A DNA stretch of 63,752 nucleotides, the filler included, from Hausera hauseri (lineage: Eukaryota): the NCBI GenBank assembly GCA_046269625.1. It is 10 parts of 10 records of this genome, joined end to end, with 100 filler letters (N's around TTAATTAATTAA, not from the genome) between each part and the next. Parts side by side here need not be neighbours in the genome. Positions count along the whole stretch, not along the records: positions 27,693 to 40,103 come from JBJURY010035556.1; positions 40,204 to 45,037 come from JBJURY010419921.1; 8 more parts are not named here. One strand, given 5' to 3'. Position 1 is the first letter of the stretch; every line of letters begins with the position of its first letter. A model generated the notes under the pieces. The model had not been told where the DNA came from. It saw nothing but the letters and a program-made list of their open reading frames with translations, and searched no databases. Positions 1-63,752 of the stretch are shown in pieces. The position numbers were made by a program, and so were the translations under genes.

Positions 1-213
1 ATAAATGCAAATATTGAAATTAAAAATTATGTGATGTTGATTTTAGATATGATTGATAAGTTTATTTATAATTAGTGCATTTATATATGTGAGTGATTTT
101 ATGTATGTGTTCATGTATTGCATTTATTGTGTGTATAGGGAGTAAAATTAAATAGGAACGGCAATTTGAGTAGGGAACTAGAGAAATAAACGAATTGAAT
201 AGCAGGTAGTAAA

Positions 214-1224
214 ATGGGTAAAAAAAAGACTAAACAAAACTCTACAAAACAACATACGATGCAAACTCGAAATCAAAGACAGCGAACCCCATCCCCCATC
301 CCAAGTGTTTACGAAAACGAAGTAAATCGATCAGATATTGAAGAAATTATGAACCAAATGCCAGAGGAAGTAATGCCGCCAAAAAATACTAAGATAAAGA
401 TGATAGCCGCACCCAAAGCTGTAGATTTAGTTCGGAAATTTAGCGGATTGCCAGGGGAGAATTTAGATCATTTTATATTAAATATCGAGGACGTAGCAGA
501 GCAATATGGATGGAGTGAAAAAGATAAAGTATTTGCATTAAAAACAAAGGTAGGCGGGGACGCAGGTAAATATATCATGGATGACGCTGTAACATATAGA
601 ACAGGGTCATTTGAGGAGATTAGTGAATTATTAAAAAATTTTTATCCAACCACAAAAACTTTAATACAAGCGATGGATGAGTTTACTGCGTTAAAACATA
701 CACCGGGGATGACGGTTCCACAATTGTGCCACCTGATAAAAAAGAAAGCAAAAGCATATGTTGGGCAAGATCCCAATGAAAATAGTGATTCCCGCAAACT
801 GCAAAATGTGATGTTGTCAAAATTATTAGAAATAGTAAGGCCCGACATAAGAAGGGAACTTCGTAAAGAGGAATTTCAGAACTTTGAACAAGCAGCAAAG
901 AGGGCAACATTTTTGGATCGCAGCATGGAGAAGGAAGACCATGTAGAGGTTAATTATATCCCAATTCAATACAGACAACCGCAAAAACAGGGGGCGTATA
1001 ATAAAAAAAATGAAAATTATAATTATGGACAAAATAGAGAAAATAGGGGAAATAATATTCGCAGAGAGGAAAGGGAAAAATGCCAAATATGTTTCAAAAT
1101 AGGGCATACCGCGCGTCAATGTTGGGAGTTGGAACAGAATAGACAGTGGGATAGGAGACGAAATACAAATAATCGAACTAGGTACCAACAGAACAGTAAT
1201 AACAAATTTAGACCTTTAAACTGA
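214..1224 (+). CDS. gag: Ty3/Gypsy Gag with CCHC zinc knuckle
   Basis: 336-aa ORF; capsid-like region (KFSGLPGENLDHFI...YGWSEKDK); CQICFKIGHTARQC = CX2CX4HX4C; directly upstream of pol. Confidence 0.93.
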   Translation: MGKKKTKQNSTKQHTMQTRNQRQRTPSPIPSVYENEVNRSDIEEIMNQMPEEVMPPKNTKIKMIAAPKAVDLVRKFSGLPGENLDHFILNIEDVAEQYGWSEKDKVFALKTKVGGDAGKYIMDDAVTYRTGSFEEISELLKNFYPTTKTLIQAMDEFTALKHTPGMTVPQLCHLIKKKAKAYVGQDPNENSDSRKLQNVMLSKLLEIVRPDIRRELRKEEFQNFEQAAKRATFLDRSMEKEDHVEVNYIPIQYRQPQKQGAYNKKNENYNYGQNRENRGNNIRREEREKCQICFKIGHTARQCWELEQNRQWDRRRNTNNRTRYQQNSNNKFRPLN

Positions 1225-1302
1225 GACAGGGGTATCCGCGAAAGTATCGAAATGTGGGGTGGAGAGAAAATTATAGATATACGAGGAAATACTGGGTACC
1301 CC
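1215..1302 (+). promoter_or_regulatory. -1 programmed ribosomal frameshift signal (slippery T TTA AAC plus downstream stem)
   Basis: TTTAAAC at 1215-1221 in gag phase just before the gag TGA; -1 frame is open from 1221 into pol; GGGGTATCC (1229-1237) can pair with GGGTACCCC (1294-1302) after a 7-nt spacer. Confidence 0.8.
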
Positions 1303-4300
1303 GTACAAATGATCAGAAAACATTACACGGCGACAAATATAGGATTAAATATGAGAATCGGTGGGATTACAAAAAAGAAGGGCATAATAAACAAATAGCA
1401 GGAAAAATACAAAATAGGTTTGCAGATAATAATAGATGCGGAGAAAATAAACAGAATGGAGAGGACAAGCAAATTACACACATGATGTCAGTGAATAATA
1501 TAAAAAATCAAGCAGCAGAATTACCAATTATCAACATAAAGATAAATAATGACTTGTGGCCCGCATTAATTGATTCTGGGGCGCAGGTATCCCTAATAGC
1601 GAATGAGGTGTTTGAGCAAATAAAACAAAAGATAAAAATTACGTACCTATCCAGAACAATTCGAATACAAACGCTAACAAAACAGAATATTGAATTTATC
1701 AAAACCATTCAATTCTCAATAAAAATAGGTAACCGTAATTGTAAGGCCATTTGTTGTGTGACAACACAACCAATAAGTAATGAATACAAAATAATATTAG
1801 GATATGACTTCATGAAATTAAATAATATCACACTAAACGCCGAAAACGAAACACTCATAATTAACCGCGAAATAATTAGCCTAAGAGAGGAAGAAATCCG
1901 TGTAAATAATGCTATTTGTGCTGTAGATAAGAAAGATGACAAAATACAACAGAATGAAAAGATAACGAAAACAAACTTCGCAAGGCTAGACAAAAAAATA
2001 ATCTTACAACCCAAAGAAAAAAGAATTTTGACACTGACGTTAGACAACCCAATTGAGAAACGAGAAAAAATTAAAATAGTGGACGAAACGAATGGGTTAA
2101 TCGATAAGCAGGGAGACAATATAATCATAAAGAACAACGTCAACATTAAAACTACATTAACAAATAACACAGACCAGAAAATTCACTTAAACAAGAAGAT
2201 GAAAATTGCACGAATCGAACAAACGCACGAACACCAAATAAAACAGGAGAACAATCAGAAAGAGAGGGAAACACAAATAAACAATATACAGGAACTAACA
2301 TTAGAGAAAATCAGAGACATGCGTAAAAAAGAATTACACAGAGAAGATTTTAAAATTGATCATTTAGACGTCAGCGATAGGGAAGAAATTTTACAAATAT
2401 TATTACAAAATTATGCAGCTTTCTCGAAGTCTTACCAGACTTTAGGCGTAACGCGGGTTGTAGTGCCAAAAATTAGATTGACACACAACTACCCAATAAA
2501 TTGTAAACCGTATCCATTAGCAAGAAATTTACAACCCAAGGCGGAGGCAGAGATAAGAGAACTCATTGAGGCAGGTATATTAAAACCATCCCAATCACCC
2601 TACGCGTTCCCTGTAATTTTTATCAAAAAACAAAAAAAAGAATCCCAAGAACAACAATATCGTATGGCAACTGATTTTCGAATGTTAAACCATTACACAG
2701 AGATTTACCAGAGTTACATACCTAGAATAAATGATATTTTACAAGAATTAGCCCAATTTAAAATATACGCACAGATGGATTTGAAAAGTGCATTCTTTCA
2801 GATCGAACTACCTGAGTGTGAACAAGAGAAATGTGCGATAATAACAAGTCTAGGTTTGCTCCAGCCGTCTCGTCTTCCGTTTGGGCTCAAGAATTCGGCC
2901 AGTTATTTTAATGAATTAATGCAGAAAGTACTAGGAAATCTACGCCATGAAAATATATTGTTCTACCTTGACGACATCATAATTGCAGCAAACGAAATAG
3001 AAGAATTAAAAAGAAAAATTAAGATAGTGTTACAACGACTAATAACATACAATTTAACATTAGACCCTGCAAAAACGGTAATCGCAACAGATAAAATACA
3101 ATGTTTGGGTTTTGAAGTAAGGTACCAAAGTATCACTCCCGCCGAAAAAAATATAGCAAAGATCCACAATTTCCGTCCACCAAAGTCCGTTAAGGAGGTG
3201 CAATCGTTCTTAGGAATGACAAATTATTTTCGACACCTCGTACCAAACTATGCAGATAAGATAGAAAGATTGACCCAATTAACAAGAAAAGATAAGGAAT
3301 TTAAATGGACTACAGAATGTGAAGAAAGCTTTCAAACATTAAAAAATATCATTATGGCAAAACCCAAAATAGCAGCAGTAGACATGAATAACATGTTCTA
3401 CCTGACGACAGATGGTTCAAAAACGGCAATCAGTGGGATACTGACGCAACATATTAATGGAAAAGAAATGCCGATAAAATTTTTTAGCAGAACATTAAAA
3501 CCGACAGAGAAACGTTACCCCAGTATGAAGTTAGAACTACTAGCAATTTATGAGTCGGTACGATTTTTTCATGACTATCTACACAATTCCAAATTCGTAT
3601 TACAAAGCGATGCGCGATCATTAGGTATGGCAGTAAAGATCGACAAACAATGCGATGCGGTAGCGAGATGGTTATTATATCTGAGTCAATTCACATTTAG
3701 GTTCATCCACATAAAGGGGGAAAACAATCCCGCAGACGTCTTCTCAAGGTTTGTAATTCCGGAAACAAAAGTTAATAATATAGTTACCAAATTATTCGAT
3801 TCAAGAAATGAATTAGATTTAGAAAAAATAAAAGAACACCAACGGAAGGACCCAAAAATCACAACCATTATGTTGAAGATTCAAGGAGTTAAAGTAAAAC
3901 CAAAACACTTTCAGGAGTACAAGATTGATGATAAGGGAGTTTTGCGATATACAATAGAAAATACAGAGACTAAACAAAAAAGAGACGTAATAGTACTACC
4001 AAACACTCTTATCACACCTGCAATAAAAACAGCACACGCCACACATTTCGGATTCCATAAAACACTAGACTTTATTAAACGAAATTACACATGGGCAGGC
4101 ATGCACGACGATGTGCGCGAATTTGTAGCAAATTGTGAAACTTGTATCCAATATAAAACAAGACAGATAAATAAACCAAAATTACAACACATGGAGAGGT
4201 GCGATGCACCAAATCAAATGATTTCTGTGGATTTAATTGGCCCATTACCAAGATCAAATGGTGGACATAGGTTTGTGCTGACTGTAATTGATTATTTTTC

Positions 4301-5786
4301 GAGATACTTAGAAGTCTACCCATTGCGAAACAGTTCAGCAGAGCAAATAGTACAATGTTTAACGCGTTATTTTTCATCTTTTGGCTTAGTTGATAGGGTA
4401 CTTTCAGATAATGGCAGACAATTTGTTTCAGACGTATACAGACAATTTTTAAAATCTCTAGGGATACAATATCGCTACACTTCTAAATATTTTCCACAGA
4501 CGAATGGGATCGTGGAGAGATCTCACAAGACTTATAAACAAGCTATGAAATGCTTAGCGGCCGAATCTTATGATTGGCACATGGCGTTATTCTGGATCAA
4601 ATCATGCTATAATGCATCACAACATTCAGCTACAAAATTCTGTCCCAACCTCTTATTCTTTGGACGCGATGTCCGCGTACCGACCGATCCGAATACGAAT
4701 GACAGTCAGGAAGAATGGCAGTATATTTTCGACCAGGCGGATAATATGGATATAGACAAATTCAGAAAATACTTTGCAAAACATATAAAGCAATATATAG
4801 AGACCAAGAATAAAGCATATATTTTTCAAAAACGGACACAAGAAAAGGAAATAGCGAGTAGTAAGGATAACCCAGAGAGGAAACTGGAAATTGGAGACGT
4901 GGCTTTTATAAAAAATTTTACGAGAAGAGACGCCTTTGATAAACATTATACAGGACCATATAGAGTGTTGCAATTAATCAGAAATAACAATGTATTATTG
5001 CAAAGCATGACTGAACCAACGGCGAAACCATTCCATATTAATAGAAATCATGTGATAAGGAAAGGAATCATAAAGCATAAGAATGCACGCGAAAATAAAG
5101 AGGCACAATCCCAACAAAATCCACAGACAGAAAATATGAATAAAAGTACAAAATCAACTCCACAAACAGAGAACAAGAAAAGCCACGATTATAATTTACG
5201 ACCCAGAAATAAAGATAACGAAATTCACAAGGTAGGTAAATCACACGAAGAGGTACAAAAGTTAGTTCAAAATTGCATACATAAAAGTAATCAAACTGAT
5301 AGCGAGGGATTAAATAAAAGCAGTGAGCGTAAAGATAAAAATCACATAAGAGAACAGTTAGGGGCAAATACCGCAAGAGCTTTAAAAGAACAACATAAAA
5401 TGGAAAACAAAATTAAACGAACGAATGAATCAACAGAGCACAGGCAAAGTCAATTACAAAACAACAATAAAACAACACAGTACAGAGGCTATCAAAGTAT
5501 TTCGCTAAACACAAGACAACAAAGATTTCAAAACAAGTGGAACAACAGGCCATATAACCAGAATCAGATTCACCAAAAAACACTACAAGTATCCCAAAAA
5601 GATAATAATAGTTACTACGACCAAGAAAAGATTCAGAGAAAGAAAAAAGATAATAATAGTAACCCACATCAATTAAATGAACAAAAACCACGAAGTTTTC
5701 GTAGACAACAGAATGATAGGTATTATAACAGAAACAAAGAATATGAGAGTAGGTATGGGCGACATTGCGAATTCAGAAGATATTAA
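1221..5786 (+). CDS. pol: Ty3/Gypsy Pol polyprotein (PR-RT-RNase H-IN), intact, with long low-complexity C-terminal tail
   Basis: ALIDSGAQVS (protease), LPFGLKNS and FYLDDIII (RT), TTDGSKTAISG (RNase H), H..H..C..C, VDLIGP, SDNG, NGIVER (integrase), YTGPYRVL (GPY); domain order is Gypsy-type. Confidence 0.96.
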   Translation: MRQGYPRKYRNVGWRENYRYTRKYWVPRTNDQKTLHGDKYRIKYENRWDYKKEGHNKQIAGKIQNRFADNNRCGENKQNGEDKQITHMMSVNNIKNQAAELPIINIKINNDLWPALIDSGAQVSLIANEVFEQIKQKIKITYLSRTIRIQTLTKQNIEFIKTIQFSIKIGNRNCKAICCVTTQPISNEYKIILGYDFMKLNNITLNAENETLIINREIISLREEEIRVNNAICAVDKKDDKIQQNEKITKTNFARLDKKIILQPKEKRILTLTLDNPIEKREKIKIVDETNGLIDKQGDNIIIKNNVNIKTTLTNNTDQKIHLNKKMKIARIEQTHEHQIKQENNQKERETQINNIQELTLEKIRDMRKKELHREDFKIDHLDVSDREEILQILLQNYAAFSKSYQTLGVTRVVVPKIRLTHNYPINCKPYPLARNLQPKAEAEIRELIEAGILKPSQSPYAFPVIFIKKQKKESQEQQYRMATDFRMLNHYTEIYQSYIPRINDILQELAQFKIYAQMDLKSAFFQIELPECEQEKCAIITSLGLLQPSRLPFGLKNSASYFNELMQKVLGNLRHENILFYLDDIIIAANEIEELKRKIKIVLQRLITYNLTLDPAKTVIATDKIQCLGFEVRYQSITPAEKNIAKIHNFRPPKSVKEVQSFLGMTNYFRHLVPNYADKIERLTQLTRKDKEFKWTTECEESFQTLKNIIMAKPKIAAVDMNNMFYLTTDGSKTAISGILTQHINGKEMPIKFFSRTLKPTEKRYPSMKLELLAIYESVRFFHDYLHNSKFVLQSDARSLGMAVKIDKQCDAVARWLLYLSQFTFRFIHIKGENNPADVFSRFVIPETKVNNIVTKLFDSRNELDLEKIKEHQRKDPKITTIMLKIQGVKVKPKHFQEYKIDDKGVLRYTIENTETKQKRDVIVLPNTLITPAIKTAHATHFGFHKTLDFIKRNYTWAGMHDDVREFVANCETCIQYKTRQINKPKLQHMERCDAPNQMISVDLIGPLPRSNGGHRFVLTVIDYFSRYLEVYPLRNSSAEQIVQCLTRYFSSFGLVDRVLSDNGRQFVSDVYRQFLKSLGIQYRYTSKYFPQTNGIVERSHKTYKQAMKCLAAESYDWHMALFWIKSCYNASQHSATKFCPNLLFFGRDVRVPTDPNTNDSQEEWQYIFDQADNMDIDKFRKYFAKHIKQYIETKNKAYIFQKRTQEKEIASSKDNPERKLEIGDVAFIKNFTRRDAFDKHYTGPYRVLQLIRNNNVLLQSMTEPTAKPFHINRNHVIRKGIIKHKNARENKEAQSQQNPQTENMNKSTKSTPQTENKKSHDYNLRPRNKDNEIHKVGKSHEEVQKLVQNCIHKSNQTDSEGLNKSSERKDKNHIREQLGANTARALKEQHKMENKIKRTNESTEHRQSQLQNNNKTTQYRGYQSISLNTRQQRFQNKWNNRPYNQNQIHQKTLQVSQKDNNSYYDQEKIQRKKKDNNSNPHQLNEQKPRSFRRQQNDRYYNRNKEYESRYGRHCEFRRY

Positions 5787-6226
5787 CGGTAGGAGAAGAA
5801 AAAACAATTACAAAAACAGTTGCAAATAAAAATAACACGCAAAATAAAAATTTAACGATATCAGAAACGAAAACGGCTACAAACTCAGATACAACAAAAA
5901 ATCATAAAACACACATAAAAATTCCACAGTAAAAGAAAAAACAATTACAAAAATAGCTACAAACAAACATAATGCGCAAATAAAAAATCAAACGGTAACA
6001 GAAATAACAGAGAGCGCAAAAACAGCGACAAACAACCAAATTCAAAAAACAGAAGTAAACAATAAAGTGGTAAAAGAAACAGCAACGAATATACAAAGTG
6101 AGTTAAAAAATCAAAATCATAATACGGAAATGCACAACGAAAAGAAAAGCAAACAAATAGTTCATAAAAAGAGAAATTCGGAAACCGCAGCAGAAAAAAG
6201 AAAATTATTAAAACGATTAGACCAGT

Positions 6227-6326
6227 NNNNNNNNNNNNNNNNNNNNNNNNNNNNNNNNNNNNNNNNNNNNTTAATTAATTAANNNNNNNNNNNNNNNNNN
6301 NNNNNNNNNNNNNNNNNNNNNNNNNN
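6227..6326. other. Artificial contig spacer N44-TTAATTAATTAA-N44 (first of nine; others start at 11962, 18288, 23389, 27593, 40104, 45038, 49420, 53617)
   Basis: Identical 100-nt N-flanked linker with stops in all six frames. Confidence 0.99.
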
Positions 6327-6509
6327 TACACAATATTTATATACAATATTTATTTAAATAATAATACTCTTTTGCCTGCTAGAAGGGAATATTGTAGAAG
6401 TGTGAGATGACGTAAATATCTTTACAAAAGTTATTTGCAAGGACATTTTAAAAATTTGTAAATTGAGGAAACATATACACTGAATCGTCGAGATTGTCAT
6501 CCAGGAATT

Positions 6510-6790
6510 CCTGGATGATAAAATATTTTTGTTGATGTAGGTCTATAAATCTAAAACGGATGGATACAAGAATTGATGACTTCCCGTAACATTTTGTCTG
6601 TCATTACATGAAAATATCTGGAAACTGGCCGCACAGTGCTTTCATCACAACTTACATGACTGTATGGCATTCATCATATGGACTTTTTAACATTATACTG
6701 TTCATCGTAAATTTCAGAAGCCGTAAATCCAACAGTTCCCAGCATCGTATCCAAAATCGCCAAGCTTAACACTGAGATATCTATCCGTTG
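6510..6790 (-). pseudogene. Ser/Thr protein kinase C-lobe fragment (WNK-like), frameshifted
   Basis: Minus strand reads SVKLGDFG (6773-6750), then MLGTVGFTASEIYDEQY (activation segment/APE-like), then LREVINSCI...RPTSTKIFYHP. Confidence 0.6.
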
Positions 6791-6816
6791 TTTGCTTTCT
6801 AAAATGAGAGAGTCAC

Positions 6817-9800
6817 ATGTTGGAGAGATTGCTATCTCCGCTTGAAGTTGAATTTTCGCTTCTGAGGAAACGAGCTGTGTCCGCGATCGTGGAGTCACAT
6901 CATCCTCCCTGTGGCCAGATGAAGACTATAAAGAGAAGAATAAATAGACATTATAGTAGGAAAAGGAAAAATTTGTACTTATTCGGTTTTGGTCCGTGTT
7001 AGACGTTGGACTCCGTCTATGAACTTCTCCCTGCTGTAAGTACTAAACGTCACATGATGTGATCTGTTAGATGTTACTGGTGCTTGTGGAGTTATTTCAG
7101 GGAGCGATACTGTGGATTTTGTGGTGCCTTGGGAAGATGCTTCATGAAGAGGAGAGAGTGGAGTAGAAACTGAAAAAGGAAAAGGATCATGCGAAGAAGA
7201 CGTGACTGGAGATGGCAGAGAATCGTGCGATGAAGGTAAAATGAGTACTGGATGTGCAGGCGATGACAGAGAGGCAGTTAATGAGGGAGCAGTGGATGAT
7301 GACGGAAGCGAAGAAAGCTGATTGTGACGCGAGAGTGAATGCTGCAAAGGATTAAACTCATCAAGGAAATTAGACGATGGCTCGAGGGTAGAGAAGTTAG
7401 AGTTGGGATTTGAAACAATGCTGTTATTCTGGTCATCGTCAACAAAGAAGGCTGGCTTAAAATTATAAATGTGTACGTTTTGAAAATTGTCCTTGCGTAA
7501 AATAGTAGCGGTGTGCGAAGAAAGGTTCAGTAATCTGTAAGGGCCAACGTATTGGGGCCAAAAACCAGAAGGTGACGGATCCTTCAGCCATACAAACTTG
7601 GCTAAGTATAAGTCCTCTGGGATATAAGATTTGTCTTTATTCATAAAACGGCAGAAGGCATTTGAGTTGACACCAGCAAAGTGGGACTGTGCCGCACGAA
7701 TAACTTCATCTGACGGACTTTCATCAAGATTAGAGAGCTCAAATAGTGCACGAACTGGTGTCCCAAAGAGAGCCTCAGCTGGAGCACAGCCTGTGGTGGT
7801 GGATGGCATGTTGCGCCAACCAAGTAGGACAAGAGGAAGAATTGAGGTCCAGTTATGATTGTTGTTTGACAGGATTTTTAAGGAAATCTTTATGGTGCGA
7901 TGAAATCTCTTAAGTAAACCATTTGCTTGGGGATGGAACGGCATCGTATGAAGATGGGCTATCCCCAATGGCTTTACAAGAGATTTGAAAAGATTAGCTT
8001 CCAATTTCGGACCCTGGTGCGTTATTATGTGACGTGGTGAACCAAAACGGCTTACCCACATCTTGATAAATGCATCTGCTACTAAGTCATTGTTGGTTGA
8101 TCGAAGCGGAACGGCTTCCGGCCAGCGAGAAGCGCGATCCATCATGGATCAGATATATTGATAGCCGTTATCGGATAGTAATGGACCGACAAGATCCAAA
8201 TGAACAGTGTCAAAACGAGATGTGTAAGGGATGTGGTAAAGTGGTGGTTCGAGGTGTTTGTGAACCTTGTATTGCTGGCATGCTGCACATCCCCTAACCC
8301 AGATTTGTACATCTGTACGCATAGTTGGCCATACAACGTGGTGTTGCAGTAGACGGAATGTGGCTTTAGAACCCGGATGATGAAGATAGTGAAAGTGATT
8401 GAAAGCTGTCTTTTGTAAGGACGGAGAAAGAATGATTTTCTGGTTGGTCGAGTTTGAAGTGTCATAAGTGATGCCATCGATGATTTGAACAGATTTGAAA
8501 GCTTGGAAAATGTCAGATGATGGCTGATTGCTTCTCAGGACATCGAGGGAGAAAATTGGCTGAACTGTAATTGAGTTAACCGACCGCGAAAGAAAGTCCA
8601 CTACTAAATTTTCGGTACCTAAAATATATTTCATGGAAAAACTAAATGTTGACAGGTATGATATATGTCGTTTTTGTCTGGTTGAAGGCTGTTTCAAAGT
8701 CATTATGTGAAGTAGAGGCTTATGGTCGGTTTGGATGGTAAATTGACGTGAAAGAAGCAAGTGCTTGAAATGCTTTACCGCTAGAACTACGGCCAGGAGT
8801 TCACGATTGAATGTTGAGCATCGACTTTCCGGTTGTGTGAGCTCTCGAGAATAGAATTCTAATGGTTCATCGACGCCATTATATATTTGGTGTATTATCG
8901 CACCAGTTGCTGTGGTTGAGGACTCGGTAGTTAATATCAGTTCCGCGTTTGGTTTTGGAAAAGCCAAGATTTCAACGGATTTTAGACCTTCACAAAGGAT
9001 ATCAAATTGGTTTACTAGATCGGGAGTCCAATGGATTAATTGTCTATTCTTCCCAGACGAGAGGTGTGCGAAAGGTGCCGTTAGTTCGGAGCACTGTGGC
9101 ACCTATTTGTGTACAAAACGCAGTGTCCATAGAAAACTGCTCATATCGGTAGTAGTAGTTGGCAACGTCACATTTTTTAATTGTTGTAAGCGATCAGGCT
9201 GGGGCGAGTGCCTTTCGAAAATAATTATGTGGCCTAAGAAGTTGACGCGCTTCTGGAAAAAATTGCACTTGGCGAAATTAATTTGCAAATTGCTTTGATG
9301 CAATCTGTAGAAAATAATTCTAAGGTGTTTATGATGTTGTTTGATGGAGCTAAATGCGACTAATATGTCATCTATGTATGGGTCAGCAAAATCAAGACCA
9401 GAAAGAACGGTGTCAATGTGGCGCTGAAAGGTCTGAGATGCACTACGAAGGCCTAAAAGCATGAAGATGTACTCGTAAAGACCAAATGGTGTGATAACAG
9501 CAGTTTTTGGAATGTTATCAGGGGCAACAGGAATTTGATGGTAGGCTTTGTGCAGATCAATGGTAAAATACGTATTGGTGTTGTTGAGGCTATGAAGAAT
9601 ATCTTTAATGAGTGGTAGTGGATAGGCATCTGTAATAGTTAGATTGTTTAATTGTCGATAGTCGCCATATGGCCTATAGGTACCATCTTTCTTTACCACT
9701 ACATGAAGAGGAGAATTCCACTGTGAATTCGATCTTTGAATGATGCCAGACCTTTCCAGTTCATCAGATTCCTGTTCCACAGCTTTACATCTGCGTGGCG

Positions 9801-11500
9801 ACAGAGGTTGACCTTTTGTTTGATAGGCCTTTGATGCTCTACTACTATATGGTGATAAATTGTGGATGGAGGCTTGAAGTTGACGTTTCTTTTGACTATG
9901 CGAAAGAAAGACGTTGCAACGTATGACTTAAGATCGGAGTCTAGAGATAAAAGTGATTGAGGAATATCATTAGAAAGAACAGCTCCAGTGATGGACAAAA
10001 GGCAACTGGCATCGCTACTGTCGACGCCCAATTTGGATTTTTATTTCGGAATAGATTTATGATTGTCGTTCTTAATTAAAATATTACCGACTTTATGGAA
10101 AGTTTTTTTATAGATGACGAAGCGTTCAGCATGTTCACAGATGAGTGCAATGAATTGCTCGCTAAGTTGTCTACGAGACACATATTTGGAATTGCAATCG
10201 AGTTCCTGCTTAAAAGACAGCCGTATTTGCAATTGAACAATAGATCATGTGCGGCAGGAAATTCTGAGCCTATTATGGGATATTTAATGTTGGCCAAGTG
10301 GAACTTCCAGACAAATTTATATGGCAAGTTGGCGAATGTGAAAGTCAATTCCGTTGTTCCTGCAACGTGCAACGATTGACCACTGTCAGTGAAAAGCGGT
10401 GGACAGGAAATCATAGTCGATGTAAAACCGAAGGACAAGGGAAGGAGCTATAAGGCAGATCCTGAGTCTATAAGGAAGTCTATTTGTGAAGTATTTCTGC
10501 ATAACAATACAGCTTTCAACAGAAAGACTGCAGAGGCGGAGTTGAAACGGCCAGAAGATTGAGCGATATTGCCTGTGTCAGAGTGTGCCGTAAAATCTGG
10601 CGGAACTATTTGTTTTTTGAAGGTTTTGGAGAAAAGGAAGAAGAGGAATAAAAGCGAGGAGATTTATTGTTGTAATGTTTACAACCAGGCACGCATGATC
10701 TAGCCTGTGACTGGAACTTACTGTAACTGGAACTTGTGTTGTCCACAGCGTACCGTTCGCTGTAGAACCGATAATTCAAAAAGCACTTCCTAGCATCCCT
10801 TCGAAATCGCGTGTGATAGAGACAAGTCATGCGTCCGCCAGGTGAAATGGATCGAGCAGTCTGGAAATGTTTCTCTCCCTTGAAGGTCTGGTTTCACTTC
10901 GTCGAGGCCCATTAAGATTTTTTAGTTGGGTAGTAATGGCCGAAATCGACTGCTGTAACTTGTCAAACTGTTGCTGCATCATTTGCAATTGTTCAGTAAA
11001 AATGTTGTATCTGTAGTTGGAGTACAAGTGGTTGCAGCAGCAATAGGGAGAGAACTATTGGTATGAAGAATCTCAAAGGTTTTGTCAGCCATTATTGCCA
11101 GTTTTTCTATAGAAGTGGACTCGTCGACAACGGTGAGTAAAGCTCTGATTGAGGTGGGTAAAGATGATAAGAAACAACGGCAAATTAAATCCGCGTTATT
11201 CCTAGGTGTCACTCCCATCGCGCTGAGCTGCAGAGTGGCCGTTTGGAGAAATTCGGACGGCTTTTGGCTGTATTAAGGATGTATTATAAACTCTTGATAT
11301 GTGAAATAGAAATCAGAAGTGTTATATAATGAGGACAAAGCGTTATGTAAGAACTGCGCTGTCTCGTTGAGTGGAGCTTTTAAGATTGTAATGTGTTGAT
11401 TGTAACTAAAGACCAGGAAAGATAATTGTAATGAGGTCATCCCAGGGGAATGATGAAATGCACGGGGGCTTGGGCGGTTACCTTTTGGGTTAAGAAGTTG
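6817..11500 (-). mobile_element. Decayed Ty3/Gypsy LTR retrotransposon (CsRn1/Kabuki-like): gag, PR, RT, RNase H, IN, PPT and start of 3' LTR
   Basis: Gag CLYHTRFRRDARKC (CHCC-type), FLIDSGSA (~10480), YIDDILV, FYSREL, TDHKPL, HLDLVGPL, QANGLLKRFHR, YVGPYRL; several stops/frameshifts; PPT AGGGAGGA (~6903-6910) then TG at 6899. Confidence 0.92.
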
Positions 11501-12575
11501 TTCGAACGTACAGCTGGGATAGCGGTGGCAAATGATGATTGAGATAAATAAATAACCAAAGATGTTAAGTTTAAAACCCTTCAAAATGAAAAATGGTTTG
11601 AGTCAGGAAGGGTCTGCATATGCGCAAAAATGGTCACACTGGTGGGGGCAAATGAGTGAAAAAAATCTCACCCACCTGTGTCTGAATGTTGTTTTACCGA
11701 ACACAGTGACAGCATATTCATTGTGACCAAGCATTGACTATATGATTTTGATACAGAATGATTGCGCTGAGCAATTTTCAAGGTACCGAATGCTGTTAAA
11801 TTGAAATGGGCACCGTGACCTGATTTGTCCTTGTGGTAATATTATAATAGTATCTGCGATTTGAGGAGCCATTCCTTGATTTCGAAGACCTTTTAGGTAG
11901 CTATAAGCATTTTTCCCATTCATTTTTTTACATTCTCAAAAATATCAGCTTCGATCTTTCTNNNNNNNNNNNNNNNNNNNNNNNNNNNNNNNNNNNNNNN
12001 NNNNNTTAATTAATTAANNNNNNNNNNNNNNNNNNNNNNNNNNNNNNNNNNNNNNNNNNNNTTGTAATTAAATTTATTTATTTATAATTAATACATTTTT
12101 ATTTGTTTTTAGTTTAACATTTACTTTAATTTGTTTATCATTAAGAAATGTTCGCAATATCCCATGTATTGCGTCTGCCGCATACATGAGGGTGGACAAT
12201 GCCACAAAGAAGTAGCCAAATATTATTCAGTGGCCAAGGACACGTACTTGTGTCCCGTGTGTCTTATTCAAAATACATGCCCGTACACCGACTTTTATGA
12301 GATGCACACGCATCATCTCGGTCCGTCCACGTGGTCCAAGATGATGGTTGTGCATTGCCCCACATACCCACGATAATGCAGTAGTAGTAGAGTGCATAAT
12401 GTTGATGGTAGCCATAGCGTAATGGAGCAGTAGTATAGCGACACAACGGTGCACGGTAAACGGGCCTAGGTTTGTCCCGGTTGTTCTATAGTTGATAAAA
12501 TCAACTACGAACAATTCTACAACATTCACAAGTACCACTTGAACCAGTTTCAGAGGTCCAAAAAGGAAATATTAA

Positions 12576-15500
12576 TGGACGCAGCAGGAAGCAGCAAAAA
12601 ACGTCAAGCATCAGCAAGCCTTGACGAATACTTTCAAAAACAACAGAAGTCAGCCGCAGCAGCAGCAGGAACGTAAAACGCCCATTACTGTCAAGTACGA
12701 CCTGAGCAGATCGTACATGGACATAAAAGTTGACATGTGAGGGAAAACAGCAACAACATTAAATGATGTACCCGCTAATGTGCGTAACCGGTTGGAATCA
12801 AAGGTGGCCAAATTCCAACAACAACAATACTGCAAAGTGCGATAGTATGCACTTGCAGAATTTGAAAATCTGCAGGGTAACAGGAAACAATGGTACCTGT
12901 CATATCGAGCCGCACCATACTCAGAGGATTTTATTGCCGATGTAGGCGAAAAGCTTGACGAAAACATCGCCAAATACACCGAAAAGGGCAGTGGTTGGCG
13001 AATTGTAAAGATTGTCACTCGGCTTTATTCTGACCAAGACGAGTGACATGATTTGCTTGTCCGGACGTTCATTCATACCGACACCTGCATCCTTGAAGCA
13101 GTCTCTGGAGGTAGTGAATGTACAAAAGTACTAACGACGAATACTGCTTTATTTACAGCATTCTGGCCATATTAAAATATGATCAAGTGCCCAGACATCA
13201 TGCAAATTGTCCCAAGCAGTATTTCTCAGAATTGGACTACGACGAGTGTTGGATGCCGATGAAACTCAAAACCATTCTGGCTTTTGAAAGGCATAATCCG
13301 ACACTGGCAATCAACGTGTTTCGGTAAAATACAATCGTAGAAATACCAGCAGGTGAAGAGATACAAACACCCACACGTGGATATAATTTATCGCAGTCGG
13401 AACCCGAATGGACGCTCGGTAAATTTGTTACTGTTGGAGCAAGATAAATTTCACTACGTGGCAGTAACCAATTTGGACAGACTGCTAAACATGGATCACC
13501 GCCAATTCATCAAAAAGTGTATAAATTGTAAATGGTGACCTACATGTCTGCATAGTTTCAGGTCAAAAACAACATGGGAAAAACATGTGGCGCTGTGCAG
13601 ACAAAATTCATTAGGGACAACAATGTACGTCATGCCAGTCAATAAGGAGCTGAGATTCAGTGACTAATCGAAAACAGACATCCGGCATATGTAGTATATG
13701 CCGATATCGAGGCAATCCTACCGCGGCACAACGTATACGACCAAAAGCGCATTCCAATCGCCGTCGGTATGTTGGTTGTTCCAATAAAAGCGGCCGAACA
13801 ACCGCAATATTACGTGTTTCATGGCTGGAGCTGTATACACGATTTCCTGCAATAGTTGGAAACGATAGTGGAAACGGAAATCGCACCCTAGTACAGTAAC
13901 AATAGCACTAAGCCCTTGATATGGACAGACTAATATGAACCGCTGCTTTTCGTTGTCACCGATTAATGTTACGTCTGCCACAAAATATTCCTTTTTGATG
14001 CACAAGAACGGCTCGTACCGGACCATGATCATTTTACCGGTCGATACCTGGGAGCAGCATGCAACGCATGCAATTTAACAAGGCGTGTGCGGCCATTCCT
14101 ACCAGTGATCTTTCATAATTTCCGAGGTATGATTGTCACCATATACTGAAATTGGACATCAACGGATTTCCGCACTGGGTACTGTCCATAATCCCAACAA
14201 CAATGAAGAAGTACCTGTCCCTGTCAGCACGCATAAACCGGTTCCAGGTACGTTTCCTTGATTCAATGTAATTTCTCAATGAATCATTGGCAAAGCTGGT
14301 AAATGCCTTACCGGATGTGCCGATACCCTCAACTCAGTTCCCCACACATTGCACGCAGCAAAAGCATATTTCCATGACTGCTACATCGTACGAGCGGCTC
14401 CAGACGACAGACAAATCACCACCGCAATGGCCCGGTATCACAGAAGAAGAATATCACAGAGCACAGTCGTTTTGGGCAGATGTCGGCTGCAGAAACCTGT
14501 TAGAGTACATGCTTCATTATCTGAAATTGGATGTGTACCTGTTAGCCTATGTGTTTCAGACATTTCGAGCTAAAGCATTGGCGGAAGATAGGCTGCAGCC
14601 ACTTAACTTTTACTCAGCACCCGGAATGAGTTGGAAATCAGCTCTGATGTCACTGGATCGGGATATTGAGCTGTTGCAAGATCCGGAAATGTACCGAATG
14701 TTTGATGTTGGTATTCGTTGCGGCATGACATTTGTTAACAAGCATCACGTAACCAGTGCAAATACTACATCACTGTTGTATATCGACATTAATAACCTGT
14801 ACGGCTGGGCCCTTTCACAACCCTTGCCGTACCGTTCATTCGAATGAGCAGTCGACAAACAGGACCTGGACACAATACTGGAAAATCTGCCGAGAGCAGA
14901 CACGACAGAAAAGAGCTCAATCGAATACCTTATGGAAGTCGATCTCGTAGTACCATATGAGCTGCATGACTTTCTTGATGAACTGCCGGTCGCACCAATT
15001 AACTAATGTCTGCCGGGCTCAAAGGTGAAGAAGCTGCTTATGACGCATGAACCGAAGCAAATTACAGTTCATTGGCGTCTGTTGCAATTTTACATGCAGC
15101 TGGGTATACGCAACACACCGCTACACTGTGCAATCCAATTTGCTCAGGCGCCCATATTCAAGGCATATATAGACGGAAAATCGGAGAAACGAGCCGCAGC
15201 TTGTACAAAGATCGAAAAGGACTAACCAAGGTGAAAAACAATTCTCTGGAAAAAACAGTGGAGAATCTGAAAAAACGGCTCAATGTACACCTATGCAATC
15301 GCGAAAAGCAGTTGACCACGTACACGAGTAAGACGCAGTTTCGGCGGTCAATGCACATTGCCGATGAATTGGTTGCGCTGCTGTTAAATAGAGAAGTCGT
15401 TCTGGACCGGCCAAGTTACATCGGACAAGTGTTATTGGATCTGAGCAAGTTGCGGATGTATGAGCTACAGTATCGAAATTTGGCATGTTACCGGTAAATG

Positions 15501-16004
15501 TTTGACGCCTGTGACATTAGTATATTTGCCGGTGACAGATAGTTTTTTCCTGCAGCTGAAAAAAATCAATCGCGAACATCTACTGCAGCAAATGCAGTCA
15601 GATGAATTACTGGACACGTTCAACTATCTTCCGGATCGTCCGTTGTACAGCGGCGCGATCAACAACAAAATCGGCTGATTCAAGGATGAAAGTGAAGGTC
15701 GGCTTCAGTACGGGAATGGATATTTCTACGGCCAAAATTTTATAGCCTTTTAACTGACTATGGACCGAAAATGCGCACAAAAGAAGTTCAGCTGGCCCAG
15801 ACGGAAATAAACCAGGGTGATTATCGCAGTATCTAAGAAGTAGGACAATCAAGGGCTGTTGTGTCACAAACGATCGTCCGATCAATTGAGCACTAGCTGT
15901 ATACGGTGACCAATACAAAAGTAGCTTTATGATGCAATGATGATAAGCGTAAGTGGGTGGGGCAAAATAAGAGTGGAAGTATGGACATTGGCGTTTGGAA
16001 TTAA
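12576..16004 (+). pseudogene. Maverick/Polinton (adintovirus-type) protein-primed DNA polymerase B, fragmented
   Basis: EKGSGW, CFIYSILA, DHDHFTGRYLGAACNACNL (endonuclease VII-like insert), FHNFRG, YLKLDVYLL, YSAPGMSW, YIDINNLYGWA, VTDSFF, DDKR; many stops and frameshifts. Confidence 0.9.
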
Positions 16005-16468
16005 ACACGCGCGCATGAATTCGGTGCTGACAGATCAAATTACTATGACAATTCATCGTGATCTCTTTGTTTTGTATAAATAATTTATATTGTTCGTTGT
16101 TTTTTCCTTTTCTTTTATTATCATTTAATTTATCTATATACATTTATATATTTAATTTAATGTGACGAGAAACAATATAAAAACAAAATCAATAAAATTT
16201 ATTAATCATAAGCTAAAATCAAAAACAAAGTCAAATCAGCGTAAACTTTCCCAGATTCCATATTGGTGGTTTAACGCCGTGCAGATCCCTATATCCTTGC
16301 CATATTTCCTTTGAGAAAAGAAACGTGTATCAAAACGAACCGTTAAAGTCAAGCGATTAATCAATTCTATGCTTCGAACAACAGCAGCAGCAACTAGACG
16401 CAAATTACTGTCACAGTGGCAACGGTTGTAAACAACTACATCTTATCAGCATCAAAACGTCCACAAAA

Positions 16469-16770
16469 ATGCGATTCAAACGTAGTCAGCCATACTTTAT
16501 TGCTTTGCTCAAGGCATCTACGAGACATAAGCGAAACATGCTACGATCATTCCCGCAGTTTGTAGTGGAAAATTTGATAGAAATTTTGAAAAATATCGTT
16601 GTGGGTCACATTGACATTGGTAGTAAGAAGCGGAATTTACTAAAGTATCGAAAACGACTCATTGGCCTTGCCAACGCTTGTAGTAAACGACTGAAACGAG
16701 AGGTCATGTACCAGCAAGACGGAGGATTCCTTGGTACAATTCTACTGGTTGCACATCATTACTGGGTGGA
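16469..16770 (+). CDS. Small basic Maverick/adintovirus core (pX-like) protein
   Basis: LIEILKNIVVG...YQQDGGFLGTIL motif; paralog at 58562 in the same context. Confidence 0.6.
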
Positions 16771-16934
16771 CTCATTGGTTCTTGAGCATAGTATAAACAA
16801 TGACGGTAAGTATGTGGTGATTTACAATATGGGTGCATGGTTTTCATCTGTCTGTCCCAGTTTACCAAATCTTTCATTTACGTTTGGTTCAAATTGTTTT
16901 AATGCAAGCAAAACCCACACCATCGACGACAACG

Positions 16935-17731
16935 ATGGGTGACGTGTGGTTCGATCCACGTCATCCCGTGGGGTATACTGGCGTCGATAAACTGGCCAGG
17001 GAAACAGTTAACATGCAGCCTAAACAAACCGATAAGGCGGTTTCCAACTCGTGCACACCGTGCTGCAGGTGTAAATAATACGGGCTGATATGAATTAATG
17101 TGTTTAGTCGTTGTGCACATGCAATTGCTGTGAAATCTAAATCCGGTAAAGAGATTGCCGACACTGTTCAGTCACTGATATAACAACAAAAGCCGAAGCA
17201 TTTACAAACGGATTTGAATAAGGAATTCTACAACGTCCATGTTGCAACGGTCTTGAAACGGTTCGGCGTAAACCAATACTCGGTGTTTCCCCAATACAAG
17301 GCTGCACTCGTTGAACGATTTAATCGAACATTGCGCAGTCGCCTAAACAAATTCAAACAAGCTTTACCAAAACGGAACACAACGACGACGACCAACTAAA
17401 CGTCCCAAGAATAAAATCGGTGATTATGTACGTATTTCAAAGCTGAGTACGACACCATTCATTAAAAATTTCAATCAGAACTCTAGCGTGAGATTTTCCG
17501 AATTTCAGCAATCAACACAAAACAAAAACCTGTTATGTACGTTTTAAATGGAAATGGTGACGAGATACGTGGCAAATTTTACGAACAGGAACTGCAAGTA
17601 CTACCGGAAAAACCTGATGTGTTTCGTATTCAGGAAATTCTACGTTCACGCGCAAAGGTTTTAATAAACAATATCTCGTAAAGTGGCACGGATACACTGC
17701 ACCGAGTTGGATATTCCATCGCAGATTCAGT
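16935..17731 (+). pseudogene. Maverick retroviral-like integrase with C-terminal chromodomain, decayed
   Basis: WFDPRHPVGYTG, LQTDLNKEFYN, KAALVERFNRTLR, GKFYEQELQ, YLVKWHGY. Confidence 0.85.
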
Positions 17732-17732
17732 G

Positions 17733-18287
17733 ATGAGCATTTATTTGGTACTTGATATTAACAAATTATCAGAACATGAAAACAACAACAATACCGCTGA
17801 ACGGTTTACCATGGCGCTGGACCAGCTGTTCGATTTACGCCAGGGAGCCTGGGAAGTGACTTTGGCGGAATTCACATTTACATTTTCACCAATAACAATA
17901 CGTGAGAACAGTGAAATATACCATACTCTACTAAAACAATCTCCTGCATCTAGTCGTTTTCAGTTAGTCCGAGACTCTAATGGAACATTTCACGTTCGCA
18001 ATTACAAGCAGCAATATTTCCCGGTTTATATTTTTCATTTAAACAATCGATTGGTGCGAAAACACAAACATCCGATTGAATTGCAATTTAAATCACTAGC
18101 CGACGCTCAGGCACGGGGTTTTCAATCTGTCAATGTGCGTTCAAAAGGTCTACAGCTCGGTGGACATAGTATAATTAGTGAAAAATTGAACTTTTCCACT
18201 GCGAAAAGCACCGATATTACAGTGAACTGGCAAAAGACTGAATCATTCTTTTACTCTCATACAACAGAAATTGGTTTTCTTACGGAA
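17733..18287 (+). CDS. Maverick minor capsid (penton-like) protein, truncated by contig end
   Basis: MSIYLVL...NTAERFTMAL...GAWEVTLAEFTF N-terminus; follows integrase; paralog at 60065. Confidence 0.7.
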
Positions 18288-18387
18288 NNNNNNNNNNNNN
18301 NNNNNNNNNNNNNNNNNNNNNNNNNNNNNNNTTAATTAATTAANNNNNNNNNNNNNNNNNNNNNNNNNNNNNNNNNNNNNNNNNNNN

Positions 18388-18991
18388 ATACCAAACCCGC
18401 ATTTTTATACTACTCCCAAACCATAACTTTTGGAGCATTTTTAACTGTAGGTATAGTATAGCGAGGATTATTTCTTTCGTTTGGTGGTTTTCTCACATTG
18501 CTGCAGAATGCATAGAACTGAGAAACTTGCGTTTCATCAGAAAACATTACCCTGTGCCAGTGATCGGGTGTCCCGTCTTTATATTTTCCGTAAAATGCTA
18601 ATCTGTCCTGCATGTTTTTGGGTGATAACACAGGTTACTTAGCGGGTCTGGATGATATTAAATTAGCAAAAACTAGCCTCCAATGGATGGTTCTTTTACT
18701 GGGAACTTTATCATTTTGTGGTAGTCCCGACTTGATTGCTTTGGATGACTTTAATGGAGACTTCTTTGATGCCAAAACAATACTATTATCCATGCGTTTC
18801 GTGGTACATCGAGGACGTCCTGTAGGCTTCAGGTAACCATATTTTCCCGTTTCCTTATAATTGGCTATTGACATACAGACTGTCATTTGAACTAATCTTA
18901 ACCTAGTGGCAATTTCAAGGGTGATGTAGCTTTCTTTTTGTAGAATTTGTATTTGGAAGTGTATCTTTGGAGGAATTCTTTGACCAGGCAT
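18388..18991 (-). mobile_element. Tc1/mariner transposase 5' fragment with in-frame stop
   Basis: HTH region with TGRPR linker, WHRVMFSDET (first catalytic D), KVMVW; stop at 18635. Confidence 0.88.
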
Positions 18992-19109
18992 TCTTGTATT
19001 ATTGAATTCTGTATGAAATTGAACAAGCGTAAAATTACAAATATCTTAACAAAACAACAGAAGAAATACATTATTATGCATGATCTATTGAATAAATAAT
19101 CTGCTTAAA

Positions 19110-22100
19110 TTTGTTTAACATACTGAGAAAATCATTGATAAATAGGTGATGCCAAAAAGAAACTGGACTTGCTTTTGAACGTGCTTTCGTCTCAACAAGA
19201 TGATTTAGATGTACGAATGTTTGCTGGAATACTTTGCCGTCGTTTATTGGATTCGTATTTCAAAGAGGCCTTTTCAATTTTACCGAAGGAATCCCAAACA
19301 TTTACCAAGCAGAAGCTATTGGAGTGGATCGTAAATGAAAACCAACCGACGATTCGTAAGAAATTGTCGGAAATCACAATTGAAATCGCCAAAGAGGATT
19401 TCGATGACAATGGAAATCTATTGTGGCCGGCATTGTTGCAGTCTGTCTTCGACGGTTGTCTCAATTCGACGGATGATGGATTGAAAATCATCGGTTTGCA
19501 AATTTTCGGTGCTTTTCCGAACTTGTTGGGCAAACAAATGGCAACGAATATCAATTCAGATTGTCACATTTTCATTAAAACGATGAACCAAACGACCGAT
19601 GGGGGATTGTTGCAAAATCTGGAGATTCGGAATGATAGTGTGAAGATGTTTTCACCGTTTATTGTGTCGCAGGTCGATGAGAAGAGTCCGTTTCGGCAGA
19701 TGGTTAATATTGAGCCGATGACGTTGCAGACAACGGCAGATTCAATGACGTCAAATCCGACTGATGTTGGCATGAAGGCGCTGGTCGATCTTGCGGATTC
19801 GGTGTCGGAATTTTTGAAATGTCGTACGAGTGATGTTTTGCAATTGTGTTGAATACATTGCACAATGGCGATGTCGACGATTCACAAAAACATTTGGCCG
19901 TGGAAACATTCGTGACATTATCCGAGAACATTCCCGGTGCCGTCACGAAATGCAGTAATCACATGCAGGAGATTATTCATATTTCATTCAAGATACTGAC
20001 GGAACTCGAGGAGGATCCTGAATTGTCGACATTGGATGTGGAGGAAGATTAGGATGACACGAGCCCGAGTATTATTGCCGAAATGGCATTGGACAGAATG
20101 TCAGGTGCGAAGCGCAGTAAGAAAGTTCTGCGTGACATAACTCATACATTACCAGCGATGCTGCACAATGCTAAATGGCAGAAAATACATGGCGGATTAA
20201 TGGCCATCTCGTCATTTGCTGAGGGATTGAGTAAAGTTATGGAGGAGATTCTCGGGTCAACTATTGATGAGATTTTCCCATTATTGAGTGACACTCATCT
20301 TCGTGTTCGTTATGCTGCATGCAATGCTATTGGTCAGCTACCGACGGATTTCGATGATAAATTACAGAAATGTTTCCATGGAAAAATACTGCCGGCATTG
20401 ATGTCCGTATTGGATGACAACATGTATCCTCGTGCCTAGGCATATGCTGGTGCTGCTATGGTCAGTGCCTTTGAAGCGCTACCAAAGAACATTCTCCTTG
20501 TCTATTTACCAACACTCGCCGAGAAATTGCTGCAATTTCTCCAAAATAATTACAACGAATTCCTACAAACCGGCCGTAAATTAGTTTTGGAACAAATCGC
20601 CACAACAGCCGCACTTGACGATTCACTGGGCGAAAAGTTCGCATCATACTATGATAGTTTCATGCAATTTCTGAAATTTCTCATGCACCAATGCAATAAC
20701 GATTCATTGAGATAATTACGTGGCAAAACAATCGAATGTACTTCCCTCATGGGATTGGCCGTTGGTCGCGATCTATTTTTCCCCGATGAAAAAGACTTGC
20801 AGTTTTTACTGAAAACGCAAACTGCCGATGAAGACGATAGTGATGCTAATCTTTCTGACGATCCACAGCATAGTTACATGATCAGTGCGTGGACACGTAT
20901 TTGCAAATTGTTGAGTAAATCGTTTGCTGAATTTCTCCCATTGGTCATGAAATGTGTCCTGAATACCGTCAGTATCAAACCGGATGTCTGCATGATGTAC
21001 AACGATGAAGCGGAAGACATTGACAAAAACTGGAAAGTCGTGAAAATTGCCGGCAATCAGAATTTTGCAATTTACACGTGTGGACTGGAGGACAAGGCAA
21101 TAGCATGTCAAATGCTCGTTTGTTATGCACAGGAATTGTCAGATGCGTTCTATCCGCACGTGAGGCAAGTAGCCGACATAATAATTCCATTATTGAAGTT
21201 TTATTTCAATGACGAAGTACGCAGTAGTTCAGCAGACATTATGTTGTATGTAATTGACTGCAGTCGTCCATTGGGTCATGTAACAACTGATGGATTGTGG
21301 GCGAGAATGATCAATACATTCTTGAGTACAATTCCCAATGAACCGTACAAGACACAAATTGCGGACATGATGGAGGCACTGGCAGAAGGAATCAAGAAAA
21401 TGGGAAGGAAGTCTGTCAGTCCTGAACGAATGCCGTTGTTAATTTACATAATGAACATTTTGATGAGATATTCAAGAATCAGGATAGTCGAATACGGAAG
21501 ATAAAGTCGGATGAGTACGATGAGGAAGATGAGAATCTACAGACGGTCAAAGATAAAGACGACGACATTCTGTGTAAATTAGTCGATATCATGCATTCAC
21601 TGTTCCTGTCGTATAAGAATGACGCATTGCCGGTATTTTAGTCATTCTTACCAAATATCATGAAATTGCTCGAAACTGGTAGATCATATGCGGATATGCA
21701 ATTTGGAATTTGTTTTTGGGATGATCTTATGGAATATACCGGTCCAGTTAGTTGGCGGTACTGTCAGAATTTCCTGCAGGCCATGTTTGGTGGGCTGCAT
21801 CATGAACAGAAGGAAATTCATCATGCAACAGTTTATGGATTTGGTGTATTGATAATGTGTGGAGGACCAGATTAGAGTAACATTCTCCGGGAGGCATCGC
21901 CAATTCTTGTTAGTCTAGTCGAGACATTGTTTACACGGGATGAGTCGATCAGTATCACTACAGAAAATGTCATCGGTGCATTGACGAAGATCTGTAAATA
22001 TCGACCGGAATGTGTACCGGATGGTGATTTGAATGGATTCCTCAGTAAATGGATAAATTGGTTGCCAATCTGGGAAGATGTAGAAGAAACACCACATGTA

Positions 22101-22373
22101 TTCGGATTTCTTTGTGATTTGGTAGAGAACAACAATGCAGTAGTTATTGGACACAACAACAGTAATTTACCGCACATCATGAAGGCTATCGCATATTGTC
22201 TGATGAAGGATGGATTACCAGATACGAGTCCGGTTCATGGTAGATGTTTGAATATCGTCAAAATGATCCAGTCAGATGGTGATTGCTTCTCGTCCTGTTT
22301 CAACAGTCTTTTCAAGGAAGAACAAATTGCACTGCAGAAGGCAATCGAGAAATCGGTGAATTCATGTCAGTGA
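19110..22373 (+). pseudogene. IPO5: Importin-5 (karyopherin beta-3) intronless pseudogene
   Basis: HLAVETFVTLSE, MALDRMS, RVRYAACNAIGQL, LVLEQI, RGKTIEC, DDPQHSYMISAWTRICK, GLEDKAIACQMLVCYA, LLKFYFNDEVR, WLPIWEDVEE; no introns; at least 6 stops/frameshifts. Confidence 0.9.
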
Positions 22374-22690
22374 CCAATGACTTGTGATGAAATAGAATAA
22401 TAAATTATGATTGGAATATTTTTGTACTTGTTTTCCGATGATGCCCGTATTGTTATTCTATTTGTTCTATCAGATGTTCTCAATCCTTCAATGATAATAC
22501 AATTGTTTTAACCATTTCTTTGTCCTTAAGTATTGTTTTGTCCTTTTTTATCTGTTAATGGAGATTACTTTAATGTTTGTTAAAATCCGGTACTGTAATT
22601 CGGTCCAATTGTTTAAAGATGGACGGGATCTCCCGGGGAGGGGTACCCCGAAAAGATTGGACGTGCATGTTGAAAAGAAAAACTTAATAA

Positions 22691-22829
22691 AGCTTCGTTT
22701 ACACTACACCGGTAGATGCGGCTGCGCGGCTAGTTTCCATGGTGATAAGCCAGCTCGACCAATGAACGGGGCAAGCGGCTAGCGAATGTACGGAATTCGC
22801 GGTAAAAACGGCTCAGTGTAAATGAAGCT
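22691..22829. mobile_element. ~139-bp MITE with 15-bp terminal inverted repeats (PIF/Harbinger-like)
   Basis: AGCTTCGTTTACACT ... AGTGTAAATGAAGCT (1 mismatch), flanked by TAA / TTA. Confidence 0.7.
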
Positions 22830-22852
22830 TTAAAAGGCAGTGTCACCAGCTG

Positions 22853-23388
22853 TTTTTTTTTTTTTTTTAATTTATTTATTTATTTACAATTAACTCCCGA
22901 TTATCGGTCACTCACGGGACCAGAGGTGTGACGGATAAGCAAATGCATACTGAAATGCCATTTGACGAACGTTAAGATAAGAATTTTTAGATCACAAATC
23001 AGTGTGCAGACATGCATAGGTTGCAATAGAGGGGTGGCAGTTAACCGAGTGTAGCGACATTTAAATATTTTCGCATGCGTTTCTTCTAAAAAAGTATTTA
23101 ATCTGGTCTTAATGTATTAATAATTTACTGCCTGAAAAACATGCACTATTTTCAACAATCCATTTCGAAAAAGAAGGGTATTCAGCGTTGACGGATTACC
23201 GAGGTCGGAGACTGGGACTCTAGAGCTGACTTATAATCCAGTTTCTTTCATCAATAACAGCTTTCCATCCTTTGCTCTGTAGAAATCAACAACTATATTT
23301 ATAAACTGTCCAGAGAGCAAAAATAAAGTATCAGGAAACTTTATAAAGTCAATTGTGTCTATCCGTAAATGGTCGACAATTCAGTTTC
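22853..23388 (-). mobile_element. Possible 3' end of a non-LTR retrotransposon (poly-A and TAAA tail on minus strand)
   Basis: T-run at ~22853-22868 followed by (TTTA)n; no diagnostic coding motif recognised. Confidence 0.3.
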
Positions 23389-23760
23389 NNNNNNNNNNNN
23401 NNNNNNNNNNNNNNNNNNNNNNNNNNNNNNNNTTAATTAATTAANNNNNNNNNNNNNNNNNNNNNNNNNNNNNNNNNNNNNNNNNNNNAGCATGAAATTT
23501 TGAATGAGGGAAATTGAAATTGTGCCGAAAGACTCAATTACGTAACTATTAATTGAGAATTTGGCATACTGTTTTAATCATAAAAACAACTGTTTGTTAC
23601 TTTTACGTGTACACATTGACGTATATTTGTTTAACAAAATATTTGTTAAACAAATTAATTTGGATTAAAATAGAGATTTATTCCCGAAGAAAATGGAATC
23701 ATACCTCAAAACTTTTATCAGTATAGTCGTCAGCAAACCGGCTTTCAGTCAGCAAATATA

Positions 23761-24365
23761 ATGTCCAACGATAAAAGTTATCTGTCAATGCAGCCAAGCA
23801 TGACAAATACGCTCTCGAGCGGAGGTAACAGTGTGATGAATTACAGCATGTACCATCAAAGGAATGTTGGCGATTCCGGCCTTTATCAACCAGGTAGCAT
23901 TGACATTTCGAACCAGTCCAAACATGGATTCAATTCGAGCTCTCGAGTCGGAACTATGCCGCATTATTTAGACAACAGTATATCGAGCCATTCATATCTC
24001 TCTCCAACGTCACACCGGACAATTACTGGTAGTAATCTGAACACAAGTGTCCAATCGTTGTTAAATGGCCAAAATGTTTCATCAAAGAGTCGAACTGGAA
24101 TTTATAATTTCGACAGTCCATCCAGCCTCATGGGTCAATGGGATGGGCCCATGGGAAATTTTGACAGTTCCGATTTTCCGTCACTTAAGTTTAAACCCAG
24201 TAGTCAAACCTCACAATTGTCATCCGGTAATTTCATTTACAGCATTTCCAACAAAAACAACCAAATCAATTATCATTAAATGTTTATGAAATCGGGACAT
24301 ACCACTGGGCATACATCGGAACACAACAGAATTTTCGATTCAACAAGATTTTCCAATTCTTCCAG
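23761..24365 (+). pseudogene. CNOT2: CNOT2/Not2-like N-terminal fragment
   Basis: S/N-rich region with FDSSDFPSL and, after a stop and frameshift, a F.IQQDFP motif like the CNOT2 DFPAL motifs; NOT box absent. Confidence 0.5.
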
Positions 24366-24986
24366 TTTCGTGATGATAATATTGGCAAATGATGTCGGTG
24401 ATTTTTCTGCCAGAAATCGGTTAAGAATATTGTTTATTTCAAATGAATTTGGGTAGGATAAGGCTAAAAAATGAGCAACAGTGGATGGATATCATCGAAT
24501 AACGTTTGTAGCAAATGAGGATCTCGGTTTAACTTTTGAAATTCGTTTAGCTTTTCTTTAATCAGTCTTCGGTGACTTTTTTGACATACCTCCTGATTGA
24601 TATTACACTGGATTCTGAGAGATAAATGTCGTAGATTTCTCTGGCAATGGAATATGACATGGTAATTGGTCAAAATAGAAAGTAATTGGAGTATTTTTGG
24701 CATTCGACACAGAATTTTGAATGACATATTGTTTGGCTGGTATGGAAATTCATGGCTTCTTCCAAAGAAACTGAAACAGTCGAATTATCTTTTTTGATGG
24801 TTCTCTGCGGATAAATATATTTGACTTGTTCTACAGTAAAAGTATAGTAATTTAAGATTTCTATAATCTTGTTAATCAGTTCAAATGTCATTCTCAAATA
24901 AATATTAAATTGTTGTTTGGTACAACTAAAGTACTTATTATTCCCCTATTCACATTCACAACCGTAACAGGTTTATCTTGACCATT

Positions 24987-25530
24987 TCATTTGGAATATT
25001 GGTGATATAATTGTTTCTGATGGGGAATGATTTTCTTATGTATATGTTTACTCTGTTGGGAACTGTTATTTGTCGACGGACCAGATGAGTTTGTCGACAA
25101 ATGGGACAATTGCTCATGGCTCTGTGAATCACAGCAAATCAGATATTTTTGAGAATCGTGAGAATCTGTTACACTGACCCGACTGGACAAAGTATGAGCA
25201 AATGTCCGCAAACCACTGTGACCGGGATGACAAATGCTATTGTCGGAAGTTGTGATGACTAAATTAGCTGCAGAAGAGGATCGTTGTGATTCAACAGTGG
25301 ATGCCGGATTTTGGGCAACTGAAAGAGCTGGAAAATCTTGTTGAATCGAAAATTCTGTTGTGTTTTCCGATGTGTGCCCTGTGGTATGTTCCGATTTCAT
25401 AAACGTTCAATAATAATTGATTTGGTTATTTTTGTTGGAAATACTGTAACTGAAATTACCGGATGACAATTGTGAGGTTTGACTACTGGGTTTGAACTTA
25501 AGTGATGGGAAATCGGAACTGTCGAAATTT
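24987..25530 (-). pseudogene. CNOT2: Second, inverted CNOT2-like fragment
   Basis: ~25320-25530 is a reverse-complement near-copy of 24155-24365; EFSIQQDFPAL. Confidence 0.5.
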
Positions 25531-25641
25531 TTTTCGAGGCGGGAGATCGGGGCCCGCCTATGGGCCCGACGCGGTGGTAGCGGGCGCCCGGCCGTGTCCA
25601 ACCAAATGGGCCATAGGGCGCCGATCGCCGCGGGTACCACA
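25530..25641 (-). repeat. GC-rich 5' portion of an LTR (homologous to 51126-51244)
   Basis: Reverse complement aligns with the sequence following the PPT at 51113-51120; starts TGTGGT. Confidence 0.7.
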
Positions 25642-25799
25642 ATCATATTTATTGTGAAATTAATTTACGAACTTACTTTCTTCTGTAAATATAACCTATA
25701 TATAAATCCTAATAATATTGTGATAAAAATTTTCTTGCTGAATTACACAACTATAAAATCATCGCTGTCTCCTCCAACAACATCACATCAAAAACCGTC

Positions 25800-27592
25800 T
25801 TAGCTAATGACTATAATGTGCCAATACCACCTTACTCTTTTGGTCAATTGTTAACGGATCTTCAAACATTTATTGCCACTCAATGAACAAGAATTCTTAA
25901 AAAAGATCCACTCTTTAAGCCCTCCTCCAATACATTTCACCACATGGTAACTTCTAACCAATGACCAATTTGTCAGAAAGTGCGACCTCTTTCACTACGT
26001 CGCAGAAAAGTCGTTGCTGAAGAATTTCAAACTCTATAGAATGTTGGTATCATTAAACATTGTAAATCACCTTGGGCCTCACCCTTACACATAGTACCAA
26101 AGAAAACTGTATCTTCAGACCTTGTGATGCCTACCGCCAATTAAACACCATCACGATCATGGACGCATATCCACTGTCACTTATTAACGACATCCCGCAC
26201 AGATTACATGGTAAAACAATCTTTTCGTCCATTGATTTCCATAAGGCATATCACCAAATACTAGGCGTTCAACTGAATTACCGAAAACGGCTGCAATAAA
26301 TCCTTTTGTCCTTTTTGAGTATTTCTACATTCTGTTTGGTCTTCGTAGTGCCTGTCAAGCGTTCCAAAGGCATATTGACACAGTTCTTGCTGGTCTCGAC
26401 TTTACCTTTCTATATATAGATGACATACTCATTGATTAGTCGTCTCCCACACAACACACTGAAAATTTGCGCATAATATTTCAACGCCTTTACCGGAACA
26501 ATTTTGAAGTGAACTCTGCCAAATGTACTTTCTTCCAACACAAAATCCACTTTCATAAACACATTTTCACTCAGTCTTGCCACTTTCCTCAGCAAGATAA
26601 CACCACTCAACTCAAAAACATCCAGCTGCCACGTACCTGAAAAGAAATGCGCTCTGGAAAGTCTTGAATGTCCTGCTCCACACTCTGAACTGTTCCTAAC
26701 AACAGACGCATCCACTACAGCAGCAAGAGCAGTACTCCATCAGGTTAGGGATTAATCTCATCAATCTCTTAAATTTTCTTCACGAAAATTCACAAAAGTT
26801 GAAAAAAGTTATTCCACTTTCTACAGGGAGTTACTTGCTATGGTCCTGGCAGTAAAGCACTTCAAACACCTTTGTTCTTATGTACCTTAACAATACAAAC
26901 AGACCAAATGCCCTTACTTTACATTCTCACTATGAAATCGCCATCTCTACGTCAGGGTAGACAGATATCATACCTCTCGACATTCGTTTTGATACAAAAC
27001 ATTTTAGGGGTTGAAAATTTAGTGGCTAATTTTTTGTCGCGTTCCGTCGACTAGATCACGTTTGCACCCATTTTTGACAACGAGTTACTCCAACGGAACC
27101 GGTCAGATGAATTTATTCTCTCAGCTTTCAAATCTTAAAAATTTATTGATGGCGTAGCTTTTGACACCTTTAATCATTAATTCACTAAATTCATTTTATC
27201 TCCTTCTTTGCAAAAAACTGCATTAAACAACATTCATTCACTGCCTCATCCAGGATCCAAAACTACATATTGCCTTTTTAAAAGACAAATTGCATGATTA
27301 TCAATGAGAAAAGATGAGCAGGACTAGATTAGGGAGTGTGCGGCATGCCAAAAGTTTAAAACAGCCAAACACCTCAAGCCGCCATTTTATCGTTTTCTCT
27401 GCACATTACGTTTTGAAACAGCCCATATTGACATACCTGGTCCACTTCCGTTAGACAATGGCTATCAGTTCATCCTTACTATGATTGTCCGTGCTTCTAG
27501 ACGACCAGAAGTCATTCCACTTCGTTCCACCAACACTACGACCATCGCTGGTTTGTTCATACGCACATGGTTCAGCAGATTCGACTCGAATA
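25800..27592 (+). mobile_element. Heavily decayed Gypsy pol (RT-RNase H-IN), same family as 6817-11500
   Basis: DAYRQLNTITIMDAYPL, YIDDILI, TTDASTTA, VENLVANFLSR, HIDIPGPLP; many stops. Confidence 0.88.
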
Positions 27593-28409
27593 NNNNNNNN
27601 NNNNNNNNNNNNNNNNNNNNNNNNNNNNNNNNNNNNTTAATTAATTAANNNNNNNNNNNNNNNNNNNNNNNNNNNNNNNNNNNNNNNNNNNNAGAGATTT
27701 ATTTTGACTTAAAGCAGCCTGCGGATCCTGTTTGTTAGTTTATTTGACCTTATTGAGTTAAGAACACTAGGAGGTACACGAGCGTCGTTCCCAATATTTA
27801 ACGATTTTCAGACATCCAATGTATTACAGGGTCCGATTACCAAAGTGGGCCCTCCAATTTTTGAATTTAATTAAGCCTATAACGATACTTACGTTATTTG
27901 AAATAATCATAAAGTAAAATTGTGAAATATATAATTTAATGTAATAAGAAACAATATGTAAATCAATAAACAAGGTTATTATCGGAAATAAAACAATATA
28001 CAAGACTTACAGGAATCATACATATAGGAAGACTTCATATCCATAATGTTGTGTCTGCTTAATCAGTTCATAACTCTATATATACACAATTTCGTGAAGG
28101 CAGATTGTCTACAAAAATTAGCGTAGCATAATATTACCACATAACAAATTTCCACAACAATTGTCATATAATGAGATAAAATAATTTATATTTTTTATAT
28201 CACAAAGAAAATGTCTATAAGTCAAAAAGTCATATTTTATTATTAGTCAATTTTATCAACTGGGAAGTTTATTACTTTCCCTAGTCGGATTTTATTGTTC
28301 TTACATTAACAGCACACATTTATGTTTAATGATTGTCTCAGTCTTTAACGATTGTCTCAACAATATTAAAATCCTTCATCTTTTTCAGATATCTGTCTCT
28401 GATTATGAT

Positions 28410-28703
28410 TGTTGGCCGCGGGCGCAACCACACCGTCCACATCGTCGCCCAGCTTGAGTAGGGTTGTGGCATGTCCGCTAAATCAGAATTTGATCGTTTG
28501 TAATTATTCATTGCAAAGTAACACCAGTTGTTGAAAATTTTATTGTTTCTCAAAATACTCATTTGAAAACAAATCCGAAAATTCCAAAATTAAATTATAC
28601 TTTTAATATTACATTTTTAAATTAAATTCATGGTCGAATTTTTAAAATTTAAAAATGTTTCTAATTTAAAATTAGAATTTTAGTTCTCTATTATATCTTT
28701 ACA
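28410..28703 (-). repeat. 3' LTR (~294 bp, TG...CA) preceded by PPT
   Basis: PPT AAAAAAGGGGGA directly before TGT at 28703; ends CCAACA; homologous to 35637-35931. Confidence 0.85.
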
Positions 28704-29080
28704 TCCCCCTTTTTTAAGAATCTTAGTAGTTTCTCTACGTTTCTCTCCAAGGTTTGGCCATCTTGATGTCGTAGTACATATCGTCTGTCGTGTACTTTCT
28801 CAATGATCGTGTACGGGCCTTTGTATTTGTCTTTCTCCTTTGCTCCGGATTCCTTCCGCACCAGCACCTTATCCCCTACTTCAAACCTCCGTTTTACCGT
28901 GGGTTCTTCCTGACTCTCTGTGTTCCTCCCTTCTGTTCCTTCTTTTTGTCCATACCACTTTTCTCTATATATCTTTCTGCGAAATATTATCTCTGCTGGG
29001 CTCTTACCTGTCGTCTTCTGGACTGTCGCATTCAACGTAAATTCTATTTCTACTAGTATGTCCTCCCAGTCCACTCTCGA
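28691..29080 (-). mobile_element. Gypsy integrase C-terminal fragment
   Basis: EFTLNATVQKTTGKSPAEIIF, FEVGDKVLV, YKGPYTI (GPY module) running into PPT/LTR. Confidence 0.85.
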
Positions 29081-29235
29081 TTTACAGCACTGCAAACATT
29101 GTCATTTATTAGAAAAGCATGGGGAGATAATGCAGTTTCTCAGTCTTCTGTTTATCTGTTGTATTCTGTATTTAGAAGTGGTAACCGTGAGTCACTTGAA
29201 GCTGCGGAACAACTGATAATAACGTTAAACAGGTG
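29080..29235 (+). repeat. ~155-bp repeat, inverted copy at 34184-34364
   Basis: Both copies encode HLLEKHGEIMQFLSLLFICCILYLEVVTVSHLKL; differ by a ~24-bp indel. Confidence 0.85.
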
Positions 29236-30099
29236 ATTATTTGTAAACTAAGAACAGTTGATTCCTTTGTGTATTCTTTAGACTGACTATTGCTAATACG
29301 AAGTACATTTAGGAGCATTTTCTTCACTTTGTGGTAAATGAATATTTTATGAACAAATTATATTCAGCTACAAATTCGTTTTATTTTATTTAAATTTTTC
29401 TTTATTATATAATTTATTTTAAAATTAATATCGCTCAGAAAAATAATTTTAAACCATGAAGAACCATTTACAATTGAAATCAAAATTAGAAATAAAATTA
29501 AAAGTTTGATTTAAATTTAAATTAAATCTCACATCTTTTAGTCAAGAATCTTTACTTTTTTTATAGTTGTTTTAAAAGTATTTTTGGAGCCATTCTATCC
29601 TTTGAATGATCGTAGTTTCGTTATTTATTGTAAGAAATAACTGCGACCATCCCTTTCTTTAGTCATTTTCATGGGTCCTTCATAATGTTTTATTCTATCA
29701 TCGTTTTCAAATACATAAGGGATAATAAAAATGTAAATATTATTATTAATTTCGCACTGTAATATTCTTTTTGATACCTCTTCTGCAGTATTTTCTTATT
29801 TTACGGAGTCATAATCTATAAACAATATATTCCTAACATAGGATTTGAATTATAGTGTGATGACGATTATAACATTGATTATTACTTACAATTAAAATCT
29901 CTAAAATATTTTGTCTATCTACTTACCTTTTTCATAAATCTTTTATGGTATATCTAAATCTTATATTTTTGTTTCCTTTAATTATTGACGATTTCAATGA
30001 AAACCTTACCTAGCACAAATGCTATGTGCAATAAATCAAAACATGGAAAATAGAAAAAAGTTTTGTAAAACAGTATATTTAACAAAGTATTAAACAATT

Positions 30100-33000
30100 C
30101 TAAAACGTTTTCTGAGCATTCTTTACGGACTTTCTCTGTCTCTTTATCATATTAGTCTCTTCAATGTCGTTAACTGATGGCTCAACACATTTTCGTTTCC
30201 TGCTGTAATTTGGTATTCTTTTACAATTTTTTCCCAAGGCCATGAAAGAAAATTCATTGATTCTTTCCATTTGGTTGTTGAGAGTTGATACCCATCTTTT
30301 TCTCGATTTTTTCCCTGTATTTTTCTCATATTCATCGTCATCATATTTAACCTCCTTTATTTTCTTGCCTTTAATACATCCCAAAATTTCTCTTGCAACT
30401 GTTGCTTTGTCATCTATGTCTGAATCAAAATATATACCCATTGAACTAAAGTTTTGAAGAAACGTTTTTTGTCCTCTGCTTACTACGGATGACTTTCCAT
30501 ATGCACTAATCAACGCTCTATTAATTACTGGATAATATTCAGACTCGATAAGAGCACCAACAAGATGTGATGTATCTGTCAATTTAATTCGGACAACGTT
30601 CAGTTTCAGCAGAGAATTACAAGCAGTGTCAATGTGTTTCCAAGCAGTACACACAGATCCCGATACCACACAATACTGCTTCCTCCGTTTTCCATATCGA
30701 CAGCAACACGAACCGTTCCATAGAACATGCATGCACTTGTCCATACTCTCTATAAACGCATGCTTCCACATTAATTCAGCTCTATCGACATCTATTTGAA
30801 TCCACATTCTTTTGAATTCTTCAATCGCTAATTGTTTTGGCGGAAAGTTTGGCGTAATTAGCACTACGGAATTTGGGCTGTCTGAAACGACAAGAGCAAC
30901 TATTATTTTTGCTGAATTTGGAATACAAAATGTGCTGCATTGACCGGCTTCCGTATACATTTTTATGGCATTTTCCCAGTTTGTGCCTTCGTATATATTT
31001 TCCACTTTGTGTATGTATATACTTCCTGATGGATTGATGAATCGTTCTGTCGAAATAAGTCTGATTTGTCCGTTTTCACATCCAACATCTCTCGTTCCGT
31101 AGTCGTATTCATTCAACTCTTTTGCTTCTTTTATTTCCAATTCCATAAGGTGCATAAAGTATTGATAAATTGCATTCTGGACATTCAATTCGATACCAAG
31201 TAAACGATTCAGAAACTTATTAACGGATATTTCTTGGTCATCATCTAGCCCAACGCTTGTCAAACTCGTTCTTGCCAAATTCTGAAACATGATTTCGTCA
31301 AACATATCCAGACATACTTTAGGCACATCTAAAAATGCGTTTGTGCCAAATATGTTTTTCAGAAGCTTCTGTATGGCTCGCTCGGCATACTTGTTATCAA
31401 TATTAAATTTGGATAAATCAAGCATTTCAGATGACTTTCTATCACCTTGAGTAAATGCACCAAGAGTCTGTAATCGTTTTGCGATGGAAGCCACAAATCG
31501 TTTTTCTCCATCGAGATCAGATATAAGTAACACATAATGAGGAGCCACAACCTGGTTTGATCTATGTGTTCGACCGAACTGTTGAATGACTTTGTCGGCT
31601 GACCATGGTAATTCAAGAGTTATGTGAAGTCTTTGACTGTTGTTTTTAAATCGTCTGTCAGAGTGTAAGGATATACCAGTGCTAGCAACGTCCGAAATTA
31701 TGGAAACTATTTTTTCCCCCGAATTAAATAAATCCTTTTCGTATAAATTGACTTTTTCAATAGTAAATTCATTTTGTATTCGCGATTCGTAACGAATTTT
31801 TCCATCATCATTCATGATTACTCGACCTCTTCTTCCGGTTAATTCTGAAACGAAATCCGGACCACCAAACATTAAAATCAGTTCGTCCAAAATATTGTTT
31901 GGTAGTAATTTTCGCAGATCGTCTAAAGATTTTAGTAAATTTTGTTTTGTCTCATTATCTAAAAGACTTGATAAATTTTCTCTCATATCGTCATGTTCAT
32001 TTTCTTGAATAAATTCTTCCACTGTGTTGTATTCTAAATTTCTCTTTTCTGTGAGAAGATTTGTAAAAGTATCATAGGCAGCCGAGGGAAACTCGTTAAG
32101 AATTCCATTCTGTTCTTCTAATAATCGGTTCGTATTCGCCTCACCAGTCGATTGAATTCCAATAACCACAGACTTGTTGTTGATTAAGGCCGAATTACTG
32201 AGTTCAAAGCATTTGGTCAATTTTGCTGATAGACAAAGTTGTTTGAAAAATCGTTGATGAGCAGCCCAGAAAACTTTATGAAATGATTGGTGTTTTGTCT
32301 TCCTTGATAGCGAATCAGTCGTGAGAGCATTATACAATTTGGTCCACAGTGTTACACAGAGGTCATAAATTGTTCTGAAATTGTATCCTTTTATTTGTAC
32401 GCTAGATGTTTCTACAACCTGAACTTCGCAGCTAACGTCCTTGAAACTTATTTGTCTGGACATGTACAGACCTTTCGATTTCATTTCCATAGCTATCAAT
32501 TCCAACGCACTAACATCATGCTTTAAAAGGAATTCTTCAAAATATTTGAATTCTGTAAAACAACTGCCTTGTCCCCACAAGCCCAGACGCAACATATATG
32601 CCATATGCTTAGGTTCTGTAGCTCCAGTTGCACTCACGTATACGATGCGACTATTTGGTAGAAACTGTTGGATATCAATGACAGCTTTGGCTGTTTTTGT
32701 TGTTCCAATCACATTTTTTGCTTTGTGGCATTCGTCAAAAATAATCAAGCCATCGAAATCTTTACCGCACCATTCTAAAATTTGATTTAATCGGCTTCTT
32801 TGAAGTCCTAATTTTTCTTGACAAATCACACAATTATAGCTTACAAACAGAACTCCATTTTGTTTATTAATAGGGTCATATGACATTTCACTCAAAGAGT
32901 AGATATCGACATTTAATCCAATGTCCTTTAAATCTCTTTCGGCGTCTTCTTTCAGCACATTTGAAACAGATATCCAAATGGCTTTCTTCCGATTTGCAAT

Positions 33001-33531
33001 AATATTCTCATATATAATTCCTGCTATTGTTCTACCTTTTCCAACTCCCGTACCATCTCCAAGAAAGAATCCTGCTCGACATTTATCTGGTAAACGTTCT
33101 TCATGTTTCTGACAAGCATAAATGATGGCTTCCACTTGAGCGTTTGAAAGTCGACCGTCACTTATAATGCTTGATGGAATTTGTAGCAGATATGTCTGTT
33201 CAGGTGGCCTAACAATAGATAATGAATATGACTCAACTAATGAAGTAGTGTGAGGCAAACCTTCATTTTTTATCGATGATTTATATTCCTGAAATGTACT
33301 GTTGTTTGACAATTCTAGATCTTTAAAAATATGTTCCCAATTCTGCTTTCCATACAACCAGCGAAGGTATGCATTCGTCTGCATTGACGACGAATTTATC
33401 ACAGGTATTTGTGTAGTCTGTAAATTATTTACAGAAACAACAGACGACGTATGAGCGTAACCACATTGAGATTCGTAACTCTTTGGATTCATAATGATTG
33501 ATTTTAAATAGGATTTGTTACCATATGACAT
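30100..33531 (-). CDS. SBNO: Strawberry notch family SF2 helicase-like protein, intact and intronless (1143 aa)
   Basis: LSNAQVEAIIYACQKHE, GFFLGDGTGVGKGRTIAG, IIFDECHKAKN, YVSATGA, FWAAHQRFF, SELTGR, GISLHSD, LELPWSADK, QQFGRTHRSNQ, FLNRLLG. Confidence 0.93.
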   Translation of the reverse strand: MSYGNKSYLKSIIMNPKSYESQCGYAHTSSVVSVNNLQTTQIPVINSSSMQTNAYLRWLYGKQNWEHIFKDLELSNNSTFQEYKSSIKNEGLPHTTSLVESYSLSIVRPPEQTYLLQIPSSIISDGRLSNAQVEAIIYACQKHEERLPDKCRAGFFLGDGTGVGKGRTIAGIIYENIIANRKKAIWISVSNVLKEDAERDLKDIGLNVDIYSLSEMSYDPINKQNGVLFVSYNCVICQEKLGLQRSRLNQILEWCGKDFDGLIIFDECHKAKNVIGTTKTAKAVIDIQQFLPNSRIVYVSATGATEPKHMAYMLRLGLWGQGSCFTEFKYFEEFLLKHDVSALELIAMEMKSKGLYMSRQISFKDVSCEVQVVETSSVQIKGYNFRTIYDLCVTLWTKLYNALTTDSLSRKTKHQSFHKVFWAAHQRFFKQLCLSAKLTKCFELSNSALINNKSVVIGIQSTGEANTNRLLEEQNGILNEFPSAAYDTFTNLLTEKRNLEYNTVEEFIQENEHDDMRENLSSLLDNETKQNLLKSLDDLRKLLPNNILDELILMFGGPDFVSELTGRRGRVIMNDDGKIRYESRIQNEFTIEKVNLYEKDLFNSGEKIVSIISDVASTGISLHSDRRFKNNSQRLHITLELPWSADKVIQQFGRTHRSNQVVAPHYVLLISDLDGEKRFVASIAKRLQTLGAFTQGDRKSSEMLDLSKFNIDNKYAERAIQKLLKNIFGTNAFLDVPKVCLDMFDEIMFQNLARTSLTSVGLDDDQEISVNKFLNRLLGIELNVQNAIYQYFMHLMELEIKEAKELNEYDYGTRDVGCENGQIRLISTERFINPSGSIYIHKVENIYEGTNWENAIKMYTEAGQCSTFCIPNSAKIIVALVVSDSPNSVVLITPNFPPKQLAIEEFKRMWIQIDVDRAELMWKHAFIESMDKCMHVLWNGSCCCRYGKRRKQYCVVSGSVCTAWKHIDTACNSLLKLNVVRIKLTDTSHLVGALIESEYYPVINRALISAYGKSSVVSRGQKTFLQNFSSMGIYFDSDIDDKATVAREILGCIKGKKIKEVKYDDDEYEKNTGKKSRKRWVSTLNNQMERINEFSFMALGKNCKRIPNYSRKRKCVEPSVNDIEETNMIKRQRKSVKNAQKTF

Positions 33532-33733
33532 TTTAATTTTTCGAAATTATCATTTAACTTAACTGTATTGGCTGCTTTGATCATAATTCCAAAAGTGTAA
33601 TATTTATATCATATTTGTTAAAATTATATAAACGATATTGGTTGAAATTAATCGACATAGTTCCGTTTTCAAAAAAGTTAATTAGTGTATTCTTACTGTG
33701 GTACATTTTTAAAGTAAAATATTTATCCGATCA

Positions 33734-33876
33734 ATTCCTGAAATGTACTGTTGTTTGACAATTCTAGATCTTTACAAATGTGTTCCCAATTCTGCTTTCC
33801 ATACAACCAGCGAAGGTAGGCATTCGTTTGCATTGACGATGAATTTATCACAGGTATATGCGTAGTCTGTAAATTA
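33734..33876 (-). repeat. 143-bp direct duplicate of SBNO 5' coding sequence (33285-33427)
   Basis: Near-identical sequence with a handful of substitutions. Confidence 0.9.
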
Positions 33877-34183
33877 AAGGTATTGATTGAAAGTTGTGTT
33901 TAAAAATCAATTTTAGTTTACATGTAAAGTTGGAAAATGTAGCTGATACTTTTACAATGAAGTCCAATATTGGAATGAATTTTTATTATACAAAAGTGGT
34001 ATACAGTAGCTCAAAGCCATCTCGTACGATTTTAAATTGTACTGAAAATTTACGATAATTCTGTAAATTTTGAAATAAATGAATTTAGATTTTAACGGTT
34101 AATAATATGTTATTTATTATTAGAATTAATCTGCACGATTTCTTTAATTGTCAAATGCATATTTTCCTTTAATAACGCTGCAA

Positions 34184-34364
34184 CACCTATTCAACGTTAT
34201 TATCTGTTGTGGTTCAGGAAGGGCATCCACTTCGTTCTGCAGCTTCAAGTGACTCACGGTTACCACTTCCAAATACAGAATACAACAGATAAACAGTAGA
34301 CTGAGAAACTGCATTATCTCCCCATGCTTTTCTAATAAATGACAACGTTTGCAGCGCCGTAAAT
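34184..34364 (-). repeat. Inverted copy of 29080-29235
   Basis: Direct reverse-complement alignment. Confidence 0.85.
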
Positions 34365-34689
34365 TCATTCCGCCGACACATGTCTACTAACATCCTAACA
34401 TACTAACATTAATTTCCATTTCTGACAATTACAAAAATAAGAAAAGTTTAGCGCCTTACAATTTCGTTAATAATGTAGTTATGGTTCTAAAACTTAGAAT
34501 GCAAAGATCATGTATTACGTAGTATCATGTGTTACAATTTCATAACAATCAAATCTTTTTTGGCAAAATGCCAATATTTTCTTATTACTTTTGTATCTAC
34601 TAAACAACATACTCAAATAAAATTTATTTACTTTATCATAATAATTATTTTGATTCAACCTCATTAATAAAAGTTTTCCTTTAAAACAA

Positions 34690-35636
34690 GATCATTTTTG
34701 GAAATATGTCTAAAAGGTTATGCCAATGAACATAAATGCGGAGAACAACTGCAAAGAAATAGGAAGACTATTAAATGTAAAAATTGTAATAAAAAATTTC
34801 TCAAAATTTACCAAAAAATCATAAATGTAACCATAAAACTTGTTCCTTATTTTTTGAACTATATCCAATTGAAAAAACTATTAATATTATATATAATCAA
34901 TTAAATCATTTAAATATTTTAAGAAATACATACTTTTTGATTTTGAGGCATCAGTGAATGAACAATATCATCATATGAACTAGTGTGTTTTGTACGATTC
35001 ATGTCAAAATACTTTATACACCATTACGGATAAATCATTTACAGTTCTTGATAAAGATTCTAAAATAGAAATTCAAATAAACGATCCCATGAAGAAAAAT
35101 AAAGATATAAATATTAGATTCATCGACTCAATAAATTTTACATTAATTCCATTAAAATCATTTCATAAAGGCATTTGTATTTGAAGGTCAAAAAGGCGAT
35201 TTCCCACAGTATTTTAATAAAAAATTGGAATTGTTGAACCATATTCCTCACTCGAAGATAGTGGTTATTACGAAAAATTAGACAATTATGCAGAAAAACA
35301 AGAATTATTTGATTGGTATCAAACAGTAAAAGATCAAACATTTAATTTTCAAAATGAAATATTTAAATATTGCTTAGATGTTATGATATAAAAAAGGGAT
35401 ATATGATTTATAGAGATTTATTCTTAAAACTCAATATATAGATATTTTCCAATGCATTTTAATAGCATAACCATGTACAGAAATTTTCTTATCAATGTTG
35501 AAAGGCCATGTTAGTTCGTGATAGTCCAAAAAATTCGAAAATATTCATTTTTGAAATCTATCCGTTGATTAAGAAACCTCGATCCAAAAGGCAAAATGTA
35601 ACATGCCATGAGAGGAGGCGAAAGAACAATTATCAT
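34690..35636 (+). pseudogene. Decayed Maverick pPolB fragment of a second subtype, interrupted by an LTR
   Basis: FFDFEA, IRFIDSINF, KGDFP, KYCLDV, HAMRGGE motifs across broken frames. Confidence 0.65.
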
Positions 35637-36030
35637 TGTGAGGGTATAATCGAGAACTGAAATTCTAAATTTAAATTAGAAACATTTTTAAATTTTATAA
35701 ATTCGACTTTGAATTTAATTTAAAAATGTAATACTAAAGTTAATTTAATTTTGTAATTTTCGGAAAACTTGTTTGCAAATGAGTATTTTGAGAAACAATA
35801 AAATTTTCAACAACTGGTGTTACTTTGCTATGAGTAATTACAAACGATCAAATTCTGATTTAGCGGACATACCACAACCCTACAAAAGCTAGGCGACAAT
35901 GTGGACGGCGTGGATGCGCCCGCAGCCAACATGGCGACTTACGCCACAATGGACATTTTAGCAAAACAATTGTTGCCCAACAAATTCAGGAAAGGCGGCG
36001 AGGTGTAGAAGTTCATTAAAGGATGTCGGT
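35637..36030 (+). mobile_element. 5' LTR (35637-35931), PBS (TGGCGAC) and gag start stub
   Basis: TG...CA LTR homologous to 28410-28703, immediately followed by TGGCG and a short ATG-started remnant (MDILAKQLLPNKF). Confidence 0.78.
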
Positions 36031-36159
36031 TTTGTTTAAATTTAAAATCAGTGGTTCCAGATTATCCATTTTTGTTGTATGTTTTCTTATGTTAGTACAA
36101 TATTTACAAATTGTACATTCACTCCAAGTGTATTTATTAATTGATTTAATTATAATTCG

Positions 36160-36355
36160 ACCTGTTTCACAAAATTTATAATCTGAATTATTTGAAGCCA
36201 CTTTTGTTGTATATTTTTAAAATGTTGTGAGTAATTGTATTACCAAGGTTATGGGTCGGTTTTTCAAATTTTCTGAAAAAATTTTTATGAGTGAACAGTG
36301 GTGGGTAGCGAACGAATGAAAATATTTTTTTAAAAATTTGAGAGGCCGGCCCATA
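36160..36355 (+). repeat. Dispersed repeat shared with 48815-49020
   Basis: CCTGTTTCACAAAATT...TCTGAATTATTTG...TATGGGT.GGTTTTTC...AAAATTTGAG...GGCCC in both places. Confidence 0.7.
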
Positions 36356-36373
36356 ACTCTGGTAATACAACTA

Positions 36374-38961
36374 CTTAGAAACATCTGTTTAGATTATTAT
36401 GAAATATTTCCGTGTTACATATATTCTGCACCAGGATTAACATGACAAGCAGGAATGAAATTCACTGGTATGAACCTTGGTGAAGCTTGACACGGCTTAA
36501 AATATTACAAAGAAGAAATATACGATAAACTTGTATTTTTTGAAGAAGGAATAAGAGAAGGGGTTACAAGTGTGTTAGGAAATAGAAATATCAAATGTAG
36601 TAATTCATATACACAAGAGAAAGTTAACACCTATATGAAGTTGAATAATTATGAATTAGATGTTGTTATGAATGATTTGCACGACCAACATGAAAAAAGA
36701 AGAGTAACCCAAATTTTAAAATAGATTTGAGGAAGTACCCAGAACCAAATTATTAAATGTATTATTACGCAAATTCTTTGTATGCATCTGCAATGACATT
36801 AGAATTACCAACAGGTGAAATGGAATGGAGGGATGATTTAAATTACGTGCGAAGTTTGAAACGTAGTGATGGATATGTGTATGAAGTAGATATAAAATAT
36901 TCATATTCCATCAAAGAACAAACAAAATATTATCTATTTTGTCCAGAGAAGATTGAACCAAAAGAAGAATTGTTTAGTGCTTGTCAGAAACGCATAACAC
37001 CGCACAATTACAAAGCAGAAGAGAAACTAATTTTAACCCAATTTGATAAGAAATGCATAAAAGAAGGTAGAATGTTAAATTGGCACCTAGATCATGATAT
37101 TATTTTAGAAAAAGTTTATCGAAAATTAGTTTATGAAAAATCAAATTGGTTAAAACAATATATAGAATTCAACATTGAAAAACGAACTGAAGTAAAGAAG
37201 AATGGTGATGACTTTGGTGATAATTTCTTTAAACTATTAAATAATTCATTTTATGGAAAAACATTAGAAAATATTAGAAATAGACAAAATAATGAAATTG
37301 TGAGTAATAAAGAGAGATTTAGAAAATTATCAGGTAAACCAATTTTTAAACATTGTAAAATATTTGATGAGGAAGTTGTAGCAATTTACATGTTGAGAAA
37401 TTCAATATATATGGATAAATTTAATCATATCAGTTTTTCCATACTAGAATTAAGTAAATTAATGATGTACAGATTTATTTATGATGGCTTATATAGTATT
37501 TATACAACTGATAAATGTAAAATAGATTTTACTGGTAGTGTAACAGAGGACACGCCAATTATTTTAAAAAAGAATGGAAAAATAAGAATTAAAAAAATCT
37601 CTGAAATTTCAAACAAATGGAATTTATTGCTTGAAAAAGAATATCAAGAACCTAAACATTTAGAAATTTGGACAAGAAATGGTTGAAAGAAACTCATGAA
37701 AGTAATTAGACATAAAAGAAGTAAGAAAATATATAGGGTAAGAACAAAATTAGGATTTGTTGATGTAACAGAAGATCATTCATTATTAAATAAAAATAAC
37801 CAAGAACTAAAACCAGATCAATTAATAGTGAATGAAGCTAAATTATTACATAATAAAATATTCCTTAATGATAACAAAATTACATTGAAACAAATATTCG
37901 AAGATATTTATGAAAATGATGCCACTTTTATAGAAGACAAATGGGCATCTCTTTGAGGGATTTTTGGTGATAATTCTTCAGGAATCTATCGCTATCAAAG
38001 TGGAACAAAACACTGTTGTACATTTAATAACCAAAATTTATTCCTATTACATAAAATAAAGAAATATGTTAAAGAAATATTTAATAACGATTGTAAAATT
38101 TATGATACAATGAAAAGTTCTAATGTTTATAAATTAAATATTATTAAACCAAAATTTTTTACAGAATATTTTTCAAAAAATTATTACAATAAATTTCAAA
38201 AAACTAAACGTGTACCAGAATTTATTTTGAACGCAGATAATAATATTAGATATTGGTTTTTTGTAGGATTTTACGCTGCAGATGGAAATAAGCGTTTTAA
38301 TGAAAGGAATAAGACTATTGGATTTACCCAAAAAGGAAAAGAATGTTTTAGTGGATTGTATTATTTAGCAACATCAATAGGAATAAATATTGTTGTATCT
38401 GAAAGATGGGATAAACCCAATTGCTTTAGTGCTGCACAATGTAAGAAGGATATCACAACAGAAGTAAGAACAGTACGATTCCTAAGACAAAGAGAAGAAT
38501 ATGTTTACGATATAGAGACTGAGGATGGATCATTTAACTGTGGATTTCCATTGATTGTAAAAAATACTGATAGCTGTTTTGTTGAAATAAAGGATAAATT
38601 AGATAATATTAAGGAAAACTTAAAAGAATGGATAGTTCCAAATGTTTTAGGCAAAATTAAAGATGAATTAGAAGACGATTACATTACAGAAGCAGTGTTT
38701 TTAAAAGCAAAATGTTATGACTATGAAACAGTAAAAGACAAAAAAGTTCAAAGATGTAAGGGAATTAATAAATATAATAAACTAACAATTGAAGAATATA
38801 AAAATGTCTTATTTAATAATGAAACAATTTATAAAAGAAATTATGGATTAACGTCTGATCACCATAATATTCAATTATATAAACAAAAGAAAATTGCACT
38901 TGATCCATTTGATGATAAAAGATTTTTCATGAATTCTGTAAATAGTATTCCATTTGGATAA
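36374..38961 (+). pseudogene. Maverick/adintovirus-type pPolB C-terminal half, intein-containing
   Basis: YSAPGLT*QAG, FFEEGIREG, YANSLYASAM, KLLNNSFYGKTLENIRNR, SILELSK, split motif C (FTG|intein|TDSCF), GKIKDE, FLKAKCY, ALDPFDDKRF; 36757-38961 is one frame with two TGA stops. Confidence 0.9.
37537..38565 (+). mobile_element. Intein (~343 aa) with LAGLIDADG homing endonuclease at the Pol-c site
   Basis: Block A SVTEDTPIIL; block B VDVTEDHSLL (TxxH); endonuclease motifs L*GIFGD and FFVGFYAADG; block F YVYDIETEDGSF; ends IVKN followed by +1 Thr of TDS. Confidence 0.9.
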
Positions 38962-40228
38962 AAGTGATTTTTTAAAAAGATTGATAAATTAAATCAAAGT
39001 GATTTTTTTGTTTAGCGGAGCATATTTTTATCCATTTATAAAAACAAAAAATTTTGTAACAAAACTTTTTGGATTTATACCTTATTAATAATTTATCTTT
39101 TACCTCAACTAAAAATTTCATTTCTTTTCTAATAACATTCTTAGTTTTTCTATTATTTCGTCTTTCACTAAAAAAGTCTCATTATTATTCTTATTTTCTT
39201 TGTTTGTTCCTTTCTTATTTAAAGAAGTTTTACTTAAAGCTTCCAGACCAATTTTACACTTAATAACAATGAGCAAAATGTAAGAACTTCATCTTATGGC
39301 AGGCTCCACAGACATTTCATCAGCAAGGTACACTATAGGTTTGCATGCTTTCAGAGTCATAAAGCAACTTGTTACAGCTTTGAACGCTATTTTATGTTTA
39401 GCTTTTTGCTAGTTTAGCTTTTTGCATTTTAGTTCTGTTTTAGCTTCAACTCAGTATCAGCATCTTTGACAAATTTCATCGAGCTCATTCAGCTCTCAGC
39501 GATCAAACCACATTAAATATTGTTCCTGTTGTTCAGTGATTTCATCCGTTTTTCTGTAACTTAAATAAAAAGTCGGTCAAACCAGCCACAGCTGAATGTA
39601 AAGGATCTGCGATCTGAAGGTGTGAAAGCCCCAAACAGTTTTTGGGAACACGCAGTGAGTGAAGTCCTGGACCAGTAAAACTTTCAAAGCTGAGCAGCAA
39701 AGAGAAGCAGGTGGATTTCAGCTGGTACTCCCATCAGCACCACGGCTGCTGGAACAGGTGATAAACTGGTTTTCACACCGTGTTCTCACTGATATCACTG
39801 CTGACCATTAGCATGGGGGTGGGGGTGGAGGGAGAGAGAGAAGAGATAATAGGAGGCACAACTTAAACGATCGAGAGTCAGGCGGTTTTTATTTGTGAAA
39901 ATATGGTGTCGACATCATAGAATGTCTTGTGTCGAGAAATGTGAGATAGGTCCAAGGCGCCCCACTAACATTTGACACCAGCGTATTTGGTCTGTCAGTG
40001 AGGAATATCTTGCACGTGACGCTTACATTCGAACTGCGGTAATTGTTTGCGTCCTTTTAAAATGGTTTTATAGGAGCAAATATCAACATCGTCCTGATGA
40101 TTANNNNNNNNNNNNNNNNNNNNNNNNNNNNNNNNNNNNNNNNNNNNTTAATTAATTAANNNNNNNNNNNNNNNNNNNNNNNNNNNNNNNNNNNNNNNNN
40201 NNNACTTTTCGCACGCATCGCGTGACCA

Positions 40229-40310
40229 ATCACGTGACGCGTGGGCGGATATCACGTGACGCGTGGGCGGATCACGTGACGCGTGGGCGGATCACGTGAT
40301 GCGTGGGCGG
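40229..40310. repeat. Four tandem 20-bp units ATCACGTGACGCGTGGGCGG (E-box plus GC-box), probably LTR U3
   Basis: Units at 40229, 40251, 40271, 40291; polypurine tract AAGGGGGGG on minus strand at ~40312-40320 directly adjacent. Confidence 0.85.
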
Positions 40311-41050
40311 ACCCCCCCTTGTTCAAGAACGCTCTTTTTTCCCCTACTGAGCAGATAAGTTCTAACGTTCTCGTTAGAAGTTTGCACTTGATTTTATCTT
40401 GCGGGTACTGCGTGCAATGAATGCTCAAATTACAAATTCTAGTCTTAGCTATGAATGTTACAAAAGATTTTAAGCCTTAGGGTAGTCCAAATCCCTCTTA
40501 AAGAGCGACGAAAAAACTATGAGATTTTACAACACAAATATATTAAATAACAAGAAATATACCACACCTTCTAAATACAAGTTAATATCAGAATCGTCCA
40601 ACGGGAAATATACAATTCACGAATCAAATCAGTAATATCGTCAGCAATGAATAACGTCAATCTGCAATTCTTCTGGCTTCGGTTATCGATCTGTACTCTC
40701 GACTTCAAATTGTTCACTTCTCATTTTGTACACTGGTTTATATATCATTTCCATTATCTGTTTATTTTCCGTTCCCACGACCATTATTGGTTTTAATATA
40801 ATATTTACAAAGATTATTCACCCGTTTAATCATATTTACATTCATTTTCCCACAATTGTGATACTATTTACAACTTAATCGTCTTCATGTGTCAATTCTT
40901 ATCAGTAACAATTCATTAATTCACACACGATAATTGTAGATTCACATTATTATCTACACATAAACAATTGGTAAATTCACACCATTATTTACAATTTATG
41001 CCATACAGAGTTTTCGATCATTTAGCCACATTATACTACATTTCTCCTCC

Positions 41051-42316
41051 CTAGACGGCACTTTCGAATGAGCCCATTGCGTCAGTAGAGATGCCGGTAG
41101 TTTGTCGTAATTGCTCCATTCGTCCGCGTAAGTCCGCTTCCGAATCTACTTCATTTGAGGGTGATCGCGAGTCAATATAATAGGACGTACTGGCTTGTTC
41201 AGGAAATATTTCTACAATTTTATTTTCTCCGTTCGAATAATATCTTAGCCTAGTGGCTTCGGCTCTACACACTGGGCAGGTCGTCTTCCCATTCTTCAGG
41301 GTCCACGTTTCTAAACAGTATCGGCAGTACTTATGACTGCAGTCTTTGTTATCTAGGACTACGAATCCTTGGTATAGATCTGCATCACAAACAGGGCATT
41401 CTTCTTTTTCAGCCGCATCAATATCCACTAGGTTTTCATCCACTTCTATTCTTTCGAACACCAGTCCCTTTTTATCTTGATATAAATATCCATATAGTCT
41501 CTTTTGTTTGGGGTCTATCGAACTTTTTCTGGGGTCGTCAGATACTGCTACTAGGGTCCATTCGACTATTTCTTGTTTGTCCAGATCGGGAATTCCTGTC
41601 TTCTTGTATTGTCTTTTTAACTGAATTCTAACTTGAGTATCCACAGGAATTGTTAGTCGGTTAGTGCCACTTTTTGATTGAAATATGGGGGCTAGGTATC
41701 TGCCAATGGTGTGGTCCTCTTTAGCATAACCATTTCCGCTTACTATTCTTCTGGGAACAGTTGACACGTAAAATACGGCTTCCTTGATTTTCCCTTTACT
41801 GTAATATTCGGCCATAACGAGAATTCTTTTATACTCCTTTACTTCCCCGAATTCCGTAACCACAATCGGAATATCTTCGTCCCAGTTCTTCCTGAGAACA
41901 TTGACTTCTGATCTAATGACTTTGGATTTCGCGATTTCCAACGATTTTTCATTTTCCCTTTTCTTTTCTCGATTCGATAATGCTCCTTGATTGTCTTTGG
42001 ATTCTTCCGAATTTGAGTTGTCTAGAGCGGTTCTTTTACTAGTCTTGCTTCGCTTTTTGTGGATATAATCTAGGAAAGAGATTTTTATCTTGTGCTTCTT
42101 GGGAATTTCCATGTCGTCTGCTCTGGATCTCGGTTCTTCTCGGACCTTACTGGTTGATGGCTCCAACGAACTACTCAAGTTTCCCTTTTGATTATTCGGT
42201 ATTGTTATTCTAATTTTGTTTGTCCCTTGATTTTCTATTTTCGGATAACCAGGGTATTCACTAAATCCTTTTCGGAACTTCTGTATCAGAGATTTTGGGT
42301 TATTTTCAGACATCAT
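41051..42316 (-). CDS. C3HC4 RING-finger protein (putative E3 ligase), element accessory ORF
   Basis: CPVC-x15-CSHKYCRYC-x12-CPVCR; intact 421-aa ORF. Confidence 0.85.
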   Translation of the reverse strand: MMSENNPKSLIQKFRKGFSEYPGYPKIENQGTNKIRITIPNNQKGNLSSSLEPSTSKVREEPRSRADDMEIPKKHKIKISFLDYIHKKRSKTSKRTALDNSNSEESKDNQGALSNREKKRENEKSLEIAKSKVIRSEVNVLRKNWDEDIPIVVTEFGEVKEYKRILVMAEYYSKGKIKEAVFYVSTVPRRIVSGNGYAKEDHTIGRYLAPIFQSKSGTNRLTIPVDTQVRIQLKRQYKKTGIPDLDKQEIVEWTLVAVSDDPRKSSIDPKQKRLYGYLYQDKKGLVFERIEVDENLVDIDAAEKEECPVCDADLYQGFVVLDNKDCSHKYCRYCLETWTLKNGKTTCPVCRAEATRLRYYSNGENKIVEIFPEQASTSYYIDSRSPSNEVDSEADLRGRMEQLRQTTGISTDAMGSFESAV

Positions 42317-42331
42317 GTTCTGTATGGGATC

Positions 42332-43495
42332 TCATCGTAAATGGTCGTACACATTCTTGACACATTTTGTTCGTTGACTCGCGGTCATTAATTTCGGAAA
42401 TTTAAATCCTTCGCCGTTTATGGCTTCAAGCATCATTTTGAATTGTGATTCCTGTGATGCTGTTGTTGGAAGTAGGCATCCTCGCCTTCGCATTAGGGTG
42501 TTCTCCACTTGACTCACAATGGCTGGGTTCCGGCTTATTTCTCGTATGCCTGCTATGTATTCTGGTCTAATTTTTAATCGTTCTAACTCTTCATGTACCC
42601 GGAATCCAGTAATGATATATCCATACAAACAATGACTGATATTCTCTTGAATCTCCAGGAAATCTTTTTCCTTCTTGAGCTGTGGTTTTGTGATTCCAGT
42701 GACATCGGGAAAGGTATCTTTTATTCTAACTCTCGGCGCGATTATTCTGTTTAAAACTTCTTCTCCGTTTGTGTTTCTAATCGATATTTCGATCGGAAAA
42801 TACCATCCATCATCCTTTTCTCCGTAGTTTACTGCTAAAATTCGGGTATTCCGACCGTCTGGGACCAATCGGTATGATTCCCCACTTTGTTCAATTTCAT
42901 CTTCTGAAGGTTTTTGTATATAAATCAGTGGGGGTAATGGTTTCATCAATTTGGTTCTCCACGTCATTTCGATCATAATTTTGGTGGGAATGTCCGCAAT
43001 TCTAAATTCTAGGGCATAATCCATAAGACTAAAACAGCATAGTTCGTATGTGCTAAACTTCCACTGTTGCCCTTTTTGTGTACTCCAGGATTGTCCTACG
43101 ATCCTGTATTGAATTTCTCCATCAGCGACATGTATATACATTTGCTGATGCGTTGGTTCATAAGGAATTAGGTCTCTCAAATGGTACACTCGTACATCCT
43201 TAGGACTTCTCATGGCATATAGCCGAACCAATCTGTTCTCTTCTAGCCCCCATTTTAACCCATTAGGTATTTCACTTTCTCGGGTAAATTCCCGATAGTT
43301 GGTATTCTTCAGATTTTCTCCAATTTGTCGATACAGACTCTTTGATAAGGGTTTCAGGACCGTAACGTGCTGCTGTAGGAAACTGTCGATGTCGAAGCTG
43401 GTTGAGGAAATCTTCGCCTTCTCGGTCATACTTACTTTGCTGAAATAAAAATAGAGGTTAAGCCTAAGACAGATCATCGTTTTGAAACAAAACAT
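42332..43495 (-). CDS. Protein with C-terminal DEDDh exonuclease-like (ISG20/REX4-like) domain, catalytic residues apparently degenerate
   Basis: EISIRNTNGEEVLNRIIAPRVRIKD...VTGITKPQLKKEKDFLEIQENI...IITGF resembles the REX4/ISG20 core; likely start MTEK at 43429. Confidence 0.6.
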   Translation of the reverse strand: MFCFKTMICLRLNLYFYFSKVSMTEKAKISSTSFDIDSFLQQHVTVLKPLSKSLYRQIGENLKNTNYREFTRESEIPNGLKWGLEENRLVRLYAMRSPKDVRVYHLRDLIPYEPTHQQMYIHVADGEIQYRIVGQSWSTQKGQQWKFSTYELCCFSLMDYALEFRIADIPTKIMIEMTWRTKLMKPLPPLIYIQKPSEDEIEQSGESYRLVPDGRNTRILAVNYGEKDDGWYFPIEISIRNTNGEEVLNRIIAPRVRIKDTFPDVTGITKPQLKKEKDFLEIQENISHCLYGYIITGFRVHEELERLKIRPEYIAGIREISRNPAIVSQVENTLMRRRGCLLPTTASQESQFKMMLEAINGEGFKFPKLMTASQRTKCVKNVYDHLR

Positions 43496-43534
43496 TTTAT
43501 CTGTCTGATGATAGGATAACCCGATCAGTAATTG

Positions 43535-45037
43535 TCAGGTTATGGTATCATAAGGTTCGTCTTGGTACCCTTTTACCCAATAAACTCCCTTTCGATTTTT
43601 AACGCGTTTTTTATAATTTTTGGAGACTAGAAAAATCACCGCTATTATTACGATAAGAACGGAAATTGACACACTACATATAGTTATTATTGGTAGATTG
43701 TTCGGTTCGGTAGAACTTTGTGTCGTGAATACGTCTAGAGTACTGATATCATGATACGACATTGCTTCAATTTTATTACCGAGCGTTCGTACCGTAAACG
43801 TTTTAGGGTTTTTACCCTCTGCGGTCATTCTGATTATATACTCATGTTGCGGTCGTAACGACTTACACGCCGTTCCTAAACTATTCTTTTTCAAAATCAC
43901 AACTTGGTTAGTATGCAAGGTACGACACTCAATTTTGACGTCTTTATTTAATGTTTCTTCAGCATAGAATAGGATTCTATCATTTTTCACTAATATTTTG
44001 ACTGATATGCTTCCTGGCATTTCGCTCGCAGTAATAATCGTAATACTGCGAGTTGTGCTCGGCGTCGTGGATGGTTTTCCCGTAGTGGTCGGAAGTGGGA
44101 GTTCCCATATTCCATTTTTGGGACGATATCCTTTTAGGAAAATACTCCGTTCACCTGGATAGGTGTCGTACAAATCAAATTGTATTTGGTATTTTTGTCC
44201 TAATCGGACTACGCAGCATACAGTGGGACGTCTGTTGCCCAGTGAACAATATGCTGGTCTAGGAATAGAGGATTCTAACGGCGTAAGCTGGACGGAGATT
44301 TCCTTGTCCTCCGGTATGCCAAATTGGGTCTTGATCCTAATACATTGGTTCTTTAAGTCCTTGTGTATTCCGACAATGTTGTCATCCAAGATTCTATTAA
44401 TCGGGTTGGTGCTTCGAATTATTTCATTTGTTTTAGCTTCATTGGCGTCCCTTTGTTGTGGCATTCGTATCGTGAGCTCCGAAGCTATGTCGGCTTGAGC
44501 TCCAAATTTATAGGAATAGAACAGCTGAAAGCTATATCTATAGACTTTTCCGAAATCTAAATTACAGCATCTCCTGTAACGTCCATATGGAAAATCACAT
44601 ACTCTTGTATCGTCTCCGGCAGTTACAAATGTTATTTGAAATCCTATGTGGCTCGGAATCGGTTCGTCTGTTTCGAACCATGCACATGGTTTACTCCAGT
44701 CCATATCGCGTACTCTGAGTGTCCGTAAATTTCGAATATCCTTTTGTTTTTCAGCTTTGGCGCTCGATTTCACCGTGGGCATATACGAAGCAATTAACGA
44801 TAAGGCTAGGATTATCTGTACATAAGATATCGGTCTATTCACTATCGATGACGTCTTCTTTTCTTTAATTGTTTTACCGGAACGTAGATTGTAGCGTTTG
44901 TCTGGTCTTATCTCGGTTTTGACCACCCTTTGAATTGATGTGACTTCTTCTTTACCATTTTTGTTTATGTAAACTGTAGTCGGCGTAGTTTTCGTAACTT
45001 CGTAAGGTCCTCTACCTGTCCTGGTAAGCTTAAGAGA
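43535..45037 (-). CDS. Gypsy integrase C-terminus fused in-frame to an env-like type-I membrane protein (5'-truncated by contig end)
   Basis: Frame open from 45037: RGPYEV (GPY), RYNLRS, then hydrophobic ISYVQIILALSLIASY, Cys-containing ectodomain, T/S-rich stalk, TM IITICSVSISVLIVIIAVIFLV, basic stop-transfer and Tyr-containing tail. Confidence 0.75.
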   Translation of the reverse strand, partial: SLKLTRTGRGPYEVTKTTPTTVYINKNGKEEVTSIQRVVKTEIRPDKRYNLRSGKTIKEKKTSSIVNRPISYVQIILALSLIASYMPTVKSSAKAEKQKDIRNLRTLRVRDMDWSKPCAWFETDEPIPSHIGFQITFVTAGDDTRVCDFPYGRYRRCCNLDFGKVYRYSFQLFYSYKFGAQADIASELTIRMPQQRDANEAKTNEIIRSTNPINRILDDNIVGIHKDLKNQCIRIKTQFGIPEDKEISVQLTPLESSIPRPAYCSLGNRRPTVCCVVRLGQKYQIQFDLYDTYPGERSIFLKGYRPKNGIWELPLPTTTGKPSTTPSTTRSITIITASEMPGSISVKILVKNDRILFYAEETLNKDVKIECRTLHTNQVVILKKNSLGTACKSLRPQHEYIIRMTAEGKNPKTFTVRTLGNKIEAMSYHDISTLDVFTTQSSTEPNNLPIITICSVSISVLIVIIAVIFLVSKNYKKRVKNRKGVYWVKGYQDEPYDTIT

Positions 45038-45476
45038 NNNNNNNNNNNNNNNNNNNNNNNNNNNNNNNNNNNNNNNNNNNNTTAATTAATTAANNNNNNN
45101 NNNNNNNNNNNNNNNNNNNNNNNNNNNNNNNNNNNNNATCGGGTGCTGAGACTAGCCAAACCGTTTCCTGGCCTTTCATTTTCGGTTCCATCATATGGGT
45201 GTATGGACTGATCAAAAATACCGTCAGCGACATGGCCTAACCCGATATTCCGTATGGAATTATGTTTGACAATCAATAATTCCAAATAGCGAATGACAGA
45301 GGAAAGAACCTAATCGGAAACCGGAGGACGGAAACATAAAATTAAGTGTCAAATATAAATCGCTGAGATGAAGATTTAATATCAGGGATGAGGAAAGTAT
45401 TAGTAGATTATAGGGGAAAAATCTGAAATATATAGGTAAATTGGCCGTAAAGGACAACCGCAACGGAGGACTATGT

Positions 45477-48144
45477 TTAAAAGGGTGATGTTGCGTCAAC
45501 AGCAGAAATGTTGTGGATAAAAGCAGGGGAAAAACAAGGAATAGAAATCGTTAATAAAAGGCATATTAAAAAATGTTTGCCAGACGAATAGTACACAGTG
45601 ATAAATCTCACCTCATTGTGTACCAGTATCCGTTCAATGCTGTCCTTGGGATCTGTGAAACCATTCTTGTCCAACGATGGTATTCGAAAGAACTGTCGAA
45701 ACTTCGATAAAACATCTTCACAATTTCGAATGGGAAATACTTCGAATCCGTAGGCAATGCAAAGTTTTAAAAACCTTAATATATGTGAATTGGCCCGCGG
45801 TGATTTGCTGGACATTTCGACTGTAGCATAATGAATGTAATATAATGCAGCGATCAGTCCCAACTTTGTCGGCGGTACATCATTGGCATTTTCTTCATTG
45901 TTATAAGCCATATTTTCGTAATTTTCTAAATATGAAAGAAGCTTCGGTGTCACGATATTCCAAATATGAGGCAAATTCTTGTAGAGAATATAAACAAGCA
46001 CTTCAATGGTCTTGATTATACTCAACCATCTGTAGTTGGTTGATAAAGGAACTCCAGCAGGAACCAATAATCTAGCGATAAGAAATTGCGGCTGAGGAAT
46101 GTTGAATTGAGTGTTGTAGTCTATAATGTAATATATATATCATAGTATACATCGTTAGATTCTGGTACGTTATCATCAGCACTGTTGCTTCCATCAATAT
46201 CACTGGTTATAACTTTTGAAAATAAAGTATATACAGGGTTGCAAATGACATCAAACCATTGGTATGTGGCTAAATCCAATTGGGAGTTTTCCCTGTTTAT
46301 TAATTGAGTGTAGTTATCGAAACGGGTAGAATTCGGTTCAATGGATGGGGAAGGATTCCATGCTGTAATTAAAATACATTTTAGAATACTGGACGCAGTA
46401 TTAATTCGATCAGTCTTTTCCTTACTTTGCCGCTCGGTTCTATCAACTTTCAACTGTTGTGCAACAGTTTCAATTATATCCTTTAACGGTACGGTAAATG
46501 GATCCTCACAAAAGTCGTAGAATCTTATTCGAAACGTAGGATCTTTGGAATTGTTCGTGAATTGAAACTCAACATGATGCGACTCAAACAGATCATATCG
46601 ATTATACTTTTCCATCTTTCTTAAGACTTTAAGTGCGGTGCGATTTACTTGATACATATTTTGGATACATATTTTGATATAAATAATCCGAAACATGTTG
46701 TTAATGCATAAATCTAACGTTCTTAAACGCTGGGTTATTATGTTGCATGATAAAACATAAACGAGCGGTTCCATCAATAGCAATAAATGAGGTAGTAATG
46801 TACTAAGTCTCACGGGGGTGATAATACAAAGTTCACTGAGTAAATCCCGTACTTGATTGGTATGCAGTGATCTTGACAAAGCGCTCAAACTATTCAACAT
46901 ATGGTGCAGCAAAGGCAAAAACTGCCTATATAGTCTTTCGTGAGCTCCACCACCAAATGAATGAAATAAATAGCGTAAAAGGCAAATGAAAATACTGGGA
47001 TCTTTTGCGTAAAGAGAATATTTTATACAGTCCAGTATAATACGTCTAAGATGCATCTCTAAAATATTTTCGAAGCAAGCCAAATTTCTATGAATGGAAT
47101 TGAAAATTAACTTCAGCAACTGAATATGTAAGTTGGCCTCGGGTGTACCTTCCCCGATAATCTCTATGTTATCAAGTACGATAATATTAGATTGGCGAGT
47201 ATAGCCGAATTTGTTCCCTGTTCTTCTTGAGAACTGCTCAAAATAATTTGGGATAACTCTAATCCAATATTTCTGTAGAAATACTGGTTGTAGTGATAAT
47301 TTCTCCACTGCGCTGACTGATTCTGTATTGATTTCTATAAAATTGCTGTGAATGTCATCCTTCATCTTTTCACACTTAAAAGAAGAGTGATGACCAAGTC
47401 GACATCCATGAAATGCTGCATTCAATTTCTTGAAAAATATCAACAGAGCTTTTTGCAGCAATTTCCCGGAATCAAGAGGTGTTGCAACTGCATAAGCGAT
47501 TTCCTTTGGTCTGTACAAAAGTTCGAGATAGTATATATCCCACTCACGAATTGCATATGGTGAAACAGTTAGACATTCCTTTTCTTTGTCAGGATAGCCA
47601 TCAGACAAACACAATGGGTTGCCTTCAAATGAAAAGTGACTAAGACTATTTGACCTTTTTGTCGAATTGATGTAAATGAGTTGTTCATAAATCTGTTGCT
47701 AATTGACAACTGCGAAAACATTGAAGATACGTGATTATTGTGATTAGAATTGGATAAAGTGGATGGTCGCCGATATGTGAAAATCCCGGTAATGGATTGG
47801 AAGCACTACACACATCGTTTGTTGAAGGCTTTCCAGTGAACACCATAAACTGGAAGGGGTTGTGGTTTGCACGACTAGACATTACCTCTGCCCGCAAGAC
47901 GATGAAATGACTTCCATGTCAATGGCCCATCTATCTTTTAACTGGACTCCAATATTCTAGTGTTGCTGACAGCTTCTTGAAGTAATGGTTGTAGCGTCAT
48001 TAATAATCTAATTTGATCGTTATGATTTTGTGGAATCGGAACGTCTTTTTTAGAATTAAAAATTGTACTGACTAATTGCCTATCACGTTCGTTCGTTAAC
48101 CGGTTAATTCTTGAATCTGAAAACTGAACTATGTTCGAGAGCAT
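45477..48144 (-). pseudogene. TRRAP: TRRAP/Tra1 internal fragment, intronless and disrupted
   Basis: LLKLIFNSI, LLRYLFHSFGGGAHERLYRQFLPLL, ELCIITPVRLSTLLPHLLLLMEPLV match the TRRAP HEAT region; broken into several ORFs. Confidence 0.8.
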
Positions 48145-49519
48145 GAAAGACAGCTATATTGAAATATTGAAATTCAACCATATTTTTTGGTGAACTTTCT
48201 TCAACACCGTGTTATCAAATCGTAAATATTTTTTCCCCAGATGGCTGCCAGCTGGGTTTTGAAACCCAAAACAAAATTAAATTGGGTAACATTTCATCGG
48301 GTAACTGAATTTTCAATCATCTTTATGCATACCTTCTATTCACAAGTTCCCCGCGATTTCCCGGAAATTTTCAAAAGAAAAGTTTTGAAATAAATTTTTT
48401 TGGATTAGCTATTTTGTGCAGAATTTAATTCCACATCGACTGGTACCTATATTGCTCGGACGAAAATGTTTCTGATGTGTGCTACAGCACAAAATATGTG
48501 CTAGCACAAAATTTTGAAAAGCAACAAAACTTTTCTCAACACGAAACTTGTAGAGAATTTAATTCTGTGTCGAATGGTATAAGTTTCATAAGATAATTTT
48601 GCTTCGGTCTCAAGTTATAACCAAAAAACCGAATTACATAATTGATAGTTAATCTCTATATATTAAACTTAGAAATTTTTTCAACTTTTTGGTTTCGGAT
48701 TATCCATTTTTATTGTATATATTTATACAACATTTACAGATTGTAGAGGTTTCACCTCGGTTTCGTCTACATTCACTTCAAATGTAATTATTATTTTATT
48801 TTATTATTATGCGTCCTGTTTCACAAAATTTTCAAATCTGAATTATTTGCCCTCATTTTTATTGTATATTTTATAATTGAAGTGTTGGAGTAGTTGTTTT
48901 ATGAGAACTATGGGTTGGTTTTTCAATTTATTAATATTATTAATATTATTATTTTATTATTATTATTATTATTTACGAATGAATGAAAATTTAAAGAAAA
49001 ATTTGAGGCGTTGGCCCGTAGCAGCCATTATATAAGTTTTCCTTTTTGCCTTTCCTCGAAGTCATTTATAAACGTGAAACGCGAATTGTACATTTGTGGA
49101 CTTCACGTTTAAATGAGAATTATGAGAACTTTATATTGTGATCGCGTGTGGTTGAGATTTATTCCTAGTTTTCCTTGCTAGGCGTGTACGCTTCGTAGAG
49201 TGTCGCGATGTGCTGCAAGAAGCCACAAAAATCGGCCGATTCCAATAACCATCATCACCATAATCATCATTCACTTATTCCAAGAACGACCGATTATTCT
49301 AAACAAGCTAAAATTACCCTAACTATGTAGAAATTTCAAAGATTTTCTATATGACTACAAAATCCTTCTTGTTTCTTCACTTCGAAAGCAACCCTCTACA
49401 GAACATTTAAATTGTTGCTNNNNNNNNNNNNNNNNNNNNNNNNNNNNNNNNNNNNNNNNNNNNTTAATTAATTAANNNNNNNNNNNNNNNNNNNNNNNNN
49501 NNNNNNNNNNNNNNNNNNN

Positions 49520-51244
49520 CATTGCAAAGGCAAGCATTCAACAGTGTACATTCGCTACACCATCCTGGTGCTAAAGCCACTTTTCGTTTACTCCATCGAC
49601 AAGTAATTTGGCCGTCAATGAGTTTTGATGTGCACACATGGGTTAAGGAGTGTGTAGCTTGCCAAAAATACAAAACAACTAAGCATTTAAAGCCACCACT
49701 GTTCCACTTACTCTGCGCATCGCGTTTCGAATCCGTGCATATCGACGTCGTTGGCCATCTTCCTTCAGACAACGGTCATCAATTCATTTTTCACCATGAT
49801 GAACCTTTCCTTGAAATGACCAGAAGCCATCCCTCTGCGGTGCACGAACACCGATACCATAGCTGACGTTTTCATTCGTATATGGATTAGCAGGTTTGTA
49901 TCTCCTCGTTTCATTGTCATGGACCAGGGCCCACAGATTGAATCCAACCTGTTTAAATCCTTCGTTAACCGATTGGAGGTCCATCACATACATACTACGC
50001 CTTATCACCCCCAATCGAATGGCCTCTTAGAACGTTTCGACCGAACATTGAAAACGTCACTAAGAATCCTTGCAGAGTCCAACACTAGTTGTACGAATCT
50101 TCTTCCGTTTGTTCTGCTTGATTGGCGGAACACTCCGTCTACTTCTACGGGATGCTCACCTACTGAAGCCTTATTTGGAGCTCCTGTACGACCATTATTC
50201 GAACTAACTGCCCTAGACGACACTCCTACAGATGAAGCGATACGGGCGGATCAAAATCACTTCGTTACGGTCAGCAAAGATTCGTTCTGCAGGATACTTC
50301 ACAAAGACAAAACAGATTTACCCGAAGACTTGTATTTGACAAAATTCGTATGGCTAAAAATTCAAACGCCGTGCGGTTTTCAGCCGCGGTATCTGGGGCC
50401 CTATAAACTGATACAGCTGCATTCACATAATGCTATTATCTCTAAAGTCGGCAAAGAACTTACAGTACATATTACCAACTTAAAGCCGGCCTTCTTTGTT
50501 GACGACACTTCACCAATCGACACGCCAACCTCTTTTTTCACTTCTACATTTCCTGATGTTCCTTTATTTGTTGCTACACCAGTTTAACCCCTCCTTCTGC
50601 TTTTAGTTCTACTTCATCATTTTCCACACCTTCTACTTCTATTTCTATCTCTTTTCCTTTCTTTACCACTCCCTCTATCTCATTTTCTACTTCTAATCTT
50701 CCACCTAACACAATTCCAATTTCTACTTCAGTTTTTATCCCTCCTCCTTCACCCGCCACTTCACCTTTGGTCACTCCTTCGTCTTTTAACACTCCCTTGA
50801 ATGCATTTAACCATCCGTTTTCAACAATCTCTCTCCTTCCTTCACCTTCTTCTCCTCTTCATTCTGACTGGTCTTTCAATGACACAAACTCACAACAAAA
50901 TCTGAAAATTTTTTCTCCAACTTCAACCTATGCAAACAAACATACCGCATAAAGACCAAATATGCAGAGTCACATTTAGCAAGTATAGTAGGGAAAAATC
51001 AGTATAAGGCACCCAACGTTTGTTCACACTAAGACCAACTGACACAGACAATTTTTGTTTAGCGATTTTTTCTTTCCGTCTATTTTGATCTTTATAGTTT
51101 TTACTTTGCCACGGGAGGGGCGTTATGTGGTGCCCAAGGCGGGTGGCGCCCTTTGGCCCATTTTGTCGGGCACGGCCGGGCGTCCGTCGCCGTAGCATCG
51201 GATCCATAGTCGGACCCGATCCTCCACCTCGAAAATTTGACAGT
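49520..51244 (+). mobile_element. Gypsy (same family as 6817-11500) integrase 3' half, PPT and start of 3' LTR
   Basis: HSLHHPG, CVAC, HIDVVG, DQGPQ, HPQSNGLLERF, YLGPYKL; PPT GGGAGGGG 51113-51120; LTR TGTGG from 51126. Confidence 0.9.
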
Positions 51245-53937
51245 CTTCCGTTAGAAATATAATTATGACACCAAGTATTTTAAATCTCTGCATAATGTGG
51301 TGGTTACTTGATTGACACAACAATGCTTACGTAATGCTTGCACACACTTTGTAAAACTTGCATTTGTAAGTATATTGAAATCAACCGTTATTGTCCGCTC
51401 TGTCAGTGTCTAATTCAAGAAAGCCGATTGGGTAAAGGTAGTACGAAACCAGATTTAGTTTTACAAAAGGCCATTTATAAACTCGTTCCACATATTATGA
51501 AATGAGAAATGAATAAAATCCGCGACTTTCTCTCGAACAACGATGATACTGAAAGTGTTTCCTCAACAGAAGAAGTGTGCCTTTTACAGTCCGATGGTAA
51601 ATTGCACTGGAATTCTCGGCGACTTAATTTTGATGATTTTGAACTTTCGGTAATCGGTGCAAAGTCATTCGGTAACAATTCGAAAAAGAACTGTTCCAAA
51701 CCCTTACAATCGATCTTCAGTCGACTAACCGTGACATTGTCGAGCAGCAAACACAACACTTCAAGACACAGATCATTCCACGATTTCCGTAATTTCATTT
51801 GGTCTTCATTAATGTCTATAATTGATTTTGAAACTTTATAATCCGTTGGATATTCGACAAGAAAAATTAAATGCCAATTCGAAATTTGACGATTTAATTT
51901 GGCAAATTTTCCCAACATTGTCCGAAAGCAAGTCGATCTTAATAACGGTATCGACATAAAGCGAACCTAAAACATCGAAGAACGTGTTGAAATCATCAAG
52001 CGAAATAAGATCCAGCGGTGAATCCGTCAGAAACATAACGGGCACACAAAGAAAATCGACAAAAGGTTGCAACTGTAATTTACCGTTAGTCGAATGATGT
52101 AAACAAAATCCAATCATAAATTGTGTCGAGATGAGTTTAAATGGGAATTATTTTGTTGCTGTTACAGACAATAATTTGGTTTGCATATAGTCGATACCTG
52201 CTTGATTTGTTGTTTTTGACCATTTGTACATATTTCCAGAAAACAACATTGTACATAATTCTTATTCCTTTGACTTTAGTCTTTATTCCATTATAACATC
52301 AACAACAGGAAATGGCACAACTCTACTTTGTCGTGATATTGGTCAAACTGATAACATTTTATGGACTAAGTATTCGTATGATTTCTCAATTGTTTCTAAC
52401 GTATCATTCATCGAATACAAAGATGCAAACTTAATTTTAAAGAAAACTACAGTTTCTTGTTCGTATTACCAATGCATTATTGTACAGAAAGACTACGAAA
52501 TTTGGGAAAGTGTTTAAAGTCATATCAGCACCAAAAACCACTGATCCAATTATCGAGTCAACATCGCAACAAATAAAAGATGTCCTTTTAAGATGTGTTA
52601 AAATTTCTAACTGAAATTACAAACTGAATTATTTTTTCAACACATTCAGATCCGGCCGAGTACTATGAGTGTCTTAATAGTATTTCTCACATGCCTTACA
52701 AAATTGTTATGTATAAAGTTTTCAACAGTTCTCCAGTGCAGTGTTTTATATGGCTTCCATTAGTGCATTAGAAATAAAAGCGATGGTTGTGTTGCCGTAT
52801 GTCGTTATCAATGTTGCCGGATTTGACGACCTTTTATTTGTAGTTTCTCGTAACATTATAAAGGATAGAAAAAATTGTTCTAATAAATGATAAATTTTTT
52901 CAATTGAATTCAAATTTTCCAGCCATTTTGTAAGAATTTATCTTTTGATTTGATTTTGTCACTATCAATTGAAATTTATATATGATTCATTGTTTTTTTC
53001 CTTCGATTTATCGATACTACGAATAGTCTCAAGAAAACAATTAATCCAAAAGGTATGCTGAATGATGCTATCAACAATTTCTATCCCCATTATCAGCGAT
53101 ACACTCAAGGAAAATTTCTATTGACAACAGATTTATTTCAAACGATGCTGTCTTTGGTTTACCTTTTATCGCGAAGCGAATGATACGACCTCCTGATACT
53201 GCTTGTACAAACAGCACGTTAAACAATAAATGGTGTCAGAAAAATTTGTACCATTCGGATATGCCCACAAAGATAATGCTCTTATTTCCATCCGTTTTAA
53301 ATTCTAAAAATTATAATAATAACAAATATACATTCTACCCCTATTTGCAAACGGGTGCTAATGTTCTGTACGTCGATACCGGCTACCTTTTCAGTACGGC
53401 TGGCGGCGGCTCTTCGTTGGCTTTAACCGGATGGGCATCTGTTTCCTCCCTACCAGGTTTACTAACGGCACCAAATAAAATGCAGATTTCCGTCAGTTTG
53501 AAACCGTCGAATATGAAATTTTCCCAATTCCGCGGTACCATTTCGGGAATAATCAAATGTGTGGACATTTGTAAGACGGGGGAATTTGAGGTGACATTGA
53601 GACCGATTGAGGAAAANNNNNNNNNNNNNNNNNNNNNNNNNNNNNNNNNNNNNNNNNNNNTTAATTAATTAANNNNNNNNNNNNNNNNNNNNNNNNNNNN
53701 NNNNNNNNNNNNNNNNTCTTCCCGGATAGGACTTTGTTCCGGGGTGAGAATAGTGAAACCCATTTGGCCCCAATGCTCTCTGATTCGTCCTCTACTCCCA
53801 TTGGCTTACTTCCTTCCCCCCGATGACGTGTCCTCTTCCCATTCGTCAGTTTCACGTCCCCGCGATGACGTGTTCTCCTCCTATTGGCTTCCTTCCTTCC
53901 CTGGGGGGTTTGGGGAGAACTCCTTCCTTCCAACTAC

Positions 53938-55070
53938 TATAATGGTCAATCTACAACGAACAGACATGGCAGGCTTAGTCATATACCTGATTGAGGTCGA
54001 CCTCAAAATACCAGATAAGCTGCATAAAGTTTTGGACGATTTACCGGTCACACCATTTAACCAATATCCTCCAGGTTCAAAAGTGTAGAAACTGCTCATG
54101 ACGCATGAACCGAAGCTGAATTACGTGGTACATTACGCGTCTGCTACAGTTCTACATGCAGCTTCTTGTACGCGTCACACGGCTGTATCGTGCAATCCGA
54201 TTTGCTCAGGCTCCCATATTCAAGGCCTACAAAGATGGCAATTTGGAGAAACAAGCCGCAGCTTGTACAAAATTCGAAAAGGACTACTACAAGCTGAAAA
54301 ACAACTGCATGTACGGAAAAACAGTGGCGAATCTGAAACAACGGCTCAATGTGCGTCTATGTAACTCGGAAAAGCGGCTGGTTACGTATACCAGCAAGGA
54401 ACAGTTTTGGCGGTCAATGCACATTGCCGATGGATTGGGTGCGGTACTGTTAAACAGGGAAGAAGTCGTTCTTGACCGGCCAAGTTACATCTGACAAGTG
54501 GTATTGGACATGAGCAAGTAGATCGACTTGGCACGTTACCAGCAAATTTTTGACGGCTGCAATATAGACATAATTGCCGGTGGCATAGACAGTTTTTTCC
54601 GGCGGCTGAAAAACGTAAATCGCGAACAGCTACAGCAGCAAATGCAGTCAGATGGATTAGTGGACACGTTCAACTACTCACCGGATCATCCGTTGTACAG
54701 GAGCACTATCACCAATAAAATCGGTTGCTTCAAGGATAAAAGTGAAGGTCGTGTCCGGTATCGGGCATGGATATTCCTACGCCCAAAGTGATACAGTTTT
54801 CTGATGGACTGTGGACCGAACATGCGGGCAAAAGTCGTCCAGCTGAGACAGACGGAAATCGGCCGCGGTGATTATCGCCGCATATATGAAGCGGCAGCAG
54901 CAGAAGGAGGACAATTAGTGGCTGTTGTGTCTCAAACGATCTTCAAATGAATTGAGAACCAGATGTATACAACAACTAATGAGAATGTCGCTTTGTCATG
55001 TAACGATGACAAGCAAAAGTGGGTGGAACGAAATAACAGTTGGGCATATGGACATTGGAGGTTGAAATAA
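53938..55070 (+). pseudogene. Maverick pPolB C-terminal fragment (paralog of 12576-16004)
   Basis: YLIEVDL, YYKLKNNCMYGKTV, IAGGIDSFF, IGCFKDKS, FLRPK, NDDK, WAYGHWR. Confidence 0.88.
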
Positions 55071-55349
55071 AACGCGTTCGGTGGTGTCAGATCAAATCAG
55101 ATACAGGCAATTCAATCTAGTCTGGATATTGAGACAATTATTTTTTGTACATTGTTTTATTTCAATATTCATAATGTACTTTGTTTAGTGTCTTTTGTGT
55201 TTTGTTTTCGTTTACTTACTTAACCTATTATTATTAAGTAAGATAGAATAAAAGTAAAACAATAACCTTGTATGAGAAAACAAAATATGTAACACGAATA
55301 CATTTATTTATTGATCGTAGAAAAACTAATATCACAAAAATACACAAAG

Positions 55350-55734
55350 TAAATCAGTTGTTCGATGTTAAATACGTCGTCAATCACAACTCGGCAAAGT
55401 GTGAATGTAATTGTGTAAGTTTTTGTCTGTCAATTTGATTTTTAATGTAAAATAATGTATTTTCAATGTCAAAACGATCACAAATCTTTCCCATAATATA
55501 CATCACACATAAAATTGAATCGAATTTATACCAGTGAAGTCCATGACGATGTCAAAAGAGAAATCTGTTTATAATTTTCGCCTTTTCCGTCAGGTCATTT
55601 CGCACTACACCGGGCTTGAATACGTATACAACTGGTTTGAAAATGTTACCAACGTCCACAATGCATAAGTCCTTTATTATGTACCGGGCATTATCATCTT
55701 GGAAAGCTTCAATATCTATAAATCCTGTCGCCAT
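55350..55734 (-). pseudogene. Small DEDD-exonuclease-like Maverick accessory ORF
   Basis: GFIDIEAFQ...YIIKDLCIVD...YVFKP; broken downstream. Confidence 0.5.
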
Positions 55735-55845
55735 TACTTATGTATAAAATTACACAAATAAAACAACTAACTATTATTATTATTATCATCATTGAACATA
55801 GGTGGTTTTGTCCATATCACTAAAGCAAAATTCTTTGCGTTCATT

Positions 55846-56269
55846 TCATGTTGTTATTGCTTCATTGACACAAAACAATCCCCATTGTTCCGGTGACATT
55901 ACATTAAATTCCGCCCCTTCACATCGAAGAAAAACGATTTGTGCGATTGCACTGCCTTTCGAAAAAGCATATGTTTCTCCGGATTGGTTTGCCAGAAACA
56001 CCTTAATTTCACCACGAAAGTCTGAATTAATGACACCGCCCACAACCGTCAGTCCGAGCTTTGCCAGTCCGCTTTTCGATAAAAGTTTGTCGTAGTAACC
56101 GGGTGAAATCGCCAATCGAATCTCAGTTGTTTTGAATTTTGATTGTTCTGTCCGAAATTGTCGTATTGACGTGGGAAAAAACGTCGTAGCTTGCACTGTT
56201 TGCTGTAAAACGTATTGATACAAAGGCATTTTTGTCTGTTAAGATAATCTTTACGTCATTCATCATCAT
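55846..56269 (-). pseudogene. dut: dUTPase, frameshifted
   Basis: SASYDVFS (motif 1), KSGLA (motif 2), GGVINSDFRGEIKV (motif 3), AIAQIVF (motif 4). Confidence 0.88.
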
Positions 56270-57139
56270 TATTCTTATACCAATATTAAAATTACACATA
56301 TATTTATACTGGTTAATTGGGTTAGTGAAAGAAGAACGTAAAACAAAACAACAACAACGAGAATATTTATGGATAATTAACATTTGCTTCAGCTACCCGC
56401 CAAATCTGGCTCTTGATACAACCTTTTCTTTGTATCCTTGCAATTCAATATTCAGTCGACAATTTGAATCATCAACGGTACATTAGACATTTCGTGACCA
56501 ACAAAATCAAACAATTTCATTTTCTGAGCCGGTAAAACGACAGATTGCTGTTGCACAGTCGTTTCGTTCAACTTTAAATCTACGCTTAATTAATGCAGAG
56601 CATCAGAAAGTTTATCCAAATTTTCTCCCGACAGACATTTTACACGATAGCTGTACTTGGGTGCGCATAGAAGCACAGGATCATTTAATAAAATCAGTCG
56701 GGCGTTTGCAGAAAATGCATTTCCTACTTGCGAAAGATTCGTTTTGGTAAAAATGTCTGTGTTTGGCGCGACGGTTTTGATTTTAGTTTACATATTTCAA
56801 TAATTGCATTTTGCCTTTTTTAACGTCAATTTTCCTGCTGCTGATTTCTGAGCAAGTTCCTTTTTCCTTTCCAGACAATCAACATCATAATCTTCCTTCA
56901 TACAATCGCCATTAGAAGGCTTTTCTAATTGTTGGACAGATTTTGTTTTCGTTTCCCGAAATTTGACATTAGAATTGTCCTTTTGTAGCCAAGCAACCAA
57001 TCATCATTCTCACAACCACCATCATCATCATCATTGAGTAGAAAGGTTTTGTCGTCGTCTTCCATGGCAGTATTGTCTGAATGAGTATAGGAATGGTATT
57101 TATAGTTTGCTGTTGTTGTATAGAGTACAATATTTTGAT

Positions 57140-57568
57140 TCACTAAAGCATTTATGTGGTTTCTAATTTGATTAATAAGCGGTTCATAGTCCACGGTCTG
57201 CATACCGAGTACAACAATTTTTGCACTGCTAAACACATTGACACAAAGTGGGCAAAACAATGTCTGTCTCAGTGCAGGAAACATTTCGGGTTCATACGTA
57301 CATTTATCAGTGGCCATTGCTAATTTGTACAGATTGATTGTTTGGTAGTCTAACTGAATTGTTACCGTTATTGATTAAATTTGGTCAATGACAATTCCAA
57401 ATTGTAGCAGTTTACTGTTGTCAGCTGTGACTGGTTTGCTACAACCCATAATACGACACATTCCCGATTGAAATATGTTGAATGTAAACTCCGGTGGTCA
57501 CTTGAGGACATACTGCCTCGGTTTCCATTAATTAAAAGGTAGTGTGTTAATGTCACACTCAGTAACAT
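57140..57568 (-). pseudogene. TATA-binding-protein-like gene inside the Maverick
   Basis: Repeat 1 IFQSGMCRIMG; repeat 2 INLYKLA...YEPEMFPAL...VNVFSSAKIVVLG, matching TBP YEPELFPGL/IFxSGKxVxTG. Confidence 0.7.
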
Positions 57569-57703
57569 GTCCGCAATAGTTGATATTACCAAACATTAAG
57601 GAATCAGTGTTTATATTATAGCTACTTATGTGCGTGTAACACGATTATAAACAAATCATGTGGTTAGGAAAGGTTGTATTATTATAATTCTTACTATTAT
57701 TAG

Positions 57704-58354
57704 ATGAAGTTGCACAAGGATGCTATTTTCCAGATTGTAGGCCTTAGTGGAAGTTGCAAAACACACTTTGTGTGTAAACTATTGCAGAAGTACCGTAACA
57801 TGTTGCATTCACCCTGGTACAATCACATTTACTGGCATCAGGGTGTTGGTGATAATGGTGAGTCCGGTGTGATACATCGAGAATTTTGTAAATTAAAATC
57901 CATAGCGGCAAGTGTTGGATTTGATAAGAACTGGTCAGAGAGATTACGCAACGACGACGTTATTATATGATTTATTTTAGGAAGCCACGAAACAATCGGA
58001 ATTCAACAACCTGTTCACGAAGATTAAACGGCACCGTGGTGTGACGGTCATTTTTATTACTCAAAACATGTTCCATTAGGGCGGAAAACATCGAACAAGA
58101 AATTTAAACGTACACTATTTGGTGTGTTCAAAAATCCCCATGATCCGACTATCATTGATTATGTTTCACGACAAGCATTACCTTACAACCGAGACTACTT
58201 GATAGATGCATATCATGATGATACTACCGAGCCATACAGATACTTGTTCACTGACTTTAGGCAACAGTGTGTCGATGACATGCGTGTACGAACAGACATG
58301 TTCAATCAGAAAGGTGTATGTGTCTATAAACAAATTCGAAAATCGACGACATGA
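57704..58354 (+). pseudogene. A32/FtsK-like genome packaging ATPase
   Basis: Walker A GLSGSCKT, VIIYDLF (Walker B-like), HRGVTVIFITQNMF, RTRNLNVHYLV, FKNPHD; frameshifted. Confidence 0.88.
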
Positions 58355-58561
58355 TTGAGATAAAATGAAGAATTTCCGAAAAACAATTGTTAAACGTGAA
58401 CCTACCAAGTGGGTGTTCGGAAAGAAACGTGTCTCAAAACGAACCGCTACAGTCAAGAGATTAATAAATTCTGTGCTTTGAACAAAAACAACTAGACGCA
58501 AATTACCGTCACAGTAACAACGGTTATAAACAACGATGTCTCGGCATCAATACGTCCAAAA

Positions 58562-58860
58562 ATGCGATTCAAATGTAATCAGCCGTACTTTATTGCTTTG
58601 CTCAAGGCACCTACGAGACATAAGCAAAACATGCTGCGATCATTCTCACAATTTGTAGTAGACGATTTGATGGCAATTTTATACAATATCTTTGTGGGTC
58701 ATGTTGACATTGGTAGTGGGAAGAGGAATTTACTAAAGTATAGAAAAGGACTCATTGGCCTTTCCAACGCTTCTAGTAAATGACTGAAACGAGAGGTCAT
58801 GTATCAGCAAGATGGGGGATTCCTTGGTGCAATTCTACCGATTGTCATTTAATTACTGGG
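58562..58860 (+). pseudogene. Small basic pX-like core protein (paralog of 16469)
   Basis: MRFKCNQPYFIALLKA...YQQDGGFLG with internal stop. Confidence 0.6.
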
Positions 58861-59029
58861 TGGACCCATTGGTTCTGCAACAACATGATAGTATAAACAA
58901 TGACGGTAAGTATATAATGATTCGGCGATATGGGTGCATGGTTTTCATCTTTCTGTCCCAGTTTACCGAATTTTTCATTAACGTTTCTTTCAAATTGTTG
59001 TAATTCTAACTAAAACGACACCAACAACG

Positions 59030-60065
59030 GCAACGCTAGGCGACGTGTGGTTCGACCCGCCTCATCCCGTCGGGTATACTGTCGTCGACAAGCTGGCAAA
59101 GACTGTAAAATCGACTCGGCAACATACCCAACGTTGGCTCGGGAAACAGTTAGCATACGCCTAAATAAACCGATAAGAATGCGGTTTCCAACTCGTGTAT
59201 ACCGTGATGCCGGTTTAAATAATGCATGGTAAATGGATCTGATAGAAATGATTCCGTACGCCAGCAACAACGATGGGTATCGGTGCGTACTGACATTCGT
59301 TGATGTGTTTAGTCGTTTTGCACGCGAAATTGCCGTGAAATCTAAATCCGGTAAAGAGATTGTCGACGCTGTTCAGACACTGATACAAAAACAACAACAG
59401 TCGAAGCATTTATAAACGGATTTGGGTAATGATTCCTACAACGCCCACGTTGCAGCGGTCTTGAAATGGTTCGGCGTAAACCACTACTAGGTGTTTTTCC
59501 AATACAAGGCTGCACTTGTTGAACAATTTAATCGAATATTGCGCGGTCGCCTAAACAAATTCTTTACGAAACAAGGCAACAAACGCTGTGTACATGTACT
59601 GCCGGATATTATTCATGCATACAATCATTCGACACATCGTAGCATCAATGGAATACGGCCGGTAGATGTAATCGATGATTTGGACATATGATTTTATCAA
59701 AGCTGAACAGAAAGACAGGCAATTAAACGTCCAAAATACAAAATCGGTACTTACATACGTATTTCGAAAATAAAAACAACGCCATTCATTAAGAATTTCA
59801 ATCAGAACTGGAGCGACTAGGTATTACGCATTTCGGTAATCAACACAACACAAACACCTGTCATGTACGTTTTAGAGGATGAAAACGGTTAGGAAATATG
59901 CGGTAAATTCTACGAACAGGAACTGCAAGTACTACCGGAAAAATCTGATGTGTATCGTATTCAGAAAATTCTACATTCACGTGGCAAAGGTTTGAATAAA
60001 CAATATCTCCTCAAGTGGCATGGATACACTACACCGAGTTGGATTTTTGCATCGCAGATAGAGTG
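59030..60065 (+). pseudogene. Maverick integrase with chromodomain
   Basis: MDLIEM, LTFVDVFSRFA, KAALVEQFNR, YNHSTHRSI, FYEQELQ, YLLKWHGY. Confidence 0.88.
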
Positions 60066-61094
60066 ATGGGCATTTATCTGGTACTTGATAATAACAGATC
60101 ATTATCACAACATGACGACAATGACAATACCGCTAAACAGTTTACCATACACTTGGACCAAGCGGTCGATTTACGCCACGGAGCCTGGACGTGGCTTTGA
60201 TGGTATTCACATTTACATTTTCACCAATGACAATACGCCAGAACAGTGGCATTTACTTTACCCGTCAAGAAACGTACCCTATTTCAAGTCGTTTGAGGAC
60301 AATCCGACACAATAACCGATATACTCTTTGCAATTATTCGCAACAACATTTCTCGGTTTATGCTTACTTTTCAAACCACCTTATGAAACGAATGCATCGA
60401 AATCAAATTAAAATGCATGTTAAATCTATAACTGATTTTCAGTCAGCCAATGTACACTAAAAACGCCTACCGCTAGGTGGACATGTTATAATTGGTGAGA
60501 AATTGGACCTTTCATCCAATACAGAATCCGATATTAAAGTAAAGTGGACTAAGTCAAAATCAATATTCCGTTCATATATTATATCACACGATTTTCTAAT
60601 GGAAACGGAACTGGAATTGTGATAACGTCAAGAAAACGGCTACATTAGCTGTAAAGACATGTAAAATAAACGCAGATGGTCATATTTCCCTAACACTACA
60701 TGACAATGTAACATATTTTGCATTTGATGAATTATTGGCTCAAAATCTAGGTTTCTCAAAACGCGAATTCTATCAAACCGTTGTTGGACAATCTATTGTT
60801 GCCAAATACAAACCGCAACTTTATGAAGCATTTCATAGAATCAACATTTTAACGGACTTAACCAAATCCGTACTCGTTCGTGGAGAACGTAAGCAACTAC
60901 TGGCTTCTATCGAACTGGATTCTAACACGTACAAAACATTGGGTGAAACTGTTCGCGTTAATATGCTCAGTCACATGTATTTACCATTGTCACACAATAT
61001 TGTGCACAGTATTTCCGTGTATATGCTTGATGAATTTTGGGAACCCATTAAATTTCTGTTTTCGGCAACGACACATTTGACGTTACATTTTTGA
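60065..61094 (+). pseudogene. Minor capsid (penton-like) protein 1
   Basis: MGIYLVL...NTAKQFTIHL...GAW; C-terminus LLASI...MYLPLSHN...THLTLHF. Confidence 0.7.
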
Positions 61095-61140
61095 CGTTGT
61101 CAATAATAAACGAACTGCAATCATCATTGATATCATTGTG

Positions 61141-62162
61141 AATATGAGTATTTACATGGTGTTGCCGATAACTCCTCCGAACAATTCAGCCAGTGAATAC
61201 GTTGTAGATTGGAAAAATCCTCTGAATTTATCTGGAAAATGGGAAATTCCACTGACGGAATTTAACTTTCCCTACGTACCGGTGACATTGAAAGGTAGTA
61301 TGAAAATAACGTACAACAAGACTGTTATTGAAACCAAAACACATTCTTGTTCCCTGACACTTATTGACAATAAAATAATAGTTGGAGAATCGGTTATTCT
61401 CAGGACCAGTACAAATTGCGGTTTATACGGCAAGATGGGTGTTTTTATTTTAGCGGAAAACTTACATTTCGTGGTAGATTTTGAATTTACTGTCATTTTG
61501 AGTCCTCTGTTACGGCGCAAAAATTTGGATTTAAAAATACAAAGTACAACAGTAAAGATATTAAAAGTGAATATGCAGTTGCCCCAAGATTAAGTCCCAT
61601 ATATTACCAGACAACGGTGAAATTTACCTATACAGCCCCAAGGGTGTCAACGTCATACGTATCGATTGACGACAATGTCTATTGCGAATCTGTAGCACAT
61701 CTCCGTCAACACTTTTCTTCAAATCAAAAGTACAAGGAGATATTTAAAGTTTGAGAGTCAGATGCAAGTAGGTACATTAAATTTTAACAGGCTAAGCATA
61801 TTGTCGACATTTCATTGGATAAAGCTTTGGACATGGCAATGGATATTGTGAAACAGCGGTTGGAGGCGAAGACGGCGGCGGCACATGTTGCAACACTTAA
61901 ACTCACACTGAAAACTGGATTAAGTCAAATGTACATTTACGTGAGTGTCACCGAACAAATTTTTATCGGTGGAGTACGTGTACCGCTACTCCGTGCAGTT
62001 TATCTGGAAAGCAGCAAGTATATTGCTGGCGACAATGTCACTGTCAAGCTCGATACAAACAATGTTGAAGTGAAAATCCGACGTGATGCGGGCTACGTTA
62101 TTGAATTTCCGTACGGTACCGCAACTTCTCTAACTCTTCATTTCCGTCGAAACCACGATTGA
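61141..62162 (+). pseudogene. Minor capsid (penton-like) protein 2
   Basis: MSIYMVLP..NNSASEYVVDWKNPLNLSGKWEIPLTEF; MYIYVS...VPLLRAV...SLTLHFRR. Confidence 0.72.
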
Positions 62163-62344
62163 TTCTGAAATCGTTTCCATTTACAGTAAACCCCAGCAAA
62201 GCGGTGAACTGTAGCATTTCGTTGGTAAACAGTATGGCTCTGGATAATTGCGTAAAATTCGCTGGCAGTGGCTTCAGAAAACGACATAGAGCATCATCGA
62301 CTTCATCAAGTATAAACAAACGTCGTCGTGGTATGATTTTCGAT

Positions 62345-63204
62345 TGGTCGACAGAAAAATCGCATCTGCAAAATCTCATTTGTGTATATTTTACAAAGGC
62401 GCACCACAAGTTGTTATTGACAATGTGGCATTTGAAGAAATCTACCCTGTTGATTCGGTTTCAACGGACGATAATATTGACATTCAATTTAACATTATGG
62501 TATTGGACAATGGATTCCATGATTCGACTCAAACGCAGCGACAATGTCTTTTGTTCGAAAACTCCAGTTGCAAATCTCAAACCCATACTTAAAATTACCG
62601 AGGCACGATTGTACGTACGTTGTGTAAAGGTAAACCATCTGTGCTCATGGGACATTGATTGGGCTTGGAAATACAAAATGCCTGTTACCCATTACAACGC
62701 AGAGAACTCGTCTTTTACACCATACCCAAAGGTTCAACAACGTTTTGCAAGGACACACTGATTGGAGACATGCGATTGCCGAAATTTGTACTCGATACAT
62801 TTCAAACGATTGTTCAACAAACGGCAGTTATACCCCCGATTCGGAAACGTTTACCCATAGCAATATGAATTACAACTGTTTGACTAAAAATGTGGATTTC
62901 GTTGACACACTAGCAGGATTTCGAGAGCGGCAATTATGTTTGCACATATATGCAATCTATCATGCGCAAAATGGGTTTGCTGAACAAAAATATCAACGAT
63001 AGTATATTAATGGATTTGTTCAAGTCCACTTATCCATTCTGCACTTCTGTCCTGGCTCCAAAATATAACGCTGAACAGATTCAACCACCTCAGCAGGGAA
63101 ACCTTCACCTTGCTAAAGCATTTCAGCAGTCTACTGCGATGTACATTTACGGTGTATTTAATGCCGAGGTTGAAATAACGAAAAACAGAACCGTCGTTGT
63201 ATAA
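62345..63204 (+). pseudogene. Major capsid (double jelly-roll) protein remnant with internal deletions
   Basis: EEIYPVDS...IQFNI, LKITEARLYVRCVKV, MRLPKFV, YGVFNAEVEITKNRTV; position between penton and protease. Confidence 0.68.
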
Positions 63205-63237
63205 ATAAAACATTCTTCTTCTTACTCCTCTTTGAAC

Positions 63238-63646
63238 CATGAAGTAATTTATTACCATTAATACTATTATAACTACATCACGTTTTACGTTTACCTAAAC
63301 TGAACTCTGTCACTATGGAAAATTTCTCTTTGGTGTAAAATTCCGCAGTGTGTTTCCGCTGGACTGTGTGCCGCGTGACTTACGACAAAATGGTGGCGGA
63401 TGTTTCATCGTCAATACACATAGTTCGTCGCTACCGGACGAACATTGGATTGCGGTGTACGAACATCCGACCGTCGTCAAGGTATTCGATCCGCTCGGGT
63501 TTTATTATCCGTCATCTTCAGTTTCTCAAATTGAAAGACAATCATATTACCGTGTTGAATATAATCGACTTCATTGTCAGCATCCACTTACGGTATTGAG
63601 TGGACATTACTGCTTCTTGTGGCGTACATTACAGACATTATTGTGA
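63238..63646 (+). pseudogene. Adenain-like cysteine protease
   Basis: VFPLD, FIVNTHSSSLPDEHWIAVY, FDPLG, CQHPLTVLSGHYC (catalytic Cys position reads Ser). Confidence 0.85.
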
Positions 63647-63752
63647 ACGTATTCTGCATTTTTGAATGGATAGACAGATAGACTGTTTTTGTGATTTTAA
63701 AATATACATCTTATTACTTTGCTGTTGCTGTTGTTGTATCATTTCAATATCT

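Follow-up and report, generated by a model that had tools for sequence, protein, structure and literature searches.

A decayed Pol-c intein in motif C of a Polinton-type DNA polymerase, probably in an animal genome

Pol-c inteins, Polintons and eukaryotic nuclear genomes

Pol-c inteins interrupt family-B DNA polymerases between the Asp and the Thr of motif C. The Pol-c inteins of Mimivirus, other giant viruses and archaea, as described in the available text of PMC549080, share with the intein analyzed here the xxD/TDS site, Ser1, a terminal Asn and a Thr at position +1. Two LAGLIDADG motifs and a length of about 340–350 aa are further common features, as far as the partial sources go. The xxD/TDS junction is read at the loci of our intein's relatives and likewise at archaeal and viral loci. 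Among the matches listed, the closest viral members are 40–43% identical to our intein. In contrast to the giant-virus and archaeal cases, the extein here is not an RNA-primed family-B polymerase (PolB) but a protein-primed one, from an apparently multi-copy integrated element, and the inteins concerned form a clade of their own.

The second group of described counterparts is that of the Polintons (Mavericks; adintoviruses). In the portions of PMC8502044 and PMC10748475 at hand, Polinton polymerases match PF03175, as does ours, and relatives carry an endonuclease VII/HNH insert. The HNH and VSR inserts described there differ from an intein in having no splicing domain, and the word "intein" is absent from the main texts of both papers. 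Krupovic et al. 2024 (PMC11161782; PMC11071308), in the excerpts at hand, speculate that the Polinton HNH/VSR inserts stem from intein invasions.

Inteins have reached eukaryotic nuclear genomes inside viral-type polymerases before, namely in the endogenised viral polymerases of Klebsormidium, Tetrabaena and a labyrinthulid (PMC10710043, partial text). Those hosts are not animals, and the polymerases are called viral-like in the text available, where Polintons go unmentioned; the cases are thus set apart from ours by description only. A search of two of that paper's supplement files gave no match. Viruses of animals also include intein carriers, i.e., the invertebrate iridoviruses (PMC549080, PMC5784728). 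In contrast to the present case, these are free large viruses, with a glutamine-type intein according to the available part of PMC549080, and not integrated multi-copy elements.

The literature searched, which takes in few subscription journals, gave no intein in a Polinton polymerase, and the original prediction likewise knew of no description. The parts available of PMC12220804, PMC3671162, PMC13768754, PMC5718144 and PMC10991399 hold nothing on inteins in Polinton polymerases. Going by sequence, we regard the case as real and as one that recurs; the intein allele is a known one, and what is new is the kind of host. We think it probable that the locus holds a dead Pol-c intein in motif C of a Polinton polymerase, in a genome that is likely animal, that intact copies are able to splice, as predicted, and likely home, and that a giant virus was the likely origin.

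According to Green et al. 2018 (PMC5784728, partial text), inteins are absent from metazoan genomes, which serves there as an argument for antimicrobials that act by inhibiting inteins. A Polinton-borne intein would qualify the rule, though it resides in an endogenous virus-like element and not in a host gene. It would also be a molecular trace of contact between a Polinton and a giant virus in the same cell; such contact is relevant to a possible dependence of Polintons on large DNA viruses. Families with full and empty alleles would allow homing, co-conversion and resistance to be tested as they occur naturally in a multi-copy element of eukaryotes, and Polinton polymerase trees and annotations would need these inserts removed.

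The intein and its polymerase in the window

The window, i.e., the whole 63,752-nucleotide stretch of Hausera hauseri DNA analyzed, consists of small contigs strung together with N-padded spacers. The contig with the intein is gap-free and extends from 27693 to 40103 (Table 1). The frame 36757–38961 codes for the C-terminal portion of a DNA polymerase and is split by an in-frame insert of 1029 nt, which starts with SVTEDTP directly after KIDFTG and ends with GFPLIVKN directly before TDSCF. Retranslation gave the same limits as the original prediction.

Table 1. Features of the intein-bearing contig (window positions)
Feature	Position	Strand	Remarks
Intact intron-free strawberry-notch gene, host marker	30100..33546	-	Same gap-free contig as the intein
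Frameshifted remnant of the other polymerase class	34610..35500	+	P0003 type, the class holding the sister intein
146-bp high-copy element with imperfect terminal inverted repeats	36230..36375	.	Adjoins the truncation point of the polymerase
Broken upstream remnant of the intein-bearing polymerase	36376..36756	+	Stops, frame change
N-extein, motif A/B region, protein-primed family-B polymerase, divergent class	36757..37536	+	First motif-C aspartate missing
Pol-c-allele intein, dead copy	37537..38565	+	343 codons; stops at codons 50 and 140
N-terminal Hint (splicing) region	37537..37860, end approximate	+	Ser1, block B TEDH; contains first stop
Two-motif LAGLIDADG endonuclease domain	37930..38439, limits approximate	+	First motif damaged, with second stop; second, GFYAADG, intact
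C-terminal Hint region	38461..38565, start approximate	+	Block F YVYDI, terminal Lys-Asn
C-extein, opens with +1 Thr (TDS), runs to stop codon	38566..38961	+	

The insert scores 40.2 bits against TIGR01445, the intein N-terminus model, for which the cut-off is 24.5; the resemblance is thus not due to chance. It matches PI-PkoII with an E value of 3e-7. Its Pfam matches, to Intein_splicing (E 1e-7), LAGLIDADG_3 (E 0.002) and Hom_end (E 0.002), each lie under the gathering score, and intact relatives lie above such scores, e.g., P0006 with 37.7 for Intein_splicing against 35.8. An AlphaFold model built from an 83-row alignment (pLDDT 94.7) has a predicted Hint fold with an inserted two-motif LAGLIDADG domain. 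The closest solved structures in the PDB are TliVMA (TM 0.68), PI-PkoII, PI-PfuI and PI-SceI, and the closest viral folds, themselves predicted, are those of PolB inteins from a phycodnavirus, Pandoravirus, Marseillevirus, Megavirus and HaV01. S1, H81, D325 and N343 are invariant across all 83 rows of the alignment. Profile and fold matches of both Hint and LAGLIDADG kinds were thus found, and, judged from these matches and the predicted model, the insert is confirmed as a genuine homing-endonuclease intein.

The intein has Ser1, a TxxH in block B, block F and a terminal Asn, and the C-extein has the +1 Thr. The TIGR01445 match and the alignment agree with the original assignment of blocks A, B (TEDH) and F. 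Of the two LAGLIDADG-like motifs claimed, the second stands as described, but the first is one residue short and interrupted by the second stop. The penultimate residue is indeed Lys and not His, but this is unremarkable: Lys is the commonest state, found in 86 of the 126 viral members of the allele that were parsed (the parse covered the junctions of 148 out of 221 proteins with an intein, counting near-copies). The penultimate Lys was therefore rejected as a novelty.

The copy had been called dead from two TGA codons, and both are present, at intein codons 50 (37684–37686) and 140 (37954–37956). The damage goes further: the gene is truncated 5′ at 36375, with its first ~700 codons missing, there are breaks upstream of 36757, the first LAGLIDADG motif is damaged and the first motif-C aspartate is gone. 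Reading through the whole polymerase frame is blocked by the stops. Contigs of public run X1 (records 3 and 6) contain both stops with 0 differences from the window; the stops are thus real and not assembly errors. The first stop codon is absent in most other X1 intein contigs (11 contigs; summed depth 276/292), and the single intein-bearing contig of run X2 likewise differs from the window copy at that codon, so that the first stop is private or rare.

Compared with X2 contigs over 37501–38507, the window copy differs at 52 of ~543 bases in its 5′ part (~10%) and at 1 of 399 in its 3′ part. The window copy appears to be mosaic, by recombination or as an assembly chimera.

The N-extein passes the PF03175 threshold (36.5 bits > 25.8), and the exteins nearest to it are intein-free protein-primed polymerases, 40–52% identical, rather than RNA-primed viral PolB. 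Relatives of this polymerase class carry an endonuclease VII/HNH insert. The split of motif C, together with the xxD/TDS reading in relatives, bears out the claim of an insertion at the Pol-c site of a protein-primed polymerase. Two other protein-primed polymerase copies of the window have no insert, as had been pointed out, but they are distant dead families on other contigs (~24–36% identity with the test proteins in the polymerase core) and not alleles.

The window copy is an isolated remnant of 2.6 kb. No integrase, packaging ATPase, capsid genes, terminal inverted repeats or target-site duplication were found around it, and the only rve integrase (Pfam) of the window is on another contig. 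We infer that the parent family belongs to the Polintons/Mavericks from the polymerase and from the apparent high copy number. Relatives occur on many contigs of up to 1 Mb, and in runs X1 and X2 the summed depth of the extein is well above that of the host gene, depth being no copy number. In the 146-bp element at the truncation point, 26 of the first 30 bases pair between strands (by eye), and no target-site duplication was seen by eye. Its ends, AGTAGT/AGTAAT, are presumably of Polinton type. The P0003-type remnant, ~1 kb upstream of the intein-bearing remnant on the same contig, gave no Pfam match in the single frame tried; its presence indicates that both polymerase classes have met in this genome.

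Two degraded related Polintons, with repeats at 72–88%, are found at 53717–63752 and 12062–18287. The former has the rve integrase, TBP-like and dUTPase matches on the minus strand, and what we take to be ATPase, capsid and protease motifs.

Relatives, trees and the insertion site

Related inteins lying in, or nearest to those of, protein-primed polymerases were found in 18 database clusters and at one metagenome locus. Among the best 120 of 850 longer matches, five are in protein-primed polymerases, and four of these are in the top six: P0003 (56% identical to the window intein), P0004, P0006, P0008 and P0015. The other listed matches are in RNA-primed PolB. Thirteen of 40 shorter matches fall in the protein-primed group, 10 by extein match and 3 by nearest intein, and two of these 13 clusters probably belong to families already counted. 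Locus L142, one of 152 loci, is a protein-primed polymerase with an intein; the metagenome scan gave one protein-primed locus of 49. Several relatives are intact and multi-copy (136 members make up the P0006 cluster, with contigs reaching 1 Mb, and 121 the P0008 cluster), and the intact ones keep the splicing residues and both endonuclease motifs.

Other searches gave no further case. IMG/VR scans (80 kept of 489; and 23) returned RNA-primed PolB only, the best 150 of a 50%-representative search included no intein-bearing protein-primed polymerase, and a prokaryote scan found no closer intein, with a best full-length match of 37%. A PDB sequence search with an empty polymerase returned no useful match.

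Precise empty alleles occur within 90% clusters, among the members listed: six for P0006, one for P0008 and two for P0015. In the window's own family, contigs of runs X1 and X3 join in frame across the intein, and the empty sites, translated by hand, read HFTD/TDS, HASD/TDSV and HFTD/TDGN. Runs X1 and X2 contain both the strawberry-notch gene (0–1 differences per listed piece) and intein-bearing contigs; runs X3 and X4 (word shares 0.09 and 0.06) gave no coverage of the intein. In X1, the summed depth is ~300–900 for the intein and 12,000–18,000 for the C-extein, and in X1 and X2 alike the ratio is a few per cent, which is not a copy number. On the sequence evidence, the window intein is one dead member of a wider Polinton-borne intein lineage with intact and empty alleles.

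The searches also returned the P0438 cluster (55 members; P0475, P0476, P0478), the ORFs of which, 362–365 aa long and on contigs of up to 825 kb, consist almost solely of this intein. Each has its own Met ~11 residues before the intein and a stop a few residues after it. These ORFs may represent a multi-copy intein/endonuclease gene that stands on its own. For one empty relative, the cluster look-up gave fragments of Polinton-type polymerases that bear the label Bartonella (P0417, P0420–P0422); they lie on contigs of ~1 kb and are probably host contamination of those assemblies.

Separate intein and extein trees, as the original prediction had proposed, are discordant. The trees were built under LG+G4 without a mixture model, and the rows of the intein trees are Pol-c inteins throughout. 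In the unrooted 42-row intein tree, five of the six protein-primed inteins form one clade (100/100), within which the window intein is sister to that of P0003 (100/99); the P0015 intein falls elsewhere. When rooted on 10 archaeal Pol-c inteins, the five-intein clade (100/99) is nested among the viral PolB inteins, next to a viral sister clade with giant-virus MAG loci among its members (100/95). Deep branches in the viral part of the tree are weakly supported. A quick tree adds eight sequences to the five-intein clade and one to P0015. A single clade of all six inteins passes the AU test (p 0.08) but is found in 0 of 200 bootstrap trees. P0015 probably represents a second independent entry into Polinton polymerases.

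The P0003 polymerase belongs to a class other than the window's. By Pfam score only, the assignment fits an Alpha-like class for P0003 (strong PF03175) and a Beta-like class for the window as described by Starrett. The AU test rejects a tree that groups the four same-class inteins together (p 0.0002). The inteins of the two classes are 56% identical, and the exteins have no BLAST match to each other's reference. In a quick extein tree of 61 N-exteins (the rows with enough cover out of 74, near-copies dropped), the six intein-bearing rows are scattered and require six changes, which indicates that the intein moves between families. The scatter of the host polymerases and the sister intein in the other class together point to lateral spread by homing.

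Next to be considered is the DNA at the insertion site, as compared with viral sites. Of 18 positions, the window matches at a mean of 9.1 and L142 at 12.5, versus 14.0 for viral–viral comparisons. The target DNA is thus only moderately virus-like, so that a first jump needed a relaxed or rare event, probably a rare one. Ogata et al. 2005 (PMC549080, partial text) likewise doubted that an intein homes directly from one gene to a distant one. Subsequent jumps, from Polinton to Polinton, would be easier than the first. Of the claim that the intein entered the Polinton polymerase from a large DNA virus, the giant-virus affinity is seen in trees and folds, but the immediate donor is more likely another Polinton than a giant virus.

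Full and empty copies of P0006 differ at 7–8 of 20 flanking residues compared with 1.2–5.1% of residues elsewhere (6/6 pairs), and those of P0015 at 3 of 20 with no difference elsewhere (2/2 pairs), although pairs of one cluster are not independent. The single P0008 pair shows 0 of 20. The +3 residue is Ser in 50 of 51 background empties and Ala in all four P0006-cluster empties parsed (of six), and the P0006 and P0015 empties have motif-C residues that are absent at those positions among the 51. The site-local differences fit escape from cutting or co-conversion. The notion that a non-canonical motif C means resistance was kept only in part, as inteins also occupy the non-canonical sites ASD/ and /TDA (P0441, P0450).

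Mechanism, host and alternatives

The proposed explanation is as follows. By class-1 intein splicing chemistry, Ser1, the Thr and His of block B, block F, the terminal Asn and the +1 Thr would excise the intein and rejoin Asp-Thr-Asp, as the conserved residues suggest. Motif C would be restored only by splicing, so that the polymerase would work only after splicing. The freed two-motif LAGLIDADG endonuclease is predicted to cleave motif C in other Polinton copies where this site is empty; the intein, with some flank, would then be copied into the cut element by repair. A multi-copy element would offer such empty targets; a single-copy animal gene could not. The trees suggest one entry from the PolB of an NCLDV (nucleocytoplasmic large DNA virus) into Polinton polymerases, during co-infection, and probably a second independent viral entry, with subsequent movement between Polinton families and both polymerase classes. 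Polinton-like viruses are reportedly associated with entomopoxviruses (PMC11296320), which makes contact between Polintons and large viruses plausible in animals.

A broader proposal, which we advance tentatively and at somewhat less than even weight, is that animal genomes may carry true active homing inteins. These would be a Polinton-specific Pol-c lineage, captured at least twice from giant viruses, that homes between integrated germline copies, crosses polymerase classes, selects for cut-resistant motif C and, in one genome, now exists as a multi-copy intein gene of its own.

The strongest rival, which we consider unlikely though worth weighing, makes the intein a passenger: viruses from outside the host would have delivered it to each Polinton family, where it multiplied by transposition of the element only, without homing. 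The intein-bearing P0006 copies are one young subfamily, 98–99% identical, for which spread by transposition fits as well as homing. In X1 and X2, contigs with the intein make up only a small share, and empty alleles persist in each family examined. On the other hand, five inteins of different families make up a Polinton-only clade on a long stem, the sister pair of which spans two classes, so Polinton-to-Polinton transfer happened somewhere. The site-local differences, which fit co-conversion or escape from cutting, also speak against a passenger, as does one cluster in which no more than 2 of 742 extein residues distinguish full from empty copies.

The homing reading applies to animals to the extent that the contig is animal, and the strawberry-notch gene is its host marker. 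The search with this gene gave at least 6887 matches; of the best 120, 113 are named, and 112 of these are animal-labelled and one plant-labelled, at 38–49% identity. The Atlas ranking places a Chordata-dominated cluster first (0.99), an NCLDV cluster second (0.98) and plant FORGETTER1 21st. On other contigs, an importin-5 piece scores 204 bits to human versus 104 to yeast, and a TRRAP piece 137 bits to human versus 115 or less, both thus scoring higher to human than to yeast or fungal proteins. Run X1 contains the strawberry-notch gene with 0 differences over 3315 bases and at even depth, and X2 a nearly identical one; no public contig spanning strawberry-notch and the polymerase was found. 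On these sequence comparisons, we hold an animal host to be probable. The earlier description of an animal-like genome stands as regards the best matches of the gene, but its branch is very long (5.6 in a quick 19-row tree that has no protist rows and cannot place the host).

The same intein and element could instead belong to a co-assembled protist or other non-animal eukaryote, and the case would then be one more among the intein-bearing viral insertions known from algae and protists. The intron-free state and extreme branch length of strawberry-notch agree with such a host, as do the second-ranked NCLDV cluster and the four different organism labels of the public runs in which the stretch occurs. 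No RNA run is listed with the stretch, which has no bearing on expression. Nuclear scaffolds of algae and of a labyrinthulid are, moreover, published as carrying inteins in viral-like polymerases (PMC10710043, partial text). Against it stand the animal labels, the Chordata-dominated first rank and the human-leaning importin-5 and TRRAP pieces, and we judge a non-animal host to be decidedly improbable.

The window has long open host-gene pieces at 19142–21504, 23674–24279 and 45477–47698 (importin-5, a presumably CNOT2-like piece, MROH/Sec63-like, TRRAP). The minus strand of 41051–45085 contains the end of an LTR element and, after it, three ORFs: one for a membrane protein, one of 400 aa that belongs to no family and one with a RING finger. 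At 199–5786 there are Gypsy-type gag and pol frames that look intact, the latter of 1524 aa.

Returning to the viral origin favored above, the reverse view, that the lineage is old in protein-primed polymerases and vertical with many losses, or that Polintons donated it to giant viruses, draws on the modest support of the deep viral branches and on the weak homologues of Beta-class polymerases in some giant viruses (PMC8502044, partial text), but it is very improbable given the six changes needed by the six intein-bearing exteins, the nesting of Polinton inteins inside viral ones in the rooted tree, and cross-class inteins so similar in exteins so dissimilar.

A minor observation concerns loci L153–L158. 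These are viral-type inteins on contigs binned into bacterial or archaeal MAGs, and they group with giant-virus inteins; the contigs are possibly mis-binned viral ones.

Follow-up and report, generated by a model that had tools for sequence, protein, structure and literature searches.

A mobile element of Hausera hauseri appears to encode a surface protein in two lengths. The reading favoured here, which we consider fairly probable, is that of a high-copy Gypsy-like element whose short surface protein is extended by stop-codon readthrough into a long form carrying a cytoplasmic pseudo-nuclease. The most likely role of these products is adhesion or cell-contact targeting, together with interference with host defence, rather than membrane fusion. 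The window, i.e., the whole stretch of DNA analysed (63,752 nucleotides), is made of 10 contigs joined by N-spacers. The element is one whole contig in it (40204-45037; 4,834 nt), and both of its ends are truncation points. Its features are as follows.

44882..45037, minus strand: likely integrase C-terminal tail, cut by the contig end and in frame with ORF A
45010-45002, minus strand: GPY motif (aa 10-12)
44893-44882, minus strand: YNLR motif (aa 49-52)
45037-43535, minus strand: ORF A, 500 aa, open at the contig edge
44783..44830, minus strand: hydrophobic signal-like stretch (aa 70-85; hydropathy 1.57), conserved in the relative P0002 by alignment
43754..44716, minus strand: three predicted fibronectin-III-like (FN3-like) beta-sandwich domains (~aa 108-191, 221-312 and 332-428)
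43622..43690, minus strand: single transmembrane helix (hydropathy 3.17), likewise in P0002 and P0003
43538..43621, minus strand: basic cytoplasmic tail of 28 residues, ending in Y-x-x-I-T
43529..43537, minus strand: UGA-CAA-UUA, the ORF A stop with a CARYYA readthrough motif
43455..43522, minus strand: extended RNA stem-loop of 25 base pairs, beginning 12 nt 3' of the stop
42332..43534, minus strand: ORF B, 400 aa from stop to stop, in frame with ORF A
~43156-43028, minus strand: N-terminal domain of ORF B with a weak cupin-like signal
~42856-42530, minus strand: DEDDh-fold domain of ORF B without the catalytic acids
42332..42334, minus strand: second in-frame UGA, in the context UGA-GAU
41051..42331, minus strand: ORF C, 426 aa, in frame with ORF B
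41401-41264, minus strand: C3HC4 RING of ORF C, with all eight zinc ligands in RING spacing
40323..41050, minus strand: AT-rich 3' untranslated region, its last part (~40350-40527) common to many more pieces than the rest, by piece depth, a weak measure here
~40333-40346, minus strand: second purine run
40312..40322, minus strand: polypurine tract candidate, a purine run
40204..40311, minus strand: likely start of the 3' LTR, with four 20-22-nt repeats, every one of which has an E-box plus a GC-box; the contig end truncates this part

The three long, co-oriented ORFs described in the original prediction, 15-40 nt apart, are borne out, the first AUG standing 39 nt after the stop of ORF A and 15 nt 3' of the second UGA, which ends ORF B. 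They were treated there as separate genes. All three share a single frame and are separated by single UGA stops, and A and B most likely form a single unit joined by readthrough. The shared frame holds 3 stops in 1329 codons, whereas the remaining two minus frames have 97 and 94, and 1326 sense codons remain open across it.

The contig holds the 3' part, about half, of a mobile element present in high copy number, likely a Gypsy-type LTR retrotransposon. The integrase tail proposed earlier does have its GPY and YNLR motifs. Its assignment is weak to moderate, as a profile of the three other integrase tails in the window ranks the stretch higher than 991 of 1000 shuffles (9 reach at least its score) but a Pfam search of the stretch gave no match. 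The claimed fusion of integrase and membrane protein was seen in this copy only; P0002 begins just upstream of the signal-like stretch and lacks the integrase tail. At the other end, the purine tract and the array of LTR-like repeats were found as described, with 4 CACGTG and 4 GGGCGG boxes, and this LTR-like part is the deepest bin in run X1. LTRs usually start with TG; here the letters after the purine tract are TC, and ~110 nt remain before the contig ends. Folding of the 3' untranslated region gave no stable structure (z -0.2). No RT, integrase core, gag, PBS, second LTR or target duplication was found on the 4,834-nt contig, and we infer Gypsy membership, since gag, RT and the second LTR fall outside it.

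Judged from piece counts in run X1, the element exists as many diverged copies. There are 12,719 contig pieces over all 30 bins, most of them 85-99% alike (1706 at 99+%, 3498 at 95-99%, 5184 at 90-95% and 2331 under 90%), which agrees with a mobile element and not with single-copy host genes. The youth ascribed to this copy was not established, because it deviates from the bulk of the copies at many sites. Runs X2-X5 repeat the differences of X1 at ~1/100 to 1/1000 of its depth and are not independent of it, as all may come from one organism. The longest piece among those listed is 442 nt, so that joint occurrence in other copies covers the A/B junction only. A comparison of the copies for selection showed a synonymous excess that is not significant (16 of 38 against a share of 0.29 expected, P 0.064; best 40 of 892 difference rows, 2 non-coding ones dropped). 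The accessory ORFs are kept by relatives at 38-56% identity, a point in favour of the original interpretation.

The ectodomain of ORF A is predicted to be of the adhesion type, as was suggested earlier for its function. A Thr-rich linker precedes the third FN3-like domain. The predicted model reaches pLDDT 60-75 in the domains (mean 55 overall), and the top Foldseek matches are triple-FN3 fragments, at E 7e-9 with TM-scores under 0.3. In P0002, 10 of the 11 Cys are retained. Both P0002 (38%) and P0003 (44-47%) terminate at the same column as ORF A, in Y-x-x-I-T. The membrane protein of the original prediction is not an F- or gB-type envelope, judged by its tandem FN3-like fold, at moderate model confidence, and by the matches listed, among which neither of these errantivirus fusogen types occurs.

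The stop of ORF A carries a candidate signal for readthrough. CARYYA follows 9 of the 6760 stop triplets in the window, and only this one sits between long frames (500 and 400 codons); at the other 8, the flanking frames have at most 65 codons. An A directly before the stop favours readthrough; the base preceding this stop is C. The stem-loop downstream has a folding energy of -25.6 kcal/mol (z -3.77), with 0 of 200 shuffles as stable. Its z is the lowest of 156 coding-region windows, although others within ORF A fold nearly as stably (z -3.55). Variation at the junction was taken from all 21 rows of the table, covering 491 pieces in X1. Positions 43528-43543 show zero differences of at least 3% and zero indels, and no difference is listed for them in 4 runs; taken by itself, the lack of variation over these 16 nt does not reach significance (19 of 181 places vary, chance ~0.17). 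None of the 10 differences at 43454-43527 creates a stop, and the five stem-region differences with a share of at least 10% are unpaired or retain pairing. Pair-keeping at paired positions (4 of 6 against 0.42 expected) is not significant, and we infer that the differences at 43484 and 43488 occur jointly. Loose ends start at 43543, two codons 5' of the stop, in 4 of 4 runs, which means that dissimilar upstream sequences join one shared junction. Similarity of the distant relative P0001 to ORF B starts at the tenth codon past the stop (none of 2000 shuffles did as well). A CAA-UUA-type motif with a 3' stem is among the viral readthrough signals described in the relevant part of PMC3542737. The in-frame stop with its conserved CAR-YYA likely fits type I programmed readthrough, the readthrough itself being a prediction.

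The domain that such readthrough would add is assigned an RNase T-like fold, each source being modest. Its best solved relatives are SDN1 (E 0.01) and ISG20L2 (E 0.9; E 0.02 with a profile), and its Atlas matches are RNase_T clusters (0.90-0.91), with 10 of the 10 best sharing the clan. Motif I, D-x-E, is replaced by N-Y-G (N-L-A in P0001), motif II reads F...E with Glu for Asp, and motif III does not align. The domain is therefore likely a catalytically dead pseudo-enzyme; of the ISG20/REX4-like nuclease proposed earlier, the fold stands and the catalytic acids are absent. For the N-terminal part of ORF B, a profile of 13 E. coli cupins scored 7.6 bits (0 of 500 shuffles; 29 of 500 for P0001) at an hhalign probability of 2%. 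The best PDB cupin match is weak (E 1.4), and a comparison with AlkB gave no match. The predicted model of B+C has a pLDDT of 32. Two points, the common frame of the ORFs and the nuclease without its catalytic acids, were absent from the original prediction.

The RING of ORF C proved to be a complete C3HC4 domain, as had been claimed. Pfam zf-RING_2 matches it at E 1e-7, zf-RING_2 and zf-C3HC4 both exceed the cut-off, and it aligns with RNF4 and RNF8. Upstream of it lie a charged low-complexity N-terminus and then a middle domain, for which an Atlas search gave no match. ORF C is predicted to work as a C3HC4 RING E3 ligase, by ubiquitin transfer.

From these parts, the following course of events may be proposed. 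ORF A would enter the secretory path by its signal-like stretch, being either cut from the Pol polyprotein or started near aa 66, and its short product would be a single-pass surface protein with three predicted FN3-like domains. A few percent of ribosomes would pass the first UGA and yield a minor long form. The pseudo-nuclease would bind rather than cleave, with RNA or a partner as its target, and the long form would in that case hold RNA or RNP at the part of the membrane that the short form marks. What is held there may be particles of the element itself or RNA-defence factors of the host. The RING protein would act as an E3 ligase; ribosomes that reinitiate at the AUG lying 15 nt past the second stop could supply it. 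Alternatively, RING may be the end of the long form, provided that this stop either occurs in this copy alone or leaks as well. Taken further, a whole lineage of animal retrotransposons, with this element in it, would encode a receptor-like ubiquitin ligase dosed by the leaky stop, with one long chain ending in RING, which we regard as possible but doubtful. Most of the product would then be the short surface protein with its FN3 domains, and a minor share would consist of ectodomain-membrane-cupin-like-pseudo-nuclease-RING chains. This version holds only if the second stop is peculiar to this copy or leaks too; no stable RNA structure was found 3' of that UGA. If true, the ligase would link contact outside the cell to RNA-guided ubiquitination inside it, e.g., with small-RNA defence stripped from a neighbouring or germ-line-facing membrane.

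It is unlikely that A, B and C are instead made separately, from spliced or subgenomic RNAs or by reinitiation, with the stop context and hairpin serving splicing, packaging or export. Gypsy env genes commonly come from spliced RNA. AUGs at 39, 57 and 105 nt past the first stop would suit such expression, the third showing no difference among those listed in close copies. For plant elements, env genes expressed from spliced RNA are described in the relevant part of PMC2829016. Two of these AUGs, however, are buried in the stem, and the similarity of P0001 begins before them and retains none (V, N and V stand at the window's first three Met of ORF B). A further point against separate translation is the exact CARYYA at a stop that has a long ORF in the same frame on either side. 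Improbable, too, is a new envelope or cell-cell fusogen in ORF A, which would make the element an infectious errantivirus-like retrovirus. The post-pol env position, signal-like stretch, single membrane helix and basic tail would fit, and envelope-independent spread through a small membrane protein has a precedent in the part of PMC11952523 concerned with it. Yet the ectodomain resembles tandem FN3/Ig-like folds, the PDB and BFVD matches listed include no fusogen of the F or gB type, and no internal fusion-peptide-like hydrophobic segment lies between signal and anchor. The sole R-x-R-R site is inside domain 1 and is not retained in P0002.

That the element is not Gypsy at all, being a Bel/Pao element or a segment of an endogenous DNA virus, is very improbable. 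RT is absent from the contig, the integrase-tail signal is weak, the LTR-like part lacks TG, and Maverick-like remains are present in the window; on the other hand, the GPY...YNLR order matches the Gypsy Pol of contig 1, the purine tract directly precedes an enhancer-like repeat array, and there was no match to viral contigs. The least probable account takes the ORFs for functionless host retrocopies (of a receptor, a REXO-like nuclease and a RING protein) riding passively in an LTR element. Intronless or broken pieces of host genes do occur in the window, and the synonymous excess falls short of significance. Against this, no close host gene was found for ORF A (2 matches among 1.84 billion representatives), ORF B (1 match in 1630 candidates) or ORF C (no homologue or host gene, 0 of 4343 candidates). 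The relatives at 38-56% retain Cys, membrane helix and end point, the 1326 sense codons are open, and the readthrough signal is retained.

With the readthrough reading preferred, the element may be set beside known systems. The leaky stop of SIRE1 reportedly uses CARYYA. In this soybean Sirevirus (Ty1/copia), the env-like ORF is expressed via stop codon suppression, according to the relevant part of PMC2829016. Both are LTR retrotransposons in which readthrough of one in-frame stop leads into an accessory ORF on the 3' side. The stop of the plant copia element lies between pol and the env-like ORF, whereas here it follows the membrane protein and would extend its cytoplasmic tail. Benyvirus and pomovirus use UAG-CAA-UUA for coat-protein extension and tobamovirus uses readthrough for its replicase, as outlined in PMC3542737. 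Such type I cases likewise have CAA-UUA after the stop, a 3' stem-loop and an extended minority of a structural protein; here the stop is UGA instead of UAG, it belongs to an animal retroelement and the extended product would be a membrane protein. The LTR retrotransposons Juno and Vesta of bdelloid rotifers similarly carry a DEDD-family nuclease domain 3' of pol. As far as the account in PMC5408684 goes, this ORF3 is DEDDy (RNase D-like), with catalytic residues intact, stand-alone and with no membrane domain, whereas the ORF B domain is REX4/ISG20/SDN1-like, without the acids and linked to a membrane protein. The giant planarian gypsy-like elements Burro/GYPSM1 also hold many host-manipulation domains in their polyproteins, including RING-type and ubiquitin-related ones. 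Their place is between gag and pol, in elements that have an F-type env, and the account of them in PMC6431247 mentions neither an FN3 protein nor a pseudo-nuclease nor readthrough. Errantiviruses, with F-type or HSV/gB-type env (in the relevant part of PMC13524379), and MDG1-group elements, with sORF2 (likewise in PMC11952523), also encode a membrane protein 3' of pol; ORF A lacks the fold of a fusogen and is not of the small FAST-like kind. In the main text of PMC13524379, the terms readthrough, exonuclease, RING and fibronectin do not occur.

Each part of the layout has a precedent; the combination did not come up for any jumping gene in searches of the open-access literature. Gypsy elements are thought to gain a fusogen or one enzyme as a third gene. 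This element would instead combine a receptor-like adhesion protein, a pseudo-nuclease and an E3 domain. Readthrough of the plant-virus type would likely serve to give a membrane protein a different cytoplasmic tail and not to reach a polymerase, and the candidate signal, at 100 nt, is readily testable. The finding suggests that a class of complex animal retroelements has so far gone unsampled, one whose functions would be envelope-independent cell contact and counter-defence.

The element contig measures 4,834 nt with both ends cut, and is one of ten unrelated contigs that N-spacers join in the window. Its neighbours carry Gypsy elements as well as Maverick-like remains and animal genes poor in introns. 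As originally predicted, its three co-oriented ORFs (A, B and C; 500, 400 and 426 codons) are real, and all lie on the minus strand. They share a single frame, whose 1329 codons include 3 stops; the other two frames have 97 and 94. Elsewhere in the window, the following features were seen:

199-5786, plus strand: Gypsy gag and pol that look intact, of 341 aa and 1524 aa, with PR, RT, RH and IN in pol
16361-18335 and 60600-62761, plus strand: decayed frames, judged by eye and presumably resembling Polinton/adintovirus capsid-region genes
19142-22373, plus strand: pieces that we take to be importin-5-like
30100-33546, minus strand: strawberry-notch (SBNO) gene, intronless, open for 1148 codons, sharing its contig with the polymerase B remains
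36757-38961, plus strand: broken protein-primed DNA polymerase B (Maverick/Polinton-like), split by an intein-like LAGLIDADG homing endonuclease
45477-47698, minus strand: TRRAP/Tra1 pieces in two overlapping frames

The TRRAP/Tra1 and importin-5-like pieces are likely decayed retrocopies. Against each of its 120 best matches listed, the strawberry-notch gene reaches only 38-49% identity, and the host is therefore a fast-evolving animal. In the Gypsy element of 199-5786, pol lies in the -1 frame, overlaps gag by 13 nt and continues for about 200 Q/N/K-rich residues beyond YNLR; comparison with the element of 40204-45037 gave no similarity.

The 5' end of the latter carries GPY and YNLR, the same as the Gypsy Pol of contig 1, and outranks 991 of 1000 shuffles against a profile of the window's three other integrase tails. 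At the 3' end, a purine tract is accompanied by four 20-22-nt repeats containing an E-box and a GC-box. These motifs, tract and repeats may represent the proposed integrase tail and PPT/LTR-like array, but no Pfam match was obtained for the tail and the LTR-like part begins with TC, not TG. The element probably belongs to Gypsy, and in its likely workings it resembles a complex retrovirus-like element. Parts of it occur in seven public sequencing runs, none recorded as RNA. In run X1, 12,719 contig pieces spread over 30 of 30 bins, and 11,013 of them are less than 99% alike. The element is a large, diverged repeat family, and single-copy host genes are therefore ruled out. The differences of X1 recur at far lower depth in runs X2-X5, which may represent the same organism. 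Of the pieces listed, none is longer than 442 nt. Far more pieces cover the non-coding stretch 40350-40527, before the purine tract, than cover other parts of the 3' UTR, and piece ends turn loose at 40350 in three of four runs. A stable RNA fold was looked for there and none was found; the stretch is possibly a shared cis-element.

The stop of ORF A has the context UGA-CAA-UUA. CARYYA follows 9 of the 6760 stop triplets in the window and, between long frames, only this one. A stem-loop of 25 pairs starts 12 nt past the stop (z -3.77, 0/200 shuffles), the lowest z of 156 coding-region windows, with a stretch within ORF A close to it (-3.55). According to PMC3542737, CARYYA and a 3' stem-loop are the two known 3' readthrough stimulators, and CARYYA is reported as effective on UGA. 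Four runs aligned over 43420-43600 (complete for differences of at least 3%) gave 21 differences and no indel. None falls in 43528-43543, an invariance with a chance of about 0.17 and alone not significant. Ten lie at 43454-43527, none creating a stop: four unpaired, three pair-keeping, one pair-keeping with its partner's difference, and two pair-breaking, with shares of 6% and 3%. Pairs are kept in 4 of 6 cases against 0.42 expected, again not significant alone. Loose piece ends begin two codons upstream of the stop in all four runs. P0001, the sole ORF B relative found (56% identity), becomes similar at codon 10 past the stop (0/2000 shuffles), and has none of the window's first three Met of ORF B. 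Taken together, the motif, stem-loop, junction differences, loose ends and similarity without Met make predicted programmed readthrough the best reading, and quite a probable one.

ORF A runs from an integrase-like tail through a hydrophobic stretch and three predicted beta-sandwich domains to a single membrane helix, after which 28 residues form the tail. Its single-sequence structure model has a mean pLDDT of 55 (60-75 within the three domains), and it matches best with fragments of three fibronectin-III domains (E 7e-9), with low TM-scores. A second region of above-chance RNA folding lies inside it at 43963-44212, minus strand (z -2.7 to -3.55, five windows). A search of 1.84 billion representatives yielded only two relatives, both with a Y-x-x-I-T end at the same alignment column. 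P0002, one of them, retains 10 of 11 Cys, has Met at the window's Val66, and starts nine residues ahead of the conserved hydrophobic stretch, without an integrase tail. The proposed integrase-fused membrane protein is therefore shown for a single copy, that of the window. The matches listed for the model include no fusogen of the F or gB type, by which an errantivirus env is recognised, and on this count ORF A does not qualify as such an env.

The C-terminal half of ORF B aligns with SDN1, ISG20L2 and RNase_T clusters, in keeping with the suggested ISG20/REX4-like nuclease. In motif I, however, N-Y-G takes the place of D-x-E (N-L-A in P0001); with motif II altered too and no alignment for motif III, this domain is likely a pseudo-nuclease. 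Inactive DEDD derivatives with retained RNA binding, Maelstrom and EXD1, function in piRNA biology, according to PMC5408684. The N-terminal half gives a weak cupin-like signal, and a search for an AlkB match to it returned none. ORF C has a RING, as foreseen, with the C3HC4 set complete; none of 4343 candidate relatives passed, and an Atlas search gave no hit for the middle domain. The second UGA, between B and C, has a poor context, with an AUG 15 nt further on; neither RNA structure nor an upstream UGGGA motif was found.

Synonymous changes make up 16 of the 38 coding differences listed against 0.29 expected (P 0.064), which is a weak sign of selection; protein conservation at 38-56% identity is the stronger one.

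Readthrough into a 3' ORF is already known in SIRE1 (PMC2829016), DEDD ORF3s in bdelloid rotifer LTR elements (PMC5408684), multi-domain host-manipulation polyproteins in planarian Burro elements (PMC6431247) and env-less spread in sORF2 elements (PMC11952523). Searches of the open-access literature returned no case in which readthrough extends a triple-FN3 membrane protein by a pseudo-nuclease and a RING comes next. The short surface protein would be the abundant product, and the tail of a rare long form would display an RNA-binding pseudo-enzyme at the membrane. Two options are proposed for the RING ligase, which would be made beside the long form or, were the second stop private to this copy or leaky as well, form its end. 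Going by domain types, the element may serve adhesion or contact targeting together with counter-defence.

Follow-up and report, generated by a model that had tools for sequence, protein, structure and literature searches.

A gypsy-type element of Hausera hauseri with a predicted FN3-type membrane protein in frame behind its likely integrase

The question raised by this locus is whether a membrane protein that stands behind pol, in the usual env position and in the Pol reading frame, is an envelope fusogen or a surface protein of another kind. The window, by which we mean the whole 63,752-nucleotide stretch of DNA that was analysed (filler included), is made of ten contigs joined by N-spacers, and the element is encoded on the minus strand of one of them, at 40204-45037 (4,834 nt). 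A single minus-strand frame stays open for almost 4 kb of this contig, interrupted only by two TGA stops (43535-43537 and 42332-42334), and three ORFs of 500, 400 and 426 codons share it. Behind the third stop, a 12-nt purine tract and the dinucleotide TG precede AT-rich sequence and a tandem repeat of 20 nt; the 3' end of the element is read as follows:

41041-41052, minus strand: polypurine tract followed by TG, from the sequence
40204-41040, minus strand: probable 3' LTR, truncated at the contig border, from its TG start after the purine tract and the 20-nt tandem repeat with CACGTG boxes

The polypurine tract and the TG-starting 3' LTR, together with a GPY/SH3-like module of the integrase C-terminal type (seen by ESM only), are the Ty3/Gypsy features of this contig, which likely corresponds to the 3' half of an LTR retrotransposon of that class, present in high copy number. 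Gag, any upstream Env and the whole 5' half fall outside the contig, so that the element is known here from its 3' half alone. Both of its ends are cut by the contig, on which there is no second LTR. Contig pieces matching the element in four public sequencing runs number 12,714, 1,773, 303 and 349 and are mostly 85-99% alike; pieces in such thousands and of such identity point to a large and diverse family. The stretch is present in seven of the runs listed, none of which is recorded as RNA, and no related locus was found in metagenome or viral contigs queried with either protein. Inside the probable LTR, the tandem repeat at 40229-40311 consists of four copies of the 20-nt unit, carries CACGTG and GGGCGG boxes, and is among the deepest-covered parts in the sequencing runs.

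The contig stops at 45037 and covers only 53 Pol codons, and the RT, RNase H and integrase core are therefore off the contig. What is left of Pol is a short tail and the linker behind it:

44879-45037, minus strand: likely C-terminal tail of the integrase, with a GPY module before RYNLRS, truncated where the contig ends, from ESM features
44837-44878, minus strand: basic in-frame linker from RYNLRS to the signal (codons 53-67), from its substitution pattern

Residues 1-58 resemble, according to ESM, the clusters Integrase_p58_C (0.91; that family is present in 59% of the cluster's members), MLVIN_C (0.90), SH3_Tf2-1 (0.86) and IN_DBD_C (0.85), and the three best ESM matches (0.91-0.94) have no family in common. 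Sequence comparison was less informative. The tail has no Pfam match and no PDB sequence match, pairwise alignment did not establish its integrase identity, and it is absent from the eight ORFs listed in a scan of the window with our own profile of the three other Gypsy integrases found there, a profile on which 275 of 2,000 GPY-fixed shuffles scored as high as the tail. The order of GPY followed by YNLR recurs in the integrase of the window's first contig. Taken together, the GPY...RYNLRS segment is likely, as judged from ESM features, the C-terminal tail of an integrase. The first contig carries Gag and Pol of another Gypsy element (199-5786, plus strand), whose integrase runs about 190 residues past YNLRPR in a Q/N/R-rich extension in which no signal or TM segment was noted.

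The interval 43538-45037 (minus strand) forms a single open frame, 500 codons long, which the TGA at 43535-43537 closes. No stop interrupts it from RGPYEV/RYNLRS into the hydrophobic stretch, as the first-pass annotation of this DNA had stated, and all the motifs that it quoted are present. The 65 stop-free codons from the contig end to the signal would arise by chance in about 1% of cases under the composition of the contig. A stronger argument comes from the copies of the element. The junction set consisted of pieces covering 44785-45037 in runs X1, X2, X4 and X5 (969, 140, 24 and 64 pieces, 1,197 in total); differences at 8% or more were considered common, and copies of less than 82% identity were left out. 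There are 38 common differences. Thirty of them are synonymous, where 11.3 would be expected, a result reached in none of 10,000 simulations. None of the 38 creates a stop or a Met; by itself, the lack of stops is not significant (P 0.42). The synonymous excess extends over the integrase tail at 44879-45037 (15 of 17), the linker codons 53-67 (10 of 16, no stop and no Met) and the signal codons 68-84 (5 of 5). Gap-free pieces bridge the distance from RYNLRS to the signal in each of the four runs. The sole indel listed at the junction measures 9 nt, a gap of 1 nt occurs in one piece of depth 19, and the loose ends of some pieces leave the alignment within the linker. The in-frame fusion is thus common to the copies, and the stop or frameshift that had been named beforehand as the sign to the contrary did not appear.

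The remainder of the 500-codon ORF can be divided as follows:

44759-44836, minus strand: internal signal-peptide-like stretch with its h-region at 44789-44821, from hydropathy; the cleavage site is putative
44453-44725, minus strand: FN3-like domain 1 with four conserved Cys, from VIA
44090-44383, minus strand: FN3-like domain 2, which duplicates domain 1, from VIA and the repeat test
44018-44089, minus strand: Thr/Ser-rich linker, 54% S/T, pLDDT below 50
43772-44008, minus strand: FN3-like domain 3 with the L-x-P...Y pattern of strand F, from multi-domain alignments to tandem FN3 only
43625-43681, minus strand: TM helix, predicted type I orientation from the flanking charges
43538-43624, minus strand: 29-residue cytoplasmic tail ending in Y-x-x-I-T, an ending shared by homologs P0002 and P0003

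The signal-like stretch (residues 73-83) reaches a Kyte-Doolittle value of 2.58 in an 11-residue window and the TM helix (residues 453-471) 3.17 in a 19-residue window, and the hydropathy scan of the 500-codon ORF found no other hydrophobic segment. In all three proteins, 7 K/R fall within the 15 residues after the TM helix and 0-2 before it, which identifies the basic stop-transfer side. Only two homologs, P0002 (36% identity) and P0003, were found among 1.84 billion representatives. At 36-47% identity, they keep the signal, the Cys residues, the TM helix and the C-terminus, and the signal motif RPISY.QI.LALSLIASY.P is kept in P0002. No cellular homolog of the surface protein was found among the same 1.84 billion representatives and, with only two homologs available, no donor receptor gene can be named.

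The fold of the ectodomain was assessed with a single-sequence AlphaFold model (pLDDT 59.5, pTM 0.30), which consists of three all-beta units with strands assigned by DSSP. A Foldseek search against the PDB returned tandem-FN3 proteins in nearly all of the 42 rows shown (best E 8.6e-09). The global TM-scores of these matches are low because the domain orientations in the model are unreliable. With VIA, domain 1 aligned to 4jmh_A with Z 8.8 (rmsd 3.0, 91 aligned residues) and to 9n7g_B with Z 8.4 (rmsd 2.0, 78 aligned), and domain 2 to a contactin-1 FN3 domain with Z 8.0 (rmsd 3.6, 99 aligned). Only 9 of 48,161 chains reach Z 8, a value which the tool regards as middling, and the tied top rows comprise cytokine receptors, fibronectin, Tie2, ROBO and contactin at 7-20% identity. 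The hallmark of FN3, a tandem array of seven-strand beta-sandwiches of about 90 residues, is seen in the DSSP strands, in the VIA alignments of domains 1 and 2 (Z 8.0-8.8, rmsd 2.0-3.6) and in the three-domain alignments of Foldseek. ESM adds fn3 clusters for the ectodomain at 0.81, a lead only. Pfam gave no fn3 match above cut-off for the window protein, and homolog P0003 has a weak one that is below cut-off (E 0.12). These findings are in agreement with the FN3-like fold proposed earlier from a motif recalling FN3 strand F, and we predict from the model that the ectodomain is composed of three FN3 domains.

The same proposal had envisaged two or three related units followed by a T/S stalk, and this held in part. 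Units 1 and 2 are related to each other, with z 5.5 in the window protein and 10.2 in P0002 (0 of 500 shuffles each), but no relation of unit 3 to units 1 and 2 is detectable (z -0.6 and 1.7; best value in P0002 2.7). An S/T-rich stretch does exist, but the richest one (54%) lies between units 2 and 3, and the segment preceding the TM helix has 30%.

The absence of obvious fusogen hallmarks, another point of the first-pass annotation, was borne out. The protein has no hydrophobic segment between signal and TM that could serve as a fusion peptide, no furin site is conserved (the single furin-like RYRR is not kept in P0002), this copy has no N-glycan sequon, and no F, gB, class II or other fusogen is among the structure-search rows shown, nor is the known errantivirus env that was to be watched for. 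Phage tail proteins and FN3 proteins make up most of the 50 viral structure rows shown. The label "Env-like" is, in turn, probably wrong, and the protein is more likely a second surface protein. Platyhelminthes errantiviruses such as Smed_errantivirus_1/2 have a gB-type Env in GAG-ENV-POL order (PMC13524379), and in Burro elements, Env is located in frame between gag and pol (PMC6431247). According to the portion of the text available to us, the former are, like the element described here, high-copy Ty3/gypsy elements with membrane proteins, and an Env before Pol would leave the slot behind the integrase free for a second surface protein. If the present element is of that kind, the FN3 protein would be this second surface protein.

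Our preferred reading, which we hold with moderate confidence, is that this gypsy element encodes in its Pol frame a type I FN3 membrane protein that is released by an internal signal and likely serves in attachment or adhesion and not as a fusogen. The open frame, its conservation among the copies, the hydropathy pattern and the high copy number are direct observations; the FN3 fold and the integrase identity of the tail are predictions. A ribosome finishing Pol would meet the internal signal, and the ectodomain would be translocated into the ER. By analogy with viral polyproteins, signal peptidase would free the N-terminus of the surface protein, and the element's protease or signal-peptide peptidase would then have to free the integrase from the signal anchor. 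Sorting through its Y-x-x-I-T tail would bring the surface protein to the surface of the cell or particle, where it would bind a host surface partner, while the task of fusion would fall to a separate Env, whose gene probably precedes Pol by analogy with the flatworm gag-env-pol elements.

The first TGA and what lies behind it suggest that the protein may have a second form. The following features are concerned:

43529-43537, minus strand: TGA followed by CAATTA, a readthrough-type context, from a sequence motif count
43455-43522, minus strand: predicted RNA stem-loop that begins 12 nt past the stop, from folding z and P0004-compatible pairs
43430-43458, minus strand: branch-point-like site, pyrimidine tract, AG acceptor (43440), 4 nt and GTAAGT donor (43435), from the sequence
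42335-43534, minus strand: ORF2, 400 codons in the same frame, whose C-terminal half (42536-42844) is weakly DEDD-exonuclease-like
41054-42316, minus strand: ORF3, in the same frame past the second TGA, with a C3HC4 RING at 41264-41401

A stop followed by CARYYA occurs only here among the 262 stop triplets of the contig's minus strand, and in 9 of 6,761 (0.13%) in the window. This hexanucleotide is reported to stimulate readthrough about equally after UGA and UAG, to about 15% in one reporter context (PMC4132726), and the stems of viral readthrough sites follow the stop after a spacer of 7-12 nt (PMC3159437). As far as these two sources go, the combination found here of stop-CAAUUA, a stem after a short spacer and an in-frame downstream ORF is like the TMV-type stop-CARYYA and the alphavirus-type 3' stems. 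No such stem is directly behind the other two stops of the contig frame, and the second TGA (42332-42334) has neither the readthrough motif nor the stem. The folding z of the stem depends on the length of the window chosen, being -5.1 for 90 nt, -3.77 for 101 nt, -1.0 for 140 nt and -1.14 for 141 nt. Rfam gave no family worth noting.

A homolog of ORF2, P0004 (56%), is open and in frame over the stop region despite a 30-residue insertion in its linker. Its residues break none of the 15 testable pairs of the stem; they force eight pairs, two of these with changes on both sides, a fit that was equalled by 6 of 5,000 shuffles and by none of 306 other windows. This comparison is with one relative, known only as a protein, and the inner stem has to be shifted by 1 nt to match P0004. 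The first TGA is unlikely to be a private mutation of this copy since both homologs of the surface protein end at the same place, and no variant that would make the second TGA one is among the 40 of 892 differences listed. On balance, the motif and its surroundings speak slightly for functional readthrough at UGA-CAAUUA. A minority of ribosomes would then continue past the stop and add the 400 residues of ORF2 to the cytoplasmic side of the protein, and two versions of a cell-adhesion-type receptor, one short and one long, are probably made by the element itself.

Splice signals overlap with the stem and could account for its conservation. Acceptor 43440 has the best pyrimidine tract of the 136 YAG sites in the contig, donor 43435 is one of three GT[AG]AGT sites in the contig and is of phase 0, and Met36 of ORF2 is 10 nt downstream of the acceptor. 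With the best acceptor of the contig and a donor in the same stretch, splicing is a real rival to readthrough, with which it may coexist. It is quite conceivable, if not the reading that we would choose, that the surface protein ends firmly at the TGA, that ORF2 and ORF3 are accessory genes expressed from spliced mRNAs only, and that CARYYA and the stem are by-products. The position of the best 3' splice site just before Met36, with the phase-0 donor after it, would suit this arrangement, as would the Y-x-x-I-T end kept in three of three proteins, just as a free C-terminal docking motif would be. Against it stand the rarity of stop+CARYYA among the stop triplets of the window, the in-frame position of ORF2 and a linker that is open both here and in P0004. 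Moreover, the splicing and readthrough routes are not exclusive, and spliced mRNAs probably exist for ORF2 and the RING ORF alongside the readthrough that we favour. The 4 nt between the acceptor and the GTAAGT donor (43436-43439, minus strand) form a possible micro-exon, and F-R-L-V-S in P0004 allows the same layout.

ORF2 itself is poorly defined by structure prediction (AlphaFold pLDDT 30), and P0004 alone had no PDB match. A two-sequence profile gave three PDB matches, all of them to DEDD exonucleases (SDN1, E 0.017; ISG20L2, 0.02; PolC, 1.3). The Exo I motif reads N-x-G here and N-x-A in P0004, versus D-C-E in SDN1, i.e. the first two acidic catalytic residues are missing. With Exo I devoid of its D and E, an exonuclease-like ORF2 would be inactive. 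ORF3 has a RING that is recognized by Pfam (zf-RING_2, E 9.7e-08, 32.6 bits against a cut-off of 27.3). Matches of its N-terminal part to orbivirus VP6 and CAT were below the Pfam cut-off and were set aside as compositional.

One may go further and combine all these elements. One frame would encode the integrase and an FN3 mimic of a signalling receptor, readthrough would swap the 29-residue sorting tail for a membrane-tethered pseudo-exonuclease, splicing from the phase-0 donor 43435 to the phase-0 acceptor 42320 would yield a transmembrane RING ubiquitin ligase, and a separate Env would perform fusion in an attachment/fusion split of the herpesvirus or paramyxovirus kind. In this complete form, the scheme is speculative and rather improbable.

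The start of the surface protein also bears on its expression route. The first Met of the 500-codon ORF is residue 86, beyond the h-region, and the signal is therefore not obtainable from an AUG start in this stretch. Hence, it has to be reached from upstream, by a polyprotein, by splicing or by a non-AUG start, and we favour the polyprotein route because of the coding constraint on the linker. That the FN3 protein is made mainly from its own spliced mRNA or from a GUG start, the integrase link being real but secondary, seems unlikely to us. P0002 begins at its own Met, 11 residues before RPISY, and may thus be a relative that starts the gene separately; this Met aligns with GTG codon 66 here, for which no variant is listed among the copies. 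Two positions resemble splice acceptors, 45021 and 44816, which rank second and 17th among the 136 sites, and the ORF3s of LTR elements usually come from spliced messages (PMC5408684, in the portion available). A search for a Pol-fused homolog among proteins of 876-2,500 aa, weak by the tool's own note, found none. An independent start does not account, however, for a linker that is coding-constrained from RYNLRS to the signal and free of common stops, although Pol could end after RYNLRS.

The protein might also act inside the host cell, as an immune decoy or as a modulator of host signalling that mimics a cytokine receptor, and not on a particle as an attachment protein. We regard this as doubtful. 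Class I/II cytokine receptors are indeed among the tied top VIA rows (IL20R2 and IFNGR2, Z 8.7), the domains contain Cys pairs, the tail has a Tyr motif, and a RING gene adjoins. Nevertheless, the tie in Z includes fibronectin, Tie2, ROBO and contactin, function does not follow from a common fold, and the protein contains no WSxWS motif. The idea that the surface protein is itself a fusogen of a new type, for which its usual env position and the lack of any other Env on the contig could be adduced, is very improbable given the missing fusion segment between signal and TM, the RYRR not kept in P0002, and the FN3 fold.

The closest known systems share features with the attachment-type element that we favour. 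Burro/GYPSM1, the giant gypsy elements of planarians, likewise have a single polyprotein, an in-frame Env and many host-like domains, including RING and other ubiquitin-related motifs; in contrast to the compact 3' half described here, the available part of their description contains no FN3/TM protein behind the integrase and no readthrough (PMC6431247). The LTR elements of bdelloids resemble it in having captured non-fusogen genes after pol, the non-env ORF3 cargo comprising a DEDDy exonuclease, a GDSL esterase and TM ORFs (PMC5408684). According to the same partial source, the bdelloid ORF3s are separate and keep their catalytic residues, whereas here the cargo is in frame with the integrase and the exonuclease-like ORF is of the SDN1/ISG20L2 type and without the first D and E, unlike the DEDDy cargo. 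An in-frame stop parts pol from env in SIRE1 (PMC2194720, as far as its accessible text goes), whereas here the stop would serve to lengthen a membrane protein on its cytoplasmic side, which is closer in logic to the coat-protein readthrough extensions of plant viruses. "Fibronectin" does not occur in PMC13524379 or its seven supplements, nor does "FN3" in the supplements, and no paper that links FN3 domains to a gypsy element was among the matches listed, in a search outside of which lie subscription papers, Repbase and bioRxiv supplements. What is probably new here is the likely second surface protein of FN3 type, in frame behind the likely integrase, together with its probable readthrough extension. 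Animal gypsy envelope genes have been described as F-type or gB-type fusogens; the FN3 protein, if our reading is true, would be an attachment or adhesion module in its own right and cellular in type. It offers a way into the open question of how target cells are reached by env-carrying elements outside Drosophila, and annotation by position, i.e. "env after pol", would mislabel such genes.

The other contigs of the window contain features of their own. A protein-primed family B DNA polymerase (Pfam DNA_pol_B_2) of a Polinton-like element is encoded at 36757-38961 (plus strand). An intein-like insert splits it at 37537-38565; the insert contains a LAGLIDADG remnant (below cut-off, E 6e-04) and is broken by stops in this copy. 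The same contig carries an intron-free Strawberry notch (SBNO) ORF of 1,148 codons at 30100-33546 (minus strand). Broken and apparently intron-poor pieces of importin-5 (19142-22373, plus strand) and TRRAP/Tra1 (45477-47698, minus strand) are possibly retrocopies. Finally, the ORFs at 14272-18335, 53066-53668 and 60600-62761 resemble, by eye, Polinton/adintovirus polymerase and capsid-type genes.

Follow-up and report, generated by a model that had tools for sequence, protein, structure and literature searches.

The window, by which we mean the entire 63,752-nucleotide stretch of Hausera hauseri DNA analysed, consists of N-joined contigs, the last of which (53717-63752) carries a TBP-like gene and is the interior of a decayed Maverick/adintovirus-type element. 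Along this contig, the gene order is a polymerase B end, an antisense block, the packaging ATPase, a small conserved ORF, the integrase, capsid-like genes, and the protease, and most of these genes contain stops or frame changes:

53960..55085, plus strand: protein-primed DNA polymerase B (pPolB), C-terminal part, disrupted; the contig begins at 53717
55363..55734, minus strand: exonuclease-like accessory gene, disrupted; matches a family present in 27/80 related loci (the best 80 of 164 matches)
55849..56255, minus strand: dUTPase, split over two frames (Pfam E 7e-17)
56464..56691, minus strand: SSB-like gene, weak remnant (iE 1.2e-4 to a family with a T7 gp2.5-like fold in intact relatives)
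57120..57596, minus strand: TBP-like pseudogene of about 150 codons, one frame with three in-frame stops, short type
57608..57615, minus strand: TATAAACA box, 19 nt ahead of the TBP start codon; atypical, outside -50 to -31
57646..57653, plus strand: TATAAACA box, putative late promoter, 58 nt upstream of the ATPase ATG
57704..58354, plus strand: packaging ATPase (A32/FtsK-like), with stops and a frame change; relatives match Pox_A32
58559..58873, plus strand: small conserved Polinton ORF; TATAAACA at 58525
59027..60060, plus strand: rve integrase, disrupted, 7 stops in the main segment; TATAAACA at 58892
60066..62153, plus strand: minor-capsid-like (penton family) gene, twice in tandem; read from position, no Pfam match
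62359..63201, plus strand: major capsid protein family gene, disrupted and partly deleted; read from size and position, no Pfam match; TATAAACA at 62311
63299..63628, plus strand: adenain-like maturation protease (Pfam and family match)

The pPolB and rve integrase, both disrupted, were found in the same element as the packaging ATPase and adenain protease, in agreement with the Maverick/adintovirus assignment made in an earlier, sequence-only reading of this DNA and with the genes shared by adintoviruses, Mavericks, and Polintons (pPolB, rve integrase, FtsK/A32 ATPase, adenain, and capsid-like genes) in the sections of Starrett et al. 2021 (PMC8502044) on these viruses. The polymerase N-terminus, where an OTU domain would lie, falls beyond the contig; two intact relatives (L054 and L056) match PF03175, the polymerase type that corresponds to the Alpha class in the usage of that paper. 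The capsid-like gene families are conserved and have the size and position expected for double and single jelly-roll proteins; they have no Pfam match and are known from sequence alone. The dUTPase and the exonuclease-like ORF do lie in the antisense block, as had been proposed, and the SSB-like remnant, missing from that list, lies there too. The exonuclease-like ORF drew no match in the Pfam scan; from its motifs we take it to be a DEDD exonuclease, and the small Polinton ORF is presumably PZ-like. Neither terminal inverted repeats nor a target-site duplication were found in the contig, which ends inside the element, or in four long related loci.

Host-type genes on other contigs of the window point, by their database matches, to an animal host, the element's own host flanks lying outside the contig. 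The best matches of an importin-5 gene were animal, with flatworms first among the named ones, at 46 to 49% identity; this gene (19142-22373) is split over several frames. Tra1/TRRAP-like (46121-47365) and Sec63-domain (45477-45911) fragments likewise look like broken gene copies. A second related element, also decayed, occupies 12062-18287 and is 75 to 87% identical to the first. It has no counterpart of the whole block from the exonuclease to the ATPase; a single TATAAAC box survives at 16792, and an altered one lies near 16410.

The TBP-like frame opens at an ATG at 57596 on the minus strand and is intronless, with no frameshift. Homology to TBP extends to about 57147-57120, and the open frame continues to a stop at 56925. 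Both TBP repeats lie within this one frame, interrupted by in-frame stops at codons 23, 33, and 74 (57528-57530, 57498-57500, and 57375-57377), which bears out the intronless, disrupted ORF with two repeats described before. The span given for it, 57140..57568, marks a real gene, of which the 57568 end belongs to another frame. Searched with X in place of the three stops, the window protein matched Pfam TBP (PF00352) at 43.2 bits (E 3.5e-11; curated cut-off 22.9). Its best PDB match was TBP 1mp9 (E 2.6e-12), and the PDB sequences matched, 35 in all, were exclusively TBP chains or TBP fusions. On a family profile made without the window sequence the protein scored 151 bits, while neither the reversed sequence nor any of 500 shuffles exceeded 13.2. 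The C-terminal repeat was the sole part aligned by Pfam and phmmer; for the N-terminal repeat, support comes from the family alignment, from hhalign, and from the fold of an intact relative, P0003. Both TFIIB-binding glutamates are present. The window copy is nonetheless dead like its neighbours and unable to make protein: it is a broken copy of a shortened TBP gene that is intact in many related elements.

Fifteen database proteins matched the window protein at 35 to 68% identity, and an exhaustive profile search returned 60 clusters at E up to 1e-30. For genomic context, we scrutinized metagenome loci, taking the best 80 of 164 matches. A Polinton core gene (ATPase, integrase, minor or major capsid-like gene, polymerase, or protease) was found in 40 of these 80, including 20/23 of the loci of at least 4 kb, and the other 40 comprised 36 with recurrent accessory families and four short ones without any. 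An independent search with the ATPase only gave three contigs, one of which has a TBP gene directly before the ATPase. Most family members have 145 to 185 residues, and 73/79 locus ORFs cover both lobes without a stop. Median dN/dS was 0.14 in 28 close pairs (at least 75% identity), consistent with purifying selection; the median of 0.41 over 170 pairs includes distant, saturated pairs. Two longer proteins, P0196 (388 aa) and P0138 (365 aa), contain the family TBP domain and are possible fusions. Polinton-type contigs were also found binned in three bacterial GTDB MAGs (L083, L084, and L085), probably through contamination.

A quick maximum-likelihood tree of 76 family rows (73 of 150 full-length members plus three) and 25 eukaryotic, archaeal, and other TBPs placed the family on one side of a branch with an SH-aLRT of 100. 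The tree, which has no TRF2/TBPL1 rows, names no donor. The window protein groups with P0002 and P0003, deep inside the family, and the short-type group that contains it nests within the family as a whole. These data bear directly on whether the window gene might be a one-off host TBP or TRF retrocopy, an idea that its intronless, broken state and the missing block of the second element could suggest. The window protein, however, is 67 to 68% identical to intact proteins and 35 to 48% to other members of the same family, its neighbours are all similarly decayed, and the gap in the second copy, from which the ATPase has gone too, looks like an internal deletion. We consider a retrocopy hardly credible; judged by its context and tree position, the TBP-like gene is an element-borne family.

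At the window locus the TBP-like gene lies head-to-head with the packaging ATPase, whose ATG at 57704 is separated from it by 107 nt, exactly as first noticed. The expectation that the same arrangement recurs in multiple copies did not hold: ATPase and TBP are on the same strand in 25/28 loci (among the best 80 of 164), the exceptions being L023 and L027, divergent with genes between, and L076, convergent. Neighbour genes of TBP vary from branch to branch. One of them is a compact gp2.5-like SSB gene, beside the TBP gene in 19/80 loci (best 80 of 164; e.g., L013:1788-2135), whose intact relatives (family C3) match the T7 gp2.5-like fold with Z 8.0 to 8.4 and rmsd 2.6 to 2.8 over 101 to 105 aligned residues. 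This fold ruled out C3 as a second TBP-like or TFIIB-like factor. Families C11, C13, and C15 occupy the place of the SSB-like gene in other branches and may share its fold. No Pfam match to TFIIB or RNA polymerase was found in 130 of 412 neighbouring ORFs, a set covering every cluster and singleton, from incomplete loci and at a sensitivity that a very divergent TFIIB could escape. With terminal repeats absent, none of the loci is a proven complete element, and the sequenced part could lack a partner gene. In IMG/VR, no family member was found, the giant-virus-type TBP there matching at 30% only, and queries with the capsid, the ATPase, or a second polymerase of the window (below) returned no relatives. 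The capsid-like protein had no match in a phage collection.

The AlphaFold model of P0003, which is 68% identical to the window protein, has a pLDDT of 96.6 and superposes on TBP with Z 13.2 and rmsd 2.5 over 146 aligned residues (TM 0.59 to 0.72 against TBPs), giving a two-lobed saddle with both beta-sheets. The TBP fold first suggested by the repeat signatures is thus found by Pfam, by the match to 1mp9, and by model superposition. Both C-lobe helices are present in the model, and there is no helix of at least four residues before residue 85, i.e., none in the N-lobe. As modelled, the window's branch has lost the N-lobe helices H1 and H2. The linker is 24 residues in the short branch vs. 34 in cellular TBP; of 186 nonredundant members, 126 have the short linker and 60 keep a longer one. 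In cellular TBP, an N-lobe basic patch binds TFIIA, TAF1, Mot1, and Brf (Ravarani et al. 2020, PMC7221094, in the portion on these contacts). The model has no H2 helix to carry this patch for TFIIA, TAF1, Mot1, and Brf1, and the linker next to it is shortened.

Residue conservation was counted in 124 proteins collected without peptide patterns. For numbering we assume that of yeast TBP, mapped via the canonical TBP P0104; the register agrees with hhalign from about position 116 onward. In the alignment, the stirrup glutamates that contact TFIIB are kept (E186 in 108/124 and E188 in 120/124) within a C-lobe stirrup of the form E-P-E-x-F, and so are three intercalating phenylalanines (F116 in 109/109, F190 in 122/124, and F207 in 120/120). 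The rest of the DNA face is changed: V122 to R (109/110), T124 to M (124/124), N159 to S or T (124/124), L205 to N (120/121), and F99 to P (99/103), the last in a loosely aligned stretch. Of the canonical TATA-reading surface of four Phe with Asn, Thr, Val, and Leu, three Phe are therefore kept and five positions are replaced family-wide. With cellular TBP and its paralogues (PF00352; 1ytb, 1cdw, and 1mp9), the family shares the two-lobed saddle, the E-P-E-x-F stirrup, and the three intercalating Phe. In contrast, it is only 20 to 28% identical to them, forms a separate branch of the tree, lacks H1 and H2 in the window's branch, and carries near-invariant, mostly polar substitutions on the DNA face.

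An unbiased word count over 286 upstream regions returned ATAAAC 141 times vs. 23 expected and TATAAAC 89 times vs. 6.6. Among 67 core genes, 55 have the motif YATAAAC no more than 150 nt ahead of them (24/26 for the ATPase, 12/15 for the integrase, 9/14 and 8/9 for the minor and major capsid-like genes, and 2/3 for the protease), and none has its reverse complement there. Nearly half of the hits (65/139) start at -50 to -31, where the distribution peaks. The exonuclease-like (16/20) and PLA2 (10/12) genes also have the box, whereas most zinc-finger genes do not (3/10 with it), and it precedes just 1/61 TBP genes, 2/17 SSB-like genes, and 1/3 polymerase genes. A canonical TATAWAWR was found before 25/61 TBP genes and TCAKT before 23/60 (vs. 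6/68); we take TCAKT to be initiator-like. In the window contig, TATAAACA occurs seven times against a shuffle mean of 0.9 and a maximum of 4 in 300, at sites before the ATPase, two small ORFs, the integrase, and the major capsid-like gene, with one after the exonuclease-like gene. The site 19 nt before the window's own TBP gene runs contrary to the family pattern; gene starts in this decayed copy are approximate. An origin of the motif as a stop-codon artefact was rejected, as the TAA stop of the previous gene overlaps at most 41/265 sites. The box is found in both main TBP branches. Its first position is more often C beside long-type TBPs (25/60 vs. 10/49, p 0.02, not independent), and co-variation of motif and protein was set aside as evidence for being too weak.

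Six TBP-less Polinton-like contigs have the box before 0/13 labelled core genes and 4/79 ORFs. These controls are few, incomplete (no TBP gene in the sequenced part), and mostly from distant lineages, so gene and motif may simply be co-inherited. The TBP gene could be a functional passenger with an unrelated role, and YATAAAC a lineage trait whose reader is a host factor or a different protein of the element; in the controls, gene and lineage are confounded, and some loci do encode zinc-finger and KilA-N DNA-binding proteins. These are patchy, however (12/80 and 8/80, respectively, of the best 80 of 164 loci), the box spans both main branches, and the motif is TATA-shaped, and we regard a passenger role as very improbable.

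If the N-lobe of TBP reads the 3' half of the TATA box, the most altered lobe of the family protein would face the base that is altered in YATAAAC. A C at position 7 falls outside the cellular TATA consensus YWTAWADN, and step 7/8 of the box is where a Phe pair of TBP inserts, as reported in PMC1935006. There is also a crystal structure of TBP bound to a TATA variant that has C at -25 (PDB 1qn3 entry), and host TBP might hence read the box itself. If so, the element TBP could be a decoy or repressor that soaks up TFIIB or occupies promoters, damping host or early transcription. The TFIIB stirrup is the best-kept surface of the family, the central Asn/Thr pairs have been replaced along with one intercalating Phe, and a heavily substituted TBP can switch its DNA target altogether, as described for Giardia in PMC12209930; these points, like the 1qn3 structure, would suit such a role. 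The new DNA-face residues are nevertheless near-invariant, with no drift, and the box is uniform over distant branches, avoids the TBP gene, and is missing in TBP-less elements. On balance we judge a decoy unlikely.

The reading we favour, with a probability of roughly 0.62, is that the window holds a decayed copy of a Maverick-encoded, trimmed TBP that probably served as a late-gene switch acting via YATAAAC, host TFIIB, and Pol II. An ordinary TATA/initiator-type promoter, served by host TBP and Pol II, would first drive the TBP gene, and the replication genes (SSB and polymerase) are probably also on host-type promoters. The family protein would then bind YATAAAC(A), with C at position 7, through a saddle with a re-tooled DNA face, and its intact C-terminal stirrup would recruit host TFIIB and thereby, as proposed, Pol II, so that the genes for capsid, protease, integrase, and packaging ATPase are switched on. 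Without N-lobe helices, the protein would escape the host regulators that dock there (TFIIA, TAF1, Mot1, and Brf1). The analysis itself shows the homology, the fold, the family membership, the element context, the residue pattern, and the motif distribution; we assigned genes to early and late classes by their function alone, and we infer DNA binding, the TFIIB partner, and timing from the conserved residues and the box. In the sequence-only reading, this lineage was said to use a basal factor of its own to steer host Pol II. The TFIIB glutamates, the neighbours without a TFIIB or polymerase match, and the promoter-like box lend that claim indirect support, and as to mechanism it stays, like ours, inferential.

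The same protein could instead be a box-specific DNA-binding factor working without standard TFIIB and Pol II, be it with Brf1/Brf2 and Pol III, with the polymerase of a helper virus, or during replication or packaging. The glutamate contacted by TFIIB also serves Brf1 and Brf2 (PMC7221094, as far as its account of this surface goes), and the TBP gene often adjoins the SSB-like gene, as in the 19/80 loci above. Against this, the box sits about 30 to 50 nt before protein-coding starts on the coding strand, like a Pol II TATA box; Brf1 and Brf2 also need the N-lobe basic patch, which the window's branch has lost (PMC7221094, same account); and the neighbours change between branches. We hold such a role to be decidedly unlikely.

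Taken as a late-gene switch, the family protein resembles two groups of viral factors. TBPs of Nucleocytoviricota and other large dsDNA viruses are likewise virus-encoded and two-lobed and have lost the N-lobe regulatory signature, in the analysis of Ravarani et al. 2020 (PMC7221094). The two TBP glutamates discussed there bind TFIIB and Brf1/2; the first stirrup glutamate is retained in about 40% of other viral TBPs, and nearly all of those viruses encode their own TFIIB. Unlike these TBPs, which mostly pair with a viral TFIIB, the Maverick family keeps the glutamates in 87 to 97%, and no TFIIB was found beside it. The terms Polinton, Maverick, and adinto are absent from the readable text of four supplements of that paper. 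The second group comprises the TBP mimics of beta- and gamma-herpesviruses (KSHV ORF24 and EBV BcRF1), in which a TBP-like protein directs host Pol II to late genes in a nuclear DNA virus that lacks a polymerase of its own (PMC7498053, in the portion on late transcription). ORF24 is large, acts as one of six proteins in a complex, and has a separate domain that contacts the Pol II CTD directly (PMC7498053, same portion), whereas the Maverick protein consists of just the core, about 150 residues long, lacks a constant partner of viral origin, and is predicted to use TFIIB. With short members and changing neighbours, the family shows neither an extra CTD-binding domain nor a multi-protein complex of the herpesvirus type.

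That TBP lies outside the usual Polinton gene set, as the sequence-only reading held, needs qualification: a TBP-labelled gene is already drawn on at least one MELD-virus map (Starrett et al. 2021, PMC8502044). There, TBP is a map label in the section on non-animal datasets, and the gene so labelled is a possible member of the present family. Neither the accessory-gene section nor the text of Suppl. Fig. S2 mentions TBP, and the sections on these viruses contain no family, structure, or promoter analysis of it. In the openly accessible literature, mention of the TBP family or the motif was limited to the label that Starrett et al. and their preprint give in the legend of Fig. 5. The gene in the window is genuine, an element-borne TBP variant whose proposed cognate promoter can be tested.

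The wider proposition, that a broad animal Maverick lineage runs a one-protein late switch in which a minimal TBP with a lost regulatory lobe reads YATAAAC and uses host TFIIB and Pol II, seems to us slightly better than an even bet. If true, no smaller viral basal-transcription system would be known, and the switch would be evidence for an autonomous early/late virion programme of Mavericks and a natural altered-specificity TBP-promoter pair. These data bear on how Mavericks and Polintons, which have no RNA polymerase, time their capsid and packaging genes, and on any dependence on a helper virus. A self-encoded TBP with a matching box argues for an autonomous nuclear programme, parallel to herpesvirus late transcription and with far fewer parts. 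The family may also serve as a natural experiment on which TBP surfaces are dispensable and how TATA specificity changes. The window copy itself is a fossil, valuable as a pointer to this family.

Other contigs of the window hold further virus-like genes. A second, different protein-primed polymerase B (Pfam DNA_pol_B_2) lies at 36757-38961 on the plus strand and is interrupted by an insert with LAGLIDADG/homing-endonuclease matches (E about 0.002), which from its motifs we presume to be an intein. The same contig encodes an intronless, 1148-codon Strawberry notch (SBNO)-like ORF at 30100-33546 on the minus strand, which may be either element cargo or a gene of the host. At 41051-44782, also on the minus strand, three intronless ORFs of about 400 aa are tightly packed in a virus-like manner; one has a RING finger and two have no Pfam family, one of these two with an apparent C-terminal membrane helix.
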